Of a stretch of DNA of 64,000 nucleotides, positions 1 to 64,000 are shown piece after piece (positions within the stretch are counted from its first letter, which is position 1; each line of letters begins with the position of its first letter). The translations under genes were made by a program, and so were the position numbers. The stretch is from Actinomycetota bacterium (GTDB lineage Bacteria; Actinomycetota; Thermoleophilia; RBG-16-64-13): positions 981-64,980 of the forward strand of contig JAAYCW010000201.1 of NCBI GenBank assembly GCA_012729575.1. The letters are read 5' to 3'. The notes beneath the pieces are model-generated. The model saw only the letters and a program-made list of their open reading frames with translations. It searched no databases and was not told the DNA's origin.

Positions 1-1
1 A

Positions 2-1009
2 TCCACGGCTAAGAAGCCCACACTCCTCCTCAGTCGCCGTATCCCTGAGCCTGGCTTCTCCTTAGTGCGCGAGGAGTTCACCGTAATCGGAGGTGAAGAG
101 GATAGACCCATGGGCCGCGCCGAGTTATTGCGGGGGGTCGAAGGTGTGGATGTCCTGCTCTGCCTGCTCACCGAGCCTGTGGACGGCGCGGTCATGGACG
201 CGTCCGGGGGCAGTCTTCGCGTCATCTCCAACATGGCTGTCGGCTATGACAACATCGACGTTCAGGCGGCTACGGAGAGGGGCATCCTGGTCACGAACAC
301 CCCAGGAGTGCTCACTGATGCCACCGCCGACCTTGCTTGGGCTCTGATTCTGAGTGTGGCCCGGCGCGTAGTCGAGGGCGATCATCTCGTCAGACAAGGG
401 CGTTTTGGGCGATGGAGTCCATTCCTGCTTCTGGGCCATGCCGTCGCGGGAGCCACTTTGGGGATCGTGGGGATGGGGCGCATCGGGCAGGCTGTGGCTC
501 GTAGGTCTCTAGGTTGGGACATGCGGGTCTTGTACACAAGGAAGAGCGGGCCTTTGGCCCAGGAGCAAGTGCCTGCAGGTGCGTGCTGGGAGTATCGGGA
601 CGAGTTGGACGGTTTGCTCTCCGAGGCGGACATCGTCAGTCTGCACGTTCCTCTGGATTCCACGACGCGACATCTGATGGGGTCGCGAGAGCTAGGGCTG
701 ATGCGGCCGGGGTCTTACCTCGTCAACACATCACGAGGGCCCGTGGTGGATGAGGATGCTCTCGTGCAATCGCTGCAGAGCGGGCATCTGGGCGGGGCCG
801 GCTTGGATGTCTACGAGGCCGAGCCCGGGCTCGCGGCCGGTCTGACGGATCTCGAGAACGTCGTGCTGCTGCCCCACCTAGGCAGTGCCACGGTCGAGAC
901 AAGGGGAATGATGTCGGAGTTGGCCGTGCGTAACGCCAGCGCTGCGGTGAGAGGGGAACCGGTCAACGTAGTCAACCCCGAAGTTCTTTCGCGTATGATG
1001 TCCGCGTGA
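2..1009 (+). CDS. D-isomer-specific 2-hydroxyacid dehydrogenase (glyoxylate/hydroxypyruvate reductase family), 5' partial; the reading frame is open to the window edge
   Basis: NAD-binding GxGxxG motif GIVGMGRIGQAVARR. Catalytic-domain signature RGPVVDEDALVQSL...GAGLDVYEAEP. The in-frame upstream translation KKPTLLLSRRIPEPGF looks like the typical GhrB N-terminus, so the true start lies at or before position 1. Confidence 0.85.
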   Translation, partial: STAKKPTLLLSRRIPEPGFSLVREEFTVIGGEEDRPMGRAELLRGVEGVDVLLCLLTEPVDGAVMDASGGSLRVISNMAVGYDNIDVQAATERGILVTNTPGVLTDATADLAWALILSVARRVVEGDHLVRQGRFGRWSPFLLLGHAVAGATLGIVGMGRIGQAVARRSLGWDMRVLYTRKSGPLAQEQVPAGACWEYRDELDGLLSEADIVSLHVPLDSTTRHLMGSRELGLMRPGSYLVNTSRGPVVDEDALVQSLQSGHLGGAGLDVYEAEPGLAAGLTDLENVVLLPHLGSATVETRGMMSELAVRNASAAVRGEPVNVVNPEVLSRMMSA

Positions 1010-1659
1010 GCGATGGCGACAGGAGATCGGGCTTCATGGCAGACGGGCGGCCGACGAGTGGCGAGGCGGAGGGTGACGCACCAAGGATGCGCCGTCGTCC
1101 GGTCGCCGCGCTGTTGCTCGTCGTTCTCGCGCTTGTGTTATGTGTTGGGTCGGGGCCGGCCTGCGATTCCGGTGGTGAAGAGGGCATTGTCGGGGGGGCC
1201 AGCTCGACCACCGGGCGGGGGGACACCGAGTCGGGCGACATCAAGGGATCCGTCGGCGATGAGATCAAGGTTGGCGACGCGGTCATCACCGTTCGCGCCC
1301 TGGACGCCACCTTCCAACCGGCTGTCCCCGAGCGGCGCCTGAGTGAGAGGATCCCGACTGGACTGGGCTCAGGTGAGTCTTTCTACCAGGCCTACGTGCG
1401 CGTGCAGAACACCGGGCTGACCCCGATAAGAGCGGACGCCGGCGATTTCGCATGTGTTGTCGGCGAATCTGTGGTCGAGATCGAGCCGGCCCGATCGGGT
1501 CCGCCTGCCCGTAGCCTGCTGAAGAACGCTTCTCTGGATCTGGTTCTGACATTCCAGGCGCAGGCCGGTTTCGAACCGATGCTGATCTACCGCCCCCCCT
1601 GGTACAAGGGCGTAATCACCGTGAGTCCCGAGGTCGAGGGAGCAACGACGACCGGCTGA
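1006..1659 (+). CDS. secreted beta-sandwich protein of unknown function (DUF4352-like)
   Basis: N-terminal hydrophobic signal segment LLLVVLALVLCVGSG after an Arg-rich n-region. Gly/Ser/Thr linker. Segment IKVGDAVITVRAL...YVRVQNTG resembles DUF4352. An alternative start at 1087 (MRRRPV) is possible. Confidence 0.4.
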   Translation: MSDGDRRSGFMADGRPTSGEAEGDAPRMRRRPVAALLLVVLALVLCVGSGPACDSGGEEGIVGGASSTTGRGDTESGDIKGSVGDEIKVGDAVITVRALDATFQPAVPERRLSERIPTGLGSGESFYQAYVRVQNTGLTPIRADAGDFACVVGESVVEIEPARSGPPARSLLKNASLDLVLTFQAQAGFEPMLIYRPPWYKGVITVSPEVEGATTTG

Positions 1660-1704
1660 GGAGAGGCTCCTCGGCGCACCGACGAAGAGGACTCCAGGCT
1701 CGGA

Positions 1705-2388
1705 TCAGCGCCAGGCGACCGCCCTCACAGGAGCTCCGTCGGCGTCGATGACGTTGAGGGGCAAGAAGGCGCAGGTGACAGGTCCTGGCCCGAGTTGGTC
1801 CAACCCTTGGAGATTCTCCGCGAGAAGTATCCCCTGTCTTAACAGGAGTCGGTGGACGGGATAAGGGTCGGCATCCAGACCGGGTCCGTCTGTTCCGACG
1901 AGACCGGCGCCGGAATCGAGCAACAACTGGGCCCCCTCAGTAGAGAGCAGCGCGCCCTCAGTCCACAGCAGAACCATGCCACCGGGCTCGGGGGGCGATG
2001 ACCGGAGTTCTTCGGCCAGGGCCACCACGTCGATCATGGGTGCTGCGTCTTTCGCGGGAGCGTGGGTCTCCCCTCTCGCCGCGTCAGCTGCGGAGGCTCC
2101 GATGGCTTCGGCCCCGAACTCAGGACGGCAGTCGATGATCACACCGGGTCCGAGGAAACGGCTGACAGGATATTGATCCAGAGTCGGTCCGTCGGGGAAG
2201 AGGTGGCGTGGTGCGTCAAGATGGGTCCCGGCATGCGACCCCAAGGATATGCGGGACACCTGGTATCCGTCGACCTCGTGAGTCCGGGCCGGCAGGATTC
2301 TCACCAAAGGGTCTCCGGAGACCCCGGGCATGCCCGGACGAAGGGGCAGGCTGAGGTCGACTATGTGCATGCGGAGCAGATCATCCAA
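1705..2388 (-). CDS. cyclase-family protein (kynurenine formamidase/arylformamidase-like)
   Basis: Cyclase signature HAGTHLDAPRH is present. About 227 aa. Its start codon overlaps the trpS stop, consistent with co-transcription with trpS. Confidence 0.8.
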   Translation of the reverse strand: MDDLLRMHIVDLSLPLRPGMPGVSGDPLVRILPARTHEVDGYQVSRISLGSHAGTHLDAPRHLFPDGPTLDQYPVSRFLGPGVIIDCRPEFGAEAIGASAADAARGETHAPAKDAAPMIDVVALAEELRSSPPEPGGMVLLWTEGALLSTEGAQLLLDSGAGLVGTDGPGLDADPYPVHRLLLRQGILLAENLQGLDQLGPGPVTCAFLPLNVIDADGAPVRAVAWR

Positions 2389-2390
2389 CT

Positions 2391-3362
2391 TCAGTAGGAT
2401 GTCGGGAGTCCCGTCGCCTCCCGCACTCTATGCATCACCTGCTGAGCGACGGCCCGGGCTCGCATACCGCCGTCTTTGAGGACATCCATCACGTAGTCCG
2501 TGTCCTTCTCGAGTTCGTGTCGGCGTTGCCGGAACGGAGCGAAGTACTCCTCGACCAGTTGGAGAAGCCGCTTCTTGACTTCTCCATACCCCATCCCTCC
2601 TGCTTCGTAGCGGGACTCCCATTCAGCCTTCTCCTCCGCAGAGGCAAGCAGACTTAAGAGAAGGAAGGGCGTGGACTGGTGAGGGTCCTTCGGAGCCTCG
2701 ACGGGGGCCGAGTCGGTGACGATGGACATGACCCTCTTCTTGAGGGCGTTACCCTCCTCGAATATCCCGATCTCGTTACCGTAGCTCTTGGACATCTTGC
2801 GTCCGTCGACGCCGGGGACGACCGCCGTCGATTCAAGGATATAGGGCTTCGGAATGACGAAGACCTCACCGAACTGCTGATTGAACTTGCCGGCGATATC
2901 CCGGGTCATCTCCAGATGCTGTTTTTGATCCTGCCCCACGGGGACCAATTCGGAGAGGTAGATGAGAATATCGGCTGCCTGCAGTACCGGGTAGGCGAAC
3001 AGACCGTGGTTGGGTGTCAGCCCCTGGGCGACCTTGTCCTTGTAGCTGACGGCGCGCTCGAGCAACCCCATGGGGGTCACGCAGGAGAGGATCCAGGTGA
3101 GCTCGGTGACTTCCGGGACGTCCTGCTGAGCGAAGAGGGCAGCCTGCTTGGGATCGAGGCCGAGAGCGAGAAGGTCTAGAGCCACCCCCATCGTGTATTC
3201 ACGCAACAGCGCCGGTTCCTGGACCGCTGTGAGGGCGTGATAACTTGCTATGAAGTAGAAGGGCTCATTCCCCTTCTGGAGGGTGATGTACTGGCGCAGA
3301 GCGCCGAAGTAGTTGCCCAGGTGGGGTCTGCCCGAGGGCTGTATGCCGGAGAGTATGCGCAT
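2391..3362 (-). CDS. trpS: tryptophan--tRNA ligase
   Basis: Class I aaRS HIGH-like motif GRPHLGNYFGA near the N-terminus and KMSKS motif KMSKSYGN. 323 aa, typical bacterial TrpRS length. Confidence 0.93.
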   Translation of the reverse strand: MRILSGIQPSGRPHLGNYFGALRQYITLQKGNEPFYFIASYHALTAVQEPALLREYTMGVALDLLALGLDPKQAALFAQQDVPEVTELTWILSCVTPMGLLERAVSYKDKVAQGLTPNHGLFAYPVLQAADILIYLSELVPVGQDQKQHLEMTRDIAGKFNQQFGEVFVIPKPYILESTAVVPGVDGRKMSKSYGNEIGIFEEGNALKKRVMSIVTDSAPVEAPKDPHQSTPFLLLSLLASAEEKAEWESRYEAGGMGYGEVKKRLLQLVEEYFAPFRQRRHELEKDTDYVMDVLKDGGMRARAVAQQVMHRVREATGLPTSY

Positions 3363-3480
3363 GATGATCCTAAGTGCCTGTCGGGGTCGGGGCGGCTCTT
3401 AGTGTAGCGGAGGCACCGCCGGGCCGCCACCGCGAGCAGAAAAGTCACGTTTCACGCGCCGAGCGTTATGACGCGCTTTT

Positions 3481-3496
3481 TGATATACATATATCA
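3481..3496. promoter_or_regulatory. AT-rich inverted repeat TGATATA-CA-TATATCA immediately upstream of the fumA-sdh operon (candidate operator or -10 region)
   Basis: Perfect 7-bp arms with a 2-bp spacer in an otherwise GC-rich region, 2-65 bp upstream of the candidate fumA starts. Confidence 0.35.
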
Positions 3497-3498
3497 GT

Positions 3499-4407
3499 AT
3501 GGAGTATGCTCACAAGGGAGAAGGCGTTTCGAGGGCTCGTCCTGAGCCGAGGAGGGGTGTCGTGAGGGAATTGGACGTTGCTCGGCTGACCGAGGTGGTG
3601 GCGAAACTCGCGGTGGATGCGTGCAACTACCTGGGCGACGACGTCGTGGCTTTCTTCGAGCAGGCGATAGCTCGAGAAGAGTCCGAGACCGGCAGGGATG
3701 TCCTTGCCCAGCTACTCGAAAACGCTGATCTAGCCAAGGATTCAGGGCGGCCTCTTTGCCAGGATACGGGTCTGGCCGTGGTGTTCTTGGAGATAGGCCA
3801 AGATGTCCACCTGGTAGGCGGAGATCTGGAAGCAGCGGTCAACGAAGGGGTACGGGTGGGCTACGTAGAAGGTTATCTGCGCAAGTCCGCAGTGGCCGAT
3901 CCGATCGGAGAGCGCAAGAACACGGCCGATAACACACCGGCCATGCTGCATACCCGCATCGTCCCCGGGGACAAAGTGCGGGTGGTGGTGGCCCCAAAGG
4001 GGGGCGGCGCTGAGAACATGAGCGCTATCGGCATGCTGAAGCCTGCCCAGGGCAGACAGGGCGCAATCGATTTCGTCGTCGACACGGTGAGCAAGGCGGG
4101 GCCCAACCCGTGTCCACCGATAATCGTCGGCGTCGGACTCGGAGGGACCTTCGAGAAGGCTGCCTATATGGCCAAGCACGCCCTGCTGCGCGAGGTGGGC
4201 TCTACCAACCCTGAACCTCGCTTGGCTGAACTGGAGGATGAGTTGGAGGAGCGCTGCAACGCTTTGGGTATCGGCCCCGCCGGCCTAGGCGGAACGGTCA
4301 CCGTGATTGACGTGTTCGTCGAAGAACTCCCGGCGCACATAGCCAGCATGCCGGTAGCGGTGAACATCCAGTGTCACTCCGCCCGACACAAGGAGGCAGT
4401 GCTCTGA
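3499..4407 (+). CDS. fumA: class I (Fe-S) fumarate hydratase, alpha/N-terminal subunit (FumA/TtdA-type)
   Basis: Hydro-lyase Fe-S type alpha-subunit conservation (CQDTGLAVVFLEIGQDVHL, GGGAENMS). Followed by the beta subunit and sdhCDAB. The true start may be GTG at about 3562, which has a GGAGGGG Shine-Dalgarno. Confidence 0.85.
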   Translation: MEYAHKGEGVSRARPEPRRGVVRELDVARLTEVVAKLAVDACNYLGDDVVAFFEQAIAREESETGRDVLAQLLENADLAKDSGRPLCQDTGLAVVFLEIGQDVHLVGGDLEAAVNEGVRVGYVEGYLRKSAVADPIGERKNTADNTPAMLHTRIVPGDKVRVVVAPKGGGAENMSAIGMLKPAQGRQGAIDFVVDTVSKAGPNPCPPIIVGVGLGGTFEKAAYMAKHALLREVGSTNPEPRLAELEDELEERCNALGIGPAGLGGTVTVIDVFVEELPAHIASMPVAVNIQCHSARHKEAVL

Positions 4408-4967
4408 TGGAACGAGTCATCACTACTCCGCTCACCGACGAGTTGGTAGCAGGCCTGCACGCGGGCGACCGGCTGCTCATCACCGGGAAGATATATACAG
4501 GCCGCGACGCCGCACACAAGCGGCTGGTCGAGCTCATCGACAAGGGCGAGCCTCTACCCATAGATCTCAGGGGGCAGGTCATCTACTTCGTAGGCCCTAC
4601 ACCCCCCAAGCCGGGCGAGGTGATCGGCTCTGCCGGTCCTACCACCTCCGGTCGGATGGACGCCTATTCACCGAAGTTGACCGCTCTCGGACTCAAAGGC
4701 ATGATCGGGAAAGGATCGCGGAATGAGGCCGTCAAGGAAGCCCTCAAACGCGACAAGGCAGTCTATCTGGCGGCGACGGGCGGGGCCGGTGCTCTGCTCG
4801 CTCAGCGCATCGTCTCAGCCCGGGTGGTCGCCTACGAAGATCTTGGCCCTGAGGCCATCAGGGAGCTGGAGGTGAAGGAGTTCCCGGTTGTGGTCATCAA
4901 TGACATGTACGGAGGCGACCTTTATGTGGAAGGGCGTCGGAAGTATGAAAGGAAGGGGGATTCTTGA
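4407..4967 (+). CDS. fumB: class I fumarate hydratase, beta/C-terminal subunit
   Basis: Beta-subunit pattern (ITGKIYTGRDAAHKRL, ATGGAGALLAQRI). TGATG stop/start overlap with the alpha subunit. Confidence 0.85.
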   Translation: MERVITTPLTDELVAGLHAGDRLLITGKIYTGRDAAHKRLVELIDKGEPLPIDLRGQVIYFVGPTPPKPGEVIGSAGPTTSGRMDAYSPKLTALGLKGMIGKGSRNEAVKEALKRDKAVYLAATGGAGALLAQRIVSARVVAYEDLGPEAIRELEVKEFPVVVINDMYGGDLYVEGRRKYERKGDS

Positions 4968-5362
4968 GCGCAAAACCTCGTGAGACGGCCAATGTGGGGG
5001 CCGGGCTCTGGAAGGCGACAGGCATGTGGGCCTGGCTGCTTTTCAGAATCAGCGGCCTGATCCTAGTTCTCTATCTGGGCGCCCATATCATCGTCACTTC
5101 GATGGGGCAGTTCGACAAGTTCGATGGTCTGATGGAGTTCTTCGACAAGCCGGTCATGGTTCTTCTCGATCTTGCCCTCGTGGTGGCCGTTCTCTATCAC
5201 GCGCTTAACGGGGTGCGGATCATCCTCATGGATTTCGGTGTCGGGATACAACGGCACAAGGTCGTCTTCTGGAGCGCCATGGCTGTGGTGGTCATCTGTT
5301 TCGCAATCTTCGCTTGGGTGGCCTTCACCTACATCATCACCGGTGAGGGGGTGACGAGTTGA
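4964..5362 (+). CDS. sdhC: succinate dehydrogenase cytochrome b subunit
   Basis: About 130-aa three-helix membrane protein with His ligands (YHALNGVR), directly upstream of sdhD/A/B. 4-bp overlap with fumB. Confidence 0.8.
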   Translation: MSAKPRETANVGAGLWKATGMWAWLLFRISGLILVLYLGAHIIVTSMGQFDKFDGLMEFFDKPVMVLLDLALVVAVLYHALNGVRIILMDFGVGIQRHKVVFWSAMAVVVICFAIFAWVAFTYIITGEGVTS

Positions 5363-5721
5363 GAGCTGAAGTCATCTCCACCCATAGAGGAGGCGTGTGG
5401 TCCTGGTTGTTCCAGCGGATCACGGCTGTCCTTCTAATCGTGTGCCTGGCGATCCATCTGATCTTCACGCACATACTGAACATCGGTGAACTCGATTCGG
5501 CTAATGTCGCCGCTCGCTTGGCCAATGCCGGCCTGACCGCGGTCGACATCATCTTGTTGGCGGCCGGAATCTACCATGCGCTGAACGGTCTGCGGATGGT
5601 GCTCATGGATTACTGGTTCACCTCTCGCACACGGGCCCTAACTCTGACCATCGTCCTCTGGGTGGTGGGTCTTGCGTTCATGGGCTATGGGACCTGGGCT
5701 CTCTGGCCCTGGATCAGTTAG
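5359..5721 (+). CDS. sdhD: succinate dehydrogenase hydrophobic membrane anchor subunit
   Basis: 120-aa three-TM protein with the conserved YHALNGLR motif, sitting between sdhC and sdhA. Confidence 0.8.
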   Translation: MRAEVISTHRGGVWSWLFQRITAVLLIVCLAIHLIFTHILNIGELDSANVAARLANAGLTAVDIILLAAGIYHALNGLRMVLMDYWFTSRTRALTLTIVLWVVGLAFMGYGTWALWPWIS

Positions 5722-5737
5722 GTAAGGTGAGGCAGAT

Positions 5738-7447
5738 ATGATCCACCATGATGTTATCGTCGTCGGCGGGGGCCTGTCCGGTTTGAGAGCTGCGATCGAA
5801 GCGAAAAGGGCCGGCGTCGACGTAGCCATCTTGTCTCAGGTCCATCCCGGACGGAGTCACTCCGGCCAGGCTCAGGGCGGCATCAACGCGGCGCTGGGCA
5901 ATCATCCCGACGGTCGCGACGACAATAGGGAGAAGCATGCCTTCGACACAGTGAAGGGCGGCGACTTCTTGGTCGACCAGGATTGCGCCGTGCAGATGGC
6001 CGAGGATGCTCCCCGGGTCATCTATGAGATGGACCACTGGGGTTGCCCGTTCAGCCGGTTTGAGGATGGCACCATCGCCCAGCGGCCGTTCGGCGGTGCC
6101 GGTTTTCCGCGCTGCTGCTATGGGGCCGACAAGACCGGCCATTATCTGCTCCACACCTTGGTCGAGCAGGCCTACAGACTGCAGGTCAAGATGTATGTAG
6201 AGCAGTATGTCGCCAGCCTCATCGTGCACGAAGGTGTTTGTCAGGGTGTGGTGGCTTACGACATGATCCGGGGCGGATTTGAGGCATTCACCGCTAACGC
6301 AGTGGTCATCGCCACCGGGGGGGCCGGTCGCACTTACAGCAATACCACGAACAGTCTGATCAGTACGGGCTGCGGCATGTTCATGGCCTACCACGCCGGT
6401 GTGCCGCTCAAGGACATGGAGTTCGTCCAGTTCCACCCCACCGGGCTCTACACCACCCAGATTCTGATGACTGAGGGCGCCCGTGGTGAGGGTGGCTATC
6501 TGATCAACGACAAAGGCGAGCGCTTCATGGAGAAGTACGCTCCCAAGTTCATGGAGCTTGCGCCGCGCGACATAACCGCGCGTTCCATCCAGATAGAGAT
6601 CAACGAAGGTCGCGGCATCGGGGGTAAGGGCTACGTTCACCTGGATTTACGGCATCTCGGTGCGGAAAAGATCCTGGAACGCCTCCCGGGGATCCGGGAT
6701 CTAGCCATCCACTTCGAAGGTGTGGACCCGATAGAAGAGCCCATACCGGTCGTTCCCAGCCAGCACTACTGGATGGGTGGTATCGACACCGATGTGAATG
6801 GGGCCACTGTGATGCCCGGCCTCTATGCGGCCGGAGAATGTGCCTGCGTATCCGTACACGGAGCCAACCGGCTTGGCGGCAACTCTCTGCTTGAGACGAT
6901 AGTCTTCGGCCGGAGGGCCGGCGCCGAGGTGGTGAGGTATCTGGAGACCTTGACGGACAGGCGGCCGAACGCACGGTCGGCTTTTGCCGCCGCACAGATG
7001 ATGGAGCAGAAAGTGGAGGAGTTGGGAGTTCGGGAGGGCAAGGAGAACGCCTACGAACTCCGCGCCGTGATGACCGAAGTGATGAAGGACCACTTCTTCC
7101 TCTTCCGCGATGAAGCAGCCATGAGAGAAGGCCTGGAGAGACTGCTCCAAGTGAAGGAGCGGGTCAAGAACATCAATCTCAGGTGGACAGGCAGTGTCTT
7201 CAACGTGGACATGATCCGGACCGTAGAGTTGGAGGGGATGGTCGATCTAGCCTTGTGTGTGGCAGTGGGAGCGCTGGAGCGGCAGGAGTCACGTGGGGCC
7301 CACTTCCGCACCGACTACAACACCCGCGACGACCTGAACTGGCTAAAACACACCCTGGCCTACTATCAGCCCGACGCGGCCGGTCCGCGTCTTGACTCCA
7401 AGCCAGTGACCCTCGGCCATTTCGAGCTACAGGAGCGGAAATACTGA
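5738..7447 (+). CDS. sdhA: succinate dehydrogenase flavoprotein subunit
   Basis: FAD-binding GGGLSG dinucleotide fold. His for covalent FAD (RSHSGQAQGG). HPTGL and RLGGNSL motifs. 569 aa. Confidence 0.95.
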   Translation: MIHHDVIVVGGGLSGLRAAIEAKRAGVDVAILSQVHPGRSHSGQAQGGINAALGNHPDGRDDNREKHAFDTVKGGDFLVDQDCAVQMAEDAPRVIYEMDHWGCPFSRFEDGTIAQRPFGGAGFPRCCYGADKTGHYLLHTLVEQAYRLQVKMYVEQYVASLIVHEGVCQGVVAYDMIRGGFEAFTANAVVIATGGAGRTYSNTTNSLISTGCGMFMAYHAGVPLKDMEFVQFHPTGLYTTQILMTEGARGEGGYLINDKGERFMEKYAPKFMELAPRDITARSIQIEINEGRGIGGKGYVHLDLRHLGAEKILERLPGIRDLAIHFEGVDPIEEPIPVVPSQHYWMGGIDTDVNGATVMPGLYAAGECACVSVHGANRLGGNSLLETIVFGRRAGAEVVRYLETLTDRRPNARSAFAAAQMMEQKVEELGVREGKENAYELRAVMTEVMKDHFFLFRDEAAMREGLERLLQVKERVKNINLRWTGSVFNVDMIRTVELEGMVDLALCVAVGALERQESRGAHFRTDYNTRDDLNWLKHTLAYYQPDAAGPRLDSKPVTLGHFELQERKY

Positions 7448-8175
7448 TGCCTGACATCAAGTTTCGCGTGAAGCGACAGGACCCGGGCGATAAGAAGAAC
7501 CCTGAGGCGCATTGGGAGGAGTACATCGTCCACTATGAGGGCGACAACCTGACCGTCCTCGAGGGTCTCTTCTACATCCAGGAGAAGTATGACGGAGGCT
7601 TGTCATTCCGGTACTGCTGCCGCGCGTCGATCTGCGGTAGCTGCGGTATGTACATAAACGGAGCGTACCGGTTGGCCTGCCAGACCAACGTCAAGCACCT
7701 CGACACTGATTTGATCACGGTAGCGCCGATGCCCCATCTGCCCCTGGTGAAGGACTTGGTAGTCGATATGGACGAGTTCTTCGCCAAATACGAGTACATA
7801 ATGCCGTGGCTCATCCGGCACTCCTCCGATCCTGAGAAGGAGTTGATCCAGTCACCCAAAGAACGCAAGAAGATCGACATGCCCGTCGACTGCATTCTCT
7901 GCGGGTGCTGCTATTCGAGCTGCCCGTCCGCTTGGGGTGAGGACAATTACCTGGGCCCCGCTGCACTGCTCAAGGCTCATCGCTTCGAGGTCGACTCGCG
8001 CGACGAGGGCGGTAAGGAGCGGATAGCACGTTGGAACAACGAGCGCGGCGTCTACCGGTGCCATACCATCATGAACTGCGTCGAGGCCTGCCCCAAGGAA
8101 CTCAACCCGACTGAGGGTATCCAGTGGCTCAAGAGGGCGGCGGTGCGGAGGAAGCTGCTCGGCAAAGCGAAGTAG
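7447..8175 (+). CDS. sdhB: succinate dehydrogenase iron-sulfur subunit
   Basis: 2Fe-2S ligands CCRASICGSC, 4Fe-4S CILCGCCYSSCP and 3Fe-4S CHTIMNCVEACP clusters. ATGA overlap with sdhA. Confidence 0.95.
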   Translation: MPDIKFRVKRQDPGDKKNPEAHWEEYIVHYEGDNLTVLEGLFYIQEKYDGGLSFRYCCRASICGSCGMYINGAYRLACQTNVKHLDTDLITVAPMPHLPLVKDLVVDMDEFFAKYEYIMPWLIRHSSDPEKELIQSPKERKKIDMPVDCILCGCCYSSCPSAWGEDNYLGPAALLKAHRFEVDSRDEGGKERIARWNNERGVYRCHTIMNCVEACPKELNPTEGIQWLKRAAVRRKLLGKAK

Positions 8176-8194
8176 ACGAGGCTGTCAGAATGCC

Positions 8195-8240
8195 GAGTCC
8201 TCCGGAGTCCCTATGACGTTGGCGGGACTCCGTAGGACTC
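8195..8240. terminator. 17-bp imperfect inverted repeat hairpin at the convergent sdhB / FAD-oxidase junction; no U-tract
   Basis: GAGTCCTCCGGAGTCCC ... GGGACTCCGTAGGACTC with one mismatch and a 12-nt loop. Located between two convergent gene ends. Confidence 0.3.
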
Positions 8241-11200
8241 GGCCAGCAACTCGATCGGGTGCACTGTCTCGGTGCCCGTAGCGTGGGCCAACTGCATCCG
8301 GCAGGTGCTGCACTCGCTGGCCAGTATGTCCGGAGCCGTTTGGGCGATACGTTCAAAGAGCGGCGCCCCCACCTGCATAGAGAGTTCATAGGTGTCCGTC
8401 TTCATTCCGAATGTCCCCGCCATGCCGCAGCAGCCGGCCGCCAGATCGATTACTTCGATGCCGGGGATCTCGCGGAGTAACTCCATGGCCGGGTTGCCGA
8501 TCTGCTGGGCTTTCAGGTGGCAAGGCTGATGGTACCCGATCCGAAGCGGCCTGCTTTCAGGGGGTTTGTCGGCCGGAGAGATCGTCGATGAGGCTGTGGC
8601 TGAAGTGGCCTTTCGGCTTCTCTGCCGGATAGGGCCGGCGGGTGGCCTCGCTTCCGGATGGTCGGCCCTTTCTCGCACCAAGAACTCTCCCAGGTCGCGA
8701 GTGGCATTCGCCACCAGAGAGCACTCCGGGCTCTTCCAGTAGTCAGGGTAGTGCACCTTGAAGGCGAAAGTGGCCGTGGGCTCGGCGCTGATAAGGAGGG
8801 CACCTGCTTTGATATGGGGGAGCACAGAGTTGATGTTGTGCTTGACGACGTCGCGAGCCTTGTTCGCGTAGCCGTAGAGCATCTCGGGAATGCCGCTTGG
8901 GCGCTGCCCGGGAATGATGACGTCCAGTCCGTGGGCTTGGAGGACCCGTTCGACCAACAGAGCGAGCCCAGGGTCGTTGTAGTTGGCGAAGAGGTCGTAG
9001 AAGTACACCACTGACCCACCGGCGAGCGCTCGTGTAGTACCCGAACGTCCAACGTCGCTGTCGCTGATTCCCGGCTGGGTGGACGAGGAGGGCGCGGCGC
9101 CATCGGCGCGCGCCCGGAGCATCTGATCGAAGCTCTTCGGGGCGAACGTCGCCATCGGCCGTCGCCGGTCGATCCGGAGTAGAGGCTCGGCCATGCGCCG
9201 CAGGGGCCGGTTGTTGAGCAGAGGGTTGGTCAGCCGCGCGGTATGGCGGCCGAGTCTCGACACGGTCTCCGCGTAGCTGAGCACCACCTCGGGTGGATAG
9301 GCCCGGTGCTCCGCCCGGTATCTACTCTTGGCCTCCAGCATCAGCTTGGGAATGTTCACGTTGGAGGGGCACTCGACGGCGCACATGCCACACTCTATGC
9401 AGTAGTCGGTGACTGCCTTGGTGGCCGCCTGTCCGTACGCGCTATCGGGGTCGAGCACACCCGTGATGATGGCCCGCAGTACGTTGGCCTTGGCCCGCGG
9501 CGAGGCGTGCTCCCGGTGGGTGGCCTTGTACACCGGACACATAGTGGTCGAGACAGCGCTCTTGCAGAGTGCGCAACCGTGGCAGCGCTCTATCTCGCTC
9601 TCATATCCTCTCGCGGAGAAATGAAGAAGGGGGCTTTGGGGCAATGTGCGATATGCGGGTCCATACCGCACATCTCGGAACAGTGTTCCGCCACTCTCCT
9701 GTGGGCCGACCTTCTTGCCCGGATTCATCAGGTCCTCGGGATCGAACGCTTCCTTGATGCGTTCGAACAGATCATACACCGCACTTCCATACATCTCTCT
9801 GAGTCGCGGTGTGTGGACCAGCCCGTCACCGTGCTCGCCTGACATGGTGCCCCTCACCCCAAGCACGTACTCGGAGACTTCGTCGTAGATACGCTGCATG
9901 ACACGCGCATCCTCAGGACTCTTGGGGTCCAGAACGGGCCGGGTATGGAGATTACCGTCGCCGGCGTGACCGACCATCACAGCGTCTACGCCTTCACGAT
10001 CGAAAAGCTTCTGAAGGAAGGCGACACAGGCCGGCAGCGCGGTGGGATGAACGGTGATGTCTTCTATGAAAGGGAGCGGTTGCCGTCCGCCCGGCATGCG
10101 CTGCATCAGAGCGACCGCCGACTTGCGCACCTTCCAGAGATGAACGGTCTGCTCAGCCGTGGTCGCCCGCACCAACTGGAGGGCGCCGGTCCCATCCAGA
10201 TGCCTTCGGAGATCGCTGAACTTCTCGTCCAACTCGTCCGTATCCTTTCCCTCAAACTCTATCAAGAGGGCCGTGTCCGTCTGGTCAGGGAGCATTACGT
10301 CGACGCGGGAATCATGCTTGCGCACCAGACTGAGGAAGCGCGAATCCATGATCTCCACTGCCGTGGGCGCCAAGGCGAGTATCCCCGGGACCGCCTCACC
10401 GGAGGCGAAAACCGAAGGGAAATAAGCCATCGCAATGCCACGTTTGGCCGGTAGAGGGACGAGATTGAGGGTCGCTTCGGTGACCAGCCCGAGCGTGCCT
10501 TCAGCGCCCACGAACAATCTCTGGAGTTGGGCAAGTGCCGGCACTGAGACTGCGCGGCCCGGATCTGCCGGTCCGGCGGTTGCTGCCGACCGTGCGTCGT
10601 CGGCCAAGACGGCTTCCACCCGATAACCGCAGGAGTTCTTGACCACTTGAGGCATAGCCCCATGTATCATGTCCTGAGCGGCGCGCAATTCTGGAAGCAC
10701 GGCGGCAAAAGCTCGGCCGGCAGCGGTATCGGAGGTTAACAGGTCGGTCAGTGGGTCGCTGTCCAGTTCAAGTGGCCGAGCGTGGAAGAGGCTGCCATCG
10801 GCCATCGCTACATCGAGAGCGAGAACATGGTCCTTGGTGGCGCCATAGGCGACCGAGCGGGCTCCCGAGGCGTTCGTGCCTATCATGCCCCCCAGGCTGC
10901 AGTGGTTCTCGCTTGACGGATCGGGAGCGAAGAAGACGTCGAACTGTCGCAGGTAGTGATTGAGCGAAGCCATGACCACGCCGGGTTGTACGCGCACCCA
11001 GGAGGCGTCCGGGGCCACCTCCAAAATGGAATGCATGTACCGGGTGAAGTCCACTTGGATGCCGGCGCCCACGGCTGCTCCATTCAGGCCGGAGCCCATA
11101 CCGCGTGCCACCAAAGCTATGCGCCGCTCGGCGGCGTAACTCACCAACCGCAGAACGTCGTGGGCGTCTCGAGGCGAAACGACTCCCAGAGGCTCGATCT

Positions 11201-11312
11201 GGCTCAGCCCGGCGTCGGTCGCATAAAGCCAGCGGCTGATAGGATCGAACTCGACATCTCCACGGATCATGGAGCGCAGGTCGCGTGCAACAGTATCGCG
11301 AAAGTCGGTCAT
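8211..11312 (-). CDS. FAD-binding oxidase fused to a Cys-rich Fe-S domain (GlcD-like plus GlcF/CCG-like; D-lactate/glycolate dehydrogenase family)
   Basis: N-terminal FAD-binding PCMH-type domain (GMGSGLNGAAVGAGIQVD, ENHCSLGGMIGTNASG). Central 4Fe-4S ferredoxin motifs (CHGCALCKSAVSTTMCP, CIECGMCAVECP). C-terminal CCG cysteine-rich domains. 1033 aa. Confidence 0.85.
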   Translation of the reverse strand: MTDFRDTVARDLRSMIRGDVEFDPISRWLYATDAGLSQIEPLGVVSPRDAHDVLRLVSYAAERRIALVARGMGSGLNGAAVGAGIQVDFTRYMHSILEVAPDASWVRVQPGVVMASLNHYLRQFDVFFAPDPSSENHCSLGGMIGTNASGARSVAYGATKDHVLALDVAMADGSLFHARPLELDSDPLTDLLTSDTAAGRAFAAVLPELRAAQDMIHGAMPQVVKNSCGYRVEAVLADDARSAATAGPADPGRAVSVPALAQLQRLFVGAEGTLGLVTEATLNLVPLPAKRGIAMAYFPSVFASGEAVPGILALAPTAVEIMDSRFLSLVRKHDSRVDVMLPDQTDTALLIEFEGKDTDELDEKFSDLRRHLDGTGALQLVRATTAEQTVHLWKVRKSAVALMQRMPGGRQPLPFIEDITVHPTALPACVAFLQKLFDREGVDAVMVGHAGDGNLHTRPVLDPKSPEDARVMQRIYDEVSEYVLGVRGTMSGEHGDGLVHTPRLREMYGSAVYDLFERIKEAFDPEDLMNPGKKVGPQESGGTLFRDVRYGPAYRTLPQSPLLHFSARGYESEIERCHGCALCKSAVSTTMCPVYKATHREHASPRAKANVLRAIITGVLDPDSAYGQAATKAVTDYCIECGMCAVECPSNVNIPKLMLEAKSRYRAEHRAYPPEVVLSYAETVSRLGRHTARLTNPLLNNRPLRRMAEPLLRIDRRRPMATFAPKSFDQMLRARADGAAPSSSTQPGISDSDVGRSGTTRALAGGSVVYFYDLFANYNDPGLALLVERVLQAHGLDVIIPGQRPSGIPEMLYGYANKARDVVKHNINSVLPHIKAGALLISAEPTATFAFKVHYPDYWKSPECSLVANATRDLGEFLVRERADHPEARPPAGPIRQRSRKATSATASSTISPADKPPESRPLRIGYHQPCHLKAQQIGNPAMELLREIPGIEVIDLAAGCCGMAGTFGMKTDTYELSMQVGAPLFERIAQTAPDILASECSTCRMQLAHATGTETVHPIELLAESYGVPPTS

Positions 11313-11465
11313 GGGTCTGAATGATAGCGCGGGTAGGCGGTTCGTGAGAGAATGCTCGGACGCCCGGGGGATACGCTTCCTGGGTGTCGAAGGTTCTATA
11401 CCTATGGAGGGATCTGAGCAGTGTGAAATGCGGTGCGTCCGCCTGTCCGTTGAAGGGGGTGAGTC

Positions 11466-12398
11466 ATGCTAGCCATTCTCAAGACGACCCCGGCGGGTCT
11501 TACCCGATCGGAGGAGTTCGAACCCGGCTCCTGGATCGATCTGGTCAGCCCCACGGAGGAAGAGCTTCAGCGAGTGAGCGAGGAACTGGCGATCCCGCTC
11601 GATCTGCTGAGGGGCCCACTGGACGAGGAAGAAAAATCGCGGATAGACGTGGAGGATGGTCTGACTCAAGTCATCGTGGATATCCCCGTGCTGGTCAGGG
11701 AGGACGACCAACGGGGTTACGAGACTATCCCGCTTGGGATACTCGTACATCCCGACTACCTCATCACCACGTGTCTCAGGCCCAATCCGATCCTCGGCGA
11801 GTTCGAGAGAGGTAGCGTCCGGGGCTTCGCCACCTTCTGGAAGACCCGCTTCCTCCTTCAGATACTCCTACGGGTCTCGGCCTTCTACCTGCGCTATTTG
11901 GGACGCATCGATCGCGAGACCGACAAGCTGGAGACCGAACTCCGCCAGTCCATGAAGAACGAGGAGATCTTCGACCTATTGGGTTTGCAGAAGTCGCTGG
12001 TGTACTTCACCACCTCGCTGCGCGCGAACGAGGCGGTCCTGCAGAAGCTTCTTCGGACGAAGACGGTGAAGATGTACGAGGAGGATGAGGATCTTCTCGA
12101 GGATGTGATAGTTGAGAACAGGCAGGCCTCGGAGATGGCGAAGATCTACGCAGACATCCTTACAGGGATGATGGACGCCTTCACCTCGGTCATCTCGAAC
12201 AACCTGAACCGGGTCATGAAGTTCCTCACGTCCGTGACCATCCTTCTGTCCATTCCGACGATCGTGGCCTCCATGTACGGGATGAACGTCGACCTGCCGT
12301 TTCAGCACTACTCGCACGCGTTCGTGCTGACCATCGTGATCTGGTTGGTGATCTCGGGGGCTCTGGCGTTGGTGTTCTGGAGGAAGAGATACCTCTAG
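11466..12398 (+). CDS. corA: magnesium/cobalt transporter CorA
   Basis: C-terminal two-TM region with the signature YGMNV (GMN motif). Acidic N-terminal cytoplasmic domain. 310 aa. Confidence 0.9.
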   Translation: MLAILKTTPAGLTRSEEFEPGSWIDLVSPTEEELQRVSEELAIPLDLLRGPLDEEEKSRIDVEDGLTQVIVDIPVLVREDDQRGYETIPLGILVHPDYLITTCLRPNPILGEFERGSVRGFATFWKTRFLLQILLRVSAFYLRYLGRIDRETDKLETELRQSMKNEEIFDLLGLQKSLVYFTTSLRANEAVLQKLLRTKTVKMYEEDEDLLEDVIVENRQASEMAKIYADILTGMMDAFTSVISNNLNRVMKFLTSVTILLSIPTIVASMYGMNVDLPFQHYSHAFVLTIVIWLVISGALALVFWRKRYL

Positions 12399-14239
12399 CG
12401 CCAGGGTGAGAGCGGTGGTTGCGAAGGCGCGCGCGGCTTGCGCCGCGCGCGCGGTACTGGAGGTTCGAGTAGACTCAGTTCGTCTGTGACCTCAAGAGTC
12501 TCTATGGGGACTACCCGCATCCGCTTGACGCCGGACAAGACCGCAAGGCCCGCAGCCAAGAATACTACCGCCAAGGGACCCAGAACGCCATATGCCCCTG
12601 AGACCGTCTGGACTATCAGGAACCACCAGGCCCTCCACCACCCCACGCCGTATCCAACGGCGATGTAGACGTAGAGGGCGACCGGGGCGATCAGCCCAAG
12701 CAGGAGCACCGGCGCGTTGGTGGTCAGCCTTTGCCGCCAGAATGCGCCTGAATATACGGGCTCCGCGAAGCAAGTTGCGAGCGGCCATGCCCAGGCGATG
12801 GTGAGGCTGATGAGGATCAAGAAAGGTGACCGGGAAAGAAGGAGCACCATGCCTATTAGAATGCTGAAGAAGCCTGTACAGAGACGGGCCATCTCGGTGG
12901 TGGCCCTGCCTTCTCGAGGCCGCAAGTAGCCCAGAAAACGGCGGGAGACAACGAAGACCACGAGTCCGACCAAGACGAGGATAAGGGTGGGTGCGAGTCG
13001 TGGTTGGGTGCTCGGCCCCAGAGAGGTGGGTACCTGGAAGCGGTACAGAGGAATCATGCCGACCCGAGACAGTATGTACATGAGCAGCATCAGGAGCGCC
13101 AAGGGCAACGCGAAAGACAGAAGGTTACGCAAATGTCTGAATGCAGCCGAAGCGCTGACGCGCGAGGAAAAGAGCCAGATCAGAAGGACTGCGAGGGTGG
13201 GCAACAACATCAGCACGGCCAGAAGAGTGACGGCCTGCTGGGTCAGATACCGGCCCGACCGCAGCAGCAGAGCAGTGCCGGGATCAGACGGCACCTCGGT
13301 ACCGGAATCCAGAGATAGAATCAGTCGTTCGATGCTGGCACCCTGAGTAGCCATACCAGCGGCTGTGGGGCTGCCGCTTCCGTGGTCGTACAATCGGAGA
13401 GAGGCGATACCTCTACTCAGCCCCGCTACCTGATCGCCTCTGGAAAGAGAGAGGGCACGATCTGCCGCCTGGCTGAGCAGGCCGGGCACGTTCAGATCGA
13501 GGCCGACATCGGCCAACGTGCGGCTGACGAGTTGGATGTACCAGCCGGGGGTGGTGCCTTGCGGAGCGGTCACTCCTGCAGTCAGGGAGGTGGTACGCTC
13601 TTTCCCGAGGCCGTGGATCGAGAGGATCGTCGAGACATGCTCAGCGAGTCCGCTCTCCTTCAGGAAGTGGTCTATTCCCACTCCGCCCGTGCCGATATCC
13701 TCAGTGGATAAGAAGACCAGGGTCTTCTGGTGGGGTCTGGCCCAGAATACCTGGATCAGTTCCAGTAAGATCGCAGTCCCGCTCGCATAGTCCAGCGGCT
13801 GGAAGTTCACCACATCTTCTACGGTGGGAATGTCCCGCGGTGCTGCGAGAACGATTGTCTCTCTGCTCGCTCCCTGCAACACCACGGCGACATTGCGGAC
13901 CGTGATCTCCTCGTGACCCATCGGCGTCTGGAACTCAGTGACCGTGGCTAGATCGGGGTCGGGGAGTTTCTCGGCGATCCAATTGACTACATCGCGCGAA
14001 TCCGCTGAGTCCAGAGTACGGTCGGGATAGTACTTGAGCATGTCCTCCGCCGCGCGGAAGGCGCGGTTGGAGTCAAAGAAGGTGGGGCCGGTTGCCAACT
14101 CGACGCTCGATTCGGGAGAAGAGATGGACAGGAAGACCACGGCGCCCGCCAATATCAGGAGGCCGGCGCAGACAACGTACGCCGTCTTTCTCCATTGCCG
14201 GATGCGGTCGACGAGGCGCCGGCGGATAGTAAGGGGCAT
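12395..14239 (-). CDS. polytopic membrane protein with an M28-peptidase-like (possibly inactive) extracytoplasmic domain
   Basis: N-terminal TM helix, then a segment resembling M28 aminopeptidases (DYASGTAILLELIQVF...LVFLSTEDIGTGGVGIDHF). The HxD zinc motif is not evident. The C-terminal half has 8 or more predicted TM helices. Confidence 0.3.
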   Translation of the reverse strand: MPLTIRRRLVDRIRQWRKTAYVVCAGLLILAGAVVFLSISSPESSVELATGPTFFDSNRAFRAAEDMLKYYPDRTLDSADSRDVVNWIAEKLPDPDLATVTEFQTPMGHEEITVRNVAVVLQGASRETIVLAAPRDIPTVEDVVNFQPLDYASGTAILLELIQVFWARPHQKTLVFLSTEDIGTGGVGIDHFLKESGLAEHVSTILSIHGLGKERTTSLTAGVTAPQGTTPGWYIQLVSRTLADVGLDLNVPGLLSQAADRALSLSRGDQVAGLSRGIASLRLYDHGSGSPTAAGMATQGASIERLILSLDSGTEVPSDPGTALLLRSGRYLTQQAVTLLAVLMLLPTLAVLLIWLFSSRVSASAAFRHLRNLLSFALPLALLMLLMYILSRVGMIPLYRFQVPTSLGPSTQPRLAPTLILVLVGLVVFVVSRRFLGYLRPREGRATTEMARLCTGFFSILIGMVLLLSRSPFLILISLTIAWAWPLATCFAEPVYSGAFWRQRLTTNAPVLLLGLIAPVALYVYIAVGYGVGWWRAWWFLIVQTVSGAYGVLGPLAVVFLAAGLAVLSGVKRMRVVPIETLEVTDELSLLEPPVPRARRKPRAPSQPPLSPWR

Positions 14240-14329
14240 TTAAGACTCCGGTTCGATTGGGGTCTGCCTGATTTTATGCCCCAGGTAACGGAAGAGGCAA
14301 ATGGCTGCCCCGGAGGGCCTGCAGAACGG

Positions 14330-14563
14330 CTACGCCCGCCTCCGCCTCTCTGCGATCATCCGCTCGATCATCCGATCAGCGATGATGGCGGCCGGGACGT
14401 GGTAGCGGCCGGTTCGTACCAGCTCATGGATGGTCTGCAGACGGGAAGCGGGTTCCGCGGCGTTCAAATCCTGGTCCGACCCGACCTGGTCAGGTAAGAA
14501 GGTTTTTTCGAGAGCCATATCCGCGGCCTCTTCGCTCGTTGACTTCTCGGCTCTATCGCTCAT
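14330..14563 (-). CDS. FlgM-like anti-sigma factor family small protein
   Basis: 77 aa with a disordered acidic N-terminus. The C-terminal helix (RLQTIHELVRTGRYHVPAAIIADRMIERMI) matches the FlgM pattern of conserved G-x-Y and IA residues. Confidence 0.45.
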   Translation of the reverse strand: MSDRAEKSTSEEAADMALEKTFLPDQVGSDQDLNAAEPASRLQTIHELVRTGRYHVPAAIIADRMIERMIAERRRRA

Positions 14564-14654
14564 GCTATGCTTCCTATCGGCCGGATGGGCTGGATGGTTT
14601 ACACGGAGAGTAAAAATCCGTGGCGGTTAACAGCCATGTTGGAAGGGCAATGAA

Positions 14655-15890
14655 TTGGCCATCGACTTGATCAGCATCGACGAAGCGAGGGCGCGCATCC
14701 TAGCAGAAGCCTCGCCCCTTGCCACTGAATCTCGCCCCCTGGCGGACGCTCTCGGCATGGTCCTGGGGGAGGAGATCGTAGCGGCTCACAGCGTCCCTCG
14801 CTTCGACAACGCCGGGATGGATGGATACGCCGTCAGATCGGTCGACACGATCGGCGGAACTCCCGATTCTCCGCGCAGGCTCAGTGTTGTTGAGACGATA
14901 CCGGCGGGTCGAGCGCCGGCCAGGGAACTGGGGAGTGGTGAAGCTGCGAAGATCATGACCGGAGCGCCTGTTCCCCAGGGGGCGGACGCAGTGATCCAGT
15001 CTGAGTTAACAGAAGAGTCGGACAATGAGGTGCTCATCTTCGACTCGACGGATCCGGGCAAGAATATCCGCTGTGCCGGCGAGGACGTCATGGCAGGTGA
15101 CCGGGTCATGGGGTTGGGTGACGCGCTTGGCCCGGCGGAGATCGGGCTGATAGCAAGCCTCGGGTATCCCACGGTGGTGGTTCACAGACGCCCTCGCGTG
15201 GCGATCGTGTCTACCGGCAGTGAGCTGATTGAGGTGGATAGGCCTCTAGGTCCCGGCCAGATTCACAATTCCAACAGCTACTCACTCCAAGCTCAGTGCC
15301 GACAACTGGGCATCGATCCGATGATGCTCGGCATCGTCCCCGATGATTATGAGTCGACGCTGCAGCTCATGCGGAAGGGCATGGAATACGACGTGCTGCT
15401 CACCTCGGGAGGAGTCTCGGTGGGACAGTTCGATTTCGTGAAAGATGTTCACGACGAACTGGGCGTGGAGAGACGCTTGTGGGGAGTCAGGATGAAGCCG
15501 GGGAAACCGCTCGCCTTTGGAGTGCGCGGTGACACCTTGGTGTTTGGTCTTCCAGGCAATCCGGTATCGGTGATGGTGTCGTTCGAGTTGTTCGTGCGGC
15601 CGGCTCTGCTGCGTTTGATGGGCCATCGAAAGACCACAAGGCCGCTCTATCGGGCCATCATCACGGAGGATGCTGCGAACAGCGACGGCCGGGTGTTCGT
15701 GGTCAGGGTGAGGGCTTGGCGGGAGAACGGTTGCTGGCGGGTCAGTACGACCGGCCCGCAGGGATCCGGCATCCTGCGTTCCATGGTGGGTGCGAACGGT
15801 CTTGCCTTTGTTCCAGGGGGATCCAGGGGGGTACGTGCCGGTGAGGAAGTGGATTTTCTGTTGCTGCGGGAGGACTTGGAAGAGCTGTGA
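14655..15890 (+). CDS. moeA: molybdopterin molybdenum/tungsten transferase MoeA
   Basis: Gephyrin/MoeA architecture with conserved GMDGYAVR and GGVSVG motifs and the PGNPVS motif. 411 aa. Confidence 0.9.
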   Translation: MAIDLISIDEARARILAEASPLATESRPLADALGMVLGEEIVAAHSVPRFDNAGMDGYAVRSVDTIGGTPDSPRRLSVVETIPAGRAPARELGSGEAAKIMTGAPVPQGADAVIQSELTEESDNEVLIFDSTDPGKNIRCAGEDVMAGDRVMGLGDALGPAEIGLIASLGYPTVVVHRRPRVAIVSTGSELIEVDRPLGPGQIHNSNSYSLQAQCRQLGIDPMMLGIVPDDYESTLQLMRKGMEYDVLLTSGGVSVGQFDFVKDVHDELGVERRLWGVRMKPGKPLAFGVRGDTLVFGLPGNPVSVMVSFELFVRPALLRLMGHRKTTRPLYRAIITEDAANSDGRVFVVRVRAWRENGCWRVSTTGPQGSGILRSMVGANGLAFVPGGSRGVRAGEEVDFLLLREDLEEL

Positions 15891-16035
15891 TTGGAATAGG
15901 GAAGGTCGCGGGTTGGGATGTTTGCCCCGGAAGCCTTAGCGAGATAGAATAGACATGATGAGATGGTTAGTTCGACAGTGGCGCGGTGGTGATGCAGACG
16001 GCATACCCGTGCTAATTATGAAGGTAGTCCATTGG

Positions 16036-16066
16036 GCCTAGCAGCTTGCGCTGCTGGGCTTTTTTG
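16036..16066 (+). terminator. Rho-independent terminator/attenuator hairpin (10-bp GC-rich stem, TTGC loop, T6 tract)
   Basis: GCCTAGCAGC-TTGC-GCTGCTGGGC followed by TTTTTTGTTG. About 145 nt downstream of the moeA stop and 45 nt upstream of the small HTH ORF. Confidence 0.6.
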
Positions 16067-16110
16067 TTGTGCGGTATTCAGGCAATCGTTCAGTTTGGAA
16101 AGGAGATCTC

Positions 16111-16296
16111 ATGGCCAACCACTTCACCCCCGAGGAATTGGCAGAGGAGCTGGGTACCGAGACTCGAGATGTGATCCAGCTTTGTGTCAGAGAAGGCATC
16201 CCCATATATAAGGGGAAGATCGATCGAAGTCTTCTTACGGCGGTGATGAAGGCCAAGGGTATCCAGCTTCCGAAGACCCAGGTCGCGGCGGTCTAG
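16111..16296 (+). CDS. small helix-turn-helix DNA-binding protein (excisionase/MerR-like HTH)
   Basis: 61 aa. AAGGAG Shine-Dalgarno 9 bp upstream of the ATG. Sequence EELAEELGTETRDVIQLCVREGIPIYKG fits the excisionase-type HTH pattern. Convergent with the exonuclease gene (4-bp overlap). Confidence 0.45.
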   Translation: MANHFTPEELAEELGTETRDVIQLCVREGIPIYKGKIDRSLLTAVMKAKGIQLPKTQVAAV

Positions 16297-18290
16297 GTAG
16301 CCGAGTAGGCTCTGCCGAGGGGCGCAGACCCCGGTACAAGCAGGGAACGCGCCTCTTCGACGAGGCGCATCTTGGTTTCTTCCCAATCAGATGTGTCTGC
16401 TCCCGGCCCGGGAAGGGAAACCTTGAGAGTCCGGTCGGTTTCATGAACCCAATGCCGCAGAGCCAGGAGCAGGTCCAAGTCTTCTTGTTGTACGGCCACG
16501 AGTGAAGCGGTGGCATCAGACTGATGATCGCGGCTCGCGTCGCGGATAGAGTCCAGGGCCGTGCGAATGCTTTCTTCTGCTTGTGCCGGATGGAACGATA
16601 CAGGGTCTTGTAGGTTGCCGTTCCAAATTAGGTTCAGCCGGACCGAAGGGCCATCCCCGTTGCTGGTATGAGGCCACAGGATCGCGAATCTCAGTCTCTG
16701 GGCTTCGGCCAAGGACGCGTAGGAACGGCGGATGGTGAGCAGGTGTTCGCTCGCTTCCTTGATCTTCTGCGCCTCGTCGTGCCGTCTCTGCCGGGAGAGA
16801 TCCCTAATCATGTCATTTGCGCGCTCAAACGGGTCTGGAAGATCTGTATCATCGCGGCCTGCCAACCAGTCGAGTATCGTCAGAACCAGAGCGTCGTGCT
16901 CACGCCTTGTGCGAATATCGTTCGAGCAGGGTGCCAAGCACTGGTTCTTTCCGGCGCGCGCGCAGGGACGATCGTTTGGGCGTCTGGGGCAGCGGCGGAC
17001 GGGATAGCAGTGGTGTAGAAGGTCGAGGGCTGCCTGCACACGTGCACGGCCTCGGAACGGCCCCATCACCAGAGGACCCCGCGCCGGTCGAGCGCGCGAC
17101 TCCTGGGCAGCCAGCCACTTGGGAGCTCTGCTGCTTGCGAACAGGTTTAGGCCCGGTCCTGCTCCACCAGCCTTGATGTAAGCATATGTCTCCGGCCTGG
17201 TCCCGTACATGTTGCACGTAGGGCGGTGCTCGAGTATCAGCCGGTGCTCGTGGACGAGCGCCTCCAAGGGTGTGGGGGCCTCATCCCAGTCGATACGCTC
17301 TACGAGTCTCACTGCCTGTCGCATTCTCCGATTGCGGTCAGAACCGGGTACGAAATGCGCGCGGACCTCTTCCCCCAGTTTGTCGGCCCTACCCACGTAT
17401 ACGATGCGGTCGTCCCTGTCGAGGAAGCGATACGTACCAGGGCGTCTCGGCAGGTCTCGCGTCAGCCGAAGCTTGTCCATACCAGATCGCGAAGAAGGGT
17501 TGAGGTAGGCGCGCAGTTCCTCCAGCCGACTTACTCCATGTTCCTGGAGACGGCCCACCAAAGTGATGAACACGTGTGCGGCCGCTTGCGCATCGGCAAG
17601 AGCCCGATGGCAGGCGAGGACGGGCGCGTCCAGAGCTTCCGCGACTGTACGAAGCCGGTAGTTCGGTAGACCCGGCGCCAAAGCTCGGGCAAGCGGCAGG
17701 GTGTCGATCGCTCCTTCTCCCAGCCTCTGTCCTTTCAGCCGTCGCAGTTCGTAGTTAAGGAACCCGACATCGAACGCCGCGTTATGGGCGACGACCACGG
17801 CGCCCTCGAGAAACTCCAGTAGATCGGGGATGACCTTCTCAATACGGGGGGAATCGGCCACCATCTCCTCGGTTATCCCCGTGAGGTGCGTGATTATCGG
17901 GGGGATGGGCCGCTGGGGATTCACCAGAGTGCTGAAATGGCCGACTTCTCGCAATCCCTCGATGCGAACGGCCCCGATCTCGGTGATCTTGCCGGTACCC
18001 GCTCGAGCTCCGGTTGTCTCAAGATCAAGAGCTACAAACGGTATCTCTGCCAGGTCCGGGTCAGCCATTTCCCACCGGTTCAGAGAGATCTGTGGGGTCA
18101 CGGTCATGTGCCAACAGAATCGGCGGTCATGACGCACCAGCGCGTCAAGTATCTGTCCGCAGAGCCTGGCCGGAGCCTTGGGCGAAGCAAGGAGCAGACA
18201 GGCGGCTTCAACGGCGTCAAGAGGCTCTCCGTGGACCAACAAGGCCTCGTGGAGTCGATCGGCCACATTCAGAGAGAGTTGTAACTGCAT
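16293..18290 (-). CDS. DEDDh 3'-5' exonuclease (DnaQ/epsilon-like) fused to a UvrC-like GIY-YIG nuclease domain (Cho/Rv2191-like)
   Basis: Exo I FVALDLETTG, Exo II VVAHNAAFDVGFL, Exo III CHRALADAQAAAHV. GIY-YIG core GTYRFLDRDDRIVYVGRADKL...EALVHEHRLILEHRPTCN. UvrC-type Cys cluster CYPVRRCPRRPNDRPCA...CLAPCS. The longest ORF extends to 18386; the start at 18290 (MQLQLS) is chosen to leave room for the divergent fabZ promoter. Confidence 0.75.
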   Translation of the reverse strand: MQLQLSLNVADRLHEALLVHGEPLDAVEAACLLLASPKAPARLCGQILDALVRHDRRFCWHMTVTPQISLNRWEMADPDLAEIPFVALDLETTGARAGTGKITEIGAVRIEGLREVGHFSTLVNPQRPIPPIITHLTGITEEMVADSPRIEKVIPDLLEFLEGAVVVAHNAAFDVGFLNYELRRLKGQRLGEGAIDTLPLARALAPGLPNYRLRTVAEALDAPVLACHRALADAQAAAHVFITLVGRLQEHGVSRLEELRAYLNPSSRSGMDKLRLTRDLPRRPGTYRFLDRDDRIVYVGRADKLGEEVRAHFVPGSDRNRRMRQAVRLVERIDWDEAPTPLEALVHEHRLILEHRPTCNMYGTRPETYAYIKAGGAGPGLNLFASSRAPKWLAAQESRARPARGPLVMGPFRGRARVQAALDLLHHCYPVRRCPRRPNDRPCARAGKNQCLAPCSNDIRTRREHDALVLTILDWLAGRDDTDLPDPFERANDMIRDLSRQRRHDEAQKIKEASEHLLTIRRSYASLAEAQRLRFAILWPHTSNGDGPSVRLNLIWNGNLQDPVSFHPAQAEESIRTALDSIRDASRDHQSDATASLVAVQQEDLDLLLALRHWVHETDRTLKVSLPGPGADTSDWEETKMRLVEEARSLLVPGSAPLGRAYSAT

Positions 18291-18402
18291 CAGTGCGGTC
18301 AGACGTCCAGAGAAAGGCGTTTCCTTGAAAAGGGCAGGGCCATCCTGGAAAATACTAGCACCCTGAAGGCAGGGGGGCGGGAACACCCGAATCGAGGGAG
18401 AA

Positions 18403-18831
18403 GTGTTGGACCGACGAGAGATCGAGGCGATCCTGCCTCATCGTGATCCATTTCTGTTGCTGGACCGGGTGATCGACCTGGTGCCGGGGGATCATGCAGT
18501 AGCGGAGAAAGACATCTTGGACGACGACTATGTCTTCAGAGGCCACTTCCCCGGACACCCCGTCTTTCCCGGTGTTTTGCAGCTCGAAGCCATGGCGCAG
18601 ACGGGGGCGGTAGCGCTTCTATCAGAACCCGAAGCCAGGGGCAAGATCATCCTCTTCGCCGGGGCCGACCGCGTGCGCTTTCGCCGCCCTGTCGTGCCGG
18701 GCGATGTTCTCCGTCTGGAGACACGCTTGACGGAACGCCGAGGAAGAATCGGCAGAGGCGAGGGAAAGGCGTTTGTCGGTTCAGAACTGGCCTGCAGCGG
18801 CACCTTGACCTTTGCGATAGCCGAATCCTGA
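18403..18831 (+). CDS. fabZ: 3-hydroxyacyl-ACP dehydratase FabZ
   Basis: Hotdog fold with the LPHRDPFLLLDRV and HFPGHPVFPGV signatures. GTG start with a GAGGGAG Shine-Dalgarno. Confidence 0.9.
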   Translation: MLDRREIEAILPHRDPFLLLDRVIDLVPGDHAVAEKDILDDDYVFRGHFPGHPVFPGVLQLEAMAQTGAVALLSEPEARGKIILFAGADRVRFRRPVVPGDVLRLETRLTERRGRIGRGEGKAFVGSELACSGTLTFAIAES

Positions 18832-19902
18832 GTGATGTCTGGGCCTCGACTCGCCTCCCTGGCCGGGAGACCCGTCACCATCGGTGGTTTGGGCTCCTAT
18901 CTACCCGGCAGGGTCCTGACCAACGAGGATCTAGCCGCAGTACTCAATACTTCGGATGCGTGGATAACGCAGCGCACCGGGATAAAGCAGCGTCGGGTGG
19001 CCGAGTCTGGAGCCAGTTCGTCAGACCTGGGCATAGCGGCTGCACGGGCAGCGTTATCGGACTCAGGGCTCTCGCCGGACGAGATCGGTCTGGTGATAAC
19101 CGCCACCATCTCCCCCGACCGGATCATGCCGGCGACGGCTTCGCGCGTCGCCTACGAATGCGGTTGCACGAATGCAGGCGCCTGCGATGTCTCGGCCGGT
19201 TGCACGGGCTTCGTATACGCTCTCTCCATGGCGGCGGGGATGGTGGCGGCCGGCCTCCACGATCACGTCTTGGTGGTCGGTGCCGAGGTGATCTCGCGAG
19301 TCCTGGACTGGGAGGACCGTTCCACGGCGGTACTCTTTGGCGACGGAGCGGGCGCGGTAGTCGTCTCGCCGGTCCCGGAAGCGGTGATGACCGGAGGGAG
19401 AGGGTCAGGCGGCATACTCGGTTTCGACCTGGGGTCAGACGGCTCGGGAGAAGAGATCCTGATGATCCCCGCTGGAGGATCGCGGTTGCCGGCATCATGC
19501 GCAACGGTGGAAGCTCGACAGCACTACATGCAGATGAATGGTAGAGAAGTGTACAAATTCGCTGTTCAAGTGGTGGCGCGATCTGCCGGGCGGGTTCTGG
19601 AAAAGTGTGGTCTGTCTGTATCCGATGTGGACCTGTTCGTACCCCATCAGGCTAATCTGCGTATCATCGAGAAAGCTATCAAGAAGCTCGGGATACATGA
19701 GGATAGGGTGTACACGAACCTCGAGAAGTACGGCAACACATCCTGCGCTTCCATCCCCCTGTGCTTGACCGAGGCCCGGGCAGAGGGCAGACTCAAGAAT
19801 GGTGATCTGGTGCTGCTGATGGGTTTCGGCGCCGGGCTGAGCTGGGGTGCGTGTCTGCTGGAATGGGGCTGCGGACGCGGCGCTGTCGACGAGAGGGGCT
19901 GA
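18832..19902 (+). CDS. fabH: 3-oxoacyl-ACP synthase III
   Basis: KAS III active-site Cys in AGCTGFVYAL, His in VPHQANLRII, Asn in GNTSCASIP. Confidence 0.92.
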   Translation: MMSGPRLASLAGRPVTIGGLGSYLPGRVLTNEDLAAVLNTSDAWITQRTGIKQRRVAESGASSSDLGIAAARAALSDSGLSPDEIGLVITATISPDRIMPATASRVAYECGCTNAGACDVSAGCTGFVYALSMAAGMVAAGLHDHVLVVGAEVISRVLDWEDRSTAVLFGDGAGAVVVSPVPEAVMTGGRGSGGILGFDLGSDGSGEEILMIPAGGSRLPASCATVEARQHYMQMNGREVYKFAVQVVARSAGRVLEKCGLSVSDVDLFVPHQANLRIIEKAIKKLGIHEDRVYTNLEKYGNTSCASIPLCLTEARAEGRLKNGDLVLLMGFGAGLSWGACLLEWGCGRGAVDERG

Positions 19903-19903
19903 T

Positions 19904-20845
19904 ATGGGAGGATTACTCGTCTTATGCCCCGGCCAGGGGAGCCAGGCGGCGGGAATGGCCGAGCATCTGTGGGATTATCCCGCCGCGAGGCAGGCGTTTA
20001 CCGAAGCCGGCGAGGTACTTGGGTGGGACATAGGTGAGTTGTGCCTGCACGGTTCCATGGATGAACTGACGCGCACCGATCGGACGCAGTTGGCCATCTT
20101 GGCGTGCAGCGTCGCGGTATGGAAGGTCTTGGAGTCTCAAGGTGCCGTCTGCACAGTTGGGGCGGGGCATTCTCTGGGAGACTTCTCGGCTCTCGTGGCC
20201 ACCGGACACATGTCCTTCCCGGACGCGCTGCGGGTGGTGGATGTGCGAGGCAGAGAAATGCAGGCCTGTGCCGAGGTGCGGGGTGGAACGATGGCCGCCG
20301 TCATCGGTCTGGATAACGAGGTCGTGGAAGAGGTGTGCTCCTCCTTGCCTGAGGTCTGGCTCGCCAACTACAACTCCCCCGGCCAGGTGGTTATCTCCGG
20401 GTCCATAGAATCGGTTCGGGCTGCGGGTGAGGCGGCCCAGGCCAAGGGCGCCCGGCGAGTGCTGGAACTGCCGGTGTCGGGGGCGTTCCATACCCCGTTC
20501 ATGGCTGGTGCGGCCGACGCGCTCGCGGAAGCCCTGGCGGCGGTCAGATTCAAGGTCGGCTGTGCGCGCTTCTTCTCGACCACAGAGGTAAGGTATCCGG
20601 CTCCTGAAGAGCTACCTGAAGTGCTGGCCCGGCAACTGATGTCGCCGGTCAAATTCATGCAGAGCGCACAGGCTCTGCTGACCGGGGAGGATGCTCCAGT
20701 GCGCGGCCTGGAGATCGGGCCCGGGAACGTGCTTACCGGATTGATGAAGAGGACTGCGCGTGATTTCCCAATGGGTGCCACTGGAGACGCCGACGCCTTG
20801 AGGAGCGCGCTGACTTTGGAAACGGAGGTTTCAGATGGGCAATGA
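19904..20845 (+). CDS. fabD: malonyl-CoA:ACP transacylase
   Basis: GQGSQ and GHSLGDFSAL active-site serine motifs. The ATG at 19904 is 1 nt after the fabH TGA stop. Confidence 0.9.
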   Translation: MGGLLVLCPGQGSQAAGMAEHLWDYPAARQAFTEAGEVLGWDIGELCLHGSMDELTRTDRTQLAILACSVAVWKVLESQGAVCTVGAGHSLGDFSALVATGHMSFPDALRVVDVRGREMQACAEVRGGTMAAVIGLDNEVVEEVCSSLPEVWLANYNSPGQVVISGSIESVRAAGEAAQAKGARRVLELPVSGAFHTPFMAGAADALAEALAAVRFKVGCARFFSTTEVRYPAPEELPEVLARQLMSPVKFMQSAQALLTGEDAPVRGLEIGPGNVLTGLMKRTARDFPMGATGDADALRSALTLETEVSDGQ

Positions 20846-21590
20846 GGCCGCACCGCTTGAAGGCCGGGTCGCTCTCGTCACGGGCGCAGCTCGAGGCATC
20901 GGCCGGGCCATCGCTCTGCGCCTGGCTGAGGATGGAGCCAAGGTGGCGATAGTCGATCTCTCTGAGAACGGGGGCGAGGCTGCACGTGAGATCGAACGGG
21001 TTACGGGGGGGCCGACGACCTTCGTGCGGGCAGATATCTCGAGAGAAGTGGAGGCTCGGGAGGCCGTGGCCGCCATTGAAAAGGCGCTGGGTCCCGTGGA
21101 CATTCTCGTCAATAACGCTGGGATCACGCGGGACGGTTTGGCCTTGGTCATGGATGAAGCCGATTGGGATGCCGTGTTGACGGTGAATCTTAAGGGAGCC
21201 TTCCTTATGAGCAAGGCGGTGCTCCGGGGGATGATCAAGCGGCGTCGGGGCTCCATCGTGAGCATCTCCAGTGTGGTGGCCCGGCGTGGTAATGCCGGTC
21301 AGGTCAACTACTCGGCGGCTAAGGCTGGGCTCATAGGTCTCACCAAGTCCCTTGCGAGAGAAGTGGCCTCGCGGAACGTTCGGGTCAATGCAGTTGCTCC
21401 TGGGTACATCGAGACGGAGATGACGGCGGCGCTGGAAGAAACGGCAAGAAACGCCATCATGAACCAAGTTCCGCTGGGACGGATCGGAAAGCCTGAGGCC
21501 GTAGCCGACGCCGTTGCCTTTCTGGCCGGGGACTCGGCCTCGTTCATCACCGGGGTGGTGTTGCCGGTAGACGGTGGTCTCGGTATCTAG
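20835..21590 (+). CDS. fabG: 3-oxoacyl-ACP reductase
   Basis: SDR with TGAARGIG cofactor motif, NNAG, and catalytic YSAAK. 251 aa. Confidence 0.9.
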   Translation: MGNEAAPLEGRVALVTGAARGIGRAIALRLAEDGAKVAIVDLSENGGEAAREIERVTGGPTTFVRADISREVEAREAVAAIEKALGPVDILVNNAGITRDGLALVMDEADWDAVLTVNLKGAFLMSKAVLRGMIKRRRGSIVSISSVVARRGNAGQVNYSAAKAGLIGLTKSLAREVASRNVRVNAVAPGYIETEMTAALEETARNAIMNQVPLGRIGKPEAVADAVAFLAGDSASFITGVVLPVDGGLGI

Positions 21591-21611
21591 GACGGATTAG
21601 GAGTCGCGGAT

Positions 21612-22874
21612 ATGAGCGGTGCTCTGGGGACGATCGAACTGAAGCGGGTGGTTATCACCGGACTGGGGATCATCTCGCCCGTCGGGACGGGGAAGGATGT
21701 CTTCCTCCAGGCTCTGTTGGCTGGACGCTCGGGTGTCAGGAGGATCGCGCGTTTCGACACGACGGAGTTCCCGGTCAAGATCGGAGCGGAGGTCCGGGAT
21801 TTCGACGCCTTGGCCTTCATCGACAAGAAGTGGGCCAAGCGCATGGACCGCTACGCGCAGTACGGCGTCGCCGCCGCTACGATGGCCCTGGAGGACTCCG
21901 GGTATCCAATCGGCGAGGATCCATTCGCCGTGGGAGCGCTTATCGGTTCGGGGGTGGGCGGTCTTGACACCTTCATGGAGCAGACCGGGATTCTTCTCGA
22001 GAAGGGCCCCACGCGGGTGAGTCCGTTCTTCATCCCGATGATGATCCCTAACATGGCCTCGGCCTGCAGTTCCATCCTGCTTGGGCTCAAGGGCCCGGTG
22101 AACGCCACCTGCACTGCATGCGCGGCAGGCACGATGGCGCTGGGGGACGCATTCTCGCTGATCAGGCGGGGGGATGCTACGGCCATGTTCGCCGGTGGAG
22201 CGGAAGCGGCGGTCAACCAAGTGGGAATGTCGGCATTCGCCGCCCTGCGGGCTATATCGTTTCGAAATGACGAGCCCGAGAGAGCCAGCCGGCCCTTTGA
22301 TGCAGACCGAGATGGATTCGTGATGGGGGAAGGTGCGGGAGTGCTCGTGCTGGAAGAGGCACAACACGCGCTCGATCGCGGAGCCCATATCTACGCGGAA
22401 GTGTGCGGCTACGGCTTGACGGGGGATGCCTCGCACCTCACCGAGCCTGATGAGACGGGAGAGCCGGCCGGCCTGGCCATGAGCAGAGCTATAAGGGATG
22501 CGGGGATCGACCCCTCCGAGGTCGATTACGTGAACGCACATGGGACGTCTACTCCTTTGGGCGACATCATGGAGACCCAAGCGATCAAGCGGGCACTGGG
22601 CGCTCACGCTGCGCAGGTGATGGTGAGTTCCAACAAGAGCATCTTCGGCCACTGTCTTGGTGCCGCCGGGGCGCTGGAGGCGGCGGCCACAGTGCTCTTC
22701 ATGGAGGTTGGCAGAGTGGCTCCCACTATCAACCTGGAGAACCCCGATCCAGCGTGTGATTTGGATTACGTTCCCAACGTGGCCAGAGACGCGCAGGTGG
22801 ATGTCGCCGTGTCAAACAGCTTCGGATTCGGCGGCCACAACGCAGCGATCGTGCTTCGCAGGTGGCATGGCTAA
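21612..22874 (+). CDS. fabF: 3-oxoacyl-ACP synthase II
   Basis: KAS II Cys (ATCTACAAG), His (HGTSTPLGD) and His (GFGGHNAAIVL) motifs. 420 aa. Confidence 0.9.
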   Translation: MSGALGTIELKRVVITGLGIISPVGTGKDVFLQALLAGRSGVRRIARFDTTEFPVKIGAEVRDFDALAFIDKKWAKRMDRYAQYGVAAATMALEDSGYPIGEDPFAVGALIGSGVGGLDTFMEQTGILLEKGPTRVSPFFIPMMIPNMASACSSILLGLKGPVNATCTACAAGTMALGDAFSLIRRGDATAMFAGGAEAAVNQVGMSAFAALRAISFRNDEPERASRPFDADRDGFVMGEGAGVLVLEEAQHALDRGAHIYAEVCGYGLTGDASHLTEPDETGEPAGLAMSRAIRDAGIDPSEVDYVNAHGTSTPLGDIMETQAIKRALGAHAAQVMVSSNKSIFGHCLGAAGALEAAATVLFMEVGRVAPTINLENPDPACDLDYVPNVARDAQVDVAVSNSFGFGGHNAAIVLRRWHG

Positions 22875-23715
22875 ATACGTCACGATACAGGTCGCTCGGA
22901 GGGAGACTCCGCCTGCGCCGCAGGCCCCAGGTGAGCACTGCAAGAAATGCAATGCCTCTCTGGCCGCGGGCGAGTTGGAACGTGCACTTCGGGTGTGTCC
23001 ACACTGTTCGTACCACTACCCTCTACCGGCGCACGAACGGATAGCCCAACTAGCCGACAAAGGCTCGGTCGGCTTCATCGCCGAAGAGGTGCAGGCCGTC
23101 GACCCGCTCGACTTCGTCGATGTCAAAACCTACCCCGAGCGTTTGTCGACCGCGAAGTTCGAGACCGGTTTGAGCGAGGCGTTTCTGGCGGCGCTGTGCG
23201 ATATCTCCGGGGTTCCAGCGGCGCTGGGGGTGTTAGATTTTCGATTCTTGGGCGGCTCGATGGGGTCGGTAGTGGGTGAGAGGTTCCATCGTCTTGCCAG
23301 GGCTGCAGTCGAAGAACGCCGGCCCCTGGTGGTTGTGGCCGGCTCAGGCGGCGCCCGCATGCAGGAGGGGCTGTTTTCCTTGATGCAGATGGCGAAGACC
23401 GTTGTGGCCGTACAGATGCTGGCGACTGCCCGGTTGCCCTACGTGGCCATCCTCACTCATCCGACCACAGGCGGCGTGTTCGCCAGTTTCGCCACTATTG
23501 CCGACGTCATCATGGCTGAACCCGGAGCCGTGATGAGCTTCGCGGGGGCTCGGATCATCGAACAGACGACCCGGGAGAAGCTGCCTCCTGGTTTCGGCTC
23601 TTCCGAATCGCAGCTGACACACGGGCAGGTCGACATGGTGGTCGACCGCAGGCAACTGAGGGAGAGGTTGGCGCTGTGCCTTTCCTTTCTGATGGGCGGT
23701 CAGACCGGTGGGTGA
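22867..23715 (+). CDS. accD: acetyl-CoA carboxylase carboxyltransferase beta subunit
   Basis: N-terminal Zn ribbon CKKCNASL...CPHCSYH followed by the carboxyltransferase domain (GGSMGSVVGE). The ATG at 22867 overlaps the fabF stop by 8 bp. Confidence 0.9.
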   Translation: MAKYVTIQVARRETPPAPQAPGEHCKKCNASLAAGELERALRVCPHCSYHYPLPAHERIAQLADKGSVGFIAEEVQAVDPLDFVDVKTYPERLSTAKFETGLSEAFLAALCDISGVPAALGVLDFRFLGGSMGSVVGERFHRLARAAVEERRPLVVVAGSGGARMQEGLFSLMQMAKTVVAVQMLATARLPYVAILTHPTTGGVFASFATIADVIMAEPGAVMSFAGARIIEQTTREKLPPGFGSSESQLTHGQVDMVVDRRQLRERLALCLSFLMGGQTGG

Positions 23716-24535
23716 GTCAAGGACACCCGAAGTCGCCTGGGAGAAGGTGCAGCTTGCGCGGCACCAAGAGCGACCTCAGACTCTTGACTACATCGCGCAG
23801 ATGGTGTCCGAATTCTTAGAGCTGAGTGGGGACCGTCTCCACGGCGACGATAAGGCAGTGGTGGGCGGGTTGGCCGTTGTGGGGACCCGGCGTGTGGTCC
23901 TTATGGGCCACCAGAAGGGCCACACTCTGCAAGAGCGTCAGGAGCGCAGCTTTGGTATGGCCAGGCCGGAGGGCTACCGCAAAGCCATACGTTTGGCTCG
24001 CCTCGGCGAGAAGTTTGCTCTACCCGTGGTGACGCTGGTGGACACGCCGGGTGCGTATCCCGGCAAGGACGCGGAGGAGGGCGGACAGGCCGGCGCAATC
24101 GCTCGGAGCATCGAGACGTTCGCACGTCTGATGGTTCCGACGGTGACCGTCATCATTGGAGAAGGTGGCTCCGGCGGCGCCCTTGCCTTGGCTGTCGCGG
24201 ACCGGGTTCTGATGCTTGAGAACTCCGTCTACTCTGTCATATCCCCGGAAGGCTGTGCTGCCCTGGTCTGGCGTGACGCGGCCGCGGCCGCCCAGGCCGC
24301 CGCCGCCCTTCGAGTCGGAGCTCAGGACCTCCTCAAATTAGGCCTGATTGACGTGGTGATCCCGGAGCCGGCAGGGGGTGCGCACGTCGACCACGCTGCA
24401 ACTGCCGAGGCGGTCATGCGGGAGATAGACCTTGCACTGAAGGAGCTGGAGGGGATCGATCCCAGCGAGCGGCTGCGTCTTAGATACGAGAAGTATCTGA
24501 ATATGGGAAGCTACGCGACGGCATACGGGAGATAA
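23708..24535 (+). CDS. accA: acetyl-CoA carboxylase carboxyltransferase alpha subunit
   Basis: Typical AccA sequence (LARHQERPQTLDYI, VTLVDTPGAYPG, GEGGSGGALALAVAD). 8-bp overlap with accD. Confidence 0.9.
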   Translation: MGESRTPEVAWEKVQLARHQERPQTLDYIAQMVSEFLELSGDRLHGDDKAVVGGLAVVGTRRVVLMGHQKGHTLQERQERSFGMARPEGYRKAIRLARLGEKFALPVVTLVDTPGAYPGKDAEEGGQAGAIARSIETFARLMVPTVTVIIGEGGSGGALALAVADRVLMLENSVYSVISPEGCAALVWRDAAAAAQAAAALRVGAQDLLKLGLIDVVIPEPAGGAHVDHAATAEAVMREIDLALKELEGIDPSERLRLRYEKYLNMGSYATAYGR

Positions 24536-25017
24536 GGCAGCCAGGCCTCCGGGACCACCTTGTGCGAAGCCAGCACAAAATCACCCGGGGCGGGGGGCCG
24601 CGGTCTGCGCGAGGGCTTCATCCCCACCTCTGAAGGAAGGCAGGCCCCCTTGCGGACGTTGCAGGCGGCGCAGCAGGTGATGACGTTATCCCACGAGGTG
24701 AGGCCGCCACGGCTTCGGGGGACGATGTGGTCGATAGTCAGATGGTGGGTACTGCCGCAATATTGACAACGGAACCCGTCGCGCGCCAGTATGGCCCTTC
24801 GCGAGAGACGTCTTCCCTCAGCGCGGGGCAGGCGCACGTAGTAATTGAGCCTTATCACCGAAGGCGTGGCCAAGGCAGCCCTCTCTGACCGGATAAGGTG
24901 AGCACCTGCTTCCACGGTCTCCGCCTTGCCCTTCAGCAATAACACGATAGCGCGGTTTGTCGAGCAGACGTTGACCGGCTCATAGGTGGAGTTCAGCACA
25001 AGGACCGGACGAACCAA
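24511..25017 (-). CDS. standalone HNH endonuclease (about 169 aa)
   Basis: HNH core CQYCGSTHHLTIDHIVPRSRGGLTSWDNVITCCAACNVRKG. Probable TTG/GTG start near 25017, preceded by a GGGGGTGG Shine-Dalgarno. The longest ORF (to 25203) would overlap rarA on the opposite strand. Confidence 0.7.
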   Translation of the reverse strand: MVRPVLVLNSTYEPVNVCSTNRAIVLLLKGKAETVEAGAHLIRSERAALATPSVIRLNYYVRLPRAEGRRLSRRAILARDGFRCQYCGSTHHLTIDHIVPRSRGGLTSWDNVITCCAACNVRKGACLPSEVGMKPSRRPRPPAPGDFVLASHKVVPEAWLPYLPYAVA

Positions 25018-25148
25018 GCCCACCCCCCAGTGGAGCGTTTTTGGACATTCTAGCTGATGATGCACCCGGTTTGAGCCTTCGTGAGCGATCAGTCCCGGCT
25101 GGCCCTGTGCGCCACCTGCCCGCCGATAGCCTGCGCTGCTAGAATCAA

Positions 25149-26507
25149 ATGATGAACGGTGAGGATCTCTTCGATGCAGGTCTGAAGGCCGACCTCTCGG
25201 CAAATGCTCCGTTGGCGGCGCGTTTGCGCCCTCGCAAGCTTGATGATGTGGTCGGCCAGCCCCACCTTCTGGGGGAGGGGGCCTCTTTGCGAGTGGCGAT
25301 CGAGACCGGCACCGCCGGCTCCATGATCTTCTTTGGTCCTCCCGGTACCGGCAAGACGACGGTAGCGCGTCTGGTGGCCTTGGAGACCGGGTCCGCGCGT
25401 GAAGAGCTATCCGCGGTCAGTTCGGGGGTTGCTGAGGTACGCAAGGTGATCGATCGCGCCCGGGACCGGCGGGGGCAGGCCGGGCAGCGTACCATCCTAT
25501 TCATCGACGAGATTCACAGGTTCTCCAAAGCCCAGCAGGATGCTCTACTTCACGCCGTCGAGGACGGGGTCATCACGCTGATCGGTGCGTCTACCGAGAA
25601 CCCGTATTTTGAGGTCATCCCCGCGTTGATATCTCGGTGCGAGCTGTATGAGTTTCAGACACTGTCCAAAGCCGACATCCGAACGCTGCTGGATAGAGGC
25701 CTGGCCCTCCGACGGCAGGATCTTAGAGCCGGAGACTCGCCGGTGTCTGTGGGCGACGAGGTTCTCGAGCTCATCGCCGCAGGGGCATTGGGCGATGCGC
25801 GCCGAGCGCTGTCTATTCTCGATCGCTCCCTTGTTCTTGCTGAGTCGAGAGGCCTTGGCCGGCTCGATACTGCAACGGTCGAGGAGGCGGCACAACGCAA
25901 ACTGGTGCTGTACGACAAGGGGGCGGATGCGCACTACGATGTGATCTCGGCCTTCATCAAGAGTCTTCGTGGTTCCGATCCAGACGCGGCCCTGTACTAC
26001 CTAGCCGTCATGCTTACCGGGGGCGAGGACCCGAAGTTCGTTGCGCGCCGTATGGTGATATTCGCCTCAGAGGATATCGGTAACGCAGATCCACGGGCCC
26101 TCGAAGTGGCGGTTGCGGTGTCGCGTGCAGTGGAGTTCGTGGGGCTGCCTGAGTGCGGGCTCAACCTGGCTCAAGGAGTGACCTATCTCAGCTGCGCGCC
26201 CAAATCCAACGCTTCGTACCTGGGTCTGGAGGCTGCGCAGAGAGAGATCGAGAAACACGGCGCTCTGGCGCCTCCTGTCTTTTTGCGCAGCACCGGATAC
26301 GCAGGAGCGAAGTCGCTGGGGCATGGTGTAGGCTATGAATACCCTCATGACCGCGGGGGCTACGTGGCTCAGCGCTATCTGCCCGAGGCTCTCCGGGGGC
26401 GGGAGTTCTACCGACCGACGGCGGAGGGCGAAGAGGCTCGTGTGCAGAAGTTCCTAGAAGCGATGAGAGCGCTTAGGCGGGGCGCATCGGAAGGCGGGGA
26501 AACCTGA
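25149..26507 (+). CDS. rarA: replication-associated recombination protein A (AAA+ ATPase MgsA/RarA)
   Basis: Walker A GPPGTGKTT. Walker B ILFIDEIHRF. The C-terminal MgsA helical domains are conserved. 452 aa. Confidence 0.9.
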   Translation: MMNGEDLFDAGLKADLSANAPLAARLRPRKLDDVVGQPHLLGEGASLRVAIETGTAGSMIFFGPPGTGKTTVARLVALETGSAREELSAVSSGVAEVRKVIDRARDRRGQAGQRTILFIDEIHRFSKAQQDALLHAVEDGVITLIGASTENPYFEVIPALISRCELYEFQTLSKADIRTLLDRGLALRRQDLRAGDSPVSVGDEVLELIAAGALGDARRALSILDRSLVLAESRGLGRLDTATVEEAAQRKLVLYDKGADAHYDVISAFIKSLRGSDPDAALYYLAVMLTGGEDPKFVARRMVIFASEDIGNADPRALEVAVAVSRAVEFVGLPECGLNLAQGVTYLSCAPKSNASYLGLEAAQREIEKHGALAPPVFLRSTGYAGAKSLGHGVGYEYPHDRGGYVAQRYLPEALRGREFYRPTAEGEEARVQKFLEAMRALRRGASEGGET

Positions 26508-26669
26508 TCTTTTGTCAAGGATGCAGAAGTACCGCCGATACAAATCGGAGCGGGTCCCTTCACCGTTGGCGGCCCAGGAGGCCCGGAATCGAAACAAGGC
26601 CGTGGAGTAAGATGGAGTTGGTGGTTGAGGCCTAGCCGCGAGGGTAAGGCGGCAAGGAGGAGTATCGCG

Positions 26670-27614
26670 ATGCATGGGATATCAACTTTCCTTCTAGGAG
26701 GCTTGGTGGGAGCTGCGTTGGGCTATCTGGCGTCGAGGAGGAAGCCGCAAGGCGTCGACGCAAACCAGGCGGATAGTCTTGCAGAGACACCATCGCTCAG
26801 TAGAGTCGAACCTGTGGAAGAACCGAGTTCGCAGCCCGAGACTGCTGCGGTGGAGACCACTCAGGCCACCGCCGTCATGGAAGCGCCCGCCGAAGAGGTC
26901 ACCGACGCCGAGTTGGAGGCCGCCGACGGGTGGGCGGTCGCCGAGGTGGCTCTTGAGGAGCCGTCGGTTGACAGGATAGTTGCCGAGGAGTCGCCGGCGA
27001 CTGAAGTGCCTATCGAGGAGCCGCTTGAGGCAGATCTGCCGGCCGAAGAGACTCTCGGTCCTGAGGCCGCTGAGCTTGTAGCGGGGGTGGTTTCTCAGAC
27101 CGAGGCGGTTTCCGTCGACAGTCCACCCGTGTCGCCGATCGACGATCTGAAGGCCCGGATCGAAGAAACGCGCCGACGTATTCGACAGGAACTCGAACAG
27201 CCTTTCGTCTCGACGGTTGAGACCGAGGATAGGGATGATTGGGTAAACTCCCCTGCCGTTGTGTCGGTTGATCAGACCGAGGTTGCGCCGTCTACCGAGG
27301 CGGAGCAGCCGGATTATGACATTGGTCCGATGGAGTCTTCTGGTGACTCATCGGAAAAAATAGTTGAAGAGATCGATGAAGAGATCGATGAAGAGCCCTC
27401 GTCGGGGGCGGTCGACTATGATTCGATGAAGAGCCGGATCGAATCGACCCGCAGCCGACTCAAGGCCAAAGCTTTCGACGCGATGATGATGGGCGAATCG
27501 GCGCTGCTCTCGCGAGATCCACAAGACGTGGATCAGGTGCAATCGAATCTCCCCGTCGTGGACAGTGAGATCGACCAGACGATCGAGACCAGTCTGCGCG
27601 AGGAAGAAGCCTAG
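26670..27614 (+). CDS. membrane-anchored, highly acidic low-complexity protein of unknown function
   Basis: AAGGAGG Shine-Dalgarno before the ATG at 26670. One N-terminal TM helix (ISTFLLGGLVGAALGYLA). The remainder is E/D/P/V/A-rich with tandem EEID repeats. Confidence 0.5.
   Translation: MHGISTFLLGGLVGAALGYLASRRKPQGVDANQADSLAETPSLSRVEPVEEPSSQPETAAVETTQATAVMEAPAEEVTDAELEAADGWAVAEVALEEPSVDRIVAEESPATEVPIEEPLEADLPAEETLGPEAAELVAGVVSQTEAVSVDSPPVSPIDDLKARIEETRRRIRQELEQPFVSTVETEDRDDWVNSPAVVSVDQTEVAPSTEAEQPDYDIGPMESSGDSSEKIVEEIDEEIDEEPSSGAVDYDSMKSRIESTRSRLKAKAFDAMMMGESALLSRDPQDVDQVQSNLPVVDSEIDQTIETSLREEEA
27366..27395 (+). repeat. perfect 12-bp tandem repeat (GAAGAGATCGAT x2.5) encoding (EEID)n
   Basis: Read directly in the sequence, inside the acidic-protein CDS. 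Confidence 0.8.
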
Positions 27615-27632
27615 CGTAGGCCGGGAAGAGGA

Positions 27633-28709
27633 CTAGGTGTAGCTCTCAGGCGCGTCCTCACTGGGAGGCAGGAAGCCCTCCTCTTGGTGAGCTGCGCGGG
27701 GCATGTGCAACGGTCTGCGGAATAGGTTGCGCAAGTCTGTCCAAGAAGCATCCCGGGATCCCTCCACTATCTCGAGGAACCCCTTCACCTTGGCATCCAG
27801 ATTATCGACGTGGTGGAGAATCAAGGCCTCGATGGTCTTGGGGCGCTTGGGCGAACCCCATTCGAGCTCTCCGTGGTGGCTGACGATACAGTGAAGCAAC
27901 TCTTGAAGCTTGGCATCGGGGAATGTCGACAATCCCTTCGCCTTTTCCGATACTAAGGTGACCCCTTGAATGACATGGCCCAGGAGACGCCCGGCGTCTG
28001 TGAAGTCGATGCCCGTCTCGAAAGTGAGTTCTGCAGTCTTGCCGACGTCGTGGAGCAAGGCTGCGGTCATCAGAAGATCCCGGTTGACTCGCCCGTACTG
28101 CTGACCGACGAAGTCGCACAGGTCGGCGACCGCGACGGTGTGCTCCATCAAACCGCCCAGATAGGCGTGATGATAGAGTTTTGCGGCTGGTGCCGTGGTG
28201 AACACCTCGTAGAAGTCAGCGTCGCCGAATATGACTTCCAGGAGTGCAGCGTAGTCACGGTCGCGCACGGAATCGACGTGGAATCGCAGAAAGCCTTTGA
28301 GTTCGTCGATGTCCCGATAGGTGCAGGGGAGGAAATCGCGGGGTTCGGCAGACCCGGGTGGGGCGGCTGAGATCTTGGAGGCTTCCAGCTGGGGTCTGTT
28401 CTGATACTCGGACACGCGGGCGGCGACTAGTACTAGGTCTCCCACCTTGATGGCAGAGTCCATTGCCGCCGTCTCCCAGACAGTGCAGTCGACCGTGCCC
28501 GTGCGGTCGCCCAGTCTCAGCTTGAAGAAAGGTTTGCCCGCCTTGGTCTGCCGGGTCTCCTTGCTCGAGAGCAGGTAGACGCCGCTCACCGCAGAACCGG
28601 GCTTGAGATCGCACACCAGGGTGCGTCTCCTAGCGTCGTTCGCAACCCTCTCGCTGTTGAGGGAAGCTCCCAGGTCAAGTTGATCGTCGTTCACGGTATC
28701 CTCGTTCAA
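27633..28709 (-). CDS. yhaM: 3'-5' exoribonuclease YhaM-like (OB-fold plus HD domain)
   Basis: N-terminal OB-fold region. HD phosphohydrolase motifs HHAYLGGLMEHTVAV and LLHDVGKTAEL. Confidence 0.7.
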   Translation of the reverse strand: MNEDTVNDDQLDLGASLNSERVANDARRRTLVCDLKPGSAVSGVYLLSSKETRQTKAGKPFFKLRLGDRTGTVDCTVWETAAMDSAIKVGDLVLVAARVSEYQNRPQLEASKISAAPPGSAEPRDFLPCTYRDIDELKGFLRFHVDSVRDRDYAALLEVIFGDADFYEVFTTAPAAKLYHHAYLGGLMEHTVAVADLCDFVGQQYGRVNRDLLMTAALLHDVGKTAELTFETGIDFTDAGRLLGHVIQGVTLVSEKAKGLSTFPDAKLQELLHCIVSHHGELEWGSPKRPKTIEALILHHVDNLDAKVKGFLEIVEGSRDASWTDLRNLFRRPLHMPRAAHQEEGFLPPSEDAPESYT

Positions 28710-28794
28710 ACTCGCACCGCCCGCGTCTGATATCCGGCGGCCCAGGTTATTGTATCTGAGTCATCGGATGCCGAGGCTCCAGCAGGTCTCTGGA

Positions 28795-30363
28795 TCAGTG
28801 GGGCAGGAAAGGTATACGGGCTCCGTCTGCCTCCTTGCGCTTGTAGAAAAAGAAAGCCGGTATCACCGCTACACCGATGATGATGGCGGCGATGAGGAAG
28901 AACTCTCCAAACACGGTGTGGGCCGCCTCCTTAGTAGCCAAGGCGGCTGCATCCTTCATGGCCTGCCACTCTGCGTCGGACAGGCCGGATGGCCTGATGA
29001 TCGGCGTGACTATGCCGGTTGCCAGCGAGTTGAAACGGCGCACTCCCCACGAGCTGAGGGCGGACAGGCCCACCACCATCCCCACCATACGAGAGACCGT
29101 CACCAGGGCCGAGCTGGTAGTCATCCACCTGGGACCTCCGGCCGAGATGACACTGGCACCTATGGGACCGATCACCAAACCGAAACCGAGGCCACTGATC
29201 ATGAGATCCCGGGTCATCACCAACTCGGTCGGATCGAGGGGCCAACGGCTCACGAGCAGATAGCCGCCTGCCGCTATCAAGAATCCGAACACCGCCGTTG
29301 CCCGGTAGCCCACCCAGTCTGCCAGCCAACCGCCGATGACGGCGCCCACGGGAATCATCAGCGTCAGCCGGATGAGAAGGAGACCACCCTCGATCTCAGT
29401 CATGCCAAAGAGCGTGTAGGCGTAGAGAGGGATCTCCACCATTCCGATGATCAATGCTGCTCCGACCAGCACGTGTGCGATGTTGGCAGCCGCGAACGCC
29501 GGTCGCTTGAAGAATTCCAGACGGATAAGCGGCCTATGATGGTGCCGCTCGAACAATACGAACCCTATGAATGCCACGGCACTAACGACAAGCCAAGGCC
29601 ACTTCACAGGGGTGGCCGTAGTTGCCGAGCCGGCCTCGATGGTCTGGGTGCCGGTGCCGAGCCCCATGGTGATTCCCGCCAGAGCTAAGGCCATCAGGCC
29701 TGCCCCAACGTAATCGACCCGTCCCCTATGCCACCAGCGGAGCTGTTCTCCGGAGGCTTCATCTTCAGTGGTTGTCCCGCCGGCGTAACTCAGACCCGGT
29801 CGGAGGAGATGCCAACAGACCGGGATCAAGACGAGACAGAGGGGGATGTTGACGAAGAAGATCAAGCGCCAGCTCCAGAGTGAAGACAGAGCGGCGCCAT
29901 AGATGGGACCGAGTACTCCTCCGGCCTCAGCGGCTCCTCCAACAATCCCCAGGACTAGGGCACGCCGTCCCGGGGGGAACATGTCGGCGCCGGCCGCCAT
30001 GGCGATAGGTACCAGCGCTCCCCCTCCCGCAGCTTGAACCACCCGCGCGCCCACGAACAGCCCGAGGTGGTCCAAGACCACGCAGAGCGCGCTCCCCAGC
30101 ATGAAGAGAGCCAAAGCCAACATGGCCATGGGTCGTCTCCCCCGCACGTCGGCCAGGCGTCCGAACAGGGGCATGGCCACAGTGTAGCCGAGGAAATACG
30201 CAGTGATGATCCACCCGGCGTCGTTGAGGTGGGCCAGATCGATGTACAGCGATCGCATGATCGAGGGCATGACCGTGAGGACCATGGTCTGGTCGAGCGC
30301 GGCGACGAACACGGCCGCGCAAAGCACCGTCATCGCGAATATGGCTCGACGGGAGGTGCGCAC
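28795..30363 (-). CDS. MFS transporter, DHA2 (14-TMS EmrB/QacA/P55-like) drug/lipid efflux family
   Basis: Fourteen predicted TM helices. MFS motif A-like GRLADVRGRRPM. 522 aa. Confidence 0.85.
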   Translation of the reverse strand: MRTSRRAIFAMTVLCAAVFVAALDQTMVLTVMPSIMRSLYIDLAHLNDAGWIITAYFLGYTVAMPLFGRLADVRGRRPMAMLALALFMLGSALCVVLDHLGLFVGARVVQAAGGGALVPIAMAAGADMFPPGRRALVLGIVGGAAEAGGVLGPIYGAALSSLWSWRLIFFVNIPLCLVLIPVCWHLLRPGLSYAGGTTTEDEASGEQLRWWHRGRVDYVGAGLMALALAGITMGLGTGTQTIEAGSATTATPVKWPWLVVSAVAFIGFVLFERHHHRPLIRLEFFKRPAFAAANIAHVLVGAALIIGMVEIPLYAYTLFGMTEIEGGLLLIRLTLMIPVGAVIGGWLADWVGYRATAVFGFLIAAGGYLLVSRWPLDPTELVMTRDLMISGLGFGLVIGPIGASVISAGGPRWMTTSSALVTVSRMVGMVVGLSALSSWGVRRFNSLATGIVTPIIRPSGLSDAEWQAMKDAAALATKEAAHTVFGEFFLIAAIIIGVAVIPAFFFYKRKEADGARIPFLPH

Positions 30364-30401
30364 TGTAGCAGTCTTCGCGCCGGTCGTCTGTCCGGTCTCG
30401 G

Positions 30402-31130
30402 CTATAGCGGCGCCTCGACGTCCACATGGGTATCCAAGTCGGAGAGGACGATACTTCGCCAGACTTTGGGATCCTCGTTGGCCGTCGCCGCTCCGGCTAT
30501 GTCCACCTCGTAGACCAGGCTGTCATCGACCCCGATCCAGATATCGGTGTGGAAACTCTCGGTCACTCCGAGATCGACCAGGCCGGCGATCGCTTTGACC
30601 TCTTCGTCCGCAGTCTGCCCGGCGATGTGATAGGTCTTGACCCCGCCCTTGTTCTCACGGCCTTCATATGAGACGCCGGTGATGCGGTCGAGTATGCGTA
30701 TGGTCCCGGCGCCGAGGCTCAGCTTGCCAACGGGGCTCTCGGCGGCCGGCACACTTAGCCACTTCTGAGAGATGGGATCCTGGATGTAATAGGTATCGCC
30801 CAGCGCCACTATTCCTACCGTGACCGGAAGACCTGCATAAGTGGCATCGACGGTAGACACCATGTCGCCCGCAGCGTTGATATCACCGGTCATGCGGGCG
30901 ATCTCCAGCCCTCCACCAGGCTTGGCCGATTCCGGCTGGTGCACCTCGTAGACGAAGTGGAAGCCTTTGATCTCCTTCATCCTAGCGGAGGCGGAGGCGA
31001 GGACCTCCCGAGGGTCCACGTCGGCTTCGTCACCTCCACAAGCCAACAGGCAGGTCGGCAAGGCAAGCGCCAAGAGGACGGTCACGACGAGGATGACTCT
31101 GCAGTGAACCGGATACCCGCGGTCGTTCAT
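30402..31130 (-). CDS. LppX/LprAFG-family-like lipoprotein (LprG-like)
   Basis: Signal peptide with lipobox LLACGG. About 240 aa, the LprG size class. It is the immediately upstream partner of the MFS transporter, as in the mycobacterial lprG-p55 operon. Confidence 0.45.
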   Translation of the reverse strand: MNDRGYPVHCRVILVVTVLLALALPTCLLACGGDEADVDPREVLASASARMKEIKGFHFVYEVHQPESAKPGGGLEIARMTGDINAAGDMVSTVDATYAGLPVTVGIVALGDTYYIQDPISQKWLSVPAAESPVGKLSLGAGTIRILDRITGVSYEGRENKGGVKTYHIAGQTADEEVKAIAGLVDLGVTESFHTDIWIGVDDSLVYEVDIAGAATANEDPKVWRSIVLSDLDTHVDVEAPL

Positions 31131-31237
31131 GATCCCATTATGTATCCTTGTAGGAGAGCGGACAAGCGCAGGGCTGTAAGCGGCAGTGCTGAGTAGTTGG
31201 TACAATACCGGCGTAGTGTGCCTCAGTACGACGGGGG

Positions 31238-31717
31238 ATGTCTATGGCGCCCGAAAACCGACATGCGCATCCGAATTACGCTTCGGGCGAGGACTACATC
31301 CTGGAGTTCCGCAGCTTCCGGTATGGCTTCAACACGATCGACTTCGGGCAGAGGGTGGAGATGGCTGCCGTAGAGCTCGGCTTGGTCGAGGCTGGAATGC
31401 TTCTCCACGACGAGCGTGCCGATCTGGTGCAACTGGTGGCCGGAGGAAGTGTCGAGTTCCCGGTCAGCCCTCTGGGGGAATATCTGCTGCAGCGCGGCGA
31501 CGAGGTGTTGAGTCTTCACGGTGAGGACCTCGTGTACTGGCTGCGAGAGTTGGTGTTCCGCAGTGCCTGGCTCGATTTGCGGCTGATTGAGGGACAACTT
31601 GAGGTCGCGTTTGACGACGAGAATGGGACATTTGCCTACTTTCCCGCCGGACATCGTTCGCGGCGGATAGGTCCGCCTCCTCATCCGTCCTGGCGCGAGG
31701 TGGCATACACCCGCTGA
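31238..31717 (+). CDS. hypothetical protein
   Basis: 159-aa ORF with GC-rich codon usage; no recognisable motif. Confidence 0.3.
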   Translation: MSMAPENRHAHPNYASGEDYILEFRSFRYGFNTIDFGQRVEMAAVELGLVEAGMLLHDERADLVQLVAGGSVEFPVSPLGEYLLQRGDEVLSLHGEDLVYWLRELVFRSAWLDLRLIEGQLEVAFDDENGTFAYFPAGHRSRRIGPPPHPSWREVAYTR

Positions 31718-31725
31718 GCGGTGCC

Positions 31726-32067
31726 ATGCCTGATAGATCCGTTCAGACGCTACGCCTGATTCTCAAGAAGGCGTTCAGCAGGTACTACTTGGCTTTGGCT
31801 ACGCCTGCCATAGCTGATCCGACGGAGGCTTTCGGCGCCGCCCAGGAATACCTGTCCGCGCTCAGAGCGGAGTTGGGTACGGAGGAGTTTATGCAGAGGC
31901 TGGACGACGAGACCACGACTCTGGCGGGCCAGATCGAACAGGACCTGCGGCAGAGATGGAGAGACCGCGACCATCCGCCGGAGATCGTCGATCTGGAAGA
32001 TCGGCTACGTGAGTGTCTGGAATACGGTCTTGCCAGACTGTACGGCAGCCCTGGGCAGTCCCGGTAA
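31726..32067 (+). CDS. hypothetical protein
   Basis: 113-aa ORF directly after the previous one; helical, acidic; no recognisable motif. Confidence 0.3.
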   Translation: MPDRSVQTLRLILKKAFSRYYLALATPAIADPTEAFGAAQEYLSALRAELGTEEFMQRLDDETTTLAGQIEQDLRQRWRDRDHPPEIVDLEDRLRECLEYGLARLYGSPGQSR

Positions 32068-32075
32068 GACCGCCG

Positions 32076-32723
32076 ATGACGGAGTTCTTCGAGAATTGGC
32101 TCATCCCGCTGCTACGCGACTACGGTCTGCTTATTGTGTTCTTGACAATGGCCGCCGAGAGCGCCTGTATCCTCATCCCGAGCGAGATTGTGGTCCCCTA
32201 CGGCGGCTTCTTGGCCGCCCAAGGTCACACGCATCTATGGATGGTGATCGCCGTAGCGACGGCGGCCAACCTGGTCGGGTCGATCATCGCCTACCTGGTG
32301 GGGCGGTACGGCGGCCGAGCATTGTTCTTGAAGTACGGACGCTATGTAGGCGTACGCACCCACCATCTGGACAAGGCCGACCAGTGGTTCGAGCGCCGGG
32401 GAGAGGTGACAGTCTTCTTCACACGCATGATGCCGGGAGTGCGGACCTTCATCTCCCTTCCGGCGGGGATCGCGAAGATGCCTGTGGGCAGGTTCTTGTT
32501 CTACTCTCTTCTAGGGGCGGTCCCGTGGAATGCTGCTCTGGCCTACCTGGGTTATGGAGCCGGCAAGGCTGCAGGGGAAGATCCTTGGGGCAGCCTACAG
32601 GAACAGTTCAGCCGCTACAACCACATCTTCTACATCGTGCTGGCAGTCGTTGTCGTAGCTTTGGTTGCCTGGGTATTGTGGCGTTGGCGGCGTCGCGAAT
32701 CTTCGGCGTCCGATGAGTCCTAG
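32076..32723 (+). CDS. DedA/SNARE-associated family membrane protein
   Basis: DedA signature ([50 protein letters not shown]). ATG at 32076. Confidence 0.8.
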
Positions 32724-33502
32724 AGCACCATACTGAGGAACTTCTGGGTGCGCGGTTCTTTCGGGCTGGCGATCATTTCTCGAGGGTCACCCTCCTCAAC
32801 GACCACTCCGCCGTCCATGAAGATCAACCTAGAGCCCACCTCGCGAGCGAAGCCCATCTCGTGCGTGACGACCACCATAGTCATTCCGGACTCCGCCAAG
32901 CTCTGCATGACGCCCAAGACTTCCGCGACCAGCTCGGGGTCAAGGGCGGAGGTGACCTCATCGAAGAGCATCATGTCGGGCTTCATGGCCAGAGCACGGG
33001 CTATCGCGACGCGCTGTTGCTGACCACCCGATAGCTCCTCCGGCAAGGCCTGTGCCTTGTCGGCCAGTCCCACTTGATCAAGCAGGTCGCGGGCAATCCT
33101 CTCAGCCTCCGCCCTAGACTTCCTCTGGACCTTCATAGGGGCCATCATCACGTTCTGCAAAGCGTTCTTGTGGGGGAACAGGTTGAAGCTCTGGAAGACC
33201 ATGCCGATCCGTTGTCGTATCTTGTTGGGATCGGTCCTTGGCCCATGCAGGTCCTCACCTTCGATGATCACCTTGCCCTTCTGGATCGGCTCAAGTCCGT
33301 TGATGCAGCGGAGCATGGTCGACTTACCCGATCCGGACGGTCCGATGACCACCACCACCTCTCCCTTCGTGACGGTGAGATTAATACCCTGTAGCACGTC
33401 AAGGTGTCCGAACGACTTGTGGACATTTACCAGTTCGATCATCGTATTGGTGCCTGGCACAGCAGGCAGCGGGCTCACGTCATCCTTGAACTTGCTGCTC
33501 AC
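32720..33502 (-). CDS. polar amino-acid ABC transporter ATP-binding protein
   Basis: Walker [13 protein letters not shown] signature [15 protein letters not shown]. Walker [12 protein letters not shown]. Confidence 0.9.
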
Positions 33503-34257
33503 CAGCCCTCACCCCCCTTGGGTACCTGACCAGCAATATCCGAATCGAATAGCTTCTTCTCAGCCTCTGGGGTGATGCCCGAAGGGGGCTTACCCCCCGG
33601 TTTCGACTTGCGGCGCCGGTTCTCCATCATGGCGGCGATCCGAATCAGGGGGATTGTGAAGGCGAGGTAGATAAGCGCTGCGACCGTCAGCGGTGTCGAG
33701 TTGGCGACTACCCCCATCTTCTCCTTAGCGGTGAACAGAAGTTCCGGAACCGAAATAACCGACATGAGAGCGGTGTCTTTGATCATTGCGATGAATTCGT
33801 TGGTGAGGGGTGGGACCACCAGCTTCACCGCCTGCGGAAGAATGACATAACGCATCGCTTGACCACCGGTCATGCCCAAAGAACGGGCCGCCTCGGTTTG
33901 ACCCTTGGGAATGGCCTGAATGCCGGCCCGAAAGATCTCCGCGGAGTAGGCGCCGTAACACAAGGTTAGACCAAGCACGCCCGAAGTCAGCTCGTTGAGC
34001 TTTATGCCCGCGTGGGGAAGGCCATAGTAGATGAAGATGAACAGCAGCAGCAACGGCAAGCCGCGAAAGACGTCGATGTATGCACCGGCCAAGTAACGAA
34101 GAGGGCGAAACCGTGAGAGGCGGATCAAGGATAGGATCAGTCCCCAGGTCCAGGCGCATATCAGGCCGAGCACCAGAACCTCGATCACGATAGGCAGCTG
34201 CTGGACGAGGAGCCAAAGCGAGTCCTTGAATATCTCCCCGTTGAAGAATGCGTTCAC
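33499..34257 (-). CDS. polar amino-acid ABC transporter permease
   Basis: EAA-like loop in a 5-TM permease (HisM/GlnP family). Overlaps the ATPase gene by 4 bp. Confidence 0.85.
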
Positions 34258-34391
34258 CAGACCACCTCCGGTCGCCTACTAGTCACCCTGCTTCAGCATA
34301 CAAGAGAGAAAAGGGTCAGAGCTCAAGCTCCGACCCTTTTCTGGAGACCGTACTCTCGATCGGCATGCCGAAGCCGGTGTTATCCGACAGA

Positions 34392-35237
34392 TCACTCGAC
34401 GCCGGTCAGGCCCCACTTGTCGCATATCTTCTGGTAGATGCCTTCCGCCTTGAGCTCCGCGAGTGCCGTATTCATGGCTTCCAGCAGACTCGTATTCTCC
34501 TTCTTGATGGCGTAGCCGTAATCGTTGACCGTCACGATGCCGCCGGTGTTGGCGAACTTCGCCTTGTAGTCTTCGTTTGTTTGGATGATATAGGCGTTGA
34601 CCGGCTCATCGTTCACGACGGCCTGGACCCGTTCCGCGGCCAGATCCTGGAATGCGGTCAGGATGTCAGGGTATTTCTTGATCTCCTTCACTCCCTCGAT
34701 CTCTTCTACGGCAAACTGGCCTGTGGTATCGACCTGCACGCCGACGATCATGCCGGCCAACTGATCGGCAGAGGTCACTGGAGCGTCGATGGGAGCTGTG
34801 ATAGCCAAGATGCCCGGCAGGTAGGCATCCGTGAAGTTGACCTGCTCGAGCCGCTCTTCGGTGATGCTCATGGCGGACATGATGATATCGTAGCGGTCGC
34901 CAAGAAGGCCAGGGATGATCCCGTCCCAAGCAGTCGACACCACCTGGAGTTTCAGACCCATCTTGTGCGCAAGAGCCGTGCACAGATCAACGTCGAAGCC
35001 CTTGTAGCCGCCGGCCTCATCAGAGAACTCCATCGGCGGGAAAGCGGTGTCAGAACCGCCCAGGATCCAGCCGTCCTCGATGGTCTCCGGTTTTTCGATA
35101 GCATCCGACTTCTCAACCGCTGCGATGAAGTCATCTACGTTCTCCTCCGCGTAGTCGCTCCCGCAACCCGCGGTCGCTGGTATGAGGGCCATCACCACCA
35201 GCAACAAAGCGACCAACAGAATATGATTCTTCTTCAA
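34392..35237 (-). CDS. amino-acid ABC transporter substrate-binding lipoprotein
   Basis: Signal peptide plus lipobox ATAGCGS. SBP_bac_3-like domain. 281 aa. Confidence 0.85.
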   Translation of the reverse strand: MKKNHILLVALLLVVMALIPATAGCGSDYAEENVDDFIAAVEKSDAIEKPETIEDGWILGGSDTAFPPMEFSDEAGGYKGFDVDLCTALAHKMGLKLQVVSTAWDGIIPGLLGDRYDIIMSAMSITEERLEQVNFTDAYLPGILAITAPIDAPVTSADQLAGMIVGVQVDTTGQFAVEEIEGVKEIKKYPDILTAFQDLAAERVQAVVNDEPVNAYIIQTNEDYKAKFANTGGIVTVNDYGYAIKKENTSLLEAMNTALAELKAEGIYQKICDKWGLTGVE

Positions 35238-35442
35238 CTCACCCTCCTCCTAGATGCGCGCACGGGTCTTTCGACGACAGAGATATCCGCGAGGACCCGA
35301 GTCGCAATCTGCATGACCATAACCCACAGTGTATCTTTTATCATGCCAAACAGTATCATGTCTTCGCTAACCTCGTGAATCTGCGCTGTACCAGACGACA
35401 GATCCTGATCTGATCAGCGCAGGGTATACTTCCGCTTCGATT

Positions 35443-36537
35443 ATGGGCCGTCCAAAGTCATCCATATCCGTGTCCGCCGCTTCTATCCTCGGTGCGGCAC
35501 CAGTTGTCGATGCGCTCTTCTGCGAGGAGACCGCGAGCGGTGGTGTGCGGTGCACTCTGTGCCCGCATCACTGCGTGGTGAGCGAGAACACCGAGGGACT
35601 CTGCAAGGTGCGCGGGGTGCGTGATGGTCGCCTGGTTGCGCTCACCTACGCTCGGCCTGCGACGATCATCAGTGACGAGATCGAGAAGAAACCGCTGTTT
35701 CACTTCCATCCCGGCACCCGCGCACTCTCGCTGGGCGGCTACGGCTGTAATGTGCTCTGTTCGGGGTGCCAGAATTGGCAGATTTCCCACGCAAGCGCGC
35801 GAACCGAGACCACTCGCCTGCCGGTGCTGATGCCGGCCGACGCAGTCGCCATGGCTCAGAAGCACAAGCTTGCGGGAGTAGTCTTCACTTACAACGACCC
35901 GGTGGTGTGGATCGAGTACGTGCATGATGTCTGCGCTGCCTTCAAGGAGGCCGGGCTCTACACGGCGTTCATAACGGCCGCCTATCTGAACGAGGATGCC
36001 TTGGATTATGTCGCGCCTGTGCTCGATGCTTTCAAGTTCGATCTGAAAGCGGCCACCCCCGAATCATGGGCCAACTTGACCAAGGTGAAGGATCCGGAAC
36101 CGGCCTACGCGGCGACCGTGCGCGCCAGAGAGGTACACGGCTGTCACGTGGAAGTCGTTTCCAACATCGTCCCGAGCATCAACGACGACGATGCCAGTCT
36201 GTCGGCCATGGCCTGCTGGGTCCGCGACAACCTCGGTCAGAATACACCGTGGCACGTGACGCGCTTCATCCCGGAATTCGAACTGTCGTATCTTGCCGCC
36301 ACTCCGATCAAGACCCTGGAGCGTGGGGTCCGGCTTGGCAAGGCGGCGGGGCTTAGGTTCGTCTACCTCGGCAATGTTCCCGACCATCCCGGGCGGCATA
36401 CCGTCTGTCCCGGATGTGGTCGGACGGTCATCCGCCGAGACGAGCCGAAGATCGACGGATCGGGAGTGGAGCGGGGGCTCTGTCTGGCCTGTGGCGAAGA
36501 TCTGGGAATCATCTGGGATGCGCGCGGGGTCTCCTGA
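35443..36537 (+). CDS. AmmeMemoRadiSam-system-type radical SAM enzyme (PFL-activase-like)
   Basis: N-terminal Cys-rich segment CTLCPHHCVVSENTEGLCKVRGVRDGRLV. EKKPLFHF motif. Radical SAM CX3CX2C (GCNVLCSGCQNWQIS). Confidence 0.65.
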   Translation: MGRPKSSISVSAASILGAAPVVDALFCEETASGGVRCTLCPHHCVVSENTEGLCKVRGVRDGRLVALTYARPATIISDEIEKKPLFHFHPGTRALSLGGYGCNVLCSGCQNWQISHASARTETTRLPVLMPADAVAMAQKHKLAGVVFTYNDPVVWIEYVHDVCAAFKEAGLYTAFITAAYLNEDALDYVAPVLDAFKFDLKAATPESWANLTKVKDPEPAYAATVRAREVHGCHVEVVSNIVPSINDDDASLSAMACWVRDNLGQNTPWHVTRFIPEFELSYLAATPIKTLERGVRLGKAAGLRFVYLGNVPDHPGRHTVCPGCGRTVIRRDEPKIDGSGVERGLCLACGEDLGIIWDARGVS

Positions 36538-36616
36538 CACGCCCGGCTTGTTTAAGGGCTCCCACATGACGGGTAGCATTTTGACGGAGTGAATGTGCGA
36601 ATGATCATCGGAGTCT

Positions 36617-37111
36617 GTGGAACCAATAGCTGAACAGACTGGCGGTCGGGGCGGGGGTGGGCGTGGGCCCGTATCCCTCGTCATACCATGTAGGGCCGAA
36701 TATGTCGGCCTCTGCCGGCTGGTTGCGGGCGCTATCGGGAACCGCGAATCGCTGGATGAAGAAACCATCGCCGACATGAAGCTGGTGGTGACCGAAGCCT
36801 GTACCTGCTTCGTTGCACACCCGGACGAACAGACTTCTCCTGACGCCGACGGAAGCGTCGGAGAATCACCAAATTCTTTGCGCGTCGACTTCAATGTGAC
36901 CGCGGACTCCTGGACCATCATCATCTCCGACCCGGAACGCCGGTGTCACATAGCGCGACTCGGTCGCTGCGACCCCAAGAGCGAGAATGCCATGGGACTC
37001 ACCATCATAAAGGCCCTTGTCGACCGGATGGAGCAAACGGACAGCGGGGACGAGGGTAGCGTCCTGCGCCTGGTCAAGCGGCTGTCGCCTCGAACAGAGC
37101 CGGCCGACTGA
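36617..37111 (+). CDS. anti-sigma regulatory factor-like protein (RsbW/HATPase_c family, probable pseudo-kinase)
   Basis: Matches the RsbW-like layout (DMKLVVTEACTCFVAH, LRVDFNVTADSWTIIISDPERR, GLTIIKALVDRM). The N-box Asn is replaced in TEACTC, so ATP binding is doubtful. Confidence 0.5.
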   Translation: MEPIAEQTGGRGGGGRGPVSLVIPCRAEYVGLCRLVAGAIGNRESLDEETIADMKLVVTEACTCFVAHPDEQTSPDADGSVGESPNSLRVDFNVTADSWTIIISDPERRCHIARLGRCDPKSENAMGLTIIKALVDRMEQTDSGDEGSVLRLVKRLSPRTEPAD

Positions 37112-37189
37112 GCCTCTGACTAGTAGCGCTGGAGGGGCGGCCTGGGTGCCCCTCCGGTCCGGAAGAGTGCCATGCTACACTGAGACGCC

Positions 37190-39298
37190 ATGAGGCTTGC
37201 CGGTACCCGATGCCGTTTTACCCCGGTGATGGTGGCTACTCTTGCGGCTGTTCTCTGCATAACTCTATCGCTGGCCGCGTTTGTGGCCGTGGCTATGCTC
37301 TGCTTCCCGTCACCCGCGTTCGCATCACCCTCACCACTCTCTTTGATCGTCGATCGCCCGTTAAGCGCTATGGACGAGAGTCTGACTCTGCGCGTGGAGG
37401 GTGAAATGACGAGGTCGCTCGACGGGGACGATTTGGTTCTACACGTAAGAGGCCCCGCCGGGCAGTCACAAGTAGGGCAGTCTGGTCTCCGACTGCCGGA
37501 GGCTGCCAAGATCGTCGCAACCCTTGGCGCGACGGCGGCCACGGGTAGTGATGTAGCTGAGACCGTCGGGGTGGACCTGATCGCCGACCCTGCATCTGGA
37601 ATGTTAAGGGCTGAGATCTCGCTGGCAGACACGATACTGACCGAACCAGGCGCCTATCTGCTGGTTGTACAGCTGGAGTCGTTGGGTGAGGTGTCGGCGA
37701 GTGGACAAACCTGGGTGGGGAAGGCTGAAGTCCGGGACGAGCCGCTTGATCTTGCCTTCATCTGGCCGGTCTCTCTTGGGATCCACCGTGATACGGACGG
37801 ACATTTCTTCGATCGGTGCTTGGACGAAGCTGTAGGGCAGAACGCTGAAGATATTGGGGATCTTGGCGGTCTAGTGGCTCTCTCGAGCCTATTCCCCGAT
37901 TGGGAGTTCTCTCTGGCGCCGGAGCCTGTGCTGCTGACGCAACTCCGTGATATGGCCGATGGTTACGTCAGTGTCTCCGAGTCGGGGGATGAAGAGGAGA
38001 TATCGGCCAACGACCCGCCGGCGCTGTACGCAGCTGAGATACTGGCGGGGTTCGCTGCTCTCCACGGTGACCAGTCGGTAGAGGTGGTGGCCGGACCGTA
38101 CTGTAGCGCCGATCTCAGTGCGCTTGCATCTGAGGGGTGGCGGGATGGTCTGCAGCAGATCCTCATGGGCAAGCAGGAGATCCAACAGACTCTGGGATTG
38201 CAGACACCGCCGAACGGAGCTCGTTCTCCCGATCTGGACCTGACCAGCGATGCCGTCTTCTATTACGCCGAGGCGTCAATCGATCACGTGGTGGTCGACG
38301 CGGGCCTGCGGGACCTGCTGGCAGAGCCGGTCGCAGAAGGTACAGTCGCGGTCAGAGCGCGGAACTCCGCCAATAGTCGAGTGACCTTGGTCTTCGCGGA
38401 TACGGAGTTGAGTCATCACATGAGCTATCCGTGGGACGCGGGCGTCTTCTCGGCCGCATTGGCGGCGAAACTGGCTGCTGGGGAGACAAGTGCCCTGGTC
38501 TTGACTCCCGCTGTCGAATTCGAACTCATCCCGCGGGAGTATCTCGAAAGCATCGGGGAGATCCTCGACGGATCTGCATGGATCCGGACATTGACGCTGT
38601 CGGGACTACTGCGTGCTCACGGCCCGGATACCCGCCCGGTCCTGCTGATGCCCTCGACCGGGAACTCGGGAGGCTATATCGAGGACTCGCTTCTCTCAGC
38701 CGTGAAGGTCGCGCACGCCGCGGTTAGCGACTTGGGTGCCGTCGCCGACACCGTTCACGCTCCCGTGGAGGATGCTCACAGGTTGCTGTATATGGCGCAA
38801 AGCCGTTGGTGGTGGCGGGCTGAGACCAGTCCCCGGGAAGCCAGTATCGGCATGGACTACGCGGAAGAGGCGCGCTCGCTGGCTCAACAGGAGTTGGAGA
38901 AGATACGTCTCTTGGGGGGCGGTTCGAAAACCATCATGGGTGCGGAAGGAACGGTCGACGTGATCCTTCAAAACGGCGCGGAGTACCCGGTGACCGTGGA
39001 GGTAGAGTTAGCGGCACAAGGAATGCACCTACTTCAAGGAAGCTCGGTCGAACTCGAACTTGGACCCGGCCGAACGGAAATACAGGTGCCGCTCGCCGGG
39101 GGGGAAGGTTCACAGAGACTCGAGGTCGCACTCGTGGTCGGCGCCAGCGTCCTCGGGGAAACCGGCTACGATTTGCGCTTTGTCACGATCATGACCGTTC
39201 TGCCGTGGATAGTCGTTGCAGCGTTGGTGCTGGTGGCAGGTTTGGCGCTACTGATATATCGGTCGGTTCGGAAACGAAGAACCCGAAGAGCGGCCTGA
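37190..39298 (+). CDS. large secreted protein with a C-terminal membrane anchor, unknown function
   Basis: N-terminal signal/TM segment (VMVATLAAVLCITLSLAAFVAVAML). About 640-aa extracytoplasmic region. C-terminal TM helix plus a basic tail (VAALVLVAGLALLIYRSVRKRRTRRAA). Confidence 0.45.
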   Translation: MRLAGTRCRFTPVMVATLAAVLCITLSLAAFVAVAMLCFPSPAFASPSPLSLIVDRPLSAMDESLTLRVEGEMTRSLDGDDLVLHVRGPAGQSQVGQSGLRLPEAAKIVATLGATAATGSDVAETVGVDLIADPASGMLRAEISLADTILTEPGAYLLVVQLESLGEVSASGQTWVGKAEVRDEPLDLAFIWPVSLGIHRDTDGHFFDRCLDEAVGQNAEDIGDLGGLVALSSLFPDWEFSLAPEPVLLTQLRDMADGYVSVSESGDEEEISANDPPALYAAEILAGFAALHGDQSVEVVAGPYCSADLSALASEGWRDGLQQILMGKQEIQQTLGLQTPPNGARSPDLDLTSDAVFYYAEASIDHVVVDAGLRDLLAEPVAEGTVAVRARNSANSRVTLVFADTELSHHMSYPWDAGVFSAALAAKLAAGETSALVLTPAVEFELIPREYLESIGEILDGSAWIRTLTLSGLLRAHGPDTRPVLLMPSTGNSGGYIEDSLLSAVKVAHAAVSDLGAVADTVHAPVEDAHRLLYMAQSRWWWRAETSPREASIGMDYAEEARSLAQQELEKIRLLGGGSKTIMGAEGTVDVILQNGAEYPVTVEVELAAQGMHLLQGSSVELELGPGRTEIQVPLAGGEGSQRLEVALVVGASVLGETGYDLRFVTIMTVLPWIVVAALVLVAGLALLIYRSVRKRRTRRAA

Positions 39299-39300
39299 CG

Positions 39301-40593
39301 TCAAGCGCTCTTTCTCTCGTCTATCGGCACGTAGTCGCGGGCGAGACCCCCTGTGTAGATCTGGCGAGGACGATACAGTGTGGCTCCGCCCTCGTTGACC
39401 TCTCTCCAATTGGCGATCCAACCCGGCAGGCGCCCCATGGCGAAGATCACGGTGAACATATTCACCGGGATACCCATAGCTCGTAGAATCACGCCCGAGT
39501 AGAAGTCCACATTGGGGTACAGGCGGCGCTCGACGAAATAAGGGTCGTTTAGGGCCACGTCCTCCAGGCGCTTGGCGATTTCAAGCAGCGGGTCGCGCTC
39601 CCTCATCTTGCCCAGCAGGTTATCGGCCAACTCCTTCATGATGCTGGCGCGAGGATCGTAGTTCTTGTACACGCGGTGGCCAAAACCCATGAGGCGAAGA
39701 GTTGAGTTCTTGTCCTTGACCTGCCGGATATAGTCATTCAGATCGACGTTATCGTCGTGGAGGTGCTGGAGCATCTCCACGACCGCCACATTGGCGCCTC
39801 CGTGTAGCGGTCCCCACAGCGCGCACACTCCGGCGGCGCAACTGGCGAACATATTGGCCCCCGAAGAGGCCACCATCCGCACGGTGCTCGACGAGCAGTT
39901 CTGCTCGTGGTCGGCATGTAGGATGAGGATCAGCTGTAGTGCCGCCACCGTGTCGGGATCGGGCTCATAATCGCGGAAAGGTATCGAGAACATCATGTGG
40001 AGAAAGTTGCTGCAGTAGTCCAGGTGCGGCTTGGGATAGACGATGGGCAGGCCGATGGACGCCTTGTAGCTGGCCGCCGCAATGGTTCGGATCTTGCTGA
40101 TCAGCCGGGCCGCGGCTATCTGGAAGGTGGCGGGGCTTTCCATCTCGATTAGGCTGGGCTCGTAGCAGCTCATAGCGTTGATCATCGCCGAGAGGATCGC
40201 CATGGGATGACCGGTCGACGGGAAACCATCGAAGTGCTTGTAAAGCCCTTCGTGGATCATCTCGTACTTGGTGAACAGGCCGCTCCAGCATCTCAATTGT
40301 TCCCGGGTGGGCAATTCACCGTAGATGAGCAGCCAACAGGTCTCGACGAAGGTGCTCTTTCGCGCCAGTTGCTCGATGGGTATCCCTCGGTAGCGAAGGA
40401 TTCCCTGGTCGCCGTCAATGAAAGTGATCGCTGAGCGGCAGGACCCGGTGTTGTAGTATCCCTCGTCCAAGGTAATGAATCCGGTAGTCTCTCTCAACTT
40501 CGTTACGTTGATGGCCCGATCACCCTCCGCTCCGTCGACGACCGGAAGGTGATAGGTGTCGCCACCGACTGAGAGGGTGGCCTGCTCTAACAT
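39301..40593 (-). CDS. gltA: citrate synthase
   Basis: Citrate synthase signature GFGHRVYKNYDPRA and catalytic-His context LHGGANV. Start at MLEQATLSVGGDTYHLPVV (430 aa) chosen over the longer ORF. Confidence 0.9.
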   Translation of the reverse strand: MLEQATLSVGGDTYHLPVVDGAEGDRAINVTKLRETTGFITLDEGYYNTGSCRSAITFIDGDQGILRYRGIPIEQLARKSTFVETCWLLIYGELPTREQLRCWSGLFTKYEMIHEGLYKHFDGFPSTGHPMAILSAMINAMSCYEPSLIEMESPATFQIAAARLISKIRTIAAASYKASIGLPIVYPKPHLDYCSNFLHMMFSIPFRDYEPDPDTVAALQLILILHADHEQNCSSSTVRMVASSGANMFASCAAGVCALWGPLHGGANVAVVEMLQHLHDDNVDLNDYIRQVKDKNSTLRLMGFGHRVYKNYDPRASIMKELADNLLGKMRERDPLLEIAKRLEDVALNDPYFVERRLYPNVDFYSGVILRAMGIPVNMFTVIFAMGRLPGWIANWREVNEGGATLYRPRQIYTGGLARDYVPIDERKSA

Positions 40594-40749
40594 GTGCGTC
40601 GCCCTTTCTGCTCCGGACACTGCTGTGGCCCATGCTTGGACGCGGTTTGCATTCAGATCCTTGTCGACAGCGCGACCCGCTCTGGGCATCTCACTTGACA
40701 GTCTACCGCTCTCGCCGTTCGACGCTCGGATGGTAAACTCCCCGGTGAC

Positions 40750-41928
40750 ATGGAATCTTGGCACGGCCACTTACTGAAAGAACGAGTCGATCAGAGCAGT
40801 CTGCTGATCCAGGGCAATCGTGCCTGCGTGTTGGGCGCCCTTGACGCCGGAGTCCGGTTCTACGCGGGGTATCCGATAACTCCCAGTTCGGAGATCATGG
40901 AAGCCATGGCCGTCGAACTGCCGCGGATCGGGGGCGTTTTCGTACAGATGGAGGATGAGATCGCCTCCATATGTGCGTGCATCGGCGCCTCTCTCACCGG
41001 CGAGGTCGCGATGACCGCCACCTCCGGCCCGGGTTTCTCTCTGATGCAGGAGGCTCTCGGGTACGCGATCATGGTGCAGGCTCCGCTGGTTGTTGTTGAC
41101 GTTATGCGGTCGGGGCCTTCTACCGGCCGGCCCACCGCTCCCTCGCAGGCCGACGTGATGCAGGCGCGTTGGGGTACGCACGGCGATCATCCGGCCATCG
41201 TGCTTGCAGCATCGAATGTGGCGGATATGTACCGGCTCACAATGGCCGCGGTTCGTTTCGCCCTACGATTCCGGACGCCTGTAACGCTGTTGGCCGACCA
41301 GGTAGTCGGCCAGATGCGCGAGAGTTTTTCGGAGGAGCTTCTTGGTCGCTACCGTCTGACCAGCGGTGATTTCGATTTCACGCCTGGGTACCTTCATCCT
41401 GATCTGGCCCGAGAGGTACATCTGCCGCACGTTCTGGGTTCTGGAGAGTATCCGCACGTGACCGGGCTGTTTCACGACGAGACCGGGTTCCCAACGAATG
41501 ATCCGGAGAAGACCGACAAGTTCTTGCGTGAGCTTTACAACAAGGTAGCTCACCACCGAGACGAGCTCTGCCTCTACGATGTCAAGAACGAGGGCAGGGG
41601 TCGGGTGTGTATCGTGGCCTACGGTTCCTGCGCTCGGAGCGCTCGGGCGGCATGGAGGCTGGCCGATCAGGAAGGGTTGTCGGTCGAGGTTCTCCACCTG
41701 TACACGTTGTTCCCGTTGCCTGTGGAGATCGTTCAGAAGGTCGCTCGACGGGTGGAATTTATGATCATCCCCGAACTCAACCTGGGCCAGTACGCTCACG
41801 AGGTCCGCAAGATGGCCGAGCAGTGGACCACGGTCATCGGCATTGGCAAGACCGACGGCACTCTCATCACCCCACGCGAGATCCTCGATCGGATTGCCGA
41901 GCTGGTCGGTAAGTACGAAAGCGTGTAA
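40750..41928 (+). CDS. korA: 2-oxoacid:ferredoxin oxidoreductase alpha subunit
   Basis: OFOR alpha N-terminus LIQGNRACVLGALDAGVRFYAGYPITPSSEI. 392 aa. Confidence 0.85.
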   Translation: MESWHGHLLKERVDQSSLLIQGNRACVLGALDAGVRFYAGYPITPSSEIMEAMAVELPRIGGVFVQMEDEIASICACIGASLTGEVAMTATSGPGFSLMQEALGYAIMVQAPLVVVDVMRSGPSTGRPTAPSQADVMQARWGTHGDHPAIVLAASNVADMYRLTMAAVRFALRFRTPVTLLADQVVGQMRESFSEELLGRYRLTSGDFDFTPGYLHPDLAREVHLPHVLGSGEYPHVTGLFHDETGFPTNDPEKTDKFLRELYNKVAHHRDELCLYDVKNEGRGRVCIVAYGSCARSARAAWRLADQEGLSVEVLHLYTLFPLPVEIVQKVARRVEFMIIPELNLGQYAHEVRKMAEQWTTVIGIGKTDGTLITPREILDRIAELVGKYESV

Positions 41929-41931
41929 TCG

Positions 41932-42786
41932 ATGGCGCTTGAGATAGAACAGTTCCTTCGGACAGATCGGTTGCCCCATATCTGGTGTCCGGGATGCGGG
42001 TTGGGCATTATCACCGGCGCCTTTTTGCGGGCGATCCTGGATCTGGGTCTCACTCGGGAGAACACTGTGGTGGTGAGTGGGATCGGCTGCTCGAGCCGAG
42101 CGGCCGGTTATCTGAATCTGAACACGGTACACACCATCCACGGCCGGGCGCTTCCGGTTGCCACCGGCATCAAGATGGCCCGTCCTGACTTCACTGTGAT
42201 TGTGCTGACCGGTGACGGCGATGGCGCAGCCATCGGGGGTAACCATCTGATTCACTCCTGCCGGCGCAACATCGATCTCACCTGCATCCTCTTCAACAAC
42301 CAGATCTACGGCATGACCGGCGGCCAGTTCTCGCCGACCATGGATCCGGGGGGTAACGCGACGACCGCTCCCTATGGCCAACTGGAGCCTTCGTTCGACT
42401 TGTGCCGTTTGGCTGAAGCGGCGGGCGCCACTTTCGTGGCGCGAGGCACCGCGGCCGGCGTTCGCCAGATTGAGAAGATCATCAAGCAGGGCGTCCAACA
42501 TCCGGGATTCGCCTTCATCGAGGCCGTGGTTCCTTGTCCCACTGAATATGGGAGACGCAACAAACCGGCGAAAGCCGTGGACATGCTCGAAGAGGAACGG
42601 AAACGGTCGATATCTGTGAGTAAGGCGGCCAAGTTGTCGCCCGAGGAACTCGAGGGCAAGATCGTGACCGGAGTGCTCTTCCAGGATGTCGAGAGGCGTG
42701 AGTTCCAGAGCACTTACGCAGAGACCGTGGCTCGCGTGAAAGACGCCGAACTGGCGCGACGGTTGGCGGAAGGGGCCGGAGAATGA
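41932..42786 (+). CDS. korB: 2-oxoacid:ferredoxin oxidoreductase beta subunit (TPP-binding)
   Basis: WCPGCG near the N-terminus. TPP motif GDGDGAAIGGNHLIH. Confidence 0.85.
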   Translation: MALEIEQFLRTDRLPHIWCPGCGLGIITGAFLRAILDLGLTRENTVVVSGIGCSSRAAGYLNLNTVHTIHGRALPVATGIKMARPDFTVIVLTGDGDGAAIGGNHLIHSCRRNIDLTCILFNNQIYGMTGGQFSPTMDPGGNATTAPYGQLEPSFDLCRLAEAAGATFVARGTAAGVRQIEKIIKQGVQHPGFAFIEAVVPCPTEYGRRNKPAKAVDMLEEERKRSISVSKAAKLSPEELEGKIVTGVLFQDVERREFQSTYAETVARVKDAELARRLAEGAGE

Positions 42787-43463
42787 GCATGGTGGACGGA
42801 ACAACACCATCTCCGATCGGGTCTGATCAAGCCCCCACAAGTACCCCTTCATCTGCTCAATGGGAAGGGTTGCTGTTCGGCCGGGAGTATGTGGAGGTTC
42901 GGTTCGGCGGCAGCGGTGGTCAGGGAGTGATACTCATGGGTGTGATCCTGGCGACGGCAGCCACGCTCGACCATCATCGCGTTGTGCAGACGGAATCGTA
43001 TGGACCTGAAGCCCGGGGAGGATATAGCCGCAGCGACGTGATCATCTCCAGTGAACCAGTGGACTACCCTGAACTGGAAAGGGCCCATCTCTTGGTGGCT
43101 CTCTCCCAGTTGGCAGCGTCGCAGTACATCGGCACTCTGCGCAATGACGGTATCTTCATATACGATTTAGAGAAAGTCGTTGAGCCCCCGGTCTTCAAGG
43201 GGATCACTTTCGCTATCCCCTTCACCGAGATGGCCCTAGAGGAGACCGGTAGGACGCAGACGACGAACATCCTGGCACTGGGAGCGGTGACGAGTATCAC
43301 CGGACTCGTATCTGTGGAGTCACTGCGGAAAGCGGTGACGGGCAGAGTACCGGCCGGCACTGAGGAGATCAACAACCGAGCGCTGATCCGGGGCCTGGGT
43401 ATCGACCCTGCGGAGTGGCAGAACGGCGGCGCCAGGGCCTACGGCTTGCCGGTAGATCGGTAG
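42783..43463 (+). CDS. 2-oxoacid:ferredoxin oxidoreductase gamma subunit
   Basis: POR/KOR gamma-family sequence (GSGGQGVILMGVILATAA). 4-bp overlap with korB. Confidence 0.75.
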   Translation: MSMVDGTTPSPIGSDQAPTSTPSSAQWEGLLFGREYVEVRFGGSGGQGVILMGVILATAATLDHHRVVQTESYGPEARGGYSRSDVIISSEPVDYPELERAHLLVALSQLAASQYIGTLRNDGIFIYDLEKVVEPPVFKGITFAIPFTEMALEETGRTQTTNILALGAVTSITGLVSVESLRKAVTGRVPAGTEEINNRALIRGLGIDPAEWQNGGARAYGLPVDR

Positions 43464-43472
43464 GGTATACGT

Positions 43473-45311
43473 ATGCTTGTAGCCGGCATCGATGTTGGGG
43501 CTAAGAACGTCCACGCAGTCCTGATCAAGGACGGGGATGTAGTTGCCAGAGCGGAGGTCGCCTCCGGTTTTGACCACGACGAGTCGGCGGAGCGAGGCTT
43601 GCGGGAGGCGGTCCGACTTGCCGGCGTCACGTGGGAAGACATCGATTCGGTGGCCGTCACCGGCGCTGGTCGCAAAGCGCTTGCCTATGCCGCAGAAAAG
43701 CCTACTGAGATAGCAGCTGATGCACGGGGAGCCTTCGCTCTCTTTCCAGAGGCTCGTACTGTCGTCGATGTGGGGGCTGATGAAGCGAGGGCCATCCGAT
43801 TGGAGCCCGGCGGCAAGGTGGTCGATTTTGCGGTCAACGAGAAATGTGCAGCGGGAGCGGGCGCTTTTGTGGAGGCCATGAGCCGGGCGACCGAGATGTC
43901 GCTGGAGGATTTTGCCGAGGCGTCCCTCCACTCCACCGAGACCATACCTATGAACGCCCAGTGTACGGTGTTCGCGGAGTCGGAGGTGGTGAGTCTCATC
44001 CATGCGAACACGCCCTCGACGAACATCGCGCGGGCTGTTCATGATGCCATGGCCAGCCGAGTGTCAGCCATGGTCCGGCGCATCGGCGTAGAAGATCCAG
44101 TAGTCCTAGGTGGTGGGACAGCTCTCAACGTGGGATTCGTCAACTCCCTGTCGGAGGCTCTTGGCGGAGTGCATATTCACGTACTGCCGGATCCGGGCTT
44201 CCTTGGGGCCCTTGGGGCTGGGCTCATCGCTTGGGAATCGGCACAAAATCCAGAGCGTTCTCAGCCCGACCGACCCCCGAGGCCACAAAGCTCACAACGC
44301 GGCACTGCTACCGCAAGAGACGGGGCGGTTCTCGCAGACGGACTCGTTGAAAGAGAAACGGCTGGAGAGAGAGACTTCTGGCGATGGAGCGAGAGGTCTT
44401 GGTTCGATGGCGATTTGGACCCGCAAGAAATATCGGTCTTGACCGTAGGAGTGGATGTGGGGTCGGTCAGCTCCCAGGCCGTCATCCTCGGGGATGGGAG
44501 ACTGCTTTCGTACTTCTCCACTCGTACCGGCTCGTCCAGCCCGGATAGCGCCGTGAAGGCGTTCCGGGGGGCGAGCGAACCCTTAGGGATCACTCTGGAC
44601 GATGTGAGCTATGCGGTTGGTACCGGATACGGGCGTGTCAACGTGCCTTTCGCGGATCGCACCCTCACGGAGATAGCGTGCCATGCCCGCGGAGCCAATT
44701 TCATGGCCGGTCCCAGTGTCCGTACCATACTTGACATGGGAGGGCAGGACTGCAAGGTGATCCGCTGTGATGAGCGGGGCAAGGTGCTCAACTTCATCAT
44801 GAACGACAAGTGTGCAGCGGGGACCGGCAGAGGTATGGAGGTCATCGCCGATGTTCTGGGAGTCCCTGTAGAGGATATTGGGCGCCGCTCTTTCGAGACA
44901 GACGAAGAACCACCCCCGGTCAGCAATGTGTGTGTAGTGTTCGCGAAATCAGAAGCTACTTCCCTGCTCAGGGCGGGGTGGAGCGTGAATCGTGTGCTCG
45001 CAGCTTATTGCGCCGCCATGGCGCAGCGCGTGGCCGGGCTTATAGAGCGTATGCAGGTGGAGCGAGAGTTCTTCATCACGGGTGGGATCGCCAAGAATAT
45101 CGGAGTGACCCGTCGTATAGAACGGTTGATCGGTGTGGAAGCCCTGAAGCTCCCAGAGGATTCGATGCTCGACCCGCAGATGGCGGGAGCCTTGGGTGCG
45201 GCGCTTTTCGCTCATTCGCTGTCTCGCAAAGCAGAGAGAGAAAGAAGTACCGGCGTAGCGGCGCCCCGTAAGGCGACGGCTGCTGACGCCAAGGTGACTC
45301 CAGCTGAGTAG
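43473..45311 (+). CDS. tandem-domain BadF/BadG/BcrA/BcrD(HgdC)-type ATPase (CoA-substrate-specific enzyme activase family)
   Basis: Two ASKHA/activase domains, each carrying the NEKCAAGAG / NDKCAAGTGRGMEV Cys motif. N-terminal GIDVGAKNVHAV and second-domain VGVDVGSVSSQAV phosphate-1 loops. Confidence 0.75.
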   Translation: MLVAGIDVGAKNVHAVLIKDGDVVARAEVASGFDHDESAERGLREAVRLAGVTWEDIDSVAVTGAGRKALAYAAEKPTEIAADARGAFALFPEARTVVDVGADEARAIRLEPGGKVVDFAVNEKCAAGAGAFVEAMSRATEMSLEDFAEASLHSTETIPMNAQCTVFAESEVVSLIHANTPSTNIARAVHDAMASRVSAMVRRIGVEDPVVLGGGTALNVGFVNSLSEALGGVHIHVLPDPGFLGALGAGLIAWESAQNPERSQPDRPPRPQSSQRGTATARDGAVLADGLVERETAGERDFWRWSERSWFDGDLDPQEISVLTVGVDVGSVSSQAVILGDGRLLSYFSTRTGSSSPDSAVKAFRGASEPLGITLDDVSYAVGTGYGRVNVPFADRTLTEIACHARGANFMAGPSVRTILDMGGQDCKVIRCDERGKVLNFIMNDKCAAGTGRGMEVIADVLGVPVEDIGRRSFETDEEPPPVSNVCVVFAKSEATSLLRAGWSVNRVLAAYCAAMAQRVAGLIERMQVEREFFITGGIAKNIGVTRRIERLIGVEALKLPEDSMLDPQMAGALGAALFAHSLSRKAERERSTGVAAPRKATAADAKVTPAE

Positions 45312-45319
45312 TAGGCCCG

Positions 45320-45613
45320 ATGATAGCGAATTACGGATACGAGGATGGATCCGGCTTCTATTACATCACCATCGATGGTGATGTCTGTGCCGAGTGTGAG
45401 CACCACGGGTGTGTCACCGCATGTCCCCAAGGCGTGTACGCAATCGAGCTGGATGACTACGATGATCTCGTCGCCGTCGTGACCGAGAACGCCAGGAAGC
45501 GCCTCCGCGAGTTGTGCTCGCCCTGCAAAGGGCAGAACGGGAGCGGAGGCATCCAGCGCATCCTCCCCTGTACGAGTGCCTGCCCGAGGGGCGCACTTCG
45601 GCACAGCTGGTAG
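45320..45613 (+). CDS. small ferredoxin-like Cys-rich protein
   Basis: Two 4Fe-4S-like motifs (CAECEHHGCVTACP and CSPC...CTSACP). 97 aa, immediately after the activase. Confidence 0.45.
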   Translation: MIANYGYEDGSGFYYITIDGDVCAECEHHGCVTACPQGVYAIELDDYDDLVAVVTENARKRLRELCSPCKGQNGSGGIQRILPCTSACPRGALRHSW

Positions 45614-45635
45614 TGGGTATCGCGCCTCGTCTGGC

Positions 45636-46181
45636 ATGGATAAGGATGGCAAGGGTTCCGTCGACTGCGTGACGCTGGGTGTGCTGTCCGATACCCACGG
45701 TCATCTCCACACCGAGGTGCGAGAGGCACTGGTTGGCGTCGACCACATAGTGCACGCGGGCGATGTGGGCGGCCCTGAGGTCCTATCCGAGTTGCGGATG
45801 CTTGCGCCGGTTACGGCGGTGAGAGGCAACTGCGACCTGGATTCCTGGGCGGACGCACTGCCCGTCAGAGGTGAGTTGGAGCTAGCAGGTGTCCGCATCT
45901 TGGTCGGGCACATCGCGAATAGGCTGCGCGGCTGTCCCAACACGGACGGCTATGACCCAACTGCGGGATTCGCTGTGGTGATCACGGGTCACACTCACGT
46001 CGCGGCGCTCGAGAAGCGTGGAGGCGTGCTGTATCTCAACCCCGGCTCCGCGGGCCCGACCCGGTTCGGGCGCCCTCGCACCGTCGCCCGTGTCACTATT
46101 AGACCAGATCGCACCCACGGACCTGGACACCACCGGTACCAGGTACGCATTGATGCCGAGATCATCACGGTCTTGGACTGA
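45636..46181 (+). CDS. YfcE/MJ0936-family metallophosphoesterase
   Basis: Motifs GVLSDTHG, HAGDVGG, GHTHV. About 180 aa. Confidence 0.75.
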   Translation: MDKDGKGSVDCVTLGVLSDTHGHLHTEVREALVGVDHIVHAGDVGGPEVLSELRMLAPVTAVRGNCDLDSWADALPVRGELELAGVRILVGHIANRLRGCPNTDGYDPTAGFAVVITGHTHVAALEKRGGVLYLNPGSAGPTRFGRPRTVARVTIRPDRTHGPGHHRYQVRIDAEIITVLD

Positions 46182-46263
46182 TGGACCAGGCAGAGTGACG
46201 AGGCGCTCCCCTTGTCGGAAACGACGAGGGGAGCGCCTCGGTCAGAACGGTCGTCAGTCGGCC

Positions 46264-47478
46264 CTATAGACTCCGGGCCACGTGAGTGGTCAGCTCACCC
46301 AGCCGGTAGGTGTAGCTACCCATCTCGTTGTCATACCAGCCGAAGACCTTCACGTGGGTGAGCGGCACGCGATGCTCTCCGCAGATTCCCGGGAGCTTCA
46401 GGTCGACGAAGCCGGTGCGGGTGTGGGTCTCGATCCCCTCGATTACAACGGCCGCGTCCTCACCAAGCATGTCGGCCGACACGTTCTGTTCGTCACTGTA
46501 CTTGACTAATCCGCGCGCCTCTCCCTCAGCCGCTTCTCTGTAGATGGCGTTGATGTCGTCACGATCGACCGAGACGGTTCCATCCGGCGATGCTTCGGTC
46601 TGGAAGGTCACATTGAGGATGATCAGGCTCACACTTGCTGTAGGTATGCGGACTGAATCGGCCATGAAGCCTATCTGCGCGATCTCAGGCATGACCTGCT
46701 CGAGAGCTTTGGCAGCGTTGGTCGAAGTGATGATGACGTTGTTCAGTCCCGACCGGGTCTTACGAAGATCGCTTGCTCCCGAGCCGGGGACGGCATCGAG
46801 GACGGGTTGGCTGTTTGTGACCGCATGGACCGTGCTCATGCCGGCAGTGAGCATGTTGCGGGTGAGGTCGCGGGCGAGGAGGGGCCGCATCATATGGGCG
46901 AGGGCTGTAGTGGTACAGGAGGCGGCAGATACGAGTTTGTGCTTCCCCGGGTCGAAATCGAGGTGGTTGATCCCATGGATCAGGATGGCCGCGTCTTCCG
47001 GCGTCGGCACCCCTTTGACTTTGCTCTTGAAGGGAGCACTCAACAAGACGGCCCGCGCACCGGCTGCCAAGTGGCCTCGGACCGAGCCTTTGGCGGAATC
47101 GACCTCTGCATGTGGGTCGAGGAACTTGCCGGTGCAGTCCACCACCAGATTGACACCATGATCGCGCCAGGGGATATCTTTCGGATTCCTGACTTCCCTG
47201 AGGAAGACGATCTCCCTGCCGTGGGCGCGGAGCACGCCGGTTGACTCGTCGATCACCTTGACGTCGGGCCGGCCTCTGTGTCCGTCTAGATAGCGGTGCA
47301 GCGGCCCGTAGGTGCTGTCTTTGGCAACGTACTCTGCTATGGATTCAAGTGATGTTCCCACCTGACGGCCGACGTTGACCACAAACCGATCGAACCCCTC
47401 GTGGCCAAGGTGGTACCAGAGGGTCAATTTGCCGATCCGGCCTAGACCATTGATGCCCAACGTTCTTGGAGCGCTCAT
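46264..47478 (-). CDS. glyceraldehyde-3-phosphate dehydrogenase family protein, atypical long form (404 aa)
   Basis: NAD fold GINGLGRIGK. Catalytic Cys context ASCTTTALAH. STNAAKAL and C-terminal WYDNEMGSY match GAPDH. Contains insertions relative to the 335-aa canonical enzyme. Confidence 0.7.
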   Translation of the reverse strand: MSAPRTLGINGLGRIGKLTLWYHLGHEGFDRFVVNVGRQVGTSLESIAEYVAKDSTYGPLHRYLDGHRGRPDVKVIDESTGVLRAHGREIVFLREVRNPKDIPWRDHGVNLVVDCTGKFLDPHAEVDSAKGSVRGHLAAGARAVLLSAPFKSKVKGVPTPEDAAILIHGINHLDFDPGKHKLVSAASCTTTALAHMMRPLLARDLTRNMLTAGMSTVHAVTNSQPVLDAVPGSGASDLRKTRSGLNNVIITSTNAAKALEQVMPEIAQIGFMADSVRIPTASVSLIILNVTFQTEASPDGTVSVDRDDINAIYREAAEGEARGLVKYSDEQNVSADMLGEDAAVVIEGIETHTRTGFVDLKLPGICGEHRVPLTHVKVFGWYDNEMGSYTYRLGELTTHVARSL

Positions 47479-47539
47479 CCGTATCCCTTTCTCTTAGGTC
47501 GGGTGGTTATGAACACTTACATCGCTCTACTTACACCGC

Positions 47540-50500
47540 TCATGGCGACGACGAGGTACGCTTCCGCATGGGTACGCAGCCAAGGAAAATGTTGCCCGTA
47601 CGGCCGTCTACCGACAGCCAGTCCCCCGCTCTTATCTCAGTGCCGGCCAAACGAGCTATTCCCGGTTGTTCCAGCACCTCCAAGGCGCGGCAATCAACAA
47701 CGGCCGTCTTACCGAGACGTTTAGCGGTGACGGCGGCGTGTGACGTGGATCCACCTCGGGCGGTGAGCAGCCCGGAGACCCTAGTGATCATAGCAATGTC
47801 CTCGGGGACTGTGTCGGGCCGTAGGAGTACGATCCTGTCCTCTGGTGCCTCCTCAATGAGGCGGTCGATTTGCTCCATATTGATGGCCACCCGGCCGCAG
47901 AAGGCCCCGCCGGCTACCCCCATCCCCACTGCGACAGGGGGTCCGTACCTGGGCGATGACACGTCGAAGAAGGGGGCGTCCGCTTGTGGCTCGTGCACCA
48001 TGGCGCGCTTCTGGAGGATGTAGAGATCGTCTCCCGAAGCCGACTCAAAGGTGAACTCTATCTCCTGAGGGTCATGCTCTCGCTTCGCCACGAGGTCACG
48101 GGCTACTTCGAGTAGTCGTCCGTAGACCTGCGGGTAGTCTTTTTCCAGTGAGTGCTCTATTCCCTGGTACGTTGGGCTACCAAGCCGCTGGGCCTCCGAG
48201 ACGGGCCACGGGAACACCAAACCCCCGACTAGGTCCTCTCCCTGGCTGCGGACGGTGAAGTCTCCGAAAAGGCGGACCTGGCTGCTGTAGGGCTCTAGTG
48301 GGTTGCGGGTGAATGTCACCCCGGACCCTGACTCGCGGCTGAGGTTTCCGAACACCATCTGTTGGACAACCACGGCCGTGCCCCATTCTGGGGCTACGCC
48401 CAAGTATCGACGGTACAGCCTGGCTTCAGGCGAATCCCATGAATCGAGGACCTTCTGTACGCAGCCCACGACTTGGCGGAAGGGATCGTCCATGAACCTC
48501 ACCCCCATGTCCTTTGCCCGGGCCTTGTACGCGAAAGCCAGTTCTCGCATATGCTCAGGCGTGAAGTCGAGTTTGCGCTCAATCCCGTACCGAATCTTGA
48601 ACTCGTTCATCATGGCGTCAAAGATGTCGCGGTCGATGCCCGCGGACATGGCCCAAGACTGTAGGAATCGCCGGTACGAGTCCCAGGCCGCCCAGTCGAA
48701 GCCCTGTTTACGAGAGAGAGCCTCCGCCAGCTTGTCGTTCAACCCCACGTCGACGAAGGTCGACATGAGCCCCGGCATGGAGATCGCTGCGCCGGAACGG
48801 ATGGAGAGAGTGAGCAAACGCGCAGGGTCGCCAAGCCGGAGTCCCGTCTCCTTCTCCAGCCGGGAGATGGCCGCTCGGATTCTCTCAAGAGTGTCATCGA
48901 ATAGAGGCCGGTACTTCATCGCGGGTCGGGCGCTGAATAGCTCGGTCGCGAGGATGAAACCGCGCGGAACCTGGTGGCCGTAAGAGGCCATCTGCTTGAG
49001 TCCGAGGCCCTTAAAACCCAGCGTCATCTGGTCGTCGACACTAGGTCTGGGTTCGTGGATGGGTGAGATGAGACGCTCCGGGTCGTAGTTCATCATGCGG
49101 GTGAGAGCGTGATTGCTCAGGCGCCCGGTGAGCGTGGAGATCTGCCGAAGAGCCGCCGATACATAGCGGTCGAGAGCCTGCATACCCAGTGCCGATACCA
49201 GCACCTCGCGCAGTACCATCTCGGATACGGCATCCAGTGACATGCCGCGTATCTCGCACTGTCGGGGATCGTGCTCGAGCACGGTATGTAGCACTTGGTC
49301 ATGGCTCAAGATCGAAGTGCGGGAAAGCTCGGTCACCGATCCGACTATGAACTGGAACACATTCCTGTATTGATGGAATGTGAAGTTGTAACTGCTCAGG
49401 CCGGATTCGAGTAGACGGAGGTTCGCCGCCAAGCTCCGGGAGTCGACGCCGTCGGCGGCCAGAGCGCGAACGAACCGGTGGATCTTGGCCGCCATGCGCC
49501 GCAGCGTGTCCCGGGTGACGTAGGAGTAGGTACTGTCCGCGACCAGGTCCTCGAGGAGACGCGCTACCAGTCTTTCCACCCGGAAGGATAGTCCGAGCGC
49601 GTCGAACTTCGGTTCCGTGTAGGTGCCGTACATCGACGGGATCCCGGCTGCGATGTGGCGTTTCTGGTATATGTTCTCGACTGCCGAGGAGGGCGCGGGG
49701 TCCAGGATGATCGTCTGCAGGTTTTCGAGGACCTTGAGGGCGGCATCGAGCAGACGCTCTCGCGTGGACTCCCGGGGCCTCTTCTGCCATGCAGTGAGAG
49801 CCTTGGTGAAGGCGCTACGGGTCGCCGAGTCAAGTCGCAGATGCTGCTTTACTGCCGCTCCGACGTCAGCCGCCGACAGAGAGTACTTCTGCGCGAGCAG
49901 TTGGTGCGTGCGGACCATGAGGCTGACCCGCCTGGGCCCCTGGGAATCCGAGTCCTTGCCCGGCGGAAGTTGGGCAAGTAGTTCTTCAAGGGTCGCGACC
50001 TGCATTCTGATGAGACGATCGAGGAACGCCTCTACGTCTGGGGATGGTGTCTCCACGGCGGCGGTCTGGGGAGTCCGGCCCTCCATCCTGGCCAGTAGAC
50101 TCATCAGGACCTCGTGCGGCTCCTCGGCCCATTTCTGTTCTCTCTTCACAGCAGCCAGCGTGTTCGCCGACAAGTACGAGGCGAGCCCGGAAGGGTCGAG
50201 AGTGGCCCAGTAGGTGAGGACGGCGCGGGAAAACGCGACAAGCCGGTTGGACGACTCTGCGTGAGATTGCTTGCGGAGGAAGTGCATGAGGGTATCTTGC
50301 CGGCCGCAGATCTCGTCCAGCTCGGTCGAGACGGCCCGGAGTTCACCCTCGGCACCGACATCGTTGAAGTAGACCGGGAAGGCCCGCAGAAGTTGCTTCG
50401 CGACAAAGTAAATGGGTCGAATGTCGGCGTTGAGGAAGCGGGTCACATCCCGTTGAAAGAGGTCGGTGTCGGCGATGTAGACGCCTCCCAGGCGCAACTG

Positions 50501-51739
50501 TACGTTGAGCGCAGCCGCAAGCCTCTCGTAAAGGGCAGGGTTGGCCTCGATGATGTGCATCCAACACCTGATCTTAGGCAGGTGAAACGGGTTGACGACG
50601 GTCTCCCAGTCGTCGGTAGCGCCTTGGATGTCAGGGTACTGGAAGCGCCAGGAGAGGACGTCCTCTATCAAGTGGTCGGCTGCGGCCACGTTACCGGCTT
50701 CGCCGATGGCCACGCCGATGGCCTCATAACACAGGAAGCGCATGAGCAGGAATTGATTGTCCCGCGCTCGGAAGAACCGGGTCAGGCGGCTGAGGATCCG
50801 GTCGACATCCATGTGCCTCTCCGGCTTCATGAGCTGGCGCACGACGGCAAGCAGGTCGACCATCACTTCGTTCTGGCGATAGCCAAGAGTGTCATCCTTG
50901 AGGAAATACAGACAGACTGCGAAGCGGTCCTCGAGATTGTCGATTCGGAACACTTGGTTGATCGCTCCATCGAGGATCTCTGAGAAAGTGGGGAGCTCGG
51001 GGGACAGAAGCTCATCCGCTGCAACTGCCTCAGCTCTCTTTACTAGATCGGCCACCCTCTTGGGCGCCAGATCGGTGAAGCTGGAGGCTACAGCGTCACG
51101 GTCGGTGAGCTCGGCCTCTCCAGAAAGAGCCCACTCAGGTATGGGTAGGCGCTCGGCGACCCTTCGGTAGCCGAGGAGAAGAAGTGAACGGTAGAGCTCC
51201 GAGTAGGCGGTCGAGAGGACCGGACGCCGACCGGCGGCTTCGACAAGGCCCCGCAGCAGTGTGTCTCGCTCCAGAGCCGCAAGTGGTTGGAGCGGTACGA
51301 ATCGGGCTAGGCAGTCTGCGATATTCAGCAGAGGCTCATCGTATTCTTCCGAATGAGGACCGGTCAGGGCGGCCGTACACCAAGCGAGAAGTTGTCTCAG
51401 CAAGAGAGAAGCCTGTTGGGAGCTGAGGGGTGTGTCCAGCAGGTCCAGCATCAGTTCTGAGAGCAGAGTGAAGGCCTCGCGCCGATTCTCCGAGCGCTCG
51501 AAGTAGGTCCAATTCCTCAGCAGGATCGTCTGAAAACCATCGATCAGCAGATCCGCGTTGCGATAGCTGTGGAAGTATTCGGCCAAAGTCTCAGCCAGGG
51601 GCACGCGCACACCGTGGTATCCCTCCACCGCCTTCAGCAGGGGCTTGTAGCGATCAGGGATCACGGCCGGCTGAGCGGTCCCGGGGAGATTGGCCCTGAG
51701 AGCGTCTGAGTCGACCAGCGTTTCGATCGGGTCCATCAT
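47540..51739 (-). CDS. 1399-aa multidomain protein: ~860-aa N-terminal region of unknown function, then a PPDK/PEP-synthase-type ATP-grasp nucleotide-binding domain, then a PEP-utilising-enzyme phosphohistidine swivel domain; no PEP/pyruvate TIM barrel
   Basis: PPDK_N-like segment starts at about residue 880 (GFKGLGLKQMASYGHQVPRGFILATELF ... RSGAAISMPGLMSTFVDVGLND). Mobile His domain (LLTARGGSTSHAAVTAKRLGKTAVV) at the C-terminus. The N-terminal 860 aa are Leu/Ala-rich helical with no recognisable motif. Confidence 0.7.
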   Translation of the reverse strand: MMDPIETLVDSDALRANLPGTAQPAVIPDRYKPLLKAVEGYHGVRVPLAETLAEYFHSYRNADLLIDGFQTILLRNWTYFERSENRREAFTLLSELMLDLLDTPLSSQQASLLLRQLLAWCTAALTGPHSEEYDEPLLNIADCLARFVPLQPLAALERDTLLRGLVEAAGRRPVLSTAYSELYRSLLLLGYRRVAERLPIPEWALSGEAELTDRDAVASSFTDLAPKRVADLVKRAEAVAADELLSPELPTFSEILDGAINQVFRIDNLEDRFAVCLYFLKDDTLGYRQNEVMVDLLAVVRQLMKPERHMDVDRILSRLTRFFRARDNQFLLMRFLCYEAIGVAIGEAGNVAAADHLIEDVLSWRFQYPDIQGATDDWETVVNPFHLPKIRCWMHIIEANPALYERLAAALNVQLRLGGVYIADTDLFQRDVTRFLNADIRPIYFVAKQLLRAFPVYFNDVGAEGELRAVSTELDEICGRQDTLMHFLRKQSHAESSNRLVAFSRAVLTYWATLDPSGLASYLSANTLAAVKREQKWAEEPHEVLMSLLARMEGRTPQTAAVETPSPDVEAFLDRLIRMQVATLEELLAQLPPGKDSDSQGPRRVSLMVRTHQLLAQKYSLSAADVGAAVKQHLRLDSATRSAFTKALTAWQKRPRESTRERLLDAALKVLENLQTIILDPAPSSAVENIYQKRHIAAGIPSMYGTYTEPKFDALGLSFRVERLVARLLEDLVADSTYSYVTRDTLRRMAAKIHRFVRALAADGVDSRSLAANLRLLESGLSSYNFTFHQYRNVFQFIVGSVTELSRTSILSHDQVLHTVLEHDPRQCEIRGMSLDAVSEMVLREVLVSALGMQALDRYVSAALRQISTLTGRLSNHALTRMMNYDPERLISPIHEPRPSVDDQMTLGFKGLGLKQMASYGHQVPRGFILATELFSARPAMKYRPLFDDTLERIRAAISRLEKETGLRLGDPARLLTLSIRSGAAISMPGLMSTFVDVGLNDKLAEALSRKQGFDWAAWDSYRRFLQSWAMSAGIDRDIFDAMMNEFKIRYGIERKLDFTPEHMRELAFAYKARAKDMGVRFMDDPFRQVVGCVQKVLDSWDSPEARLYRRYLGVAPEWGTAVVVQQMVFGNLSRESGSGVTFTRNPLEPYSSQVRLFGDFTVRSQGEDLVGGLVFPWPVSEAQRLGSPTYQGIEHSLEKDYPQVYGRLLEVARDLVAKREHDPQEIEFTFESASGDDLYILQKRAMVHEPQADAPFFDVSSPRYGPPVAVGMGVAGGAFCGRVAINMEQIDRLIEEAPEDRIVLLRPDTVPEDIAMITRVSGLLTARGGSTSHAAVTAKRLGKTAVVDCRALEVLEQPGIARLAGTEIRAGDWLSVDGRTGNIFLGCVPMRKRTSSSP

Positions 51740-53064
51740 TCTTCCTGCCGTTCGAGTGCGGACTCTGTGTCCTGCTCCTCCTCCAACTCGCTGCTGCCCT
51801 CTGCCTCCTCATCAAGACGGGTGAGGAGCACCCGGCAGATGCGCATACCGTCGACCTCGAGCACCTTAGCGTGGAAGTTGCCCACCTGAGCCTCGTCCCC
51901 CACTTGGGGACGGCGCTGCAACTGTTCAAAAACCCGGCCTCCCAGAGTTGGGAAGCCCTCCTCGGGGATCTGCAGACCCAGAGTTTCCTCCAAGTACTCG
52001 ATACGGGCGGCGCCGTCCACCGAATAACTGCCGTTGTCGTTGCTCTCCACCTCGGGCGCTTCCAAGTCGAATTCGTCTTGAACCTCACCGATGAGTTCCT
52101 CCACGACATCTTGGATGGTCACGATCCCGGCGGTACCGCCGTGCTCGTCCACGACGATTATGAGTGGGGTACGGGTACTCTGGAAGCGCTGGAGAGCCAC
52201 CTCGATGTTGGATGTCTCCGCGATGAAGCCGATGGGGCGCAGCAGGCGGCGCAGAGCGGCGTCGCGGGGAGCCCGGTATAGGTCTTTGACGTGCACGTAC
52301 CCGACGATGTTGTCCACATCCTCTTCGTATACGGGATAGCGTGTATGGTTGGTCTCTGCGATGTCGTCAATAGCTTGGGCGACCGTGAGCGATGTGGGCA
52401 GGGCAGCCATCTCGGTCCGGGGCACCATGATCTCGGTGACCGTTTGGTCACCGAATGTCAAAGCGCGGCGCATGAGCGTCTGCTCCACCTCGTCAATGTG
52501 TCCCACTTCCTGGCTGGCTTCTATGATCATCCGCAGCTCCTCCTCGGAATGGGCGAGCTCGCGTTCTGAGGCGGGCTTGATATGGAAGATCCTGAGAATG
52601 CCCGCCGCCGATGCGTACATGAGCCAGGTGATGGGCTTCGTGATCAGGTAGACCCAGCGTAGGGGCATGGCGACGAACAGTGCAGACCCCTCCGCCTTAC
52701 GGATCGCCACGGACTTGGGCACCAGCTCTCCGAAGATGATGGTAAGGAAGGTTACGAGAACGAAGGCGATCGCGGCCGCGGCCACAGGGTTCATGACGAT
52801 GCCGAAGACATCTGAAAACGCCTCGGCTCCCAGCCAGCCCAATCCCATACTGGCGACTGTGACCCCCAGCTGGGTCGCCGAGAGATACGCGTCGAGGTGG
52901 TTGACGATGTGGTTGGCTACCCGTGCCCGTTTGTTGCCGGTCGCTGAGAGTTCGGCCATCCGTGTGTCGCGGACTTTGACGATGGCGAACTCAGCCAGAA
53001 CGAAGAATGCGTTGACCATCACCAGCAGAAAGACGCCGATGATTTTGACGGCAGTCGGGTTCAT
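51736..53064 (-). CDS. CNNM/CorC-HlyC family transporter (DUF21 TM domain, CBS pair, CorC_HlyC)
   Basis: Four N-terminal TM helices (DUF21). Tandem CBS domains. C-terminal transporter-associated domain. ATGA overlap with the downstream 1399-aa gene. Confidence 0.85.
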   Translation of the reverse strand: MNPTAVKIIGVFLLVMVNAFFVLAEFAIVKVRDTRMAELSATGNKRARVANHIVNHLDAYLSATQLGVTVASMGLGWLGAEAFSDVFGIVMNPVAAAAIAFVLVTFLTIIFGELVPKSVAIRKAEGSALFVAMPLRWVYLITKPITWLMYASAAGILRIFHIKPASERELAHSEEELRMIIEASQEVGHIDEVEQTLMRRALTFGDQTVTEIMVPRTEMAALPTSLTVAQAIDDIAETNHTRYPVYEEDVDNIVGYVHVKDLYRAPRDAALRRLLRPIGFIAETSNIEVALQRFQSTRTPLIIVVDEHGGTAGIVTIQDVVEELIGEVQDEFDLEAPEVESNDNGSYSVDGAARIEYLEETLGLQIPEEGFPTLGGRVFEQLQRRPQVGDEAQVGNFHAKVLEVDGMRICRVLLTRLDEEAEGSSELEEEQDTESALERQEE

Positions 53065-53185
53065 CGGAAAATCACCCTGCTAACGGGCAGTGAGGGAGAG
53101 TGAAGACTGAGGGGATCGTCCTGCGTGTCCATTTTGCTACAAACAAGCATAGCATAAGCGGCCGATTCTCTAGGCGCAGGCCCTC

Positions 53186-53247
53186 GCGCCACGAAGGCTC
53201 TTGCACCACGGAGACCCCTACGCCACGTGAGCCTTTGCGCCATGGGG
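53186..53247. repeat. array of four imperfect direct repeats, GC[GA]CCA[CT]G core, spaced about 17 bp apart, in the upstream region of the CNNM operon
   Basis: gcgccacgaagg / gcaccacggag / acgccacgtgag / gcgccatgggg, read directly 120-180 bp upstream of the CNNM start codon. Confidence 0.5.
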
Positions 53248-53285
53248 CTTCCAGATGGCTGAATCACCATCGGGGTCGGCGTCGT

Positions 53286-54248
53286 TCAGCGTTTACGCGC
53301 AGAGTCCTCCAGCACGGGCTCAAGCAGCCCCCACGCTTCCTCAGCCGTCTCCACGAACGAGAAGATCTCCAGATCGCCCGGACTGATCACGCCTTCTTCG
53401 ACCAGGGCGGAGAAGTTGATGATCCGCTCCCAGTAGTCCCGACTGAAGAGGAGAACCGGGATGGGCTTGATCTTGCGAGTCTGGATGAGCGTGAGACCCT
53501 CGAATAACTCGTCGAGAGTCCCGAATCCCCCGGGGAAGACCACCAGGGCGATTGCGCGCATCATGAAGTGCATCTTGCGGAGAGCGAAGTAGTGGAAGTT
53601 GAAACACAGATAGGGGGTGATGTAAGGGTTAGGTCTCTGTTCAAAAGGCAGGACGATATTGAGGCCGACCGTCTCGGCTCCCACGTCGTCCGCGCCTCTG
53701 TTGGCGGCTTCCATAATGCCGGGGCCACCTCCGGTGACCACAACCGCTCGGTATGGGCCGTGTGCGGAACTCCGGGAACCAGCCTTGGCGGATGGTTGGA
53801 GTGATCCCGATATCATCTGCCCTAGTCGCCGGGCCTCCTCGTAATAGCTGCTCTTGGCGACGAGAGCTCGTGCGGTCCGCGCTCGGTCAGCAGCCGCCGG
53901 GTCGGCCGGGTTCTGAGCCGCCGCCTGTTCCGCCTCGGCCAAGAAAGCGGTGGCGTCCTCGGGAGCGGGGATGCGGGCACTGCCGAACATGACCACGGTA
54001 GCCCCGATGCCGCGGTCTCTCTGCAGGATCTCAGGTTTCAGATACTCCAGCTGCAGACGGGAGGCGCGAAGCTCGTCTCGCAACAAGAAATCAGGATCGG
54101 CGAATCCAAGTTTATAGGCGGCTGAACTGGTCTGCGGCGTCTCCGGATCGAGATCCGAATGCCGTCTGTCCTCCTCGGCGGAGGGGAAAGTCCTCGCGGG
54201 CTGTACCTTCTTTGAAGCTCGCTTTCGACCACGAAGTTGTTCTGCCAT
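53286..54248 (-). CDS. LOG-family (TIGR00730) nucleotide 5'-monophosphate nucleosidase, long form
   Basis: LOG motifs GGGPGIMEAANRGA and PGGFGTLDELFE. N-terminal extension of about 100 aa. Confidence 0.8.
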   Translation of the reverse strand: MAEQLRGRKRASKKVQPARTFPSAEEDRRHSDLDPETPQTSSAAYKLGFADPDFLLRDELRASRLQLEYLKPEILQRDRGIGATVVMFGSARIPAPEDATAFLAEAEQAAAQNPADPAAADRARTARALVAKSSYYEEARRLGQMISGSLQPSAKAGSRSSAHGPYRAVVVTGGGPGIMEAANRGADDVGAETVGLNIVLPFEQRPNPYITPYLCFNFHYFALRKMHFMMRAIALVVFPGGFGTLDELFEGLTLIQTRKIKPIPVLLFSRDYWERIINFSALVEEGVISPGDLEIFSFVETAEEAWGLLEPVLEDSARKR

Positions 54249-54273
54249 GCGCGTCTCTTTCTTTGAGGCGGTG

Positions 54274-55620
54274 CTATTCCTTGCGGAGATCGATCACGTG
54301 CTGGGTCTTCCCTTCGCTTCTCTCGATAGCCCCGGGCTCCTTGAAGACTACGCCCACATTGATGCCTATGATGTCCTTCACGTTCTTCTGGATGCTTTGC
54401 TTGAGCCCGACCAAGGTCTCGTGCTCGGTGAAGGTGGTGACGTCGTCTGTTGACAGGATGCCCTCGGACACCTCCTTGTAGAGGCCGGGGGAAATCTCCA
54501 CTTGGATCTCTAGATTGTCCAAAGCCCCTTTGCGGCTGACGACCAGACGATAGTGCGGTTCCACGCGGGGGGACATGAGCAGCACCGACTCCACTTGGCT
54601 GGGGAAGACGTTGACCCCCCGGATGATGAGCATGTCGTCCGTGCGCCCGGCGATGCGATCCATGCGCGTATTTGTCCGACCACAGACGCAGGGCTCCGAA
54701 TTCAGCCTTGTGATATCGCCGGTGCGGTAGCGGATGAGCGGAAACGCTTCTTTGGTAAGCGTGGTGATGACCAGTTCGCCCCATTCGCCCTCTGGAAGGA
54801 CCTCGGCCGTGTCGGGATCGATTATTTCCGGCAGGAAATGATCTTCGTTTAGATGTAAGCCGTCCTGGGCTTCGACGCACTCGCACGATACCCCCGGACC
54901 GATGATCTCGGAGAGACCGTAGATGTCGCATGCTTTGATGTTCCACTTGCGTTCGATGTCTCTGCGCATGGCTTCAGACCAGGGTTCTGCACCGAAGACG
55001 CCCACCCTGAGAGGGAACCTGGTGACGTCCAGTTTGAGTTGCTGAGCGACATCCCACACATAGAGGGCGAAACTCGGTGTGCAGCAGAGAACGGTGGTGC
55101 CGAAGTCCTGCATGAGCATCAACTGGCGCTGCGTGTTGCTCCCCGAGATGGGGATCACTGAAGCGCCTATGAGCTCGGCGGCATAGTGCGCGCCCAGCCC
55201 TCCCGTGAACAGACCATAACCGTACGCGACTTGGACTATGTCGTCCTCGGTGGTTCCCGCGCAGGCGAGCGCCCGCGCACAGGCGTTCGCCCACATGGCT
55301 ACGTCGTTGCGCGTGTAGCCGACAGTGGTCGGCTTGCCCGTGGTGCCTGAGGAGGCGTGGATCCGGACGACTTCCTTCATCGGAGTGGCGAAGAGCCCGA
55401 ACGGATACTGGTCGCGCAGGTTGTACTTCCGGGTCATGGGCAGACGCGCGAGGTCTTCGACTCCTCGGATCTGCTCAGGCCCGATGGCGACCTTGTCAAA
55501 GAGGTCACGGTAGAATGGAACTCGATCGTAGACTCGTTTGACCAGGGCCTTCAGGCGCTCTGACTGGAGTTGCCTGAGATCCTCCCGGTTCATACACTCG
55601 TGCTCGCGATCGAAGATCAT
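54274..55620 (-). CDS. paaK: phenylacetate--CoA ligase family protein (PaaK-like adenylate-forming enzyme)
   Basis: N-terminus [23 protein letters not shown] is typical of PaaK. AMP-binding core SSGTTGKPT. 448 aa. Confidence 0.85.
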
Positions 55621-55783
55621 CTCTGTTTCCCCTTCTACGGCTTGTAGGACGCCCTCAGGCGCGTGTCTTTCGGCGGTGTCGTCGTGCGATGGTATAGGCA
55701 GTAGGGGAAACCGTCAACCGCCGGGCTGGAGGCTGGACGCAACTCGCAACCTGGGGGCGATAGTGGCCACCCCTCGATTCTGA

Positions 55784-56473
55784 TCAGACCTTGAACGCCG
55801 AGGGGCAGAGGTCCTGGAGAACGCAGTTGTCGCACTGCGCGCGCTTGGCGGTGCACACCGCGCGGCCGTGTTCTATCAGTAGATACGTGAGCCGGAACCA
55901 GTCGGCCCGGGGGATTATCTCCAGCAATTCCCGTTCGATCCTGTCAGAGTTGGCAGACGCGACCAGCCCCAGCCTTTGGCTAAGCCTATTCACATGCGTG
56001 TCGACGGCGATGCCCGCTTCCGGATCTGTGGCATAGGCCTCCGGGTGTGCATTGCCGAGCACGATATTGGCGGTCTTTCTGGCCACTCCAGGCAGAGTCA
56101 GAAGCTCAGCCATACTCGCAGGAATCTCACCCCCGTAATCCAGAAGTACCTTCTGAGCCGCGGCGATTATGTGCTTCGTCTTGTTTCTGAAGAAACCCGT
56201 CGGCCTGATATCCTGCTCGAACTCGGCCGGGTCTGCCGACGCGTAATCCTCGATCGTTCGGTACTTCTGAAACAACGTGGCAGTAACCTGGTTGACCATT
56301 TTGTCGGTACATTGAGCCGAAAGGATCACCGAGACCAGCAACTCCCAGTCGGTGGTGAACTCGAGTACTATCCCGGCGTCGGGGTAGGCGTCGCGGAGAC
56401 GCGAGACCACTTCGTTCGCACGAGCGGCTTTGTCTCTAGCTCCCGTCCGTATCATCCTCTTCCCCATGCCCAT
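55784..56473 (-). CDS. nth: endonuclease III (DNA glycosylase/AP lyase)
   Basis: HhH-GPD (LPGVARKTANIVL) and C-terminal 4Fe-4S cluster CTAKRAQCDNCVLQDLC. The longest ORF extends to 56548. Confidence 0.85.
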   Translation of the reverse strand: MGMGKRMIRTGARDKAARANEVVSRLRDAYPDAGIVLEFTTDWELLVSVILSAQCTDKMVNQVTATLFQKYRTIEDYASADPAEFEQDIRPTGFFRNKTKHIIAAAQKVLLDYGGEIPASMAELLTLPGVARKTANIVLGNAHPEAYATDPEAGIAVDTHVNRLSQRLGLVASANSDRIERELLEIIPRADWFRLTYLLIEHGRAVCTAKRAQCDNCVLQDLCPSAFKV

Positions 56474-56673
56474 CACCTCTGGCTCGGTTTGGCTGTGCCG
56501 TCGTTCACACACTTCTCCTGGCGGAATCATACGGCATGGTCGGTGCATAAGGCAGTCTGTTGCCCGGGGTGCAGTCCTTGTTTACAATGGTGCCGGTCTA
56601 AGGGGCGACGAGCGCTCAGACCGAGCCGCGCAGTGCGACCGGGCGTGACGGCGTATGTCTGCGCCTGGAAGGA

Positions 56674-58482
56674 GTGATCGTGGACTTCTATCAGGGCAAG
56701 GTACTGCGGATCGATCTAACTCACGGCATCGCTCAGACCGAGCCGCTCAACCCGGAGTGGGCTGAGCGCTACATCGGCGGTAAAGGCCTGCTCCTGCGGT
56801 ACATGTGGGAGTACGTCACGCCGCGGGTCGATCCGTGGGCTCCCGAGAACCCAATCTTTCTCGTCACGGGACCTTTCGCCGGCACCAACGTCAGTACGGC
56901 CTCTCGTCTGGTAGTGGGGGCGAAGAGTCCGGTGACGGGCATCTTGGATGACAGCTATGTAGGGGGGTCGTTCGCTCCCGAGATGAAGTTCGCGGGATAC
57001 GATCTCCTCATCATCTCGGGCAAAGCTCCGGAACCTACCGTGATTTGGGTCAAAGATGGCAAGGTTGAGTTCCTGCCGGCTCGGGACAAGTACTGGGGTC
57101 TCAAGACCTCGGAAATCGAGGAGGCGTTGCGGGAAGATCTCGACGAGAACGCCAAGGTGCTTTCTATCGGGCCGGCGGGCGAGAACCTGATCCCCTGGGC
57201 GTGCTTGAGCACCGATCAGTTCCACAAAGCGGGTCGGGGGGGGCACGGAGCTTTGTTCGGCTCCAAGAACCTGAAAGCCGTCGCTATCCGTGGCACCGGG
57301 TCGGTCAGGGTCGGCGACGCACGCGGGTTTCTGGCCGATATCGAGCGGATTCACCGGGAACATGTTCTCACCGACTTCAATCTCTGGGCTAACGAGGAGG
57401 GTACTCCCGTCTTGGTCGACCCGGTGAACGGAGCGGGGGCTCTGCCCACTCGTAATTGGTCCGCAGGGAGTTTCGAAGGGATCGACGGTATCAACTCCGA
57501 TGCCTTCCAGAGCGTGAAGGTGGCTAATCGAGCGTGCTACCAGTGTGCCCTGGGGTGCCGGCAGGTCCACGTGGCAGGTGGAGTCAAGAGCGAAGGCCCC
57601 GAGTTCGAGACGATCGCCCTCTGCGGTTCCAACTGCGGGATAGGTGACCTGGAAGCCCTGATGCGCTTCAACAGTGAATGTGACGAATGGGGTTTGGACA
57701 CCATCTCCTCGGGATCGGTCGTGGGACTGGCCATGGGTATGGCCGAGGAAGGCATCGCCGATTTCGGACTGCGGTTCGGCGAGGTGGAGGCCTATGTCGC
57801 TGCACCCGCTCTGATCGCACAACGGGAGGGGATCGGAGTCGAGCTCGCCTTGGGGGCACGCGCGCTGGCCTCGAAATACGGGGTACCGGATATGGCCATG
57901 GAGGTGAAGAATCTCGAACTGCCCGGGTACGATCCTCGCGGTGCTTTTGGCATGAGTATCAGCTACGCGACTTCCGACCGCGGAGGTTGCCATATGAGGG
58001 CGTATCCGATCGCGGACGAGGTGCTGGAAGGCACTCGGCCGGCGGATAGTCTGGAGGGGAAGGCGGAGCAGGTCATCAAAGGCAACGTAGCCAATGGTTT
58101 CATCGGGCAGAACTTCAGCTCGGTGAAATTTAGCGGCATCTGGTGCGATTTTTGGGCGGTCGACCCGGACCAACTGAGCCAGATGTTCAGCCATCTGTTC
58201 AAGCGGAGGTTCACTGAGGACGAAGTCATGCTCACCGGCGAGCGCATCTGGAATCTTGGGAGGTTGCTCAATCTGCGCGAGGGTGTGGAGCCCGACACTC
58301 TTCCCCGCCGGCTCTATGAGGCGGAGTACGCATTCGCCGACGGCCCATCGGCGGGAAAGGCCATTGGAGAAGAGGCGTTCAGAGAAGCTCTCCGAGAGTA
58401 CTACCGGCTGCGCGGCTGGGATGAGACGGGAAGGCCCACGGAGGAGAAGCTGGCTGAGTTGGGAGTGGACGTCCGCCTCTGA
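56674..58482 (+). CDS. aor: aldehyde:ferredoxin oxidoreductase (tungstopterin AOR family)
   Basis: AOR_N and AOR_C architecture. Conserved sequence (GGKGLLLRYMWEY, CYQCALGC, GGCHMRAYP). GTG start with a GAAGGAG Shine-Dalgarno. 602 aa. Confidence 0.9.
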   Translation: MIVDFYQGKVLRIDLTHGIAQTEPLNPEWAERYIGGKGLLLRYMWEYVTPRVDPWAPENPIFLVTGPFAGTNVSTASRLVVGAKSPVTGILDDSYVGGSFAPEMKFAGYDLLIISGKAPEPTVIWVKDGKVEFLPARDKYWGLKTSEIEEALREDLDENAKVLSIGPAGENLIPWACLSTDQFHKAGRGGHGALFGSKNLKAVAIRGTGSVRVGDARGFLADIERIHREHVLTDFNLWANEEGTPVLVDPVNGAGALPTRNWSAGSFEGIDGINSDAFQSVKVANRACYQCALGCRQVHVAGGVKSEGPEFETIALCGSNCGIGDLEALMRFNSECDEWGLDTISSGSVVGLAMGMAEEGIADFGLRFGEVEAYVAAPALIAQREGIGVELALGARALASKYGVPDMAMEVKNLELPGYDPRGAFGMSISYATSDRGGCHMRAYPIADEVLEGTRPADSLEGKAEQVIKGNVANGFIGQNFSSVKFSGIWCDFWAVDPDQLSQMFSHLFKRRFTEDEVMLTGERIWNLGRLLNLREGVEPDTLPRRLYEAEYAFADGPSAGKAIGEEAFREALREYYRLRGWDETGRPTEEKLAELGVDVRL

Positions 58483-58513
58483 GTCCCCTCGATCCACCAA
58501 GAAAGGATGCCGC

Positions 58514-58993
58514 ATGCCTTACGTGATGATAGACAACAAGAAATGCACCGGTTGCCGCATGTGCGAGTTGGCCTGCTCGGCCTGGCATGAGGGAGCGTAC
58601 CGGCCGTCTGTTGCGCGCCTTCACGTTGACGTCGAGCCCACGAGTGCCCATGTTCGGGGTCATACCTGTCTTCAGACGGCCTGCGCTAAGTGTGAGGAGG
58701 CCTGTCCTGTGGAGGCCATAGAGCGCCACCCCATCACTGTTAGGGCGGTGGGCCTGGAGCCCGTTGAGGGCTACGTCTTGAAAGTGAACGAGGATCTCTG
58801 CACCGGGTGTGGCGTCTGCTACGACGTCTGCCCGCAAGGTGTCATCCATGAGCATCCCGAGCGCAAGGTGGCCTTCAAGTGCGACCTGTGCGATGGCGAG
58901 CCCCAGTGTGTTGCTTTCTGCCAGAACCCTCACGTCTTGGCGATCGACGTGCGGCAGAGCAAGGCGGAGAAGGCGGCCGCCGCGCCCGCATAG
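58514..58993 (+). CDS. 4Fe-4S ferredoxin-domain protein (probable AOR electron partner)
   Basis: CTGCRMCELAC, CAKCEEACP, CTGCGVCYDVCP and CDLCDGEPQCVAFC cluster motifs. ATG at 58514 with a GAAAGGA Shine-Dalgarno. Confidence 0.8.
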   Translation: MPYVMIDNKKCTGCRMCELACSAWHEGAYRPSVARLHVDVEPTSAHVRGHTCLQTACAKCEEACPVEAIERHPITVRAVGLEPVEGYVLKVNEDLCTGCGVCYDVCPQGVIHEHPERKVAFKCDLCDGEPQCVAFCQNPHVLAIDVRQSKAEKAAAAPA

Positions 58994-59027
58994 GGCCCCG
59001 GCTTCCTGTGGCCGAATAGTGACGTCC

Positions 59028-59297
59028 ATGGCGAGGGTCTTCCTGAAATTGCCCGTTGGCCTGGTTGGACCACAGGGGTCTGCCCGAGCGGAATGCCAAG
59101 GCCGCACCGTGCTTGAGGCTCTGCATGATTGCGTCTCCTCCAGACCGGCGTTGAGATCGCGCATCTTCCGCGACGACGGGAGCGTGTGGGTGGGCGTCTT
59201 TCTCAACGGCCGCAACGTACGGCAGCGGGAAGGACTGGAGACTCTTCTCGTCGACGGTGATGAGATACGGATTCTGCCCCCAATAGCCGGCGGATAG
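59028..59297 (+). CDS. moaD: MoaD/ThiS-family sulfur carrier (C-terminal GG)
   Basis: 89-aa beta-grasp-like sequence ending ILPPIAGG, directly downstream of the AOR/ferredoxin genes. Confidence 0.65.
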   Translation: MARVFLKLPVGLVGPQGSARAECQGRTVLEALHDCVSSRPALRSRIFRDDGSVWVGVFLNGRNVRQREGLETLLVDGDEIRILPPIAGG

Positions 59298-59357
59298 CGA
59301 TAACAGGTAGATAGGCTTGCTAGAATGGCGGGGTTTCTGCTGAAGTGCGGCCCCTGA

Positions 59358-59966
59358 GTGGGGAGATGCGTCATCGGTAGCAGCAGTGCGCAGCGTTTGA
59401 TTGTCGGCATCACAGGTGCGTCCGGCACGGTGTACGGGGTCCGGCTGCTCGAAGTACTTCGCGAATTGGGCGTCGAGACCCATCTTGTTATGACCCAGGC
59501 GGCGGAGCGGGTGGCCCGACTCGAAAAGGGGCTCACTGCGGCCGAGCTAAGAGCGCTGGCGGACCTCTCTTATGAAAACAGTAATATCGGAGCCCCGGTT
59601 GCTTCGGGCTCATTTCTTTCCCTCGGGATGGTGGTCGTTCCCTGTTCGATCAAGACTCTGTCCTCGATTGCTCGGTCCACCAGCGATACACTTCTGACGA
59701 GAGCCGCCGACGTCATGTTGAAGGAGAGGCGTCGGCTGATTCTGGTTGTTCGCGAAACGCCTCTCCACCTAGGGCACCTGCGGATGATGACGGACGTGAC
59801 CGAGTGCGGGGCGGTGGTGCTGCCTCCCGTACCCGGCTTCTATCACGAGCCCTGCACGGTGGGTGACCTGGTCGATCACACCGTTGGCAAGATCCTCGAC
59901 CAGCTCGGGTTGGAGCACGATCTGTTCAAGCGCTGGCAAGGAGAACAGGGGACCGGCGGTGAATGA
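59358..59966 (+). CDS. ubiX: flavin prenyltransferase UbiX
   Basis: Flavoprotein fold IVGITGASG. Conserved sequence LVVRETPLHLGHL...PPVPGFY. Alternative (GTG) start. Confidence 0.85.
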   Translation: MGRCVIGSSSAQRLIVGITGASGTVYGVRLLEVLRELGVETHLVMTQAAERVARLEKGLTAAELRALADLSYENSNIGAPVASGSFLSLGMVVVPCSIKTLSSIARSTSDTLLTRAADVMLKERRRLILVVRETPLHLGHLRMMTDVTECGAVVLPPVPGFYHEPCTVGDLVDHTVGKILDQLGLEHDLFKRWQGEQGTGGE

Positions 59967-60432
59967 TGAACTGTGGGCCCGGGTGGCGGGGTATCTGGGT
60001 GCACATCACACAATGACCATCGCGACTGTTGCTCCGGGTGGGAACGTGCCCCATGCAGCGTGCGTCTTCTACGCTGTGGATGACGCCCTCCGGCTGGTGT
60101 TCCTGAGCAAGCCGGACAGCGTCCACGGGACTCACATCGGCAAGGCGGCACCCGTGGCGGTCACGGTCACGGAGACCTACGACGACTGGGAGATGATCCA
60201 GGGAGTGCAGCTCTGGGGAGAAGCGAGGCTTCTGAGTGGGGCGACGAAGGCGCGTGCGTTCACTCTTTACCTGGGCCGGTTCCCCTTCGTACGTGATTTG
60301 ATGGAACGTCCCGGCTTGACCGAGACGCTTCGGCGTATCGGGGTCTACCGAATCGTGCCTCAGAAGATAGCGTTCACCGACAATAGCACGGGGGTCTTTG
60401 GCCGAGAGATCCTCAGAACGGCTGCGGAGTGA
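59959..60432 (+). CDS. pyridoxamine 5'-phosphate oxidase-like FMN-binding split-barrel protein
   Basis: PNPOx-like fold (HHTMTIATVAPGGNVPHAACVFYAVDD). Probable GTG start overlapping the ubiX stop. The longest ORF starts at 59863, inside ubiX. Confidence 0.55.
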   Translation: MNDELWARVAGYLGAHHTMTIATVAPGGNVPHAACVFYAVDDALRLVFLSKPDSVHGTHIGKAAPVAVTVTETYDDWEMIQGVQLWGEARLLSGATKARAFTLYLGRFPFVRDLMERPGLTETLRRIGVYRIVPQKIAFTDNSTGVFGREILRTAAE

Positions 60433-60436
60433 CCGG

Positions 60437-62176
60437 ATGGAGATGAAGAGGACCGACAGGGCTTCGATAGAGCGGCGCCGTCGTGACCGGCGCCGCCGCC
60501 TCTTGTTGCGATGGTTGGTACTCCTAGCCTGCCTGGTCATTGCGGTGCTGGTAGTCCTGTTTCTGGTACGCGGGTGTAGCGACGACCCCGCCGGTCCTGA
60601 GACCGGGAGCCAAACGAGTTCCGAGACACTGGCCACTGAAGAAGGACCTGAGTCTGATGCGTTGGAGACCACAAGTACCGCCGGGTCATCTGGGGGCGCA
60701 GATACCACCGCCATGCCGAACCCGAGCACGACCGTGAGTGGTGGCTCGAGTCCCAACACGACCATCGTCGAGTATGACCCCGGTCGGCCCGGAGACGAAC
60801 GCGTGCCCGGCAGCTTCTACGGCCCCATCAATACTACGTTCGAGGGTCTCACCATGTTCCGCGGCAATGCGTCCCGGACGTACTACGGTGAAGGCCCGGT
60901 GCCTTCGGGTCCTGAGATTCTCTGGAGGTTCGGCCCGATGACCGGCGGGGCGAGCGAAGCCCTGAAGTATCCCACCGGCACCGGCTGGACCGGTCAGCCA
61001 TGTGTCTTTGAGAGGGACGGGAAGACCTGGGTGGTCTTCGGCGCGTACGACTTCAAGATCCACTTCTTGGATGCCGAGACGGGCGAGAAGCTGATACCCG
61101 ATTTCGAAGGCGGCGACATCTTCAAGGGGTCGGTCGTAGCGGATCCGGATGGTTACCCGCTGGTCTTCATGGGTTGTGCAGACGACAAATGGCGCATCAT
61201 CGCGATCGATAGAGAGGAGCCGACGGAACTTTTCCATCTCGACTCCAACGAACTGCCGCGCAGACTCTGGTACGGAGACTGGGATTCGAGTGTTGTCATC
61301 CGCAACGACTACGCGTTCCTGGGCGGAGAGAACAGCCACTTCTACATCCTCAAGCTCAACCGGGGTTACGCTGACGGCAAGGTCACCGTGGATCCTCAGA
61401 TCGTTCTCGACTACCCTGGATGGACTGCATCGCTTCTCGACAAGCTGGGCAGCAAGGATGTCTCCATAGAGAACTCTCCTTGTTTGGTCGGAGACAGGGT
61501 CTACTTCTCCAACGGCGGGGGCCTCGTCCAGGGTTTGGACGTAAGCGCCACCCTCAGAGAACTGGCGGAGGGCGAAGCACCGGCTACGGGAGTGGAGGCG
61601 TACCCCAAGGTATTCCATTATTGGACCGCCGGCGACACCGATGCCACCATCGTCGCCGACGAGCAGGGTTATCTGTACGTCTGCCAGCACTCCGACAAAC
61701 GGTCCAGCACGGCAGTTGAGCGCTATCAGGAAGTGGGGCAGATAATCAAGCTCGATCCACGTCAGAATGGAGAAGGACAGGATCCCATTGTGTGGTCGCA
61801 GAAGGCCACCAAGCTGTCGGGTGGAGAATCGGGTGTGTGGGCTACCGCGTGCCTGTACAAGGATATGCTGTATGTCCCGACTCATGGTGGGGCGCTTCTG
61901 GGCATCGATCGGGAGACGGGGGAACTGGTGTGGCAGAAGACTCTCACCGAGCACGCCTGGGCCAGTTGCGTAGTGGTCGATGGGACCCTCATCGTGGGCG
62001 ACACCTATGGGGTTCTGCACGCTTGGGACGTGAGCGACACCCGGGTCGATCCACCGGTGGTATGGGAGTACAAGCTTGAGAGCGGCAGCGCCCTGGAGTC
62101 GACACCGGCTGTATGGAAGGGCAAGATCTTCGTGGGCTGCCGCGACGGGTACTTCTACTGCTTTGGAGACGAATAG
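60437..62176 (+). CDS. PQQ-like beta-propeller repeat protein with an N-terminal membrane anchor
   Basis: Arg-rich N-terminus plus TM helix (LLACLVIAVLVVLFLV). S/T/G linker. Repeated PQQ-like blades (GELVWQKTL, DGTLIVGDTYGVLHAWD, GKIFVGCRDGYFYCF). Confidence 0.7.
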   Translation: MEMKRTDRASIERRRRDRRRRLLLRWLVLLACLVIAVLVVLFLVRGCSDDPAGPETGSQTSSETLATEEGPESDALETTSTAGSSGGADTTAMPNPSTTVSGGSSPNTTIVEYDPGRPGDERVPGSFYGPINTTFEGLTMFRGNASRTYYGEGPVPSGPEILWRFGPMTGGASEALKYPTGTGWTGQPCVFERDGKTWVVFGAYDFKIHFLDAETGEKLIPDFEGGDIFKGSVVADPDGYPLVFMGCADDKWRIIAIDREEPTELFHLDSNELPRRLWYGDWDSSVVIRNDYAFLGGENSHFYILKLNRGYADGKVTVDPQIVLDYPGWTASLLDKLGSKDVSIENSPCLVGDRVYFSNGGGLVQGLDVSATLRELAEGEAPATGVEAYPKVFHYWTAGDTDATIVADEQGYLYVCQHSDKRSSTAVERYQEVGQIIKLDPRQNGEGQDPIVWSQKATKLSGGESGVWATACLYKDMLYVPTHGGALLGIDRETGELVWQKTLTEHAWASCVVVDGTLIVGDTYGVLHAWDVSDTRVDPPVVWEYKLESGSALESTPAVWKGKIFVGCRDGYFYCFGDE

Positions 62177-62308
62177 CCGGGGAAATGGGGCCCGTCCAGG
62201 TCTCCGGGCCTCATGCAAGGAGCGCCTCCGGTCGATAGTCTTCCCAGCGGAGTGCGTTCTAGAAGTCTTCTCCATCGATGCAGAAAGGCCCTTCGTCCAG
62301 AGCTCATT

Positions 62309-62521
62309 ATGAGCGATCCCATCATGGCAAAATGCCCGGTCTGCGGCAAGCTCGTCCTTATTACTGCGGATGTCGTGGCATCGGCCGGACAGCTCAGCGA
62401 CCGGCGACGCGAGCAGCTGACGCGGGCTCTCTGTGGATGCTGGGTGACCCGGCTCCCCGACGGAGAGGTAGCGCGTCTGGTAAGCGCTCTCATGACGAGG
62501 GATGACTGCGGCGATCGTTGA
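62309..62521 (+). CDS. small Cys-containing hypothetical protein (possible zinc ribbon)
   Basis: 70-aa ORF. CPVCGK near the N-terminus and CGCW/DDCGD later. No recognisable family. Confidence 0.25.
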   Translation: MSDPIMAKCPVCGKLVLITADVVASAGQLSDRRREQLTRALCGCWVTRLPDGEVARLVSALMTRDDCGDR

Positions 62522-62600
62522 ATGACCAAGCTCTTGTGGGCGTGAGCGCCTGCGTGGACGGTCGCTTTCCGGCGCGAGTGAAGCGGGGTCTTCGAGGGAT

Positions 62601-64000
62601 TCAGGGCTTTTCGGCTATGATCTCCCACGGACTGGTATTTGCCACGTCGGCGCTTGTGAGCCAAGCCCGCCGTGCTTCTCCCGCGCCGAACTCCAGGTTC
62701 TGGAAATCGCTGGGGCTGTGGGCATCGCTACAGATCACCAGAGTTGCACCCAGAGCTGCGGCGCGACGGGCGGCCGGCGCGGTGAGATCCAGACGGTCCG
62801 GCGAGCCATTGATCTCAAGGTAAGTTCCGGTCTCAACGGCCAGTCGAGCCAGCGAGTCAATGTCGACGTCGTAAGGCTCACGACGGCCCAGCAAGCGGCC
62901 GGTGGGGTGCCCGATGGAGCGCACATAAGGACTGCGCATGGCACTCGCGAGTCGCTCCATAATCTTCGTCTGTGGTTGTCCAAACCCTGAATGGATGCTG
63001 GCAGTGACGAAATCGAGGCGGGCTAAGGCCTCCTCAGGGAGGTCGAGTCTGCCATCGGTCAGGATGTCCACTTCGATACCGGCAAGGATCCGGATCCCCT
63101 CGATCCCAGCGTCGAGTTCTCGTATGGCATCAATCTGAGCCGCCAGACGTTCGGGACAGAGTCCTCCCGTCATGGCCAAAGATTGAGAATGATCGCAGAA
63201 GCAGAGGTAATCCAGCCCCTGCTCGCGGGCCGCCACGGCCATCTCCTCAAGACCGGCGCGGCCGTCGGTCCAGTCGGAATGGACGTGCAGATCGCCTCTG
63301 AGGTCGGAACGGTGGACCAGATCAGGGAGAACACCGGTCGCGGAGGCCTCTATCTCCCCCTGGTCCTCTCGCAATTCCGGCGGGATGTAGCGTAACGCAA
63401 CTGTCTCGTAGACCTGCTCCTCGGTGGTGCACGTGATAAGACGGCCGGACTCAAGGTGCTCCACGTGGTACTCGCTGATCTTGAAGCCCCGTTGTTGCGC
63501 ATAAGCCCGCAAGGCCACGTTGTGGCCGGCGCTCCCTGTGAAATGCTGCAGAAGGTTGCCGTACGATTGCGGTGAAACCACCCGTAGGTCCACGCCAAGA
63601 CCGTTATGGGTCCTGGCGGCGAGCTTGGTCTCACCGCGTTCGACTACCCGAGCTATCTGGGGAAGTCCGCTGAAGGCGCTCATCACCGCTACCGGGTCCG
63701 CAGAAGCCGCCACCAGATCGATATCCCGAACTGTCGGACACTGTCGTCGAAGGCTGCCCGCGTAGTCGGCTCGAACGACCATCGGAAGCCTGCGTAACTC
63801 GGCAACCATGTGAGCTGCCTGTGGTTCCACCAGGGTACGCAGGCGCCGCGGTTCCTTGCCTTCCGCTGCGCGGATCGTCAAGGTTTCGAGGGCGCGAAGC
63901 AGGTTCGTCTCGGTCTTATCACCTAGGCCGGGGATCTCTCGGATGCGTCCTTCACGACACGCTCGCTCCAAATCACGGAGATCCGCGACCCCGGCGGTCT
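62601..64000 (-). CDS. polX: DNA polymerase X family protein with C-terminal PHP phosphoesterase domain, 5' end beyond the window
   Basis: HhH IPGLGDKT. Pol beta-like palm. PHP domain motifs (DLHVHSDWTDG, CDHSQSL, CSDAHS). The ORF is open to the window edge. Confidence 0.85.
   Translation of the reverse strand, partial: TAGVADLRDLERACREGRIREIPGLGDKTETNLLRALETLTIRAAEGKEPRRLRTLVEPQAAHMVAELRRLPMVVRADYAGSLRRQCPTVRDIDLVAASADPVAVMSAFSGLPQIARVVERGETKLAARTHNGLGVDLRVVSPQSYGNLLQHFTGSAGHNVALRAYAQQRGFKISEYHVEHLESGRLITCTTEEQVYETVALRYIPPELREDQGEIEASATGVLPDLVHRSDLRGDLHVHSDWTDGRAGLEEMAVAAREQGLDYLCFCDHSQSLAMTGGLCPERLAAQIDAIRELDAGIEGIRILAGIEVDILTDGRLDLPEEALARLDFVTASIHSGFGQPQTKIMERLASAMRSPYVRSIGHPTGRLLGRREPYDVDIDSLARLAVETGTYLEINGSPDRLDLTAPAARRAAALGATLVICSDAHSPSDFQNLEFGAGEARRAWLTSADVANTSPWEIIAEKP

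Follow-up and report, generated by a model that had tools for sequence, protein, structure and literature searches.

A PPDK-like dikinase that lacks the PEP/pyruvate barrel, carries a novel N-terminal domain and is linked to a long GAPDH paralogue

Pyruvate phosphate dikinase (PPDK), as in the solved enzymes of Clostridium symbiosum (1KBL) and Flaveria (5JVN), consists of an ATP-grasp domain, a phosphohistidine swivel domain and a C-terminal PEP/pyruvate TIM barrel. Rifampin phosphotransferase (RPH), the prodiginine ligases PigC/HapC and the aromatic kinases HpeHI and MarK are described as combining the ATP-grasp and the swivel His with another substrate domain in place of the barrel. We analysed a stretch of 64,000 nucleotides (hereafter the window) from a Thermoleophilia bacterium, which encodes a protein with the ATP-grasp and swivel domains in the same order as in PPDK, but with no barrel and with an unrelated all-alpha domain of 880 residues at its N-terminus. 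We found no published description of this barrel-less dikinase family. In anaerobic bacteria of several phyla its gene is nearly always paired with that of a long GAPDH paralogue, which suggests that lower sugar metabolism includes a step not described so far.

A PPDK-type catalytic half joined to a novel helical domain

The dikinase gene (47540..51739, minus strand), delimited by its open reading frame and translation, full-length homologues and domain assignment, encodes 1399 aa. The novel N-terminal domain is followed by a PPDK-type nucleotide-binding (ATP-grasp) domain (residues ~900-1250; 47990..49042, minus strand; Pfam PPDK_N, alignment to 1KBL and 5JVN) and then by the phosphohistidine swivel domain (residues ~1270-1390; 47570..47932, minus strand; Pfam PEP-utilizers, alignment to PPDK residues 380-513). 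Past the swivel domain there are only nine more residues, so that the chain stops where the PPDK barrel would start, and the barrel family PF02896 was found in none of the 18 distant family members scanned. The dikinase half matches the solved PPDKs across both domains (258.9 bits, E 8e-76), with 30-33% identity to 1KBL and 5JVN along ~490 residues. The ATP/Mg/Pi-site residues of PPDK and its catalytic His are all conserved: K22, R92, D321, E323, Q335 and R337 of the C. symbiosum enzyme correspond to K910, R981, E1226, E1228, Q1243 and R1245, and H455 to His1334 (codon 47738-47740), within the motif GGSTSHAAV. These seven positions are invariant in 66 of 66 sequences (alignment A3), a set reaching down to ~27% identity across the N-terminal 905 residues. 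The original prediction of an ATP-grasp and a swivel His without a barrel is thus borne out by Pfam, by the PPDK alignment and by this invariance.

Over 543 columns, the AF2 model of the dikinase half (pLDDT 89.7) and 1KBL superpose at 2.6 A. The His domain of the model lies on the side of the ATP-grasp, so that no acceptor site is revealed. Foldseek also ranks PPDK (E 1e-29) far ahead of the water dikinases and RPH (E 1e-4); 5HV1 and 9GOJ are weak structural matches. The NCBIfam PPDK model TIGR01828 gives 335.6 bits, under its 843.45-bit cut-off; the second-best match, NF004531 / PRK05878, reaches 258.8 bits, below its cut-off of 456, and the RPH model 23.9 bits against a cut-off of 999. Since the barrel is missing, an 880-aa domain has been added and the TIGR01828 cut-off is missed, the 'PPDK' label that family members carry in databases is a mis-annotation. 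The architecture defines a family of 445 representatives (50% clustering), confined to metagenome-assembled genomes of Thermoleophilia/Gaiellales, Syntrophorhabdaceae, Syntrophus, Cloacimonadota, Dehalococcoidia and Planctomycetota.

Searches of Pfam, NCBIfam and the PDB sequences gave no match to residues 1-~880. Their AF2 model is all-alpha (pLDDT 90.6, pTM 0.84), had no specific solved structural relative in the fold searches and resembles only generic helical-repeat scaffolds, in line with the earlier view that the N-terminal ~860 aa hold no recognisable motif. The first part (residues 1-340; 50720..51739, minus strand; AF2 model, alignment) is helical, with pLDDT above 90 past residue 30, and variable, with few invariant columns (A13, G43, E54, H57 and W203). 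In some relatives it is replaced by a hemerythrin-containing region: the match of the variants P0186 and P0223 to the 1399-aa protein starts at query residues ~341-353. Such hemerythrin fusions hint at a sensory or regulatory role.

The conserved core (residues 341-880; 49100..50719, minus strand; invariant columns of the 66-sequence alignment A2, motifs of A1) contains most of the invariant polar residues of the domain, that is H386, D424, E464, R468, D475, R480, R489, K490, H493, E495, K693, R694, H695, S702, Y704, E709, R720, Q790, E840, R844 and D857. Within it lies the sole beta-hairpin of the domain (residues 687-708; 49616..49681, minus strand), with strands E687-695 and E700-708 by DSSP on the AF2 model and the nearly invariant motif IYxKRHIAAGIPSMYGxYxEPKF. 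Some 30 polar or charged residues of the N-domain are invariant in the alignment, many of them Arg, Lys or His, an abundance as expected for a domain that would bind an anionic phospho-ligand. The acceptor site is most readily sought in the N-domain, whose core is a putative site for the acceptor or for a partner. To bind a triose acid, however, 880 aa of helices would be a very large domain, and its appearance is more that of a scaffold or a solenoid that binds proteins.

A long GAPDH partner and a glycolytic neighbourhood

Downstream of the dikinase gene lies that of a 404-aa GAPDH-family dehydrogenase (46264..47478, minus strand), assigned by Pfam Gp_dh_N and Gp_dh_C, alignment and adjacency. 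It scores 298 bits with TIGR01534, short of the cut-off of 367, and also misses that of NF033735. The catalytic Cys188 and His218 are present, and Arg277 is the equivalent of Arg231. Its subfamily (402-425 aa) is marked by six specific insertions and by 49-73% identity within, across phyla, but only ~30% to canonical GAPDH. By alignment it retains Cys149, His176, Thr179, Arg231 and the Arg195 region, the residues that form the acyl phosphate and make up both anion sites. Asp32, which specifies NAD, is replaced (VVNVGR, in alignment with canonical GAPDHs); anabolic NADP-type GAPDHs often lack this residue. The long GAPDH is probably a phosphorylating paralogue that prefers NADP(H).

The link between the two genes is much stronger than had been claimed. 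Of 80 genome loci, 70 have the long GAPDH next to the dikinase gene, whether downstream and co-directional or upstream and divergent. So do 5 of the 6 distant-phylum contexts, where convergent arrangements also occur; adjacency overall spans no fewer than five phyla and three orientations of the genes. One of these five contexts (L088) has both genes in broken-up form, and in the sixth, the Dehalococcoidia locus L086, the neighbour is a GAPDH of canonical length instead of the long type. The pairing is reciprocal: of 38 metagenome loci in which the long GAPDH is flanked by at least 2.5 kb to each side, 35 have the dikinase gene within 1.4 kb and only 3 lack it, while in ~13 further loci it is cut off by the contig end. 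None of six canonical-GAPDH control loci has it.

In 39 loci the dikinase gene comes first in an operon with canonical gap, a pgk-tpi fusion and gpmI, and in locus L084 canonical gap lies on one side of it and the long GAPDH on the other. As the recurring neighbours are genes of lower glycolysis, they argue for a role in central carbon metabolism and not in making or exporting a phosphorylated metabolite. Within the window, a 2-oxoacid:ferredoxin oxidoreductase cluster lies near the dikinase gene.

Upstream is a CNNM/CorC-family transporter gene (51736..53064, minus strand; Pfam CNNM, CBS, CorC_HlyC), whose stop overlaps the dikinase start by 4 bp (ATGA), so that the two are probably co-transcribed in the window. 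The coupling noted in the original prediction is therefore present, but this adjacency is limited to 25 of 80 loci, all of the window's own clade and at least 71% identical; the CNNM gene is not beside the dikinase gene in the other Thermoleophilia clade or in any of the six distant-phylum contexts. Co-conservation across genomes holds for the long GAPDH and fails for the CNNM gene, which is outside the conserved module.

Possible reactions of the dikinase

We tentatively propose, at rather less than even confidence, a PPDK-derived dikinase of triose-phosphate metabolism that works with the long GAPDH and has 3-phosphoglycerate/1,3-bisphosphoglycerate as its likeliest acceptor. The C-terminal half would bind ATP and autophosphorylate, the phosphoryl group passing to His1334 on the swivelling carrier domain. 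Because this half is far nearer to PPDK than to PEP synthase, Pi/PPi probably take part in the reaction and AMP would be released. With no barrel of the kind that binds pyruvate/PEP in PPDK, the phosphate of phospho-His would be handed over at a site in the N-domain core (residues ~340-880). The gene neighbourhood, from which the acceptor is deduced, makes 3-phosphoglycerate + ATP + Pi <-> 1,3-bisphosphoglycerate + AMP + PPi the most likely reaction, with the acyl phosphate passed to, or taken from, the long GAPDH according to the direction of flux. The dikinase and its dedicated GAPDH paralogue, a phosphorylating enzyme with a probable preference for NADP(H), would then form a two-gene unit of the triose-phosphate part of glycolysis/gluconeogenesis, not of CNNM-linked export. 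Standard free energies are about -49 kJ/mol for 1,3-BPG hydrolysis and +46 kJ/mol for AMP + PPi -> ATP, so that by our own arithmetic from these textbook values the reaction would be near equilibrium, like that of PPDK. If this is true, it would provide an AMP/PPi-coupled route parallel to phosphoglycerate kinase (PGK), as PPDK/PEP synthase parallels pyruvate kinase. On present knowledge such a route is unneeded, since its hosts have genes for PGK and canonical GAPDH as well, in some cases within one operon with the dikinase gene.

One might instead imagine a gluconeogenic, PEP-forming dikinase, with the pyruvate/PEP site of PPDK/PEP synthase replaced by the non-homologous N-domain and the NADP-type, GapB-like GAPDH adjacent since both are gluconeogenesis-specific, even if their steps are not consecutive. 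We consider this unlikely. The clear PPDK ancestry of the dikinase half speaks for it, as do the loss of Asp32 in the long GAPDH, a neighbouring gap-pgk-tpi-gpmI operon that contains no PEP/pyruvate enzyme, and the nearby oxidoreductase cluster; but Pfam, PDB and fold searches detected no similarity to any PEP-binding fold, the PEP/pyruvate barrel included, a canonical PPDK with all three domains is encoded ~6 kb away on the contig in at least one genome, and co-regulation poorly explains a near-obligate reciprocal adjacency kept across phyla and orientations. Such strict one-to-one pairing with a special GAPDH paralogue would fit a physical complex, and thus a regulatory or protein-directed phosphotransferase whose N-domain binds a protein, most plausibly the long GAPDH, or senses a signal, and whose phospho-His modifies or controls the partner, as in Enzyme I / EI-Ntr -> HPr/NPr. 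Helical-repeat scaffolds are typical protein binders, some family members have the hemerythrin sensor domain, and the dikinase gene heads the glycolytic operon. Against these points, the dense invariant charged motifs of the core are typical of a catalytic or ligand site and not of a scaffold, the catalytic apparatus of the long GAPDH is intact, and no ATP-driven module of the PPDK type is known to act on a protein, which makes this reading quite unlikely.

It is improbable that the enzyme phosphorylates a hydroxyl group of glyceraldehyde, dihydroxyacetone or glycerate (ATP -> AMP + Pi), as RPH or glucan water dikinase (GWD) do with their acceptors, to feed the long GAPDH or lower glycolysis. 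The family is much closer to PPDK than to the water dikinases or RPH in both model scores and Foldseek, no fold that binds sugars, polyols or aromatics can be detected, and it is not obvious why a triose kinase reaction should cost two ATP equivalents. In favour of this reading, the known barrel-less members RPH, GWD, HpeHI and MarK are all described as phosphorylating hydroxyl groups, glyceraldehyde-3-phosphate, the GAPDH substrate, could be the direct product, and the linkage to the long GAPDH is in keeping with it. Most improbable of all is a three-gene CNNM-dikinase-GAPDH module for the synthesis and export of a phosphorylated metabolite, as originally predicted. The ATGA overlap and the same layout in 25 related loci are in its favour, but the CNNM gene is not adjacent in 55 of 80 loci nor in the distant phyla, the annotated role of CNNM/CorC proteins is the transport of divalent cations or polyamines, and the conserved context is cytosolic lower glycolysis.

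Comparison with known systems

The likeness to RPH drawn in the original prediction stands for the shared logic of grasp and swivel with the barrel replaced, which is described for the whole RPH group. It is an analogy only: the protein scores 258.9 bits with PPDKs against 23.9 with RPH, and RPH has its substrate domain between the grasp and His domains, whereas here it is N-terminal to both. The substrate domains of the group are unrelated to the 880-aa N-domain, sequence similarity is marginal, and the contexts are resistance, pigment synthesis and aromatic catabolism in place of central metabolism.

Plant GWD1/PWD, as described, resemble the barrel-less dikinase in length (~1400 aa), in a large N-terminal substrate-recognition region and in a C-terminal PPDK-like module. 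They have CBM45 starch-binding modules, whereas the present family has no CBM and bacterial hosts. In GWD the His domain lies ahead of the nucleotide-binding domain, the opposite of the order found here. The mycobacterial truncated 'PPDK' (NF004531 / PRK05878, ~534 aa) likewise joins nucleotide-binding and His domains without a barrel, but is without the 880-aa N-domain. The long GAPDH can be compared with the Bacillus subtilis GapB-type and the ArsJ-associated GAPDHs: all are specialised type-I paralogues that occur together with a housekeeping enzyme, each is tied to one particular partner or direction, and all conserve the catalytic Cys, His and phosphate sites. The long GAPDH differs from both in its six shared insertions, its ~30% canonical identity and its linkage to the barrel-less dikinase.

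Domain organisation of the barrel-less dikinase

The gene at 47540..51739 (minus strand) is a real ORF of 1399 aa, whose C-terminal half is recognised by Pfam as a PPDK_N domain (residues 952-1249, E 6.5e-20) and a PEP-utilizers mobile domain (residues 1301-1382, E 1.8e-17). Against PDB sequences, residues 902-1393 align to residues ~17-513 of the pyruvate phosphate dikinases (PPDK) of Clostridium symbiosum and Flaveria (E ~1e-74), and the protein thus stops at the start of the linker to the PEP/pyruvate TIM barrel. The barrel family itself (PF02896) matches neither the window protein nor any of the 18 distant members scanned, and no barrel is present in the AlphaFold2 models. Every element of the original prediction's description of this protein was recovered, from the ORF and its 1399 aa to the grasp and swivel domains, the missing barrel and an N-terminal region without a match.

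Conservation was read from an alignment of 66 sequences, with identity down to ~27% across the N-terminal 905 residues. The PPDK residues K22, R92, D321, E323, Q335 and R337 correspond to K910, R981, E1226, E1228, Q1243 and R1245 of the window protein, and the phospho-carrier His455 to H1334 within the motif GGSTSHAAV. All of these positions are invariant in the 66 sequences, so that the swivel His and the ATP-grasp residues passed the conservation check that had been proposed for them. For residues 200-1399, AlphaFold2 gave a confident model (pLDDT 89.7, pTM 0.79). Its C-terminal half superposes at 2.6-3.1 Å over ~540 columns on 1KBL/1DIK, the conformer with the His domain docked onto the ATP-grasp domain; the fit to the PEP-facing conformers is just 10-15 Å. 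The dikinase half looks CATALYTICALLY competent, and the residues for the predicted mechanism, autophosphorylation of the swivel His from the ATP beta-phosphate with release of AMP, are conserved. By profile scores and structure match, the module is much nearer PPDK than PEP synthase, rifampin phosphotransferase (RPH) or HpeI, which suggests PPDK-like chemistry with Pi/PPi.

The N-terminal domain is genuinely without known relative. Pfam has nothing in the first 900 residues of the window protein (E<=0.1) nor in the 18 distant members scanned singly (E<=5), and NCBIfam has nothing specific for the domain. Searches of PDB sequences with phmmer and with the 66-sequence profile returned only designed helical repeats at E>=4e-4 and no real homologue, and Foldseek against the PDB gave karyopherin-type solenoids, none of them specific (best E 2.4e-3, TM <=0.19). 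The expectation that this region would not prove to be a characterised domain held in each of these searches. The model of residues 1-905, built from the 66-sequence alignment, is a confident one (pLDDT 90.6, pTM 0.84) and is nearly all alpha-helical, with ~45 helices and a sole beta-hairpin at residues 687-708. Conservation is focused in residues ~340-880, with near-invariant motifs (GVFIxDTDLFQ, FPVYFNEIGAEGELRxVST, HFLRKQSHxESNN and, in the hairpin, IYxKRHIAAGIPSMYGxYxEPKF) and ~30 invariant polar or charged residues, many of them Arg, Lys or His. Such a pattern looks more like a ligand or catalytic site than a passive scaffold.

Searched with phmmer, 1.84 billion cluster representatives yielded 445 proteins that match residues 1-903 at E<=1e-3. 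Full-length relatives have 1350-1430 aa and 28-36% identity, and every one checked carries PPDK_N and PEP-utilizers domains at the C-terminus with no Pfam domain ahead of them, apart from a few with hemerythrin. In two of the latter (P0186 and P0223), an N-terminal hemerythrin (HHE) domain replaces the first ~340 residues, which hints at a response to O2, iron or redox state in some versions of the family. Every member stems from a metagenome-assembled genome (MAG) or a metagenome. The relatives of the window protein are found in Thermoleophilia/Gaiellales and other 'Actinomycetota' MAGs, and the distant members in Syntrophorhabdus/Syntrophorhabdaceae, Syntrophus, other Deltaproteobacteria/Thermodesulfobacteriota, Cloacimonadota, Planctomycetota, Spirochaetota and Chloroflexota/Dehalococcoidia. 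Databases label them 'pyruvate phosphate dikinase', 'PEP/pyruvate-binding domain-containing protein' or 'hypothetical', and a full-text search of the literature turned up no account of the family or of the pair of genes discussed below.

Two candidates for other arrangements of the domains were rejected. An apparent stand-alone N-terminal domain of 909 aa (P0342) is a piece of a copy that frameshifts have broken in a long-read assembly (L088:6001-11428), where the large gene and its GAPDH neighbour are split into several short ORFs and a nearby MFS gene is split too; the breakage, likely due to assembly frameshifts, accounts for this protein. A 2145-aa protein from a Myxococcales MAG (P0345, L089:1184-7621) combines an enolase-like domain, ~900 aa of uncharacterised sequence and a dikinase half 35% identical to that of the family, which is all that the two have in common. 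This is another PPDK module that lacks the barrel, joined here to a domain of lower-glycolysis type; only one such sequence was found.

Linkage to a divergent GAPDH

A GAPDH-family ORF of 404 aa (46264..47478, minus strand) starts 61 bp downstream of the large gene, as the original prediction had it. Compared with type I phosphorylating GAPDH (TIGR01534), Cys149, His176 and the Ps/Pi anion-site residues (Thr179, the Arg195 region and Arg231) are present, but the score of 298.4 bits lies below the equivalog cut-off of 367.2. Asp32, which specifies NAD, is replaced, while the whole subfamily keeps the catalytic Cys and His, the signatures of both phosphate sites and the motifs SAASCTTT, TVHAVTN, DLRKTRS and VRIPT. 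These long GAPDHs share six insertions and are 49-73% identical to one another between phyla, compared with ~30% to E. coli GapA or to canonical paralogues of the same genome. By sequence, they form a coherent, divergent subfamily within the GAPDH superfamily.

We fetched 80 genome loci of the large gene and placed the window's neighbour genes in them by tblastn. The long GAPDH lies within 510 bp of the large gene in 70 of the 80, directly downstream on the same strand in 32 (as in the window) and directly upstream and divergent in 38. The other ten comprise six loci short of flanking sequence, two with the long GAPDH elsewhere in the locus and two without it. In contexts from distant phyla, a long-type GAPDH adjoins the large gene, convergent or downstream, in five of six, and in L088 the two genes are fragmented. 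One of these loci (L084) also has a canonical 332-aa GAPDH on the opposite side of the large gene, and the exception is a Dehalococcoidia locus (L086), where the neighbouring GAPDH is of canonical length (339 aa).

The association also holds in the reciprocal direction. When metagenome contigs were scanned with long-GAPDH-specific peptides and the large gene was then sought, it was adjacent in 35 loci, and in ~13 more its C-terminal part was truncated by the contig end. Of the long-GAPDH loci flanked by 2.5 kb or more on either side, only three were without it (L107, L144 and L148, each with 6 kb of flank per side); in L107 and L144 there is no informative alternative partner, the neighbours being unrelated genes (MFS, CDP-alcohol phosphatidyltransferase, adenylate cyclase, YceG and MraW). 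Among control loci of canonical GAPDH, the large gene occurred in none of six.

In 39 of the 80 genome loci, from a Thermoleophilia clade of ~65-70% identity, the large gene is the first gene of an operon continuing on the same strand with canonical gap, a pgk-tpi fusion (652 aa, PGK and TIM domains) and gpmI, the long GAPDH lying divergent upstream (loci listed for this operon: L019-L042, L045-L047, L050, L052-L057, L059, L060, L062, L064, L070, L074, L075 and L077; e.g. L075:3119-7690). A PGK-TIM fusion is also known from Thermotoga. The adjacency pattern across loci indicates that the conserved unit is the pair of dikinase and long-GAPDH genes, with lower glycolysis as the recurring neighbourhood.

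The original prediction had added a third gene, the CNNM/CorC gene upstream (51736..53064, minus strand), and suggested a module that makes and/or exports a phosphorylated metabolite. The ATGA that it described is real, the start of the large gene overlapping the CNNM/CorC stop by 4 bp (gaATGAtgg). The proposed co-conservation stood for the long GAPDH and failed for the CNNM gene, which is adjacent in 25 of the 80 loci, all from the window's own clade (>=71% identity), and is missing from the distant contexts. A CNNM-linked export module is thus not supported, and the arrangement is better described as lineage-specific synteny.

A LOG/'lysine decarboxylase'-family gene and a PaaK-like AMP-binding ligase with an AMP-binding_C_2 domain (53286-55620, minus strand), upstream of the CNNM gene, are kept beside it in the window's clade. 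The block at 39301-45311, which holds a citrate synthase (minus strand), a three-subunit 2-oxoacid:ferredoxin oxidoreductase (40750-43463, plus strand) and a 612-aa double BadF/BcrA-type ATPase (43473-45311, plus strand), is syntenic in that clade only. At 56674-58515, each strand carries a near-full-length ORF (602 aa for the plus and 599 aa for the minus strand); the minus-strand product has no Pfam match, but given its 45-49% tblastn matches in related loci it is probably the real gene of the two. A search for promoters, terminators and RNA elements near the genes gave one sub-threshold snoRNA match and consensus sites at the level of shuffled sequence.

Possible roles in triose-phosphate metabolism

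Two statements are well supported: the large protein would be an ATP-driven swivelling-His phosphotransferase without the PPDK acceptor barrel, and in triose-phosphate metabolism it appears to be coupled in function to a phosphorylating GAPDH paralogue dedicated to it. For the overall picture of a PPDK-type phosphotransferase paired with the long GAPDH at this metabolic level, our confidence stays somewhat short of even. The long GAPDH keeps the machinery for acyl phosphates, the dikinase handles a high-energy phospho-His, and the gene pair has stayed together despite rearrangements and in several phyla. We therefore propose, as the most economical reading, that the phospho-His would exchange its phosphate with the 3-phosphoglycerate/1,3-bisphosphoglycerate (3-PG/1,3-BPG) couple (3-PG + ATP + Pi <-> 1,3-BPG + AMP + PPi), the 1,3-BPG being channelled to the dedicated, NADP-type GAPDH. 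Such a route would run parallel to PGK as PPDK and PEP synthase run parallel to pyruvate kinase, and by textbook standard free energies the reaction would lie near equilibrium. The level of PPi might then decide whether gluconeogenesis is helped past the unfavourable PGK/GAPDH step or PPi is harvested in glycolysis. Both uses fit energy-limited anaerobes, and syntrophs, Cloacimonadota, Thermoleophilia and Dehalococcoidia could employ the pair for gluconeogenesis or for extra ATP from PPi in glycolysis.

We put forward this specific reaction, a PGK bypass by an AMP/PPi-coupled 3-PG dikinase working through a swivelling phospho-His on a new fold, only tentatively and as doubtful. The interpretation is weakened by the PGK and canonical GAPDH that occur in the same genomes, and by a putative acceptor domain that is unusually large and helical. 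The enzyme as a substitute for PGK was rejected, as PGK is in the same operon in the 39 loci. A substitute for PPDK was rejected likewise, the L086 contig carrying a canonical three-domain PPDK (15947-16095 and beyond) ~6 kb from the barrel-less gene. It is unlikely that the protein forms PEP as a dikinase whose pyruvate site is non-homologous, and that it and a GapB-like enzyme make up a gluconeogenic set. A protein-directed or sensory phosphotransferase, with which the solenoid-like N-terminal domain and the hemerythrin variants would agree, seems less probable again, and a triose or glycerate dikinase directed at a hydroxyl is more improbable still. Export linked to the clade-restricted CNNM gene is very improbable indeed.

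Lower glycolysis is regarded as a pathway whose steps are all known. The family described here is large, well conserved, found only in uncultured anaerobes of several phyla and routinely mislabelled as PPDK; its genetic tie to a GAPDH of its own and to a gap-pgk-tpi-gpmI operon suggests that a reaction or control step among the triose phosphates has gone unrecognised. The finding is real, conserved, undescribed in the sources searched and probably relevant to central metabolism. Annotation pipelines should drop the PPDK label for the family. Reconstructions that count its members as PPDK err at the PEP-pyruvate node. Should the PGK-bypass reading be true, it would amount to a reaction new to central carbon metabolism, metabolic models of syntrophic or fermentative communities would need different ATP bookkeeping, and the swivelling-His dikinase superfamily would gain a new acceptor chemistry and a new fold.

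Comparison with known dikinase families

Compared with the PPDK equivalog (TIGR01828), the protein has the nucleotide-binding ATP-grasp domain with the equivalents of K22, R92, D321, E323, Q335 and R337 and the central swivel domain with the catalytic His in G-G-x-T-S-H, but it ends at PPDK residue ~513 and the C-terminal TIM barrel is missing. It reaches 335.6 bits against a cut-off of 843.45, matching the model just by the N-terminal third and the His domain (best stretch, profile positions 15-336 of 865). Scores for PEP synthase (pyruvate, water dikinase) are far lower (46.1 against 739.75 bits for TIGR01418, 54.7 against 598 for NF005057), and the barrel of those enzymes is again lacking. 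The truncated mycobacterial PPDK of ~534 aa (NF004531 / PRK05878) gives 258.8 bits, below its cut-off of 456, compared with a protein of 1399 aa here. RPH (NF041857) gives 23.9 bits against a cut-off of 999 and has its domains in the order ATP-grasp, central rifampin-binding domain and C-terminal His, whereas the present order is novel domain, grasp, His; Foldseek TM values to the RPH structures 5HV1 and 5FBS are 0.15-0.17. Glucan water dikinase (GWD) differs in its domain order and in its carbohydrate-binding modules, which the present protein does not have. As judged from these comparisons, the protein would work like members of the PPDK/PEP synthase/RPH/GWD dikinase superfamily and falls outside every named family in it. 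The catalytic module is already known; the new parts appear to be the N-terminal domain with its fold and putative acceptor role, and the conserved gene partnership.
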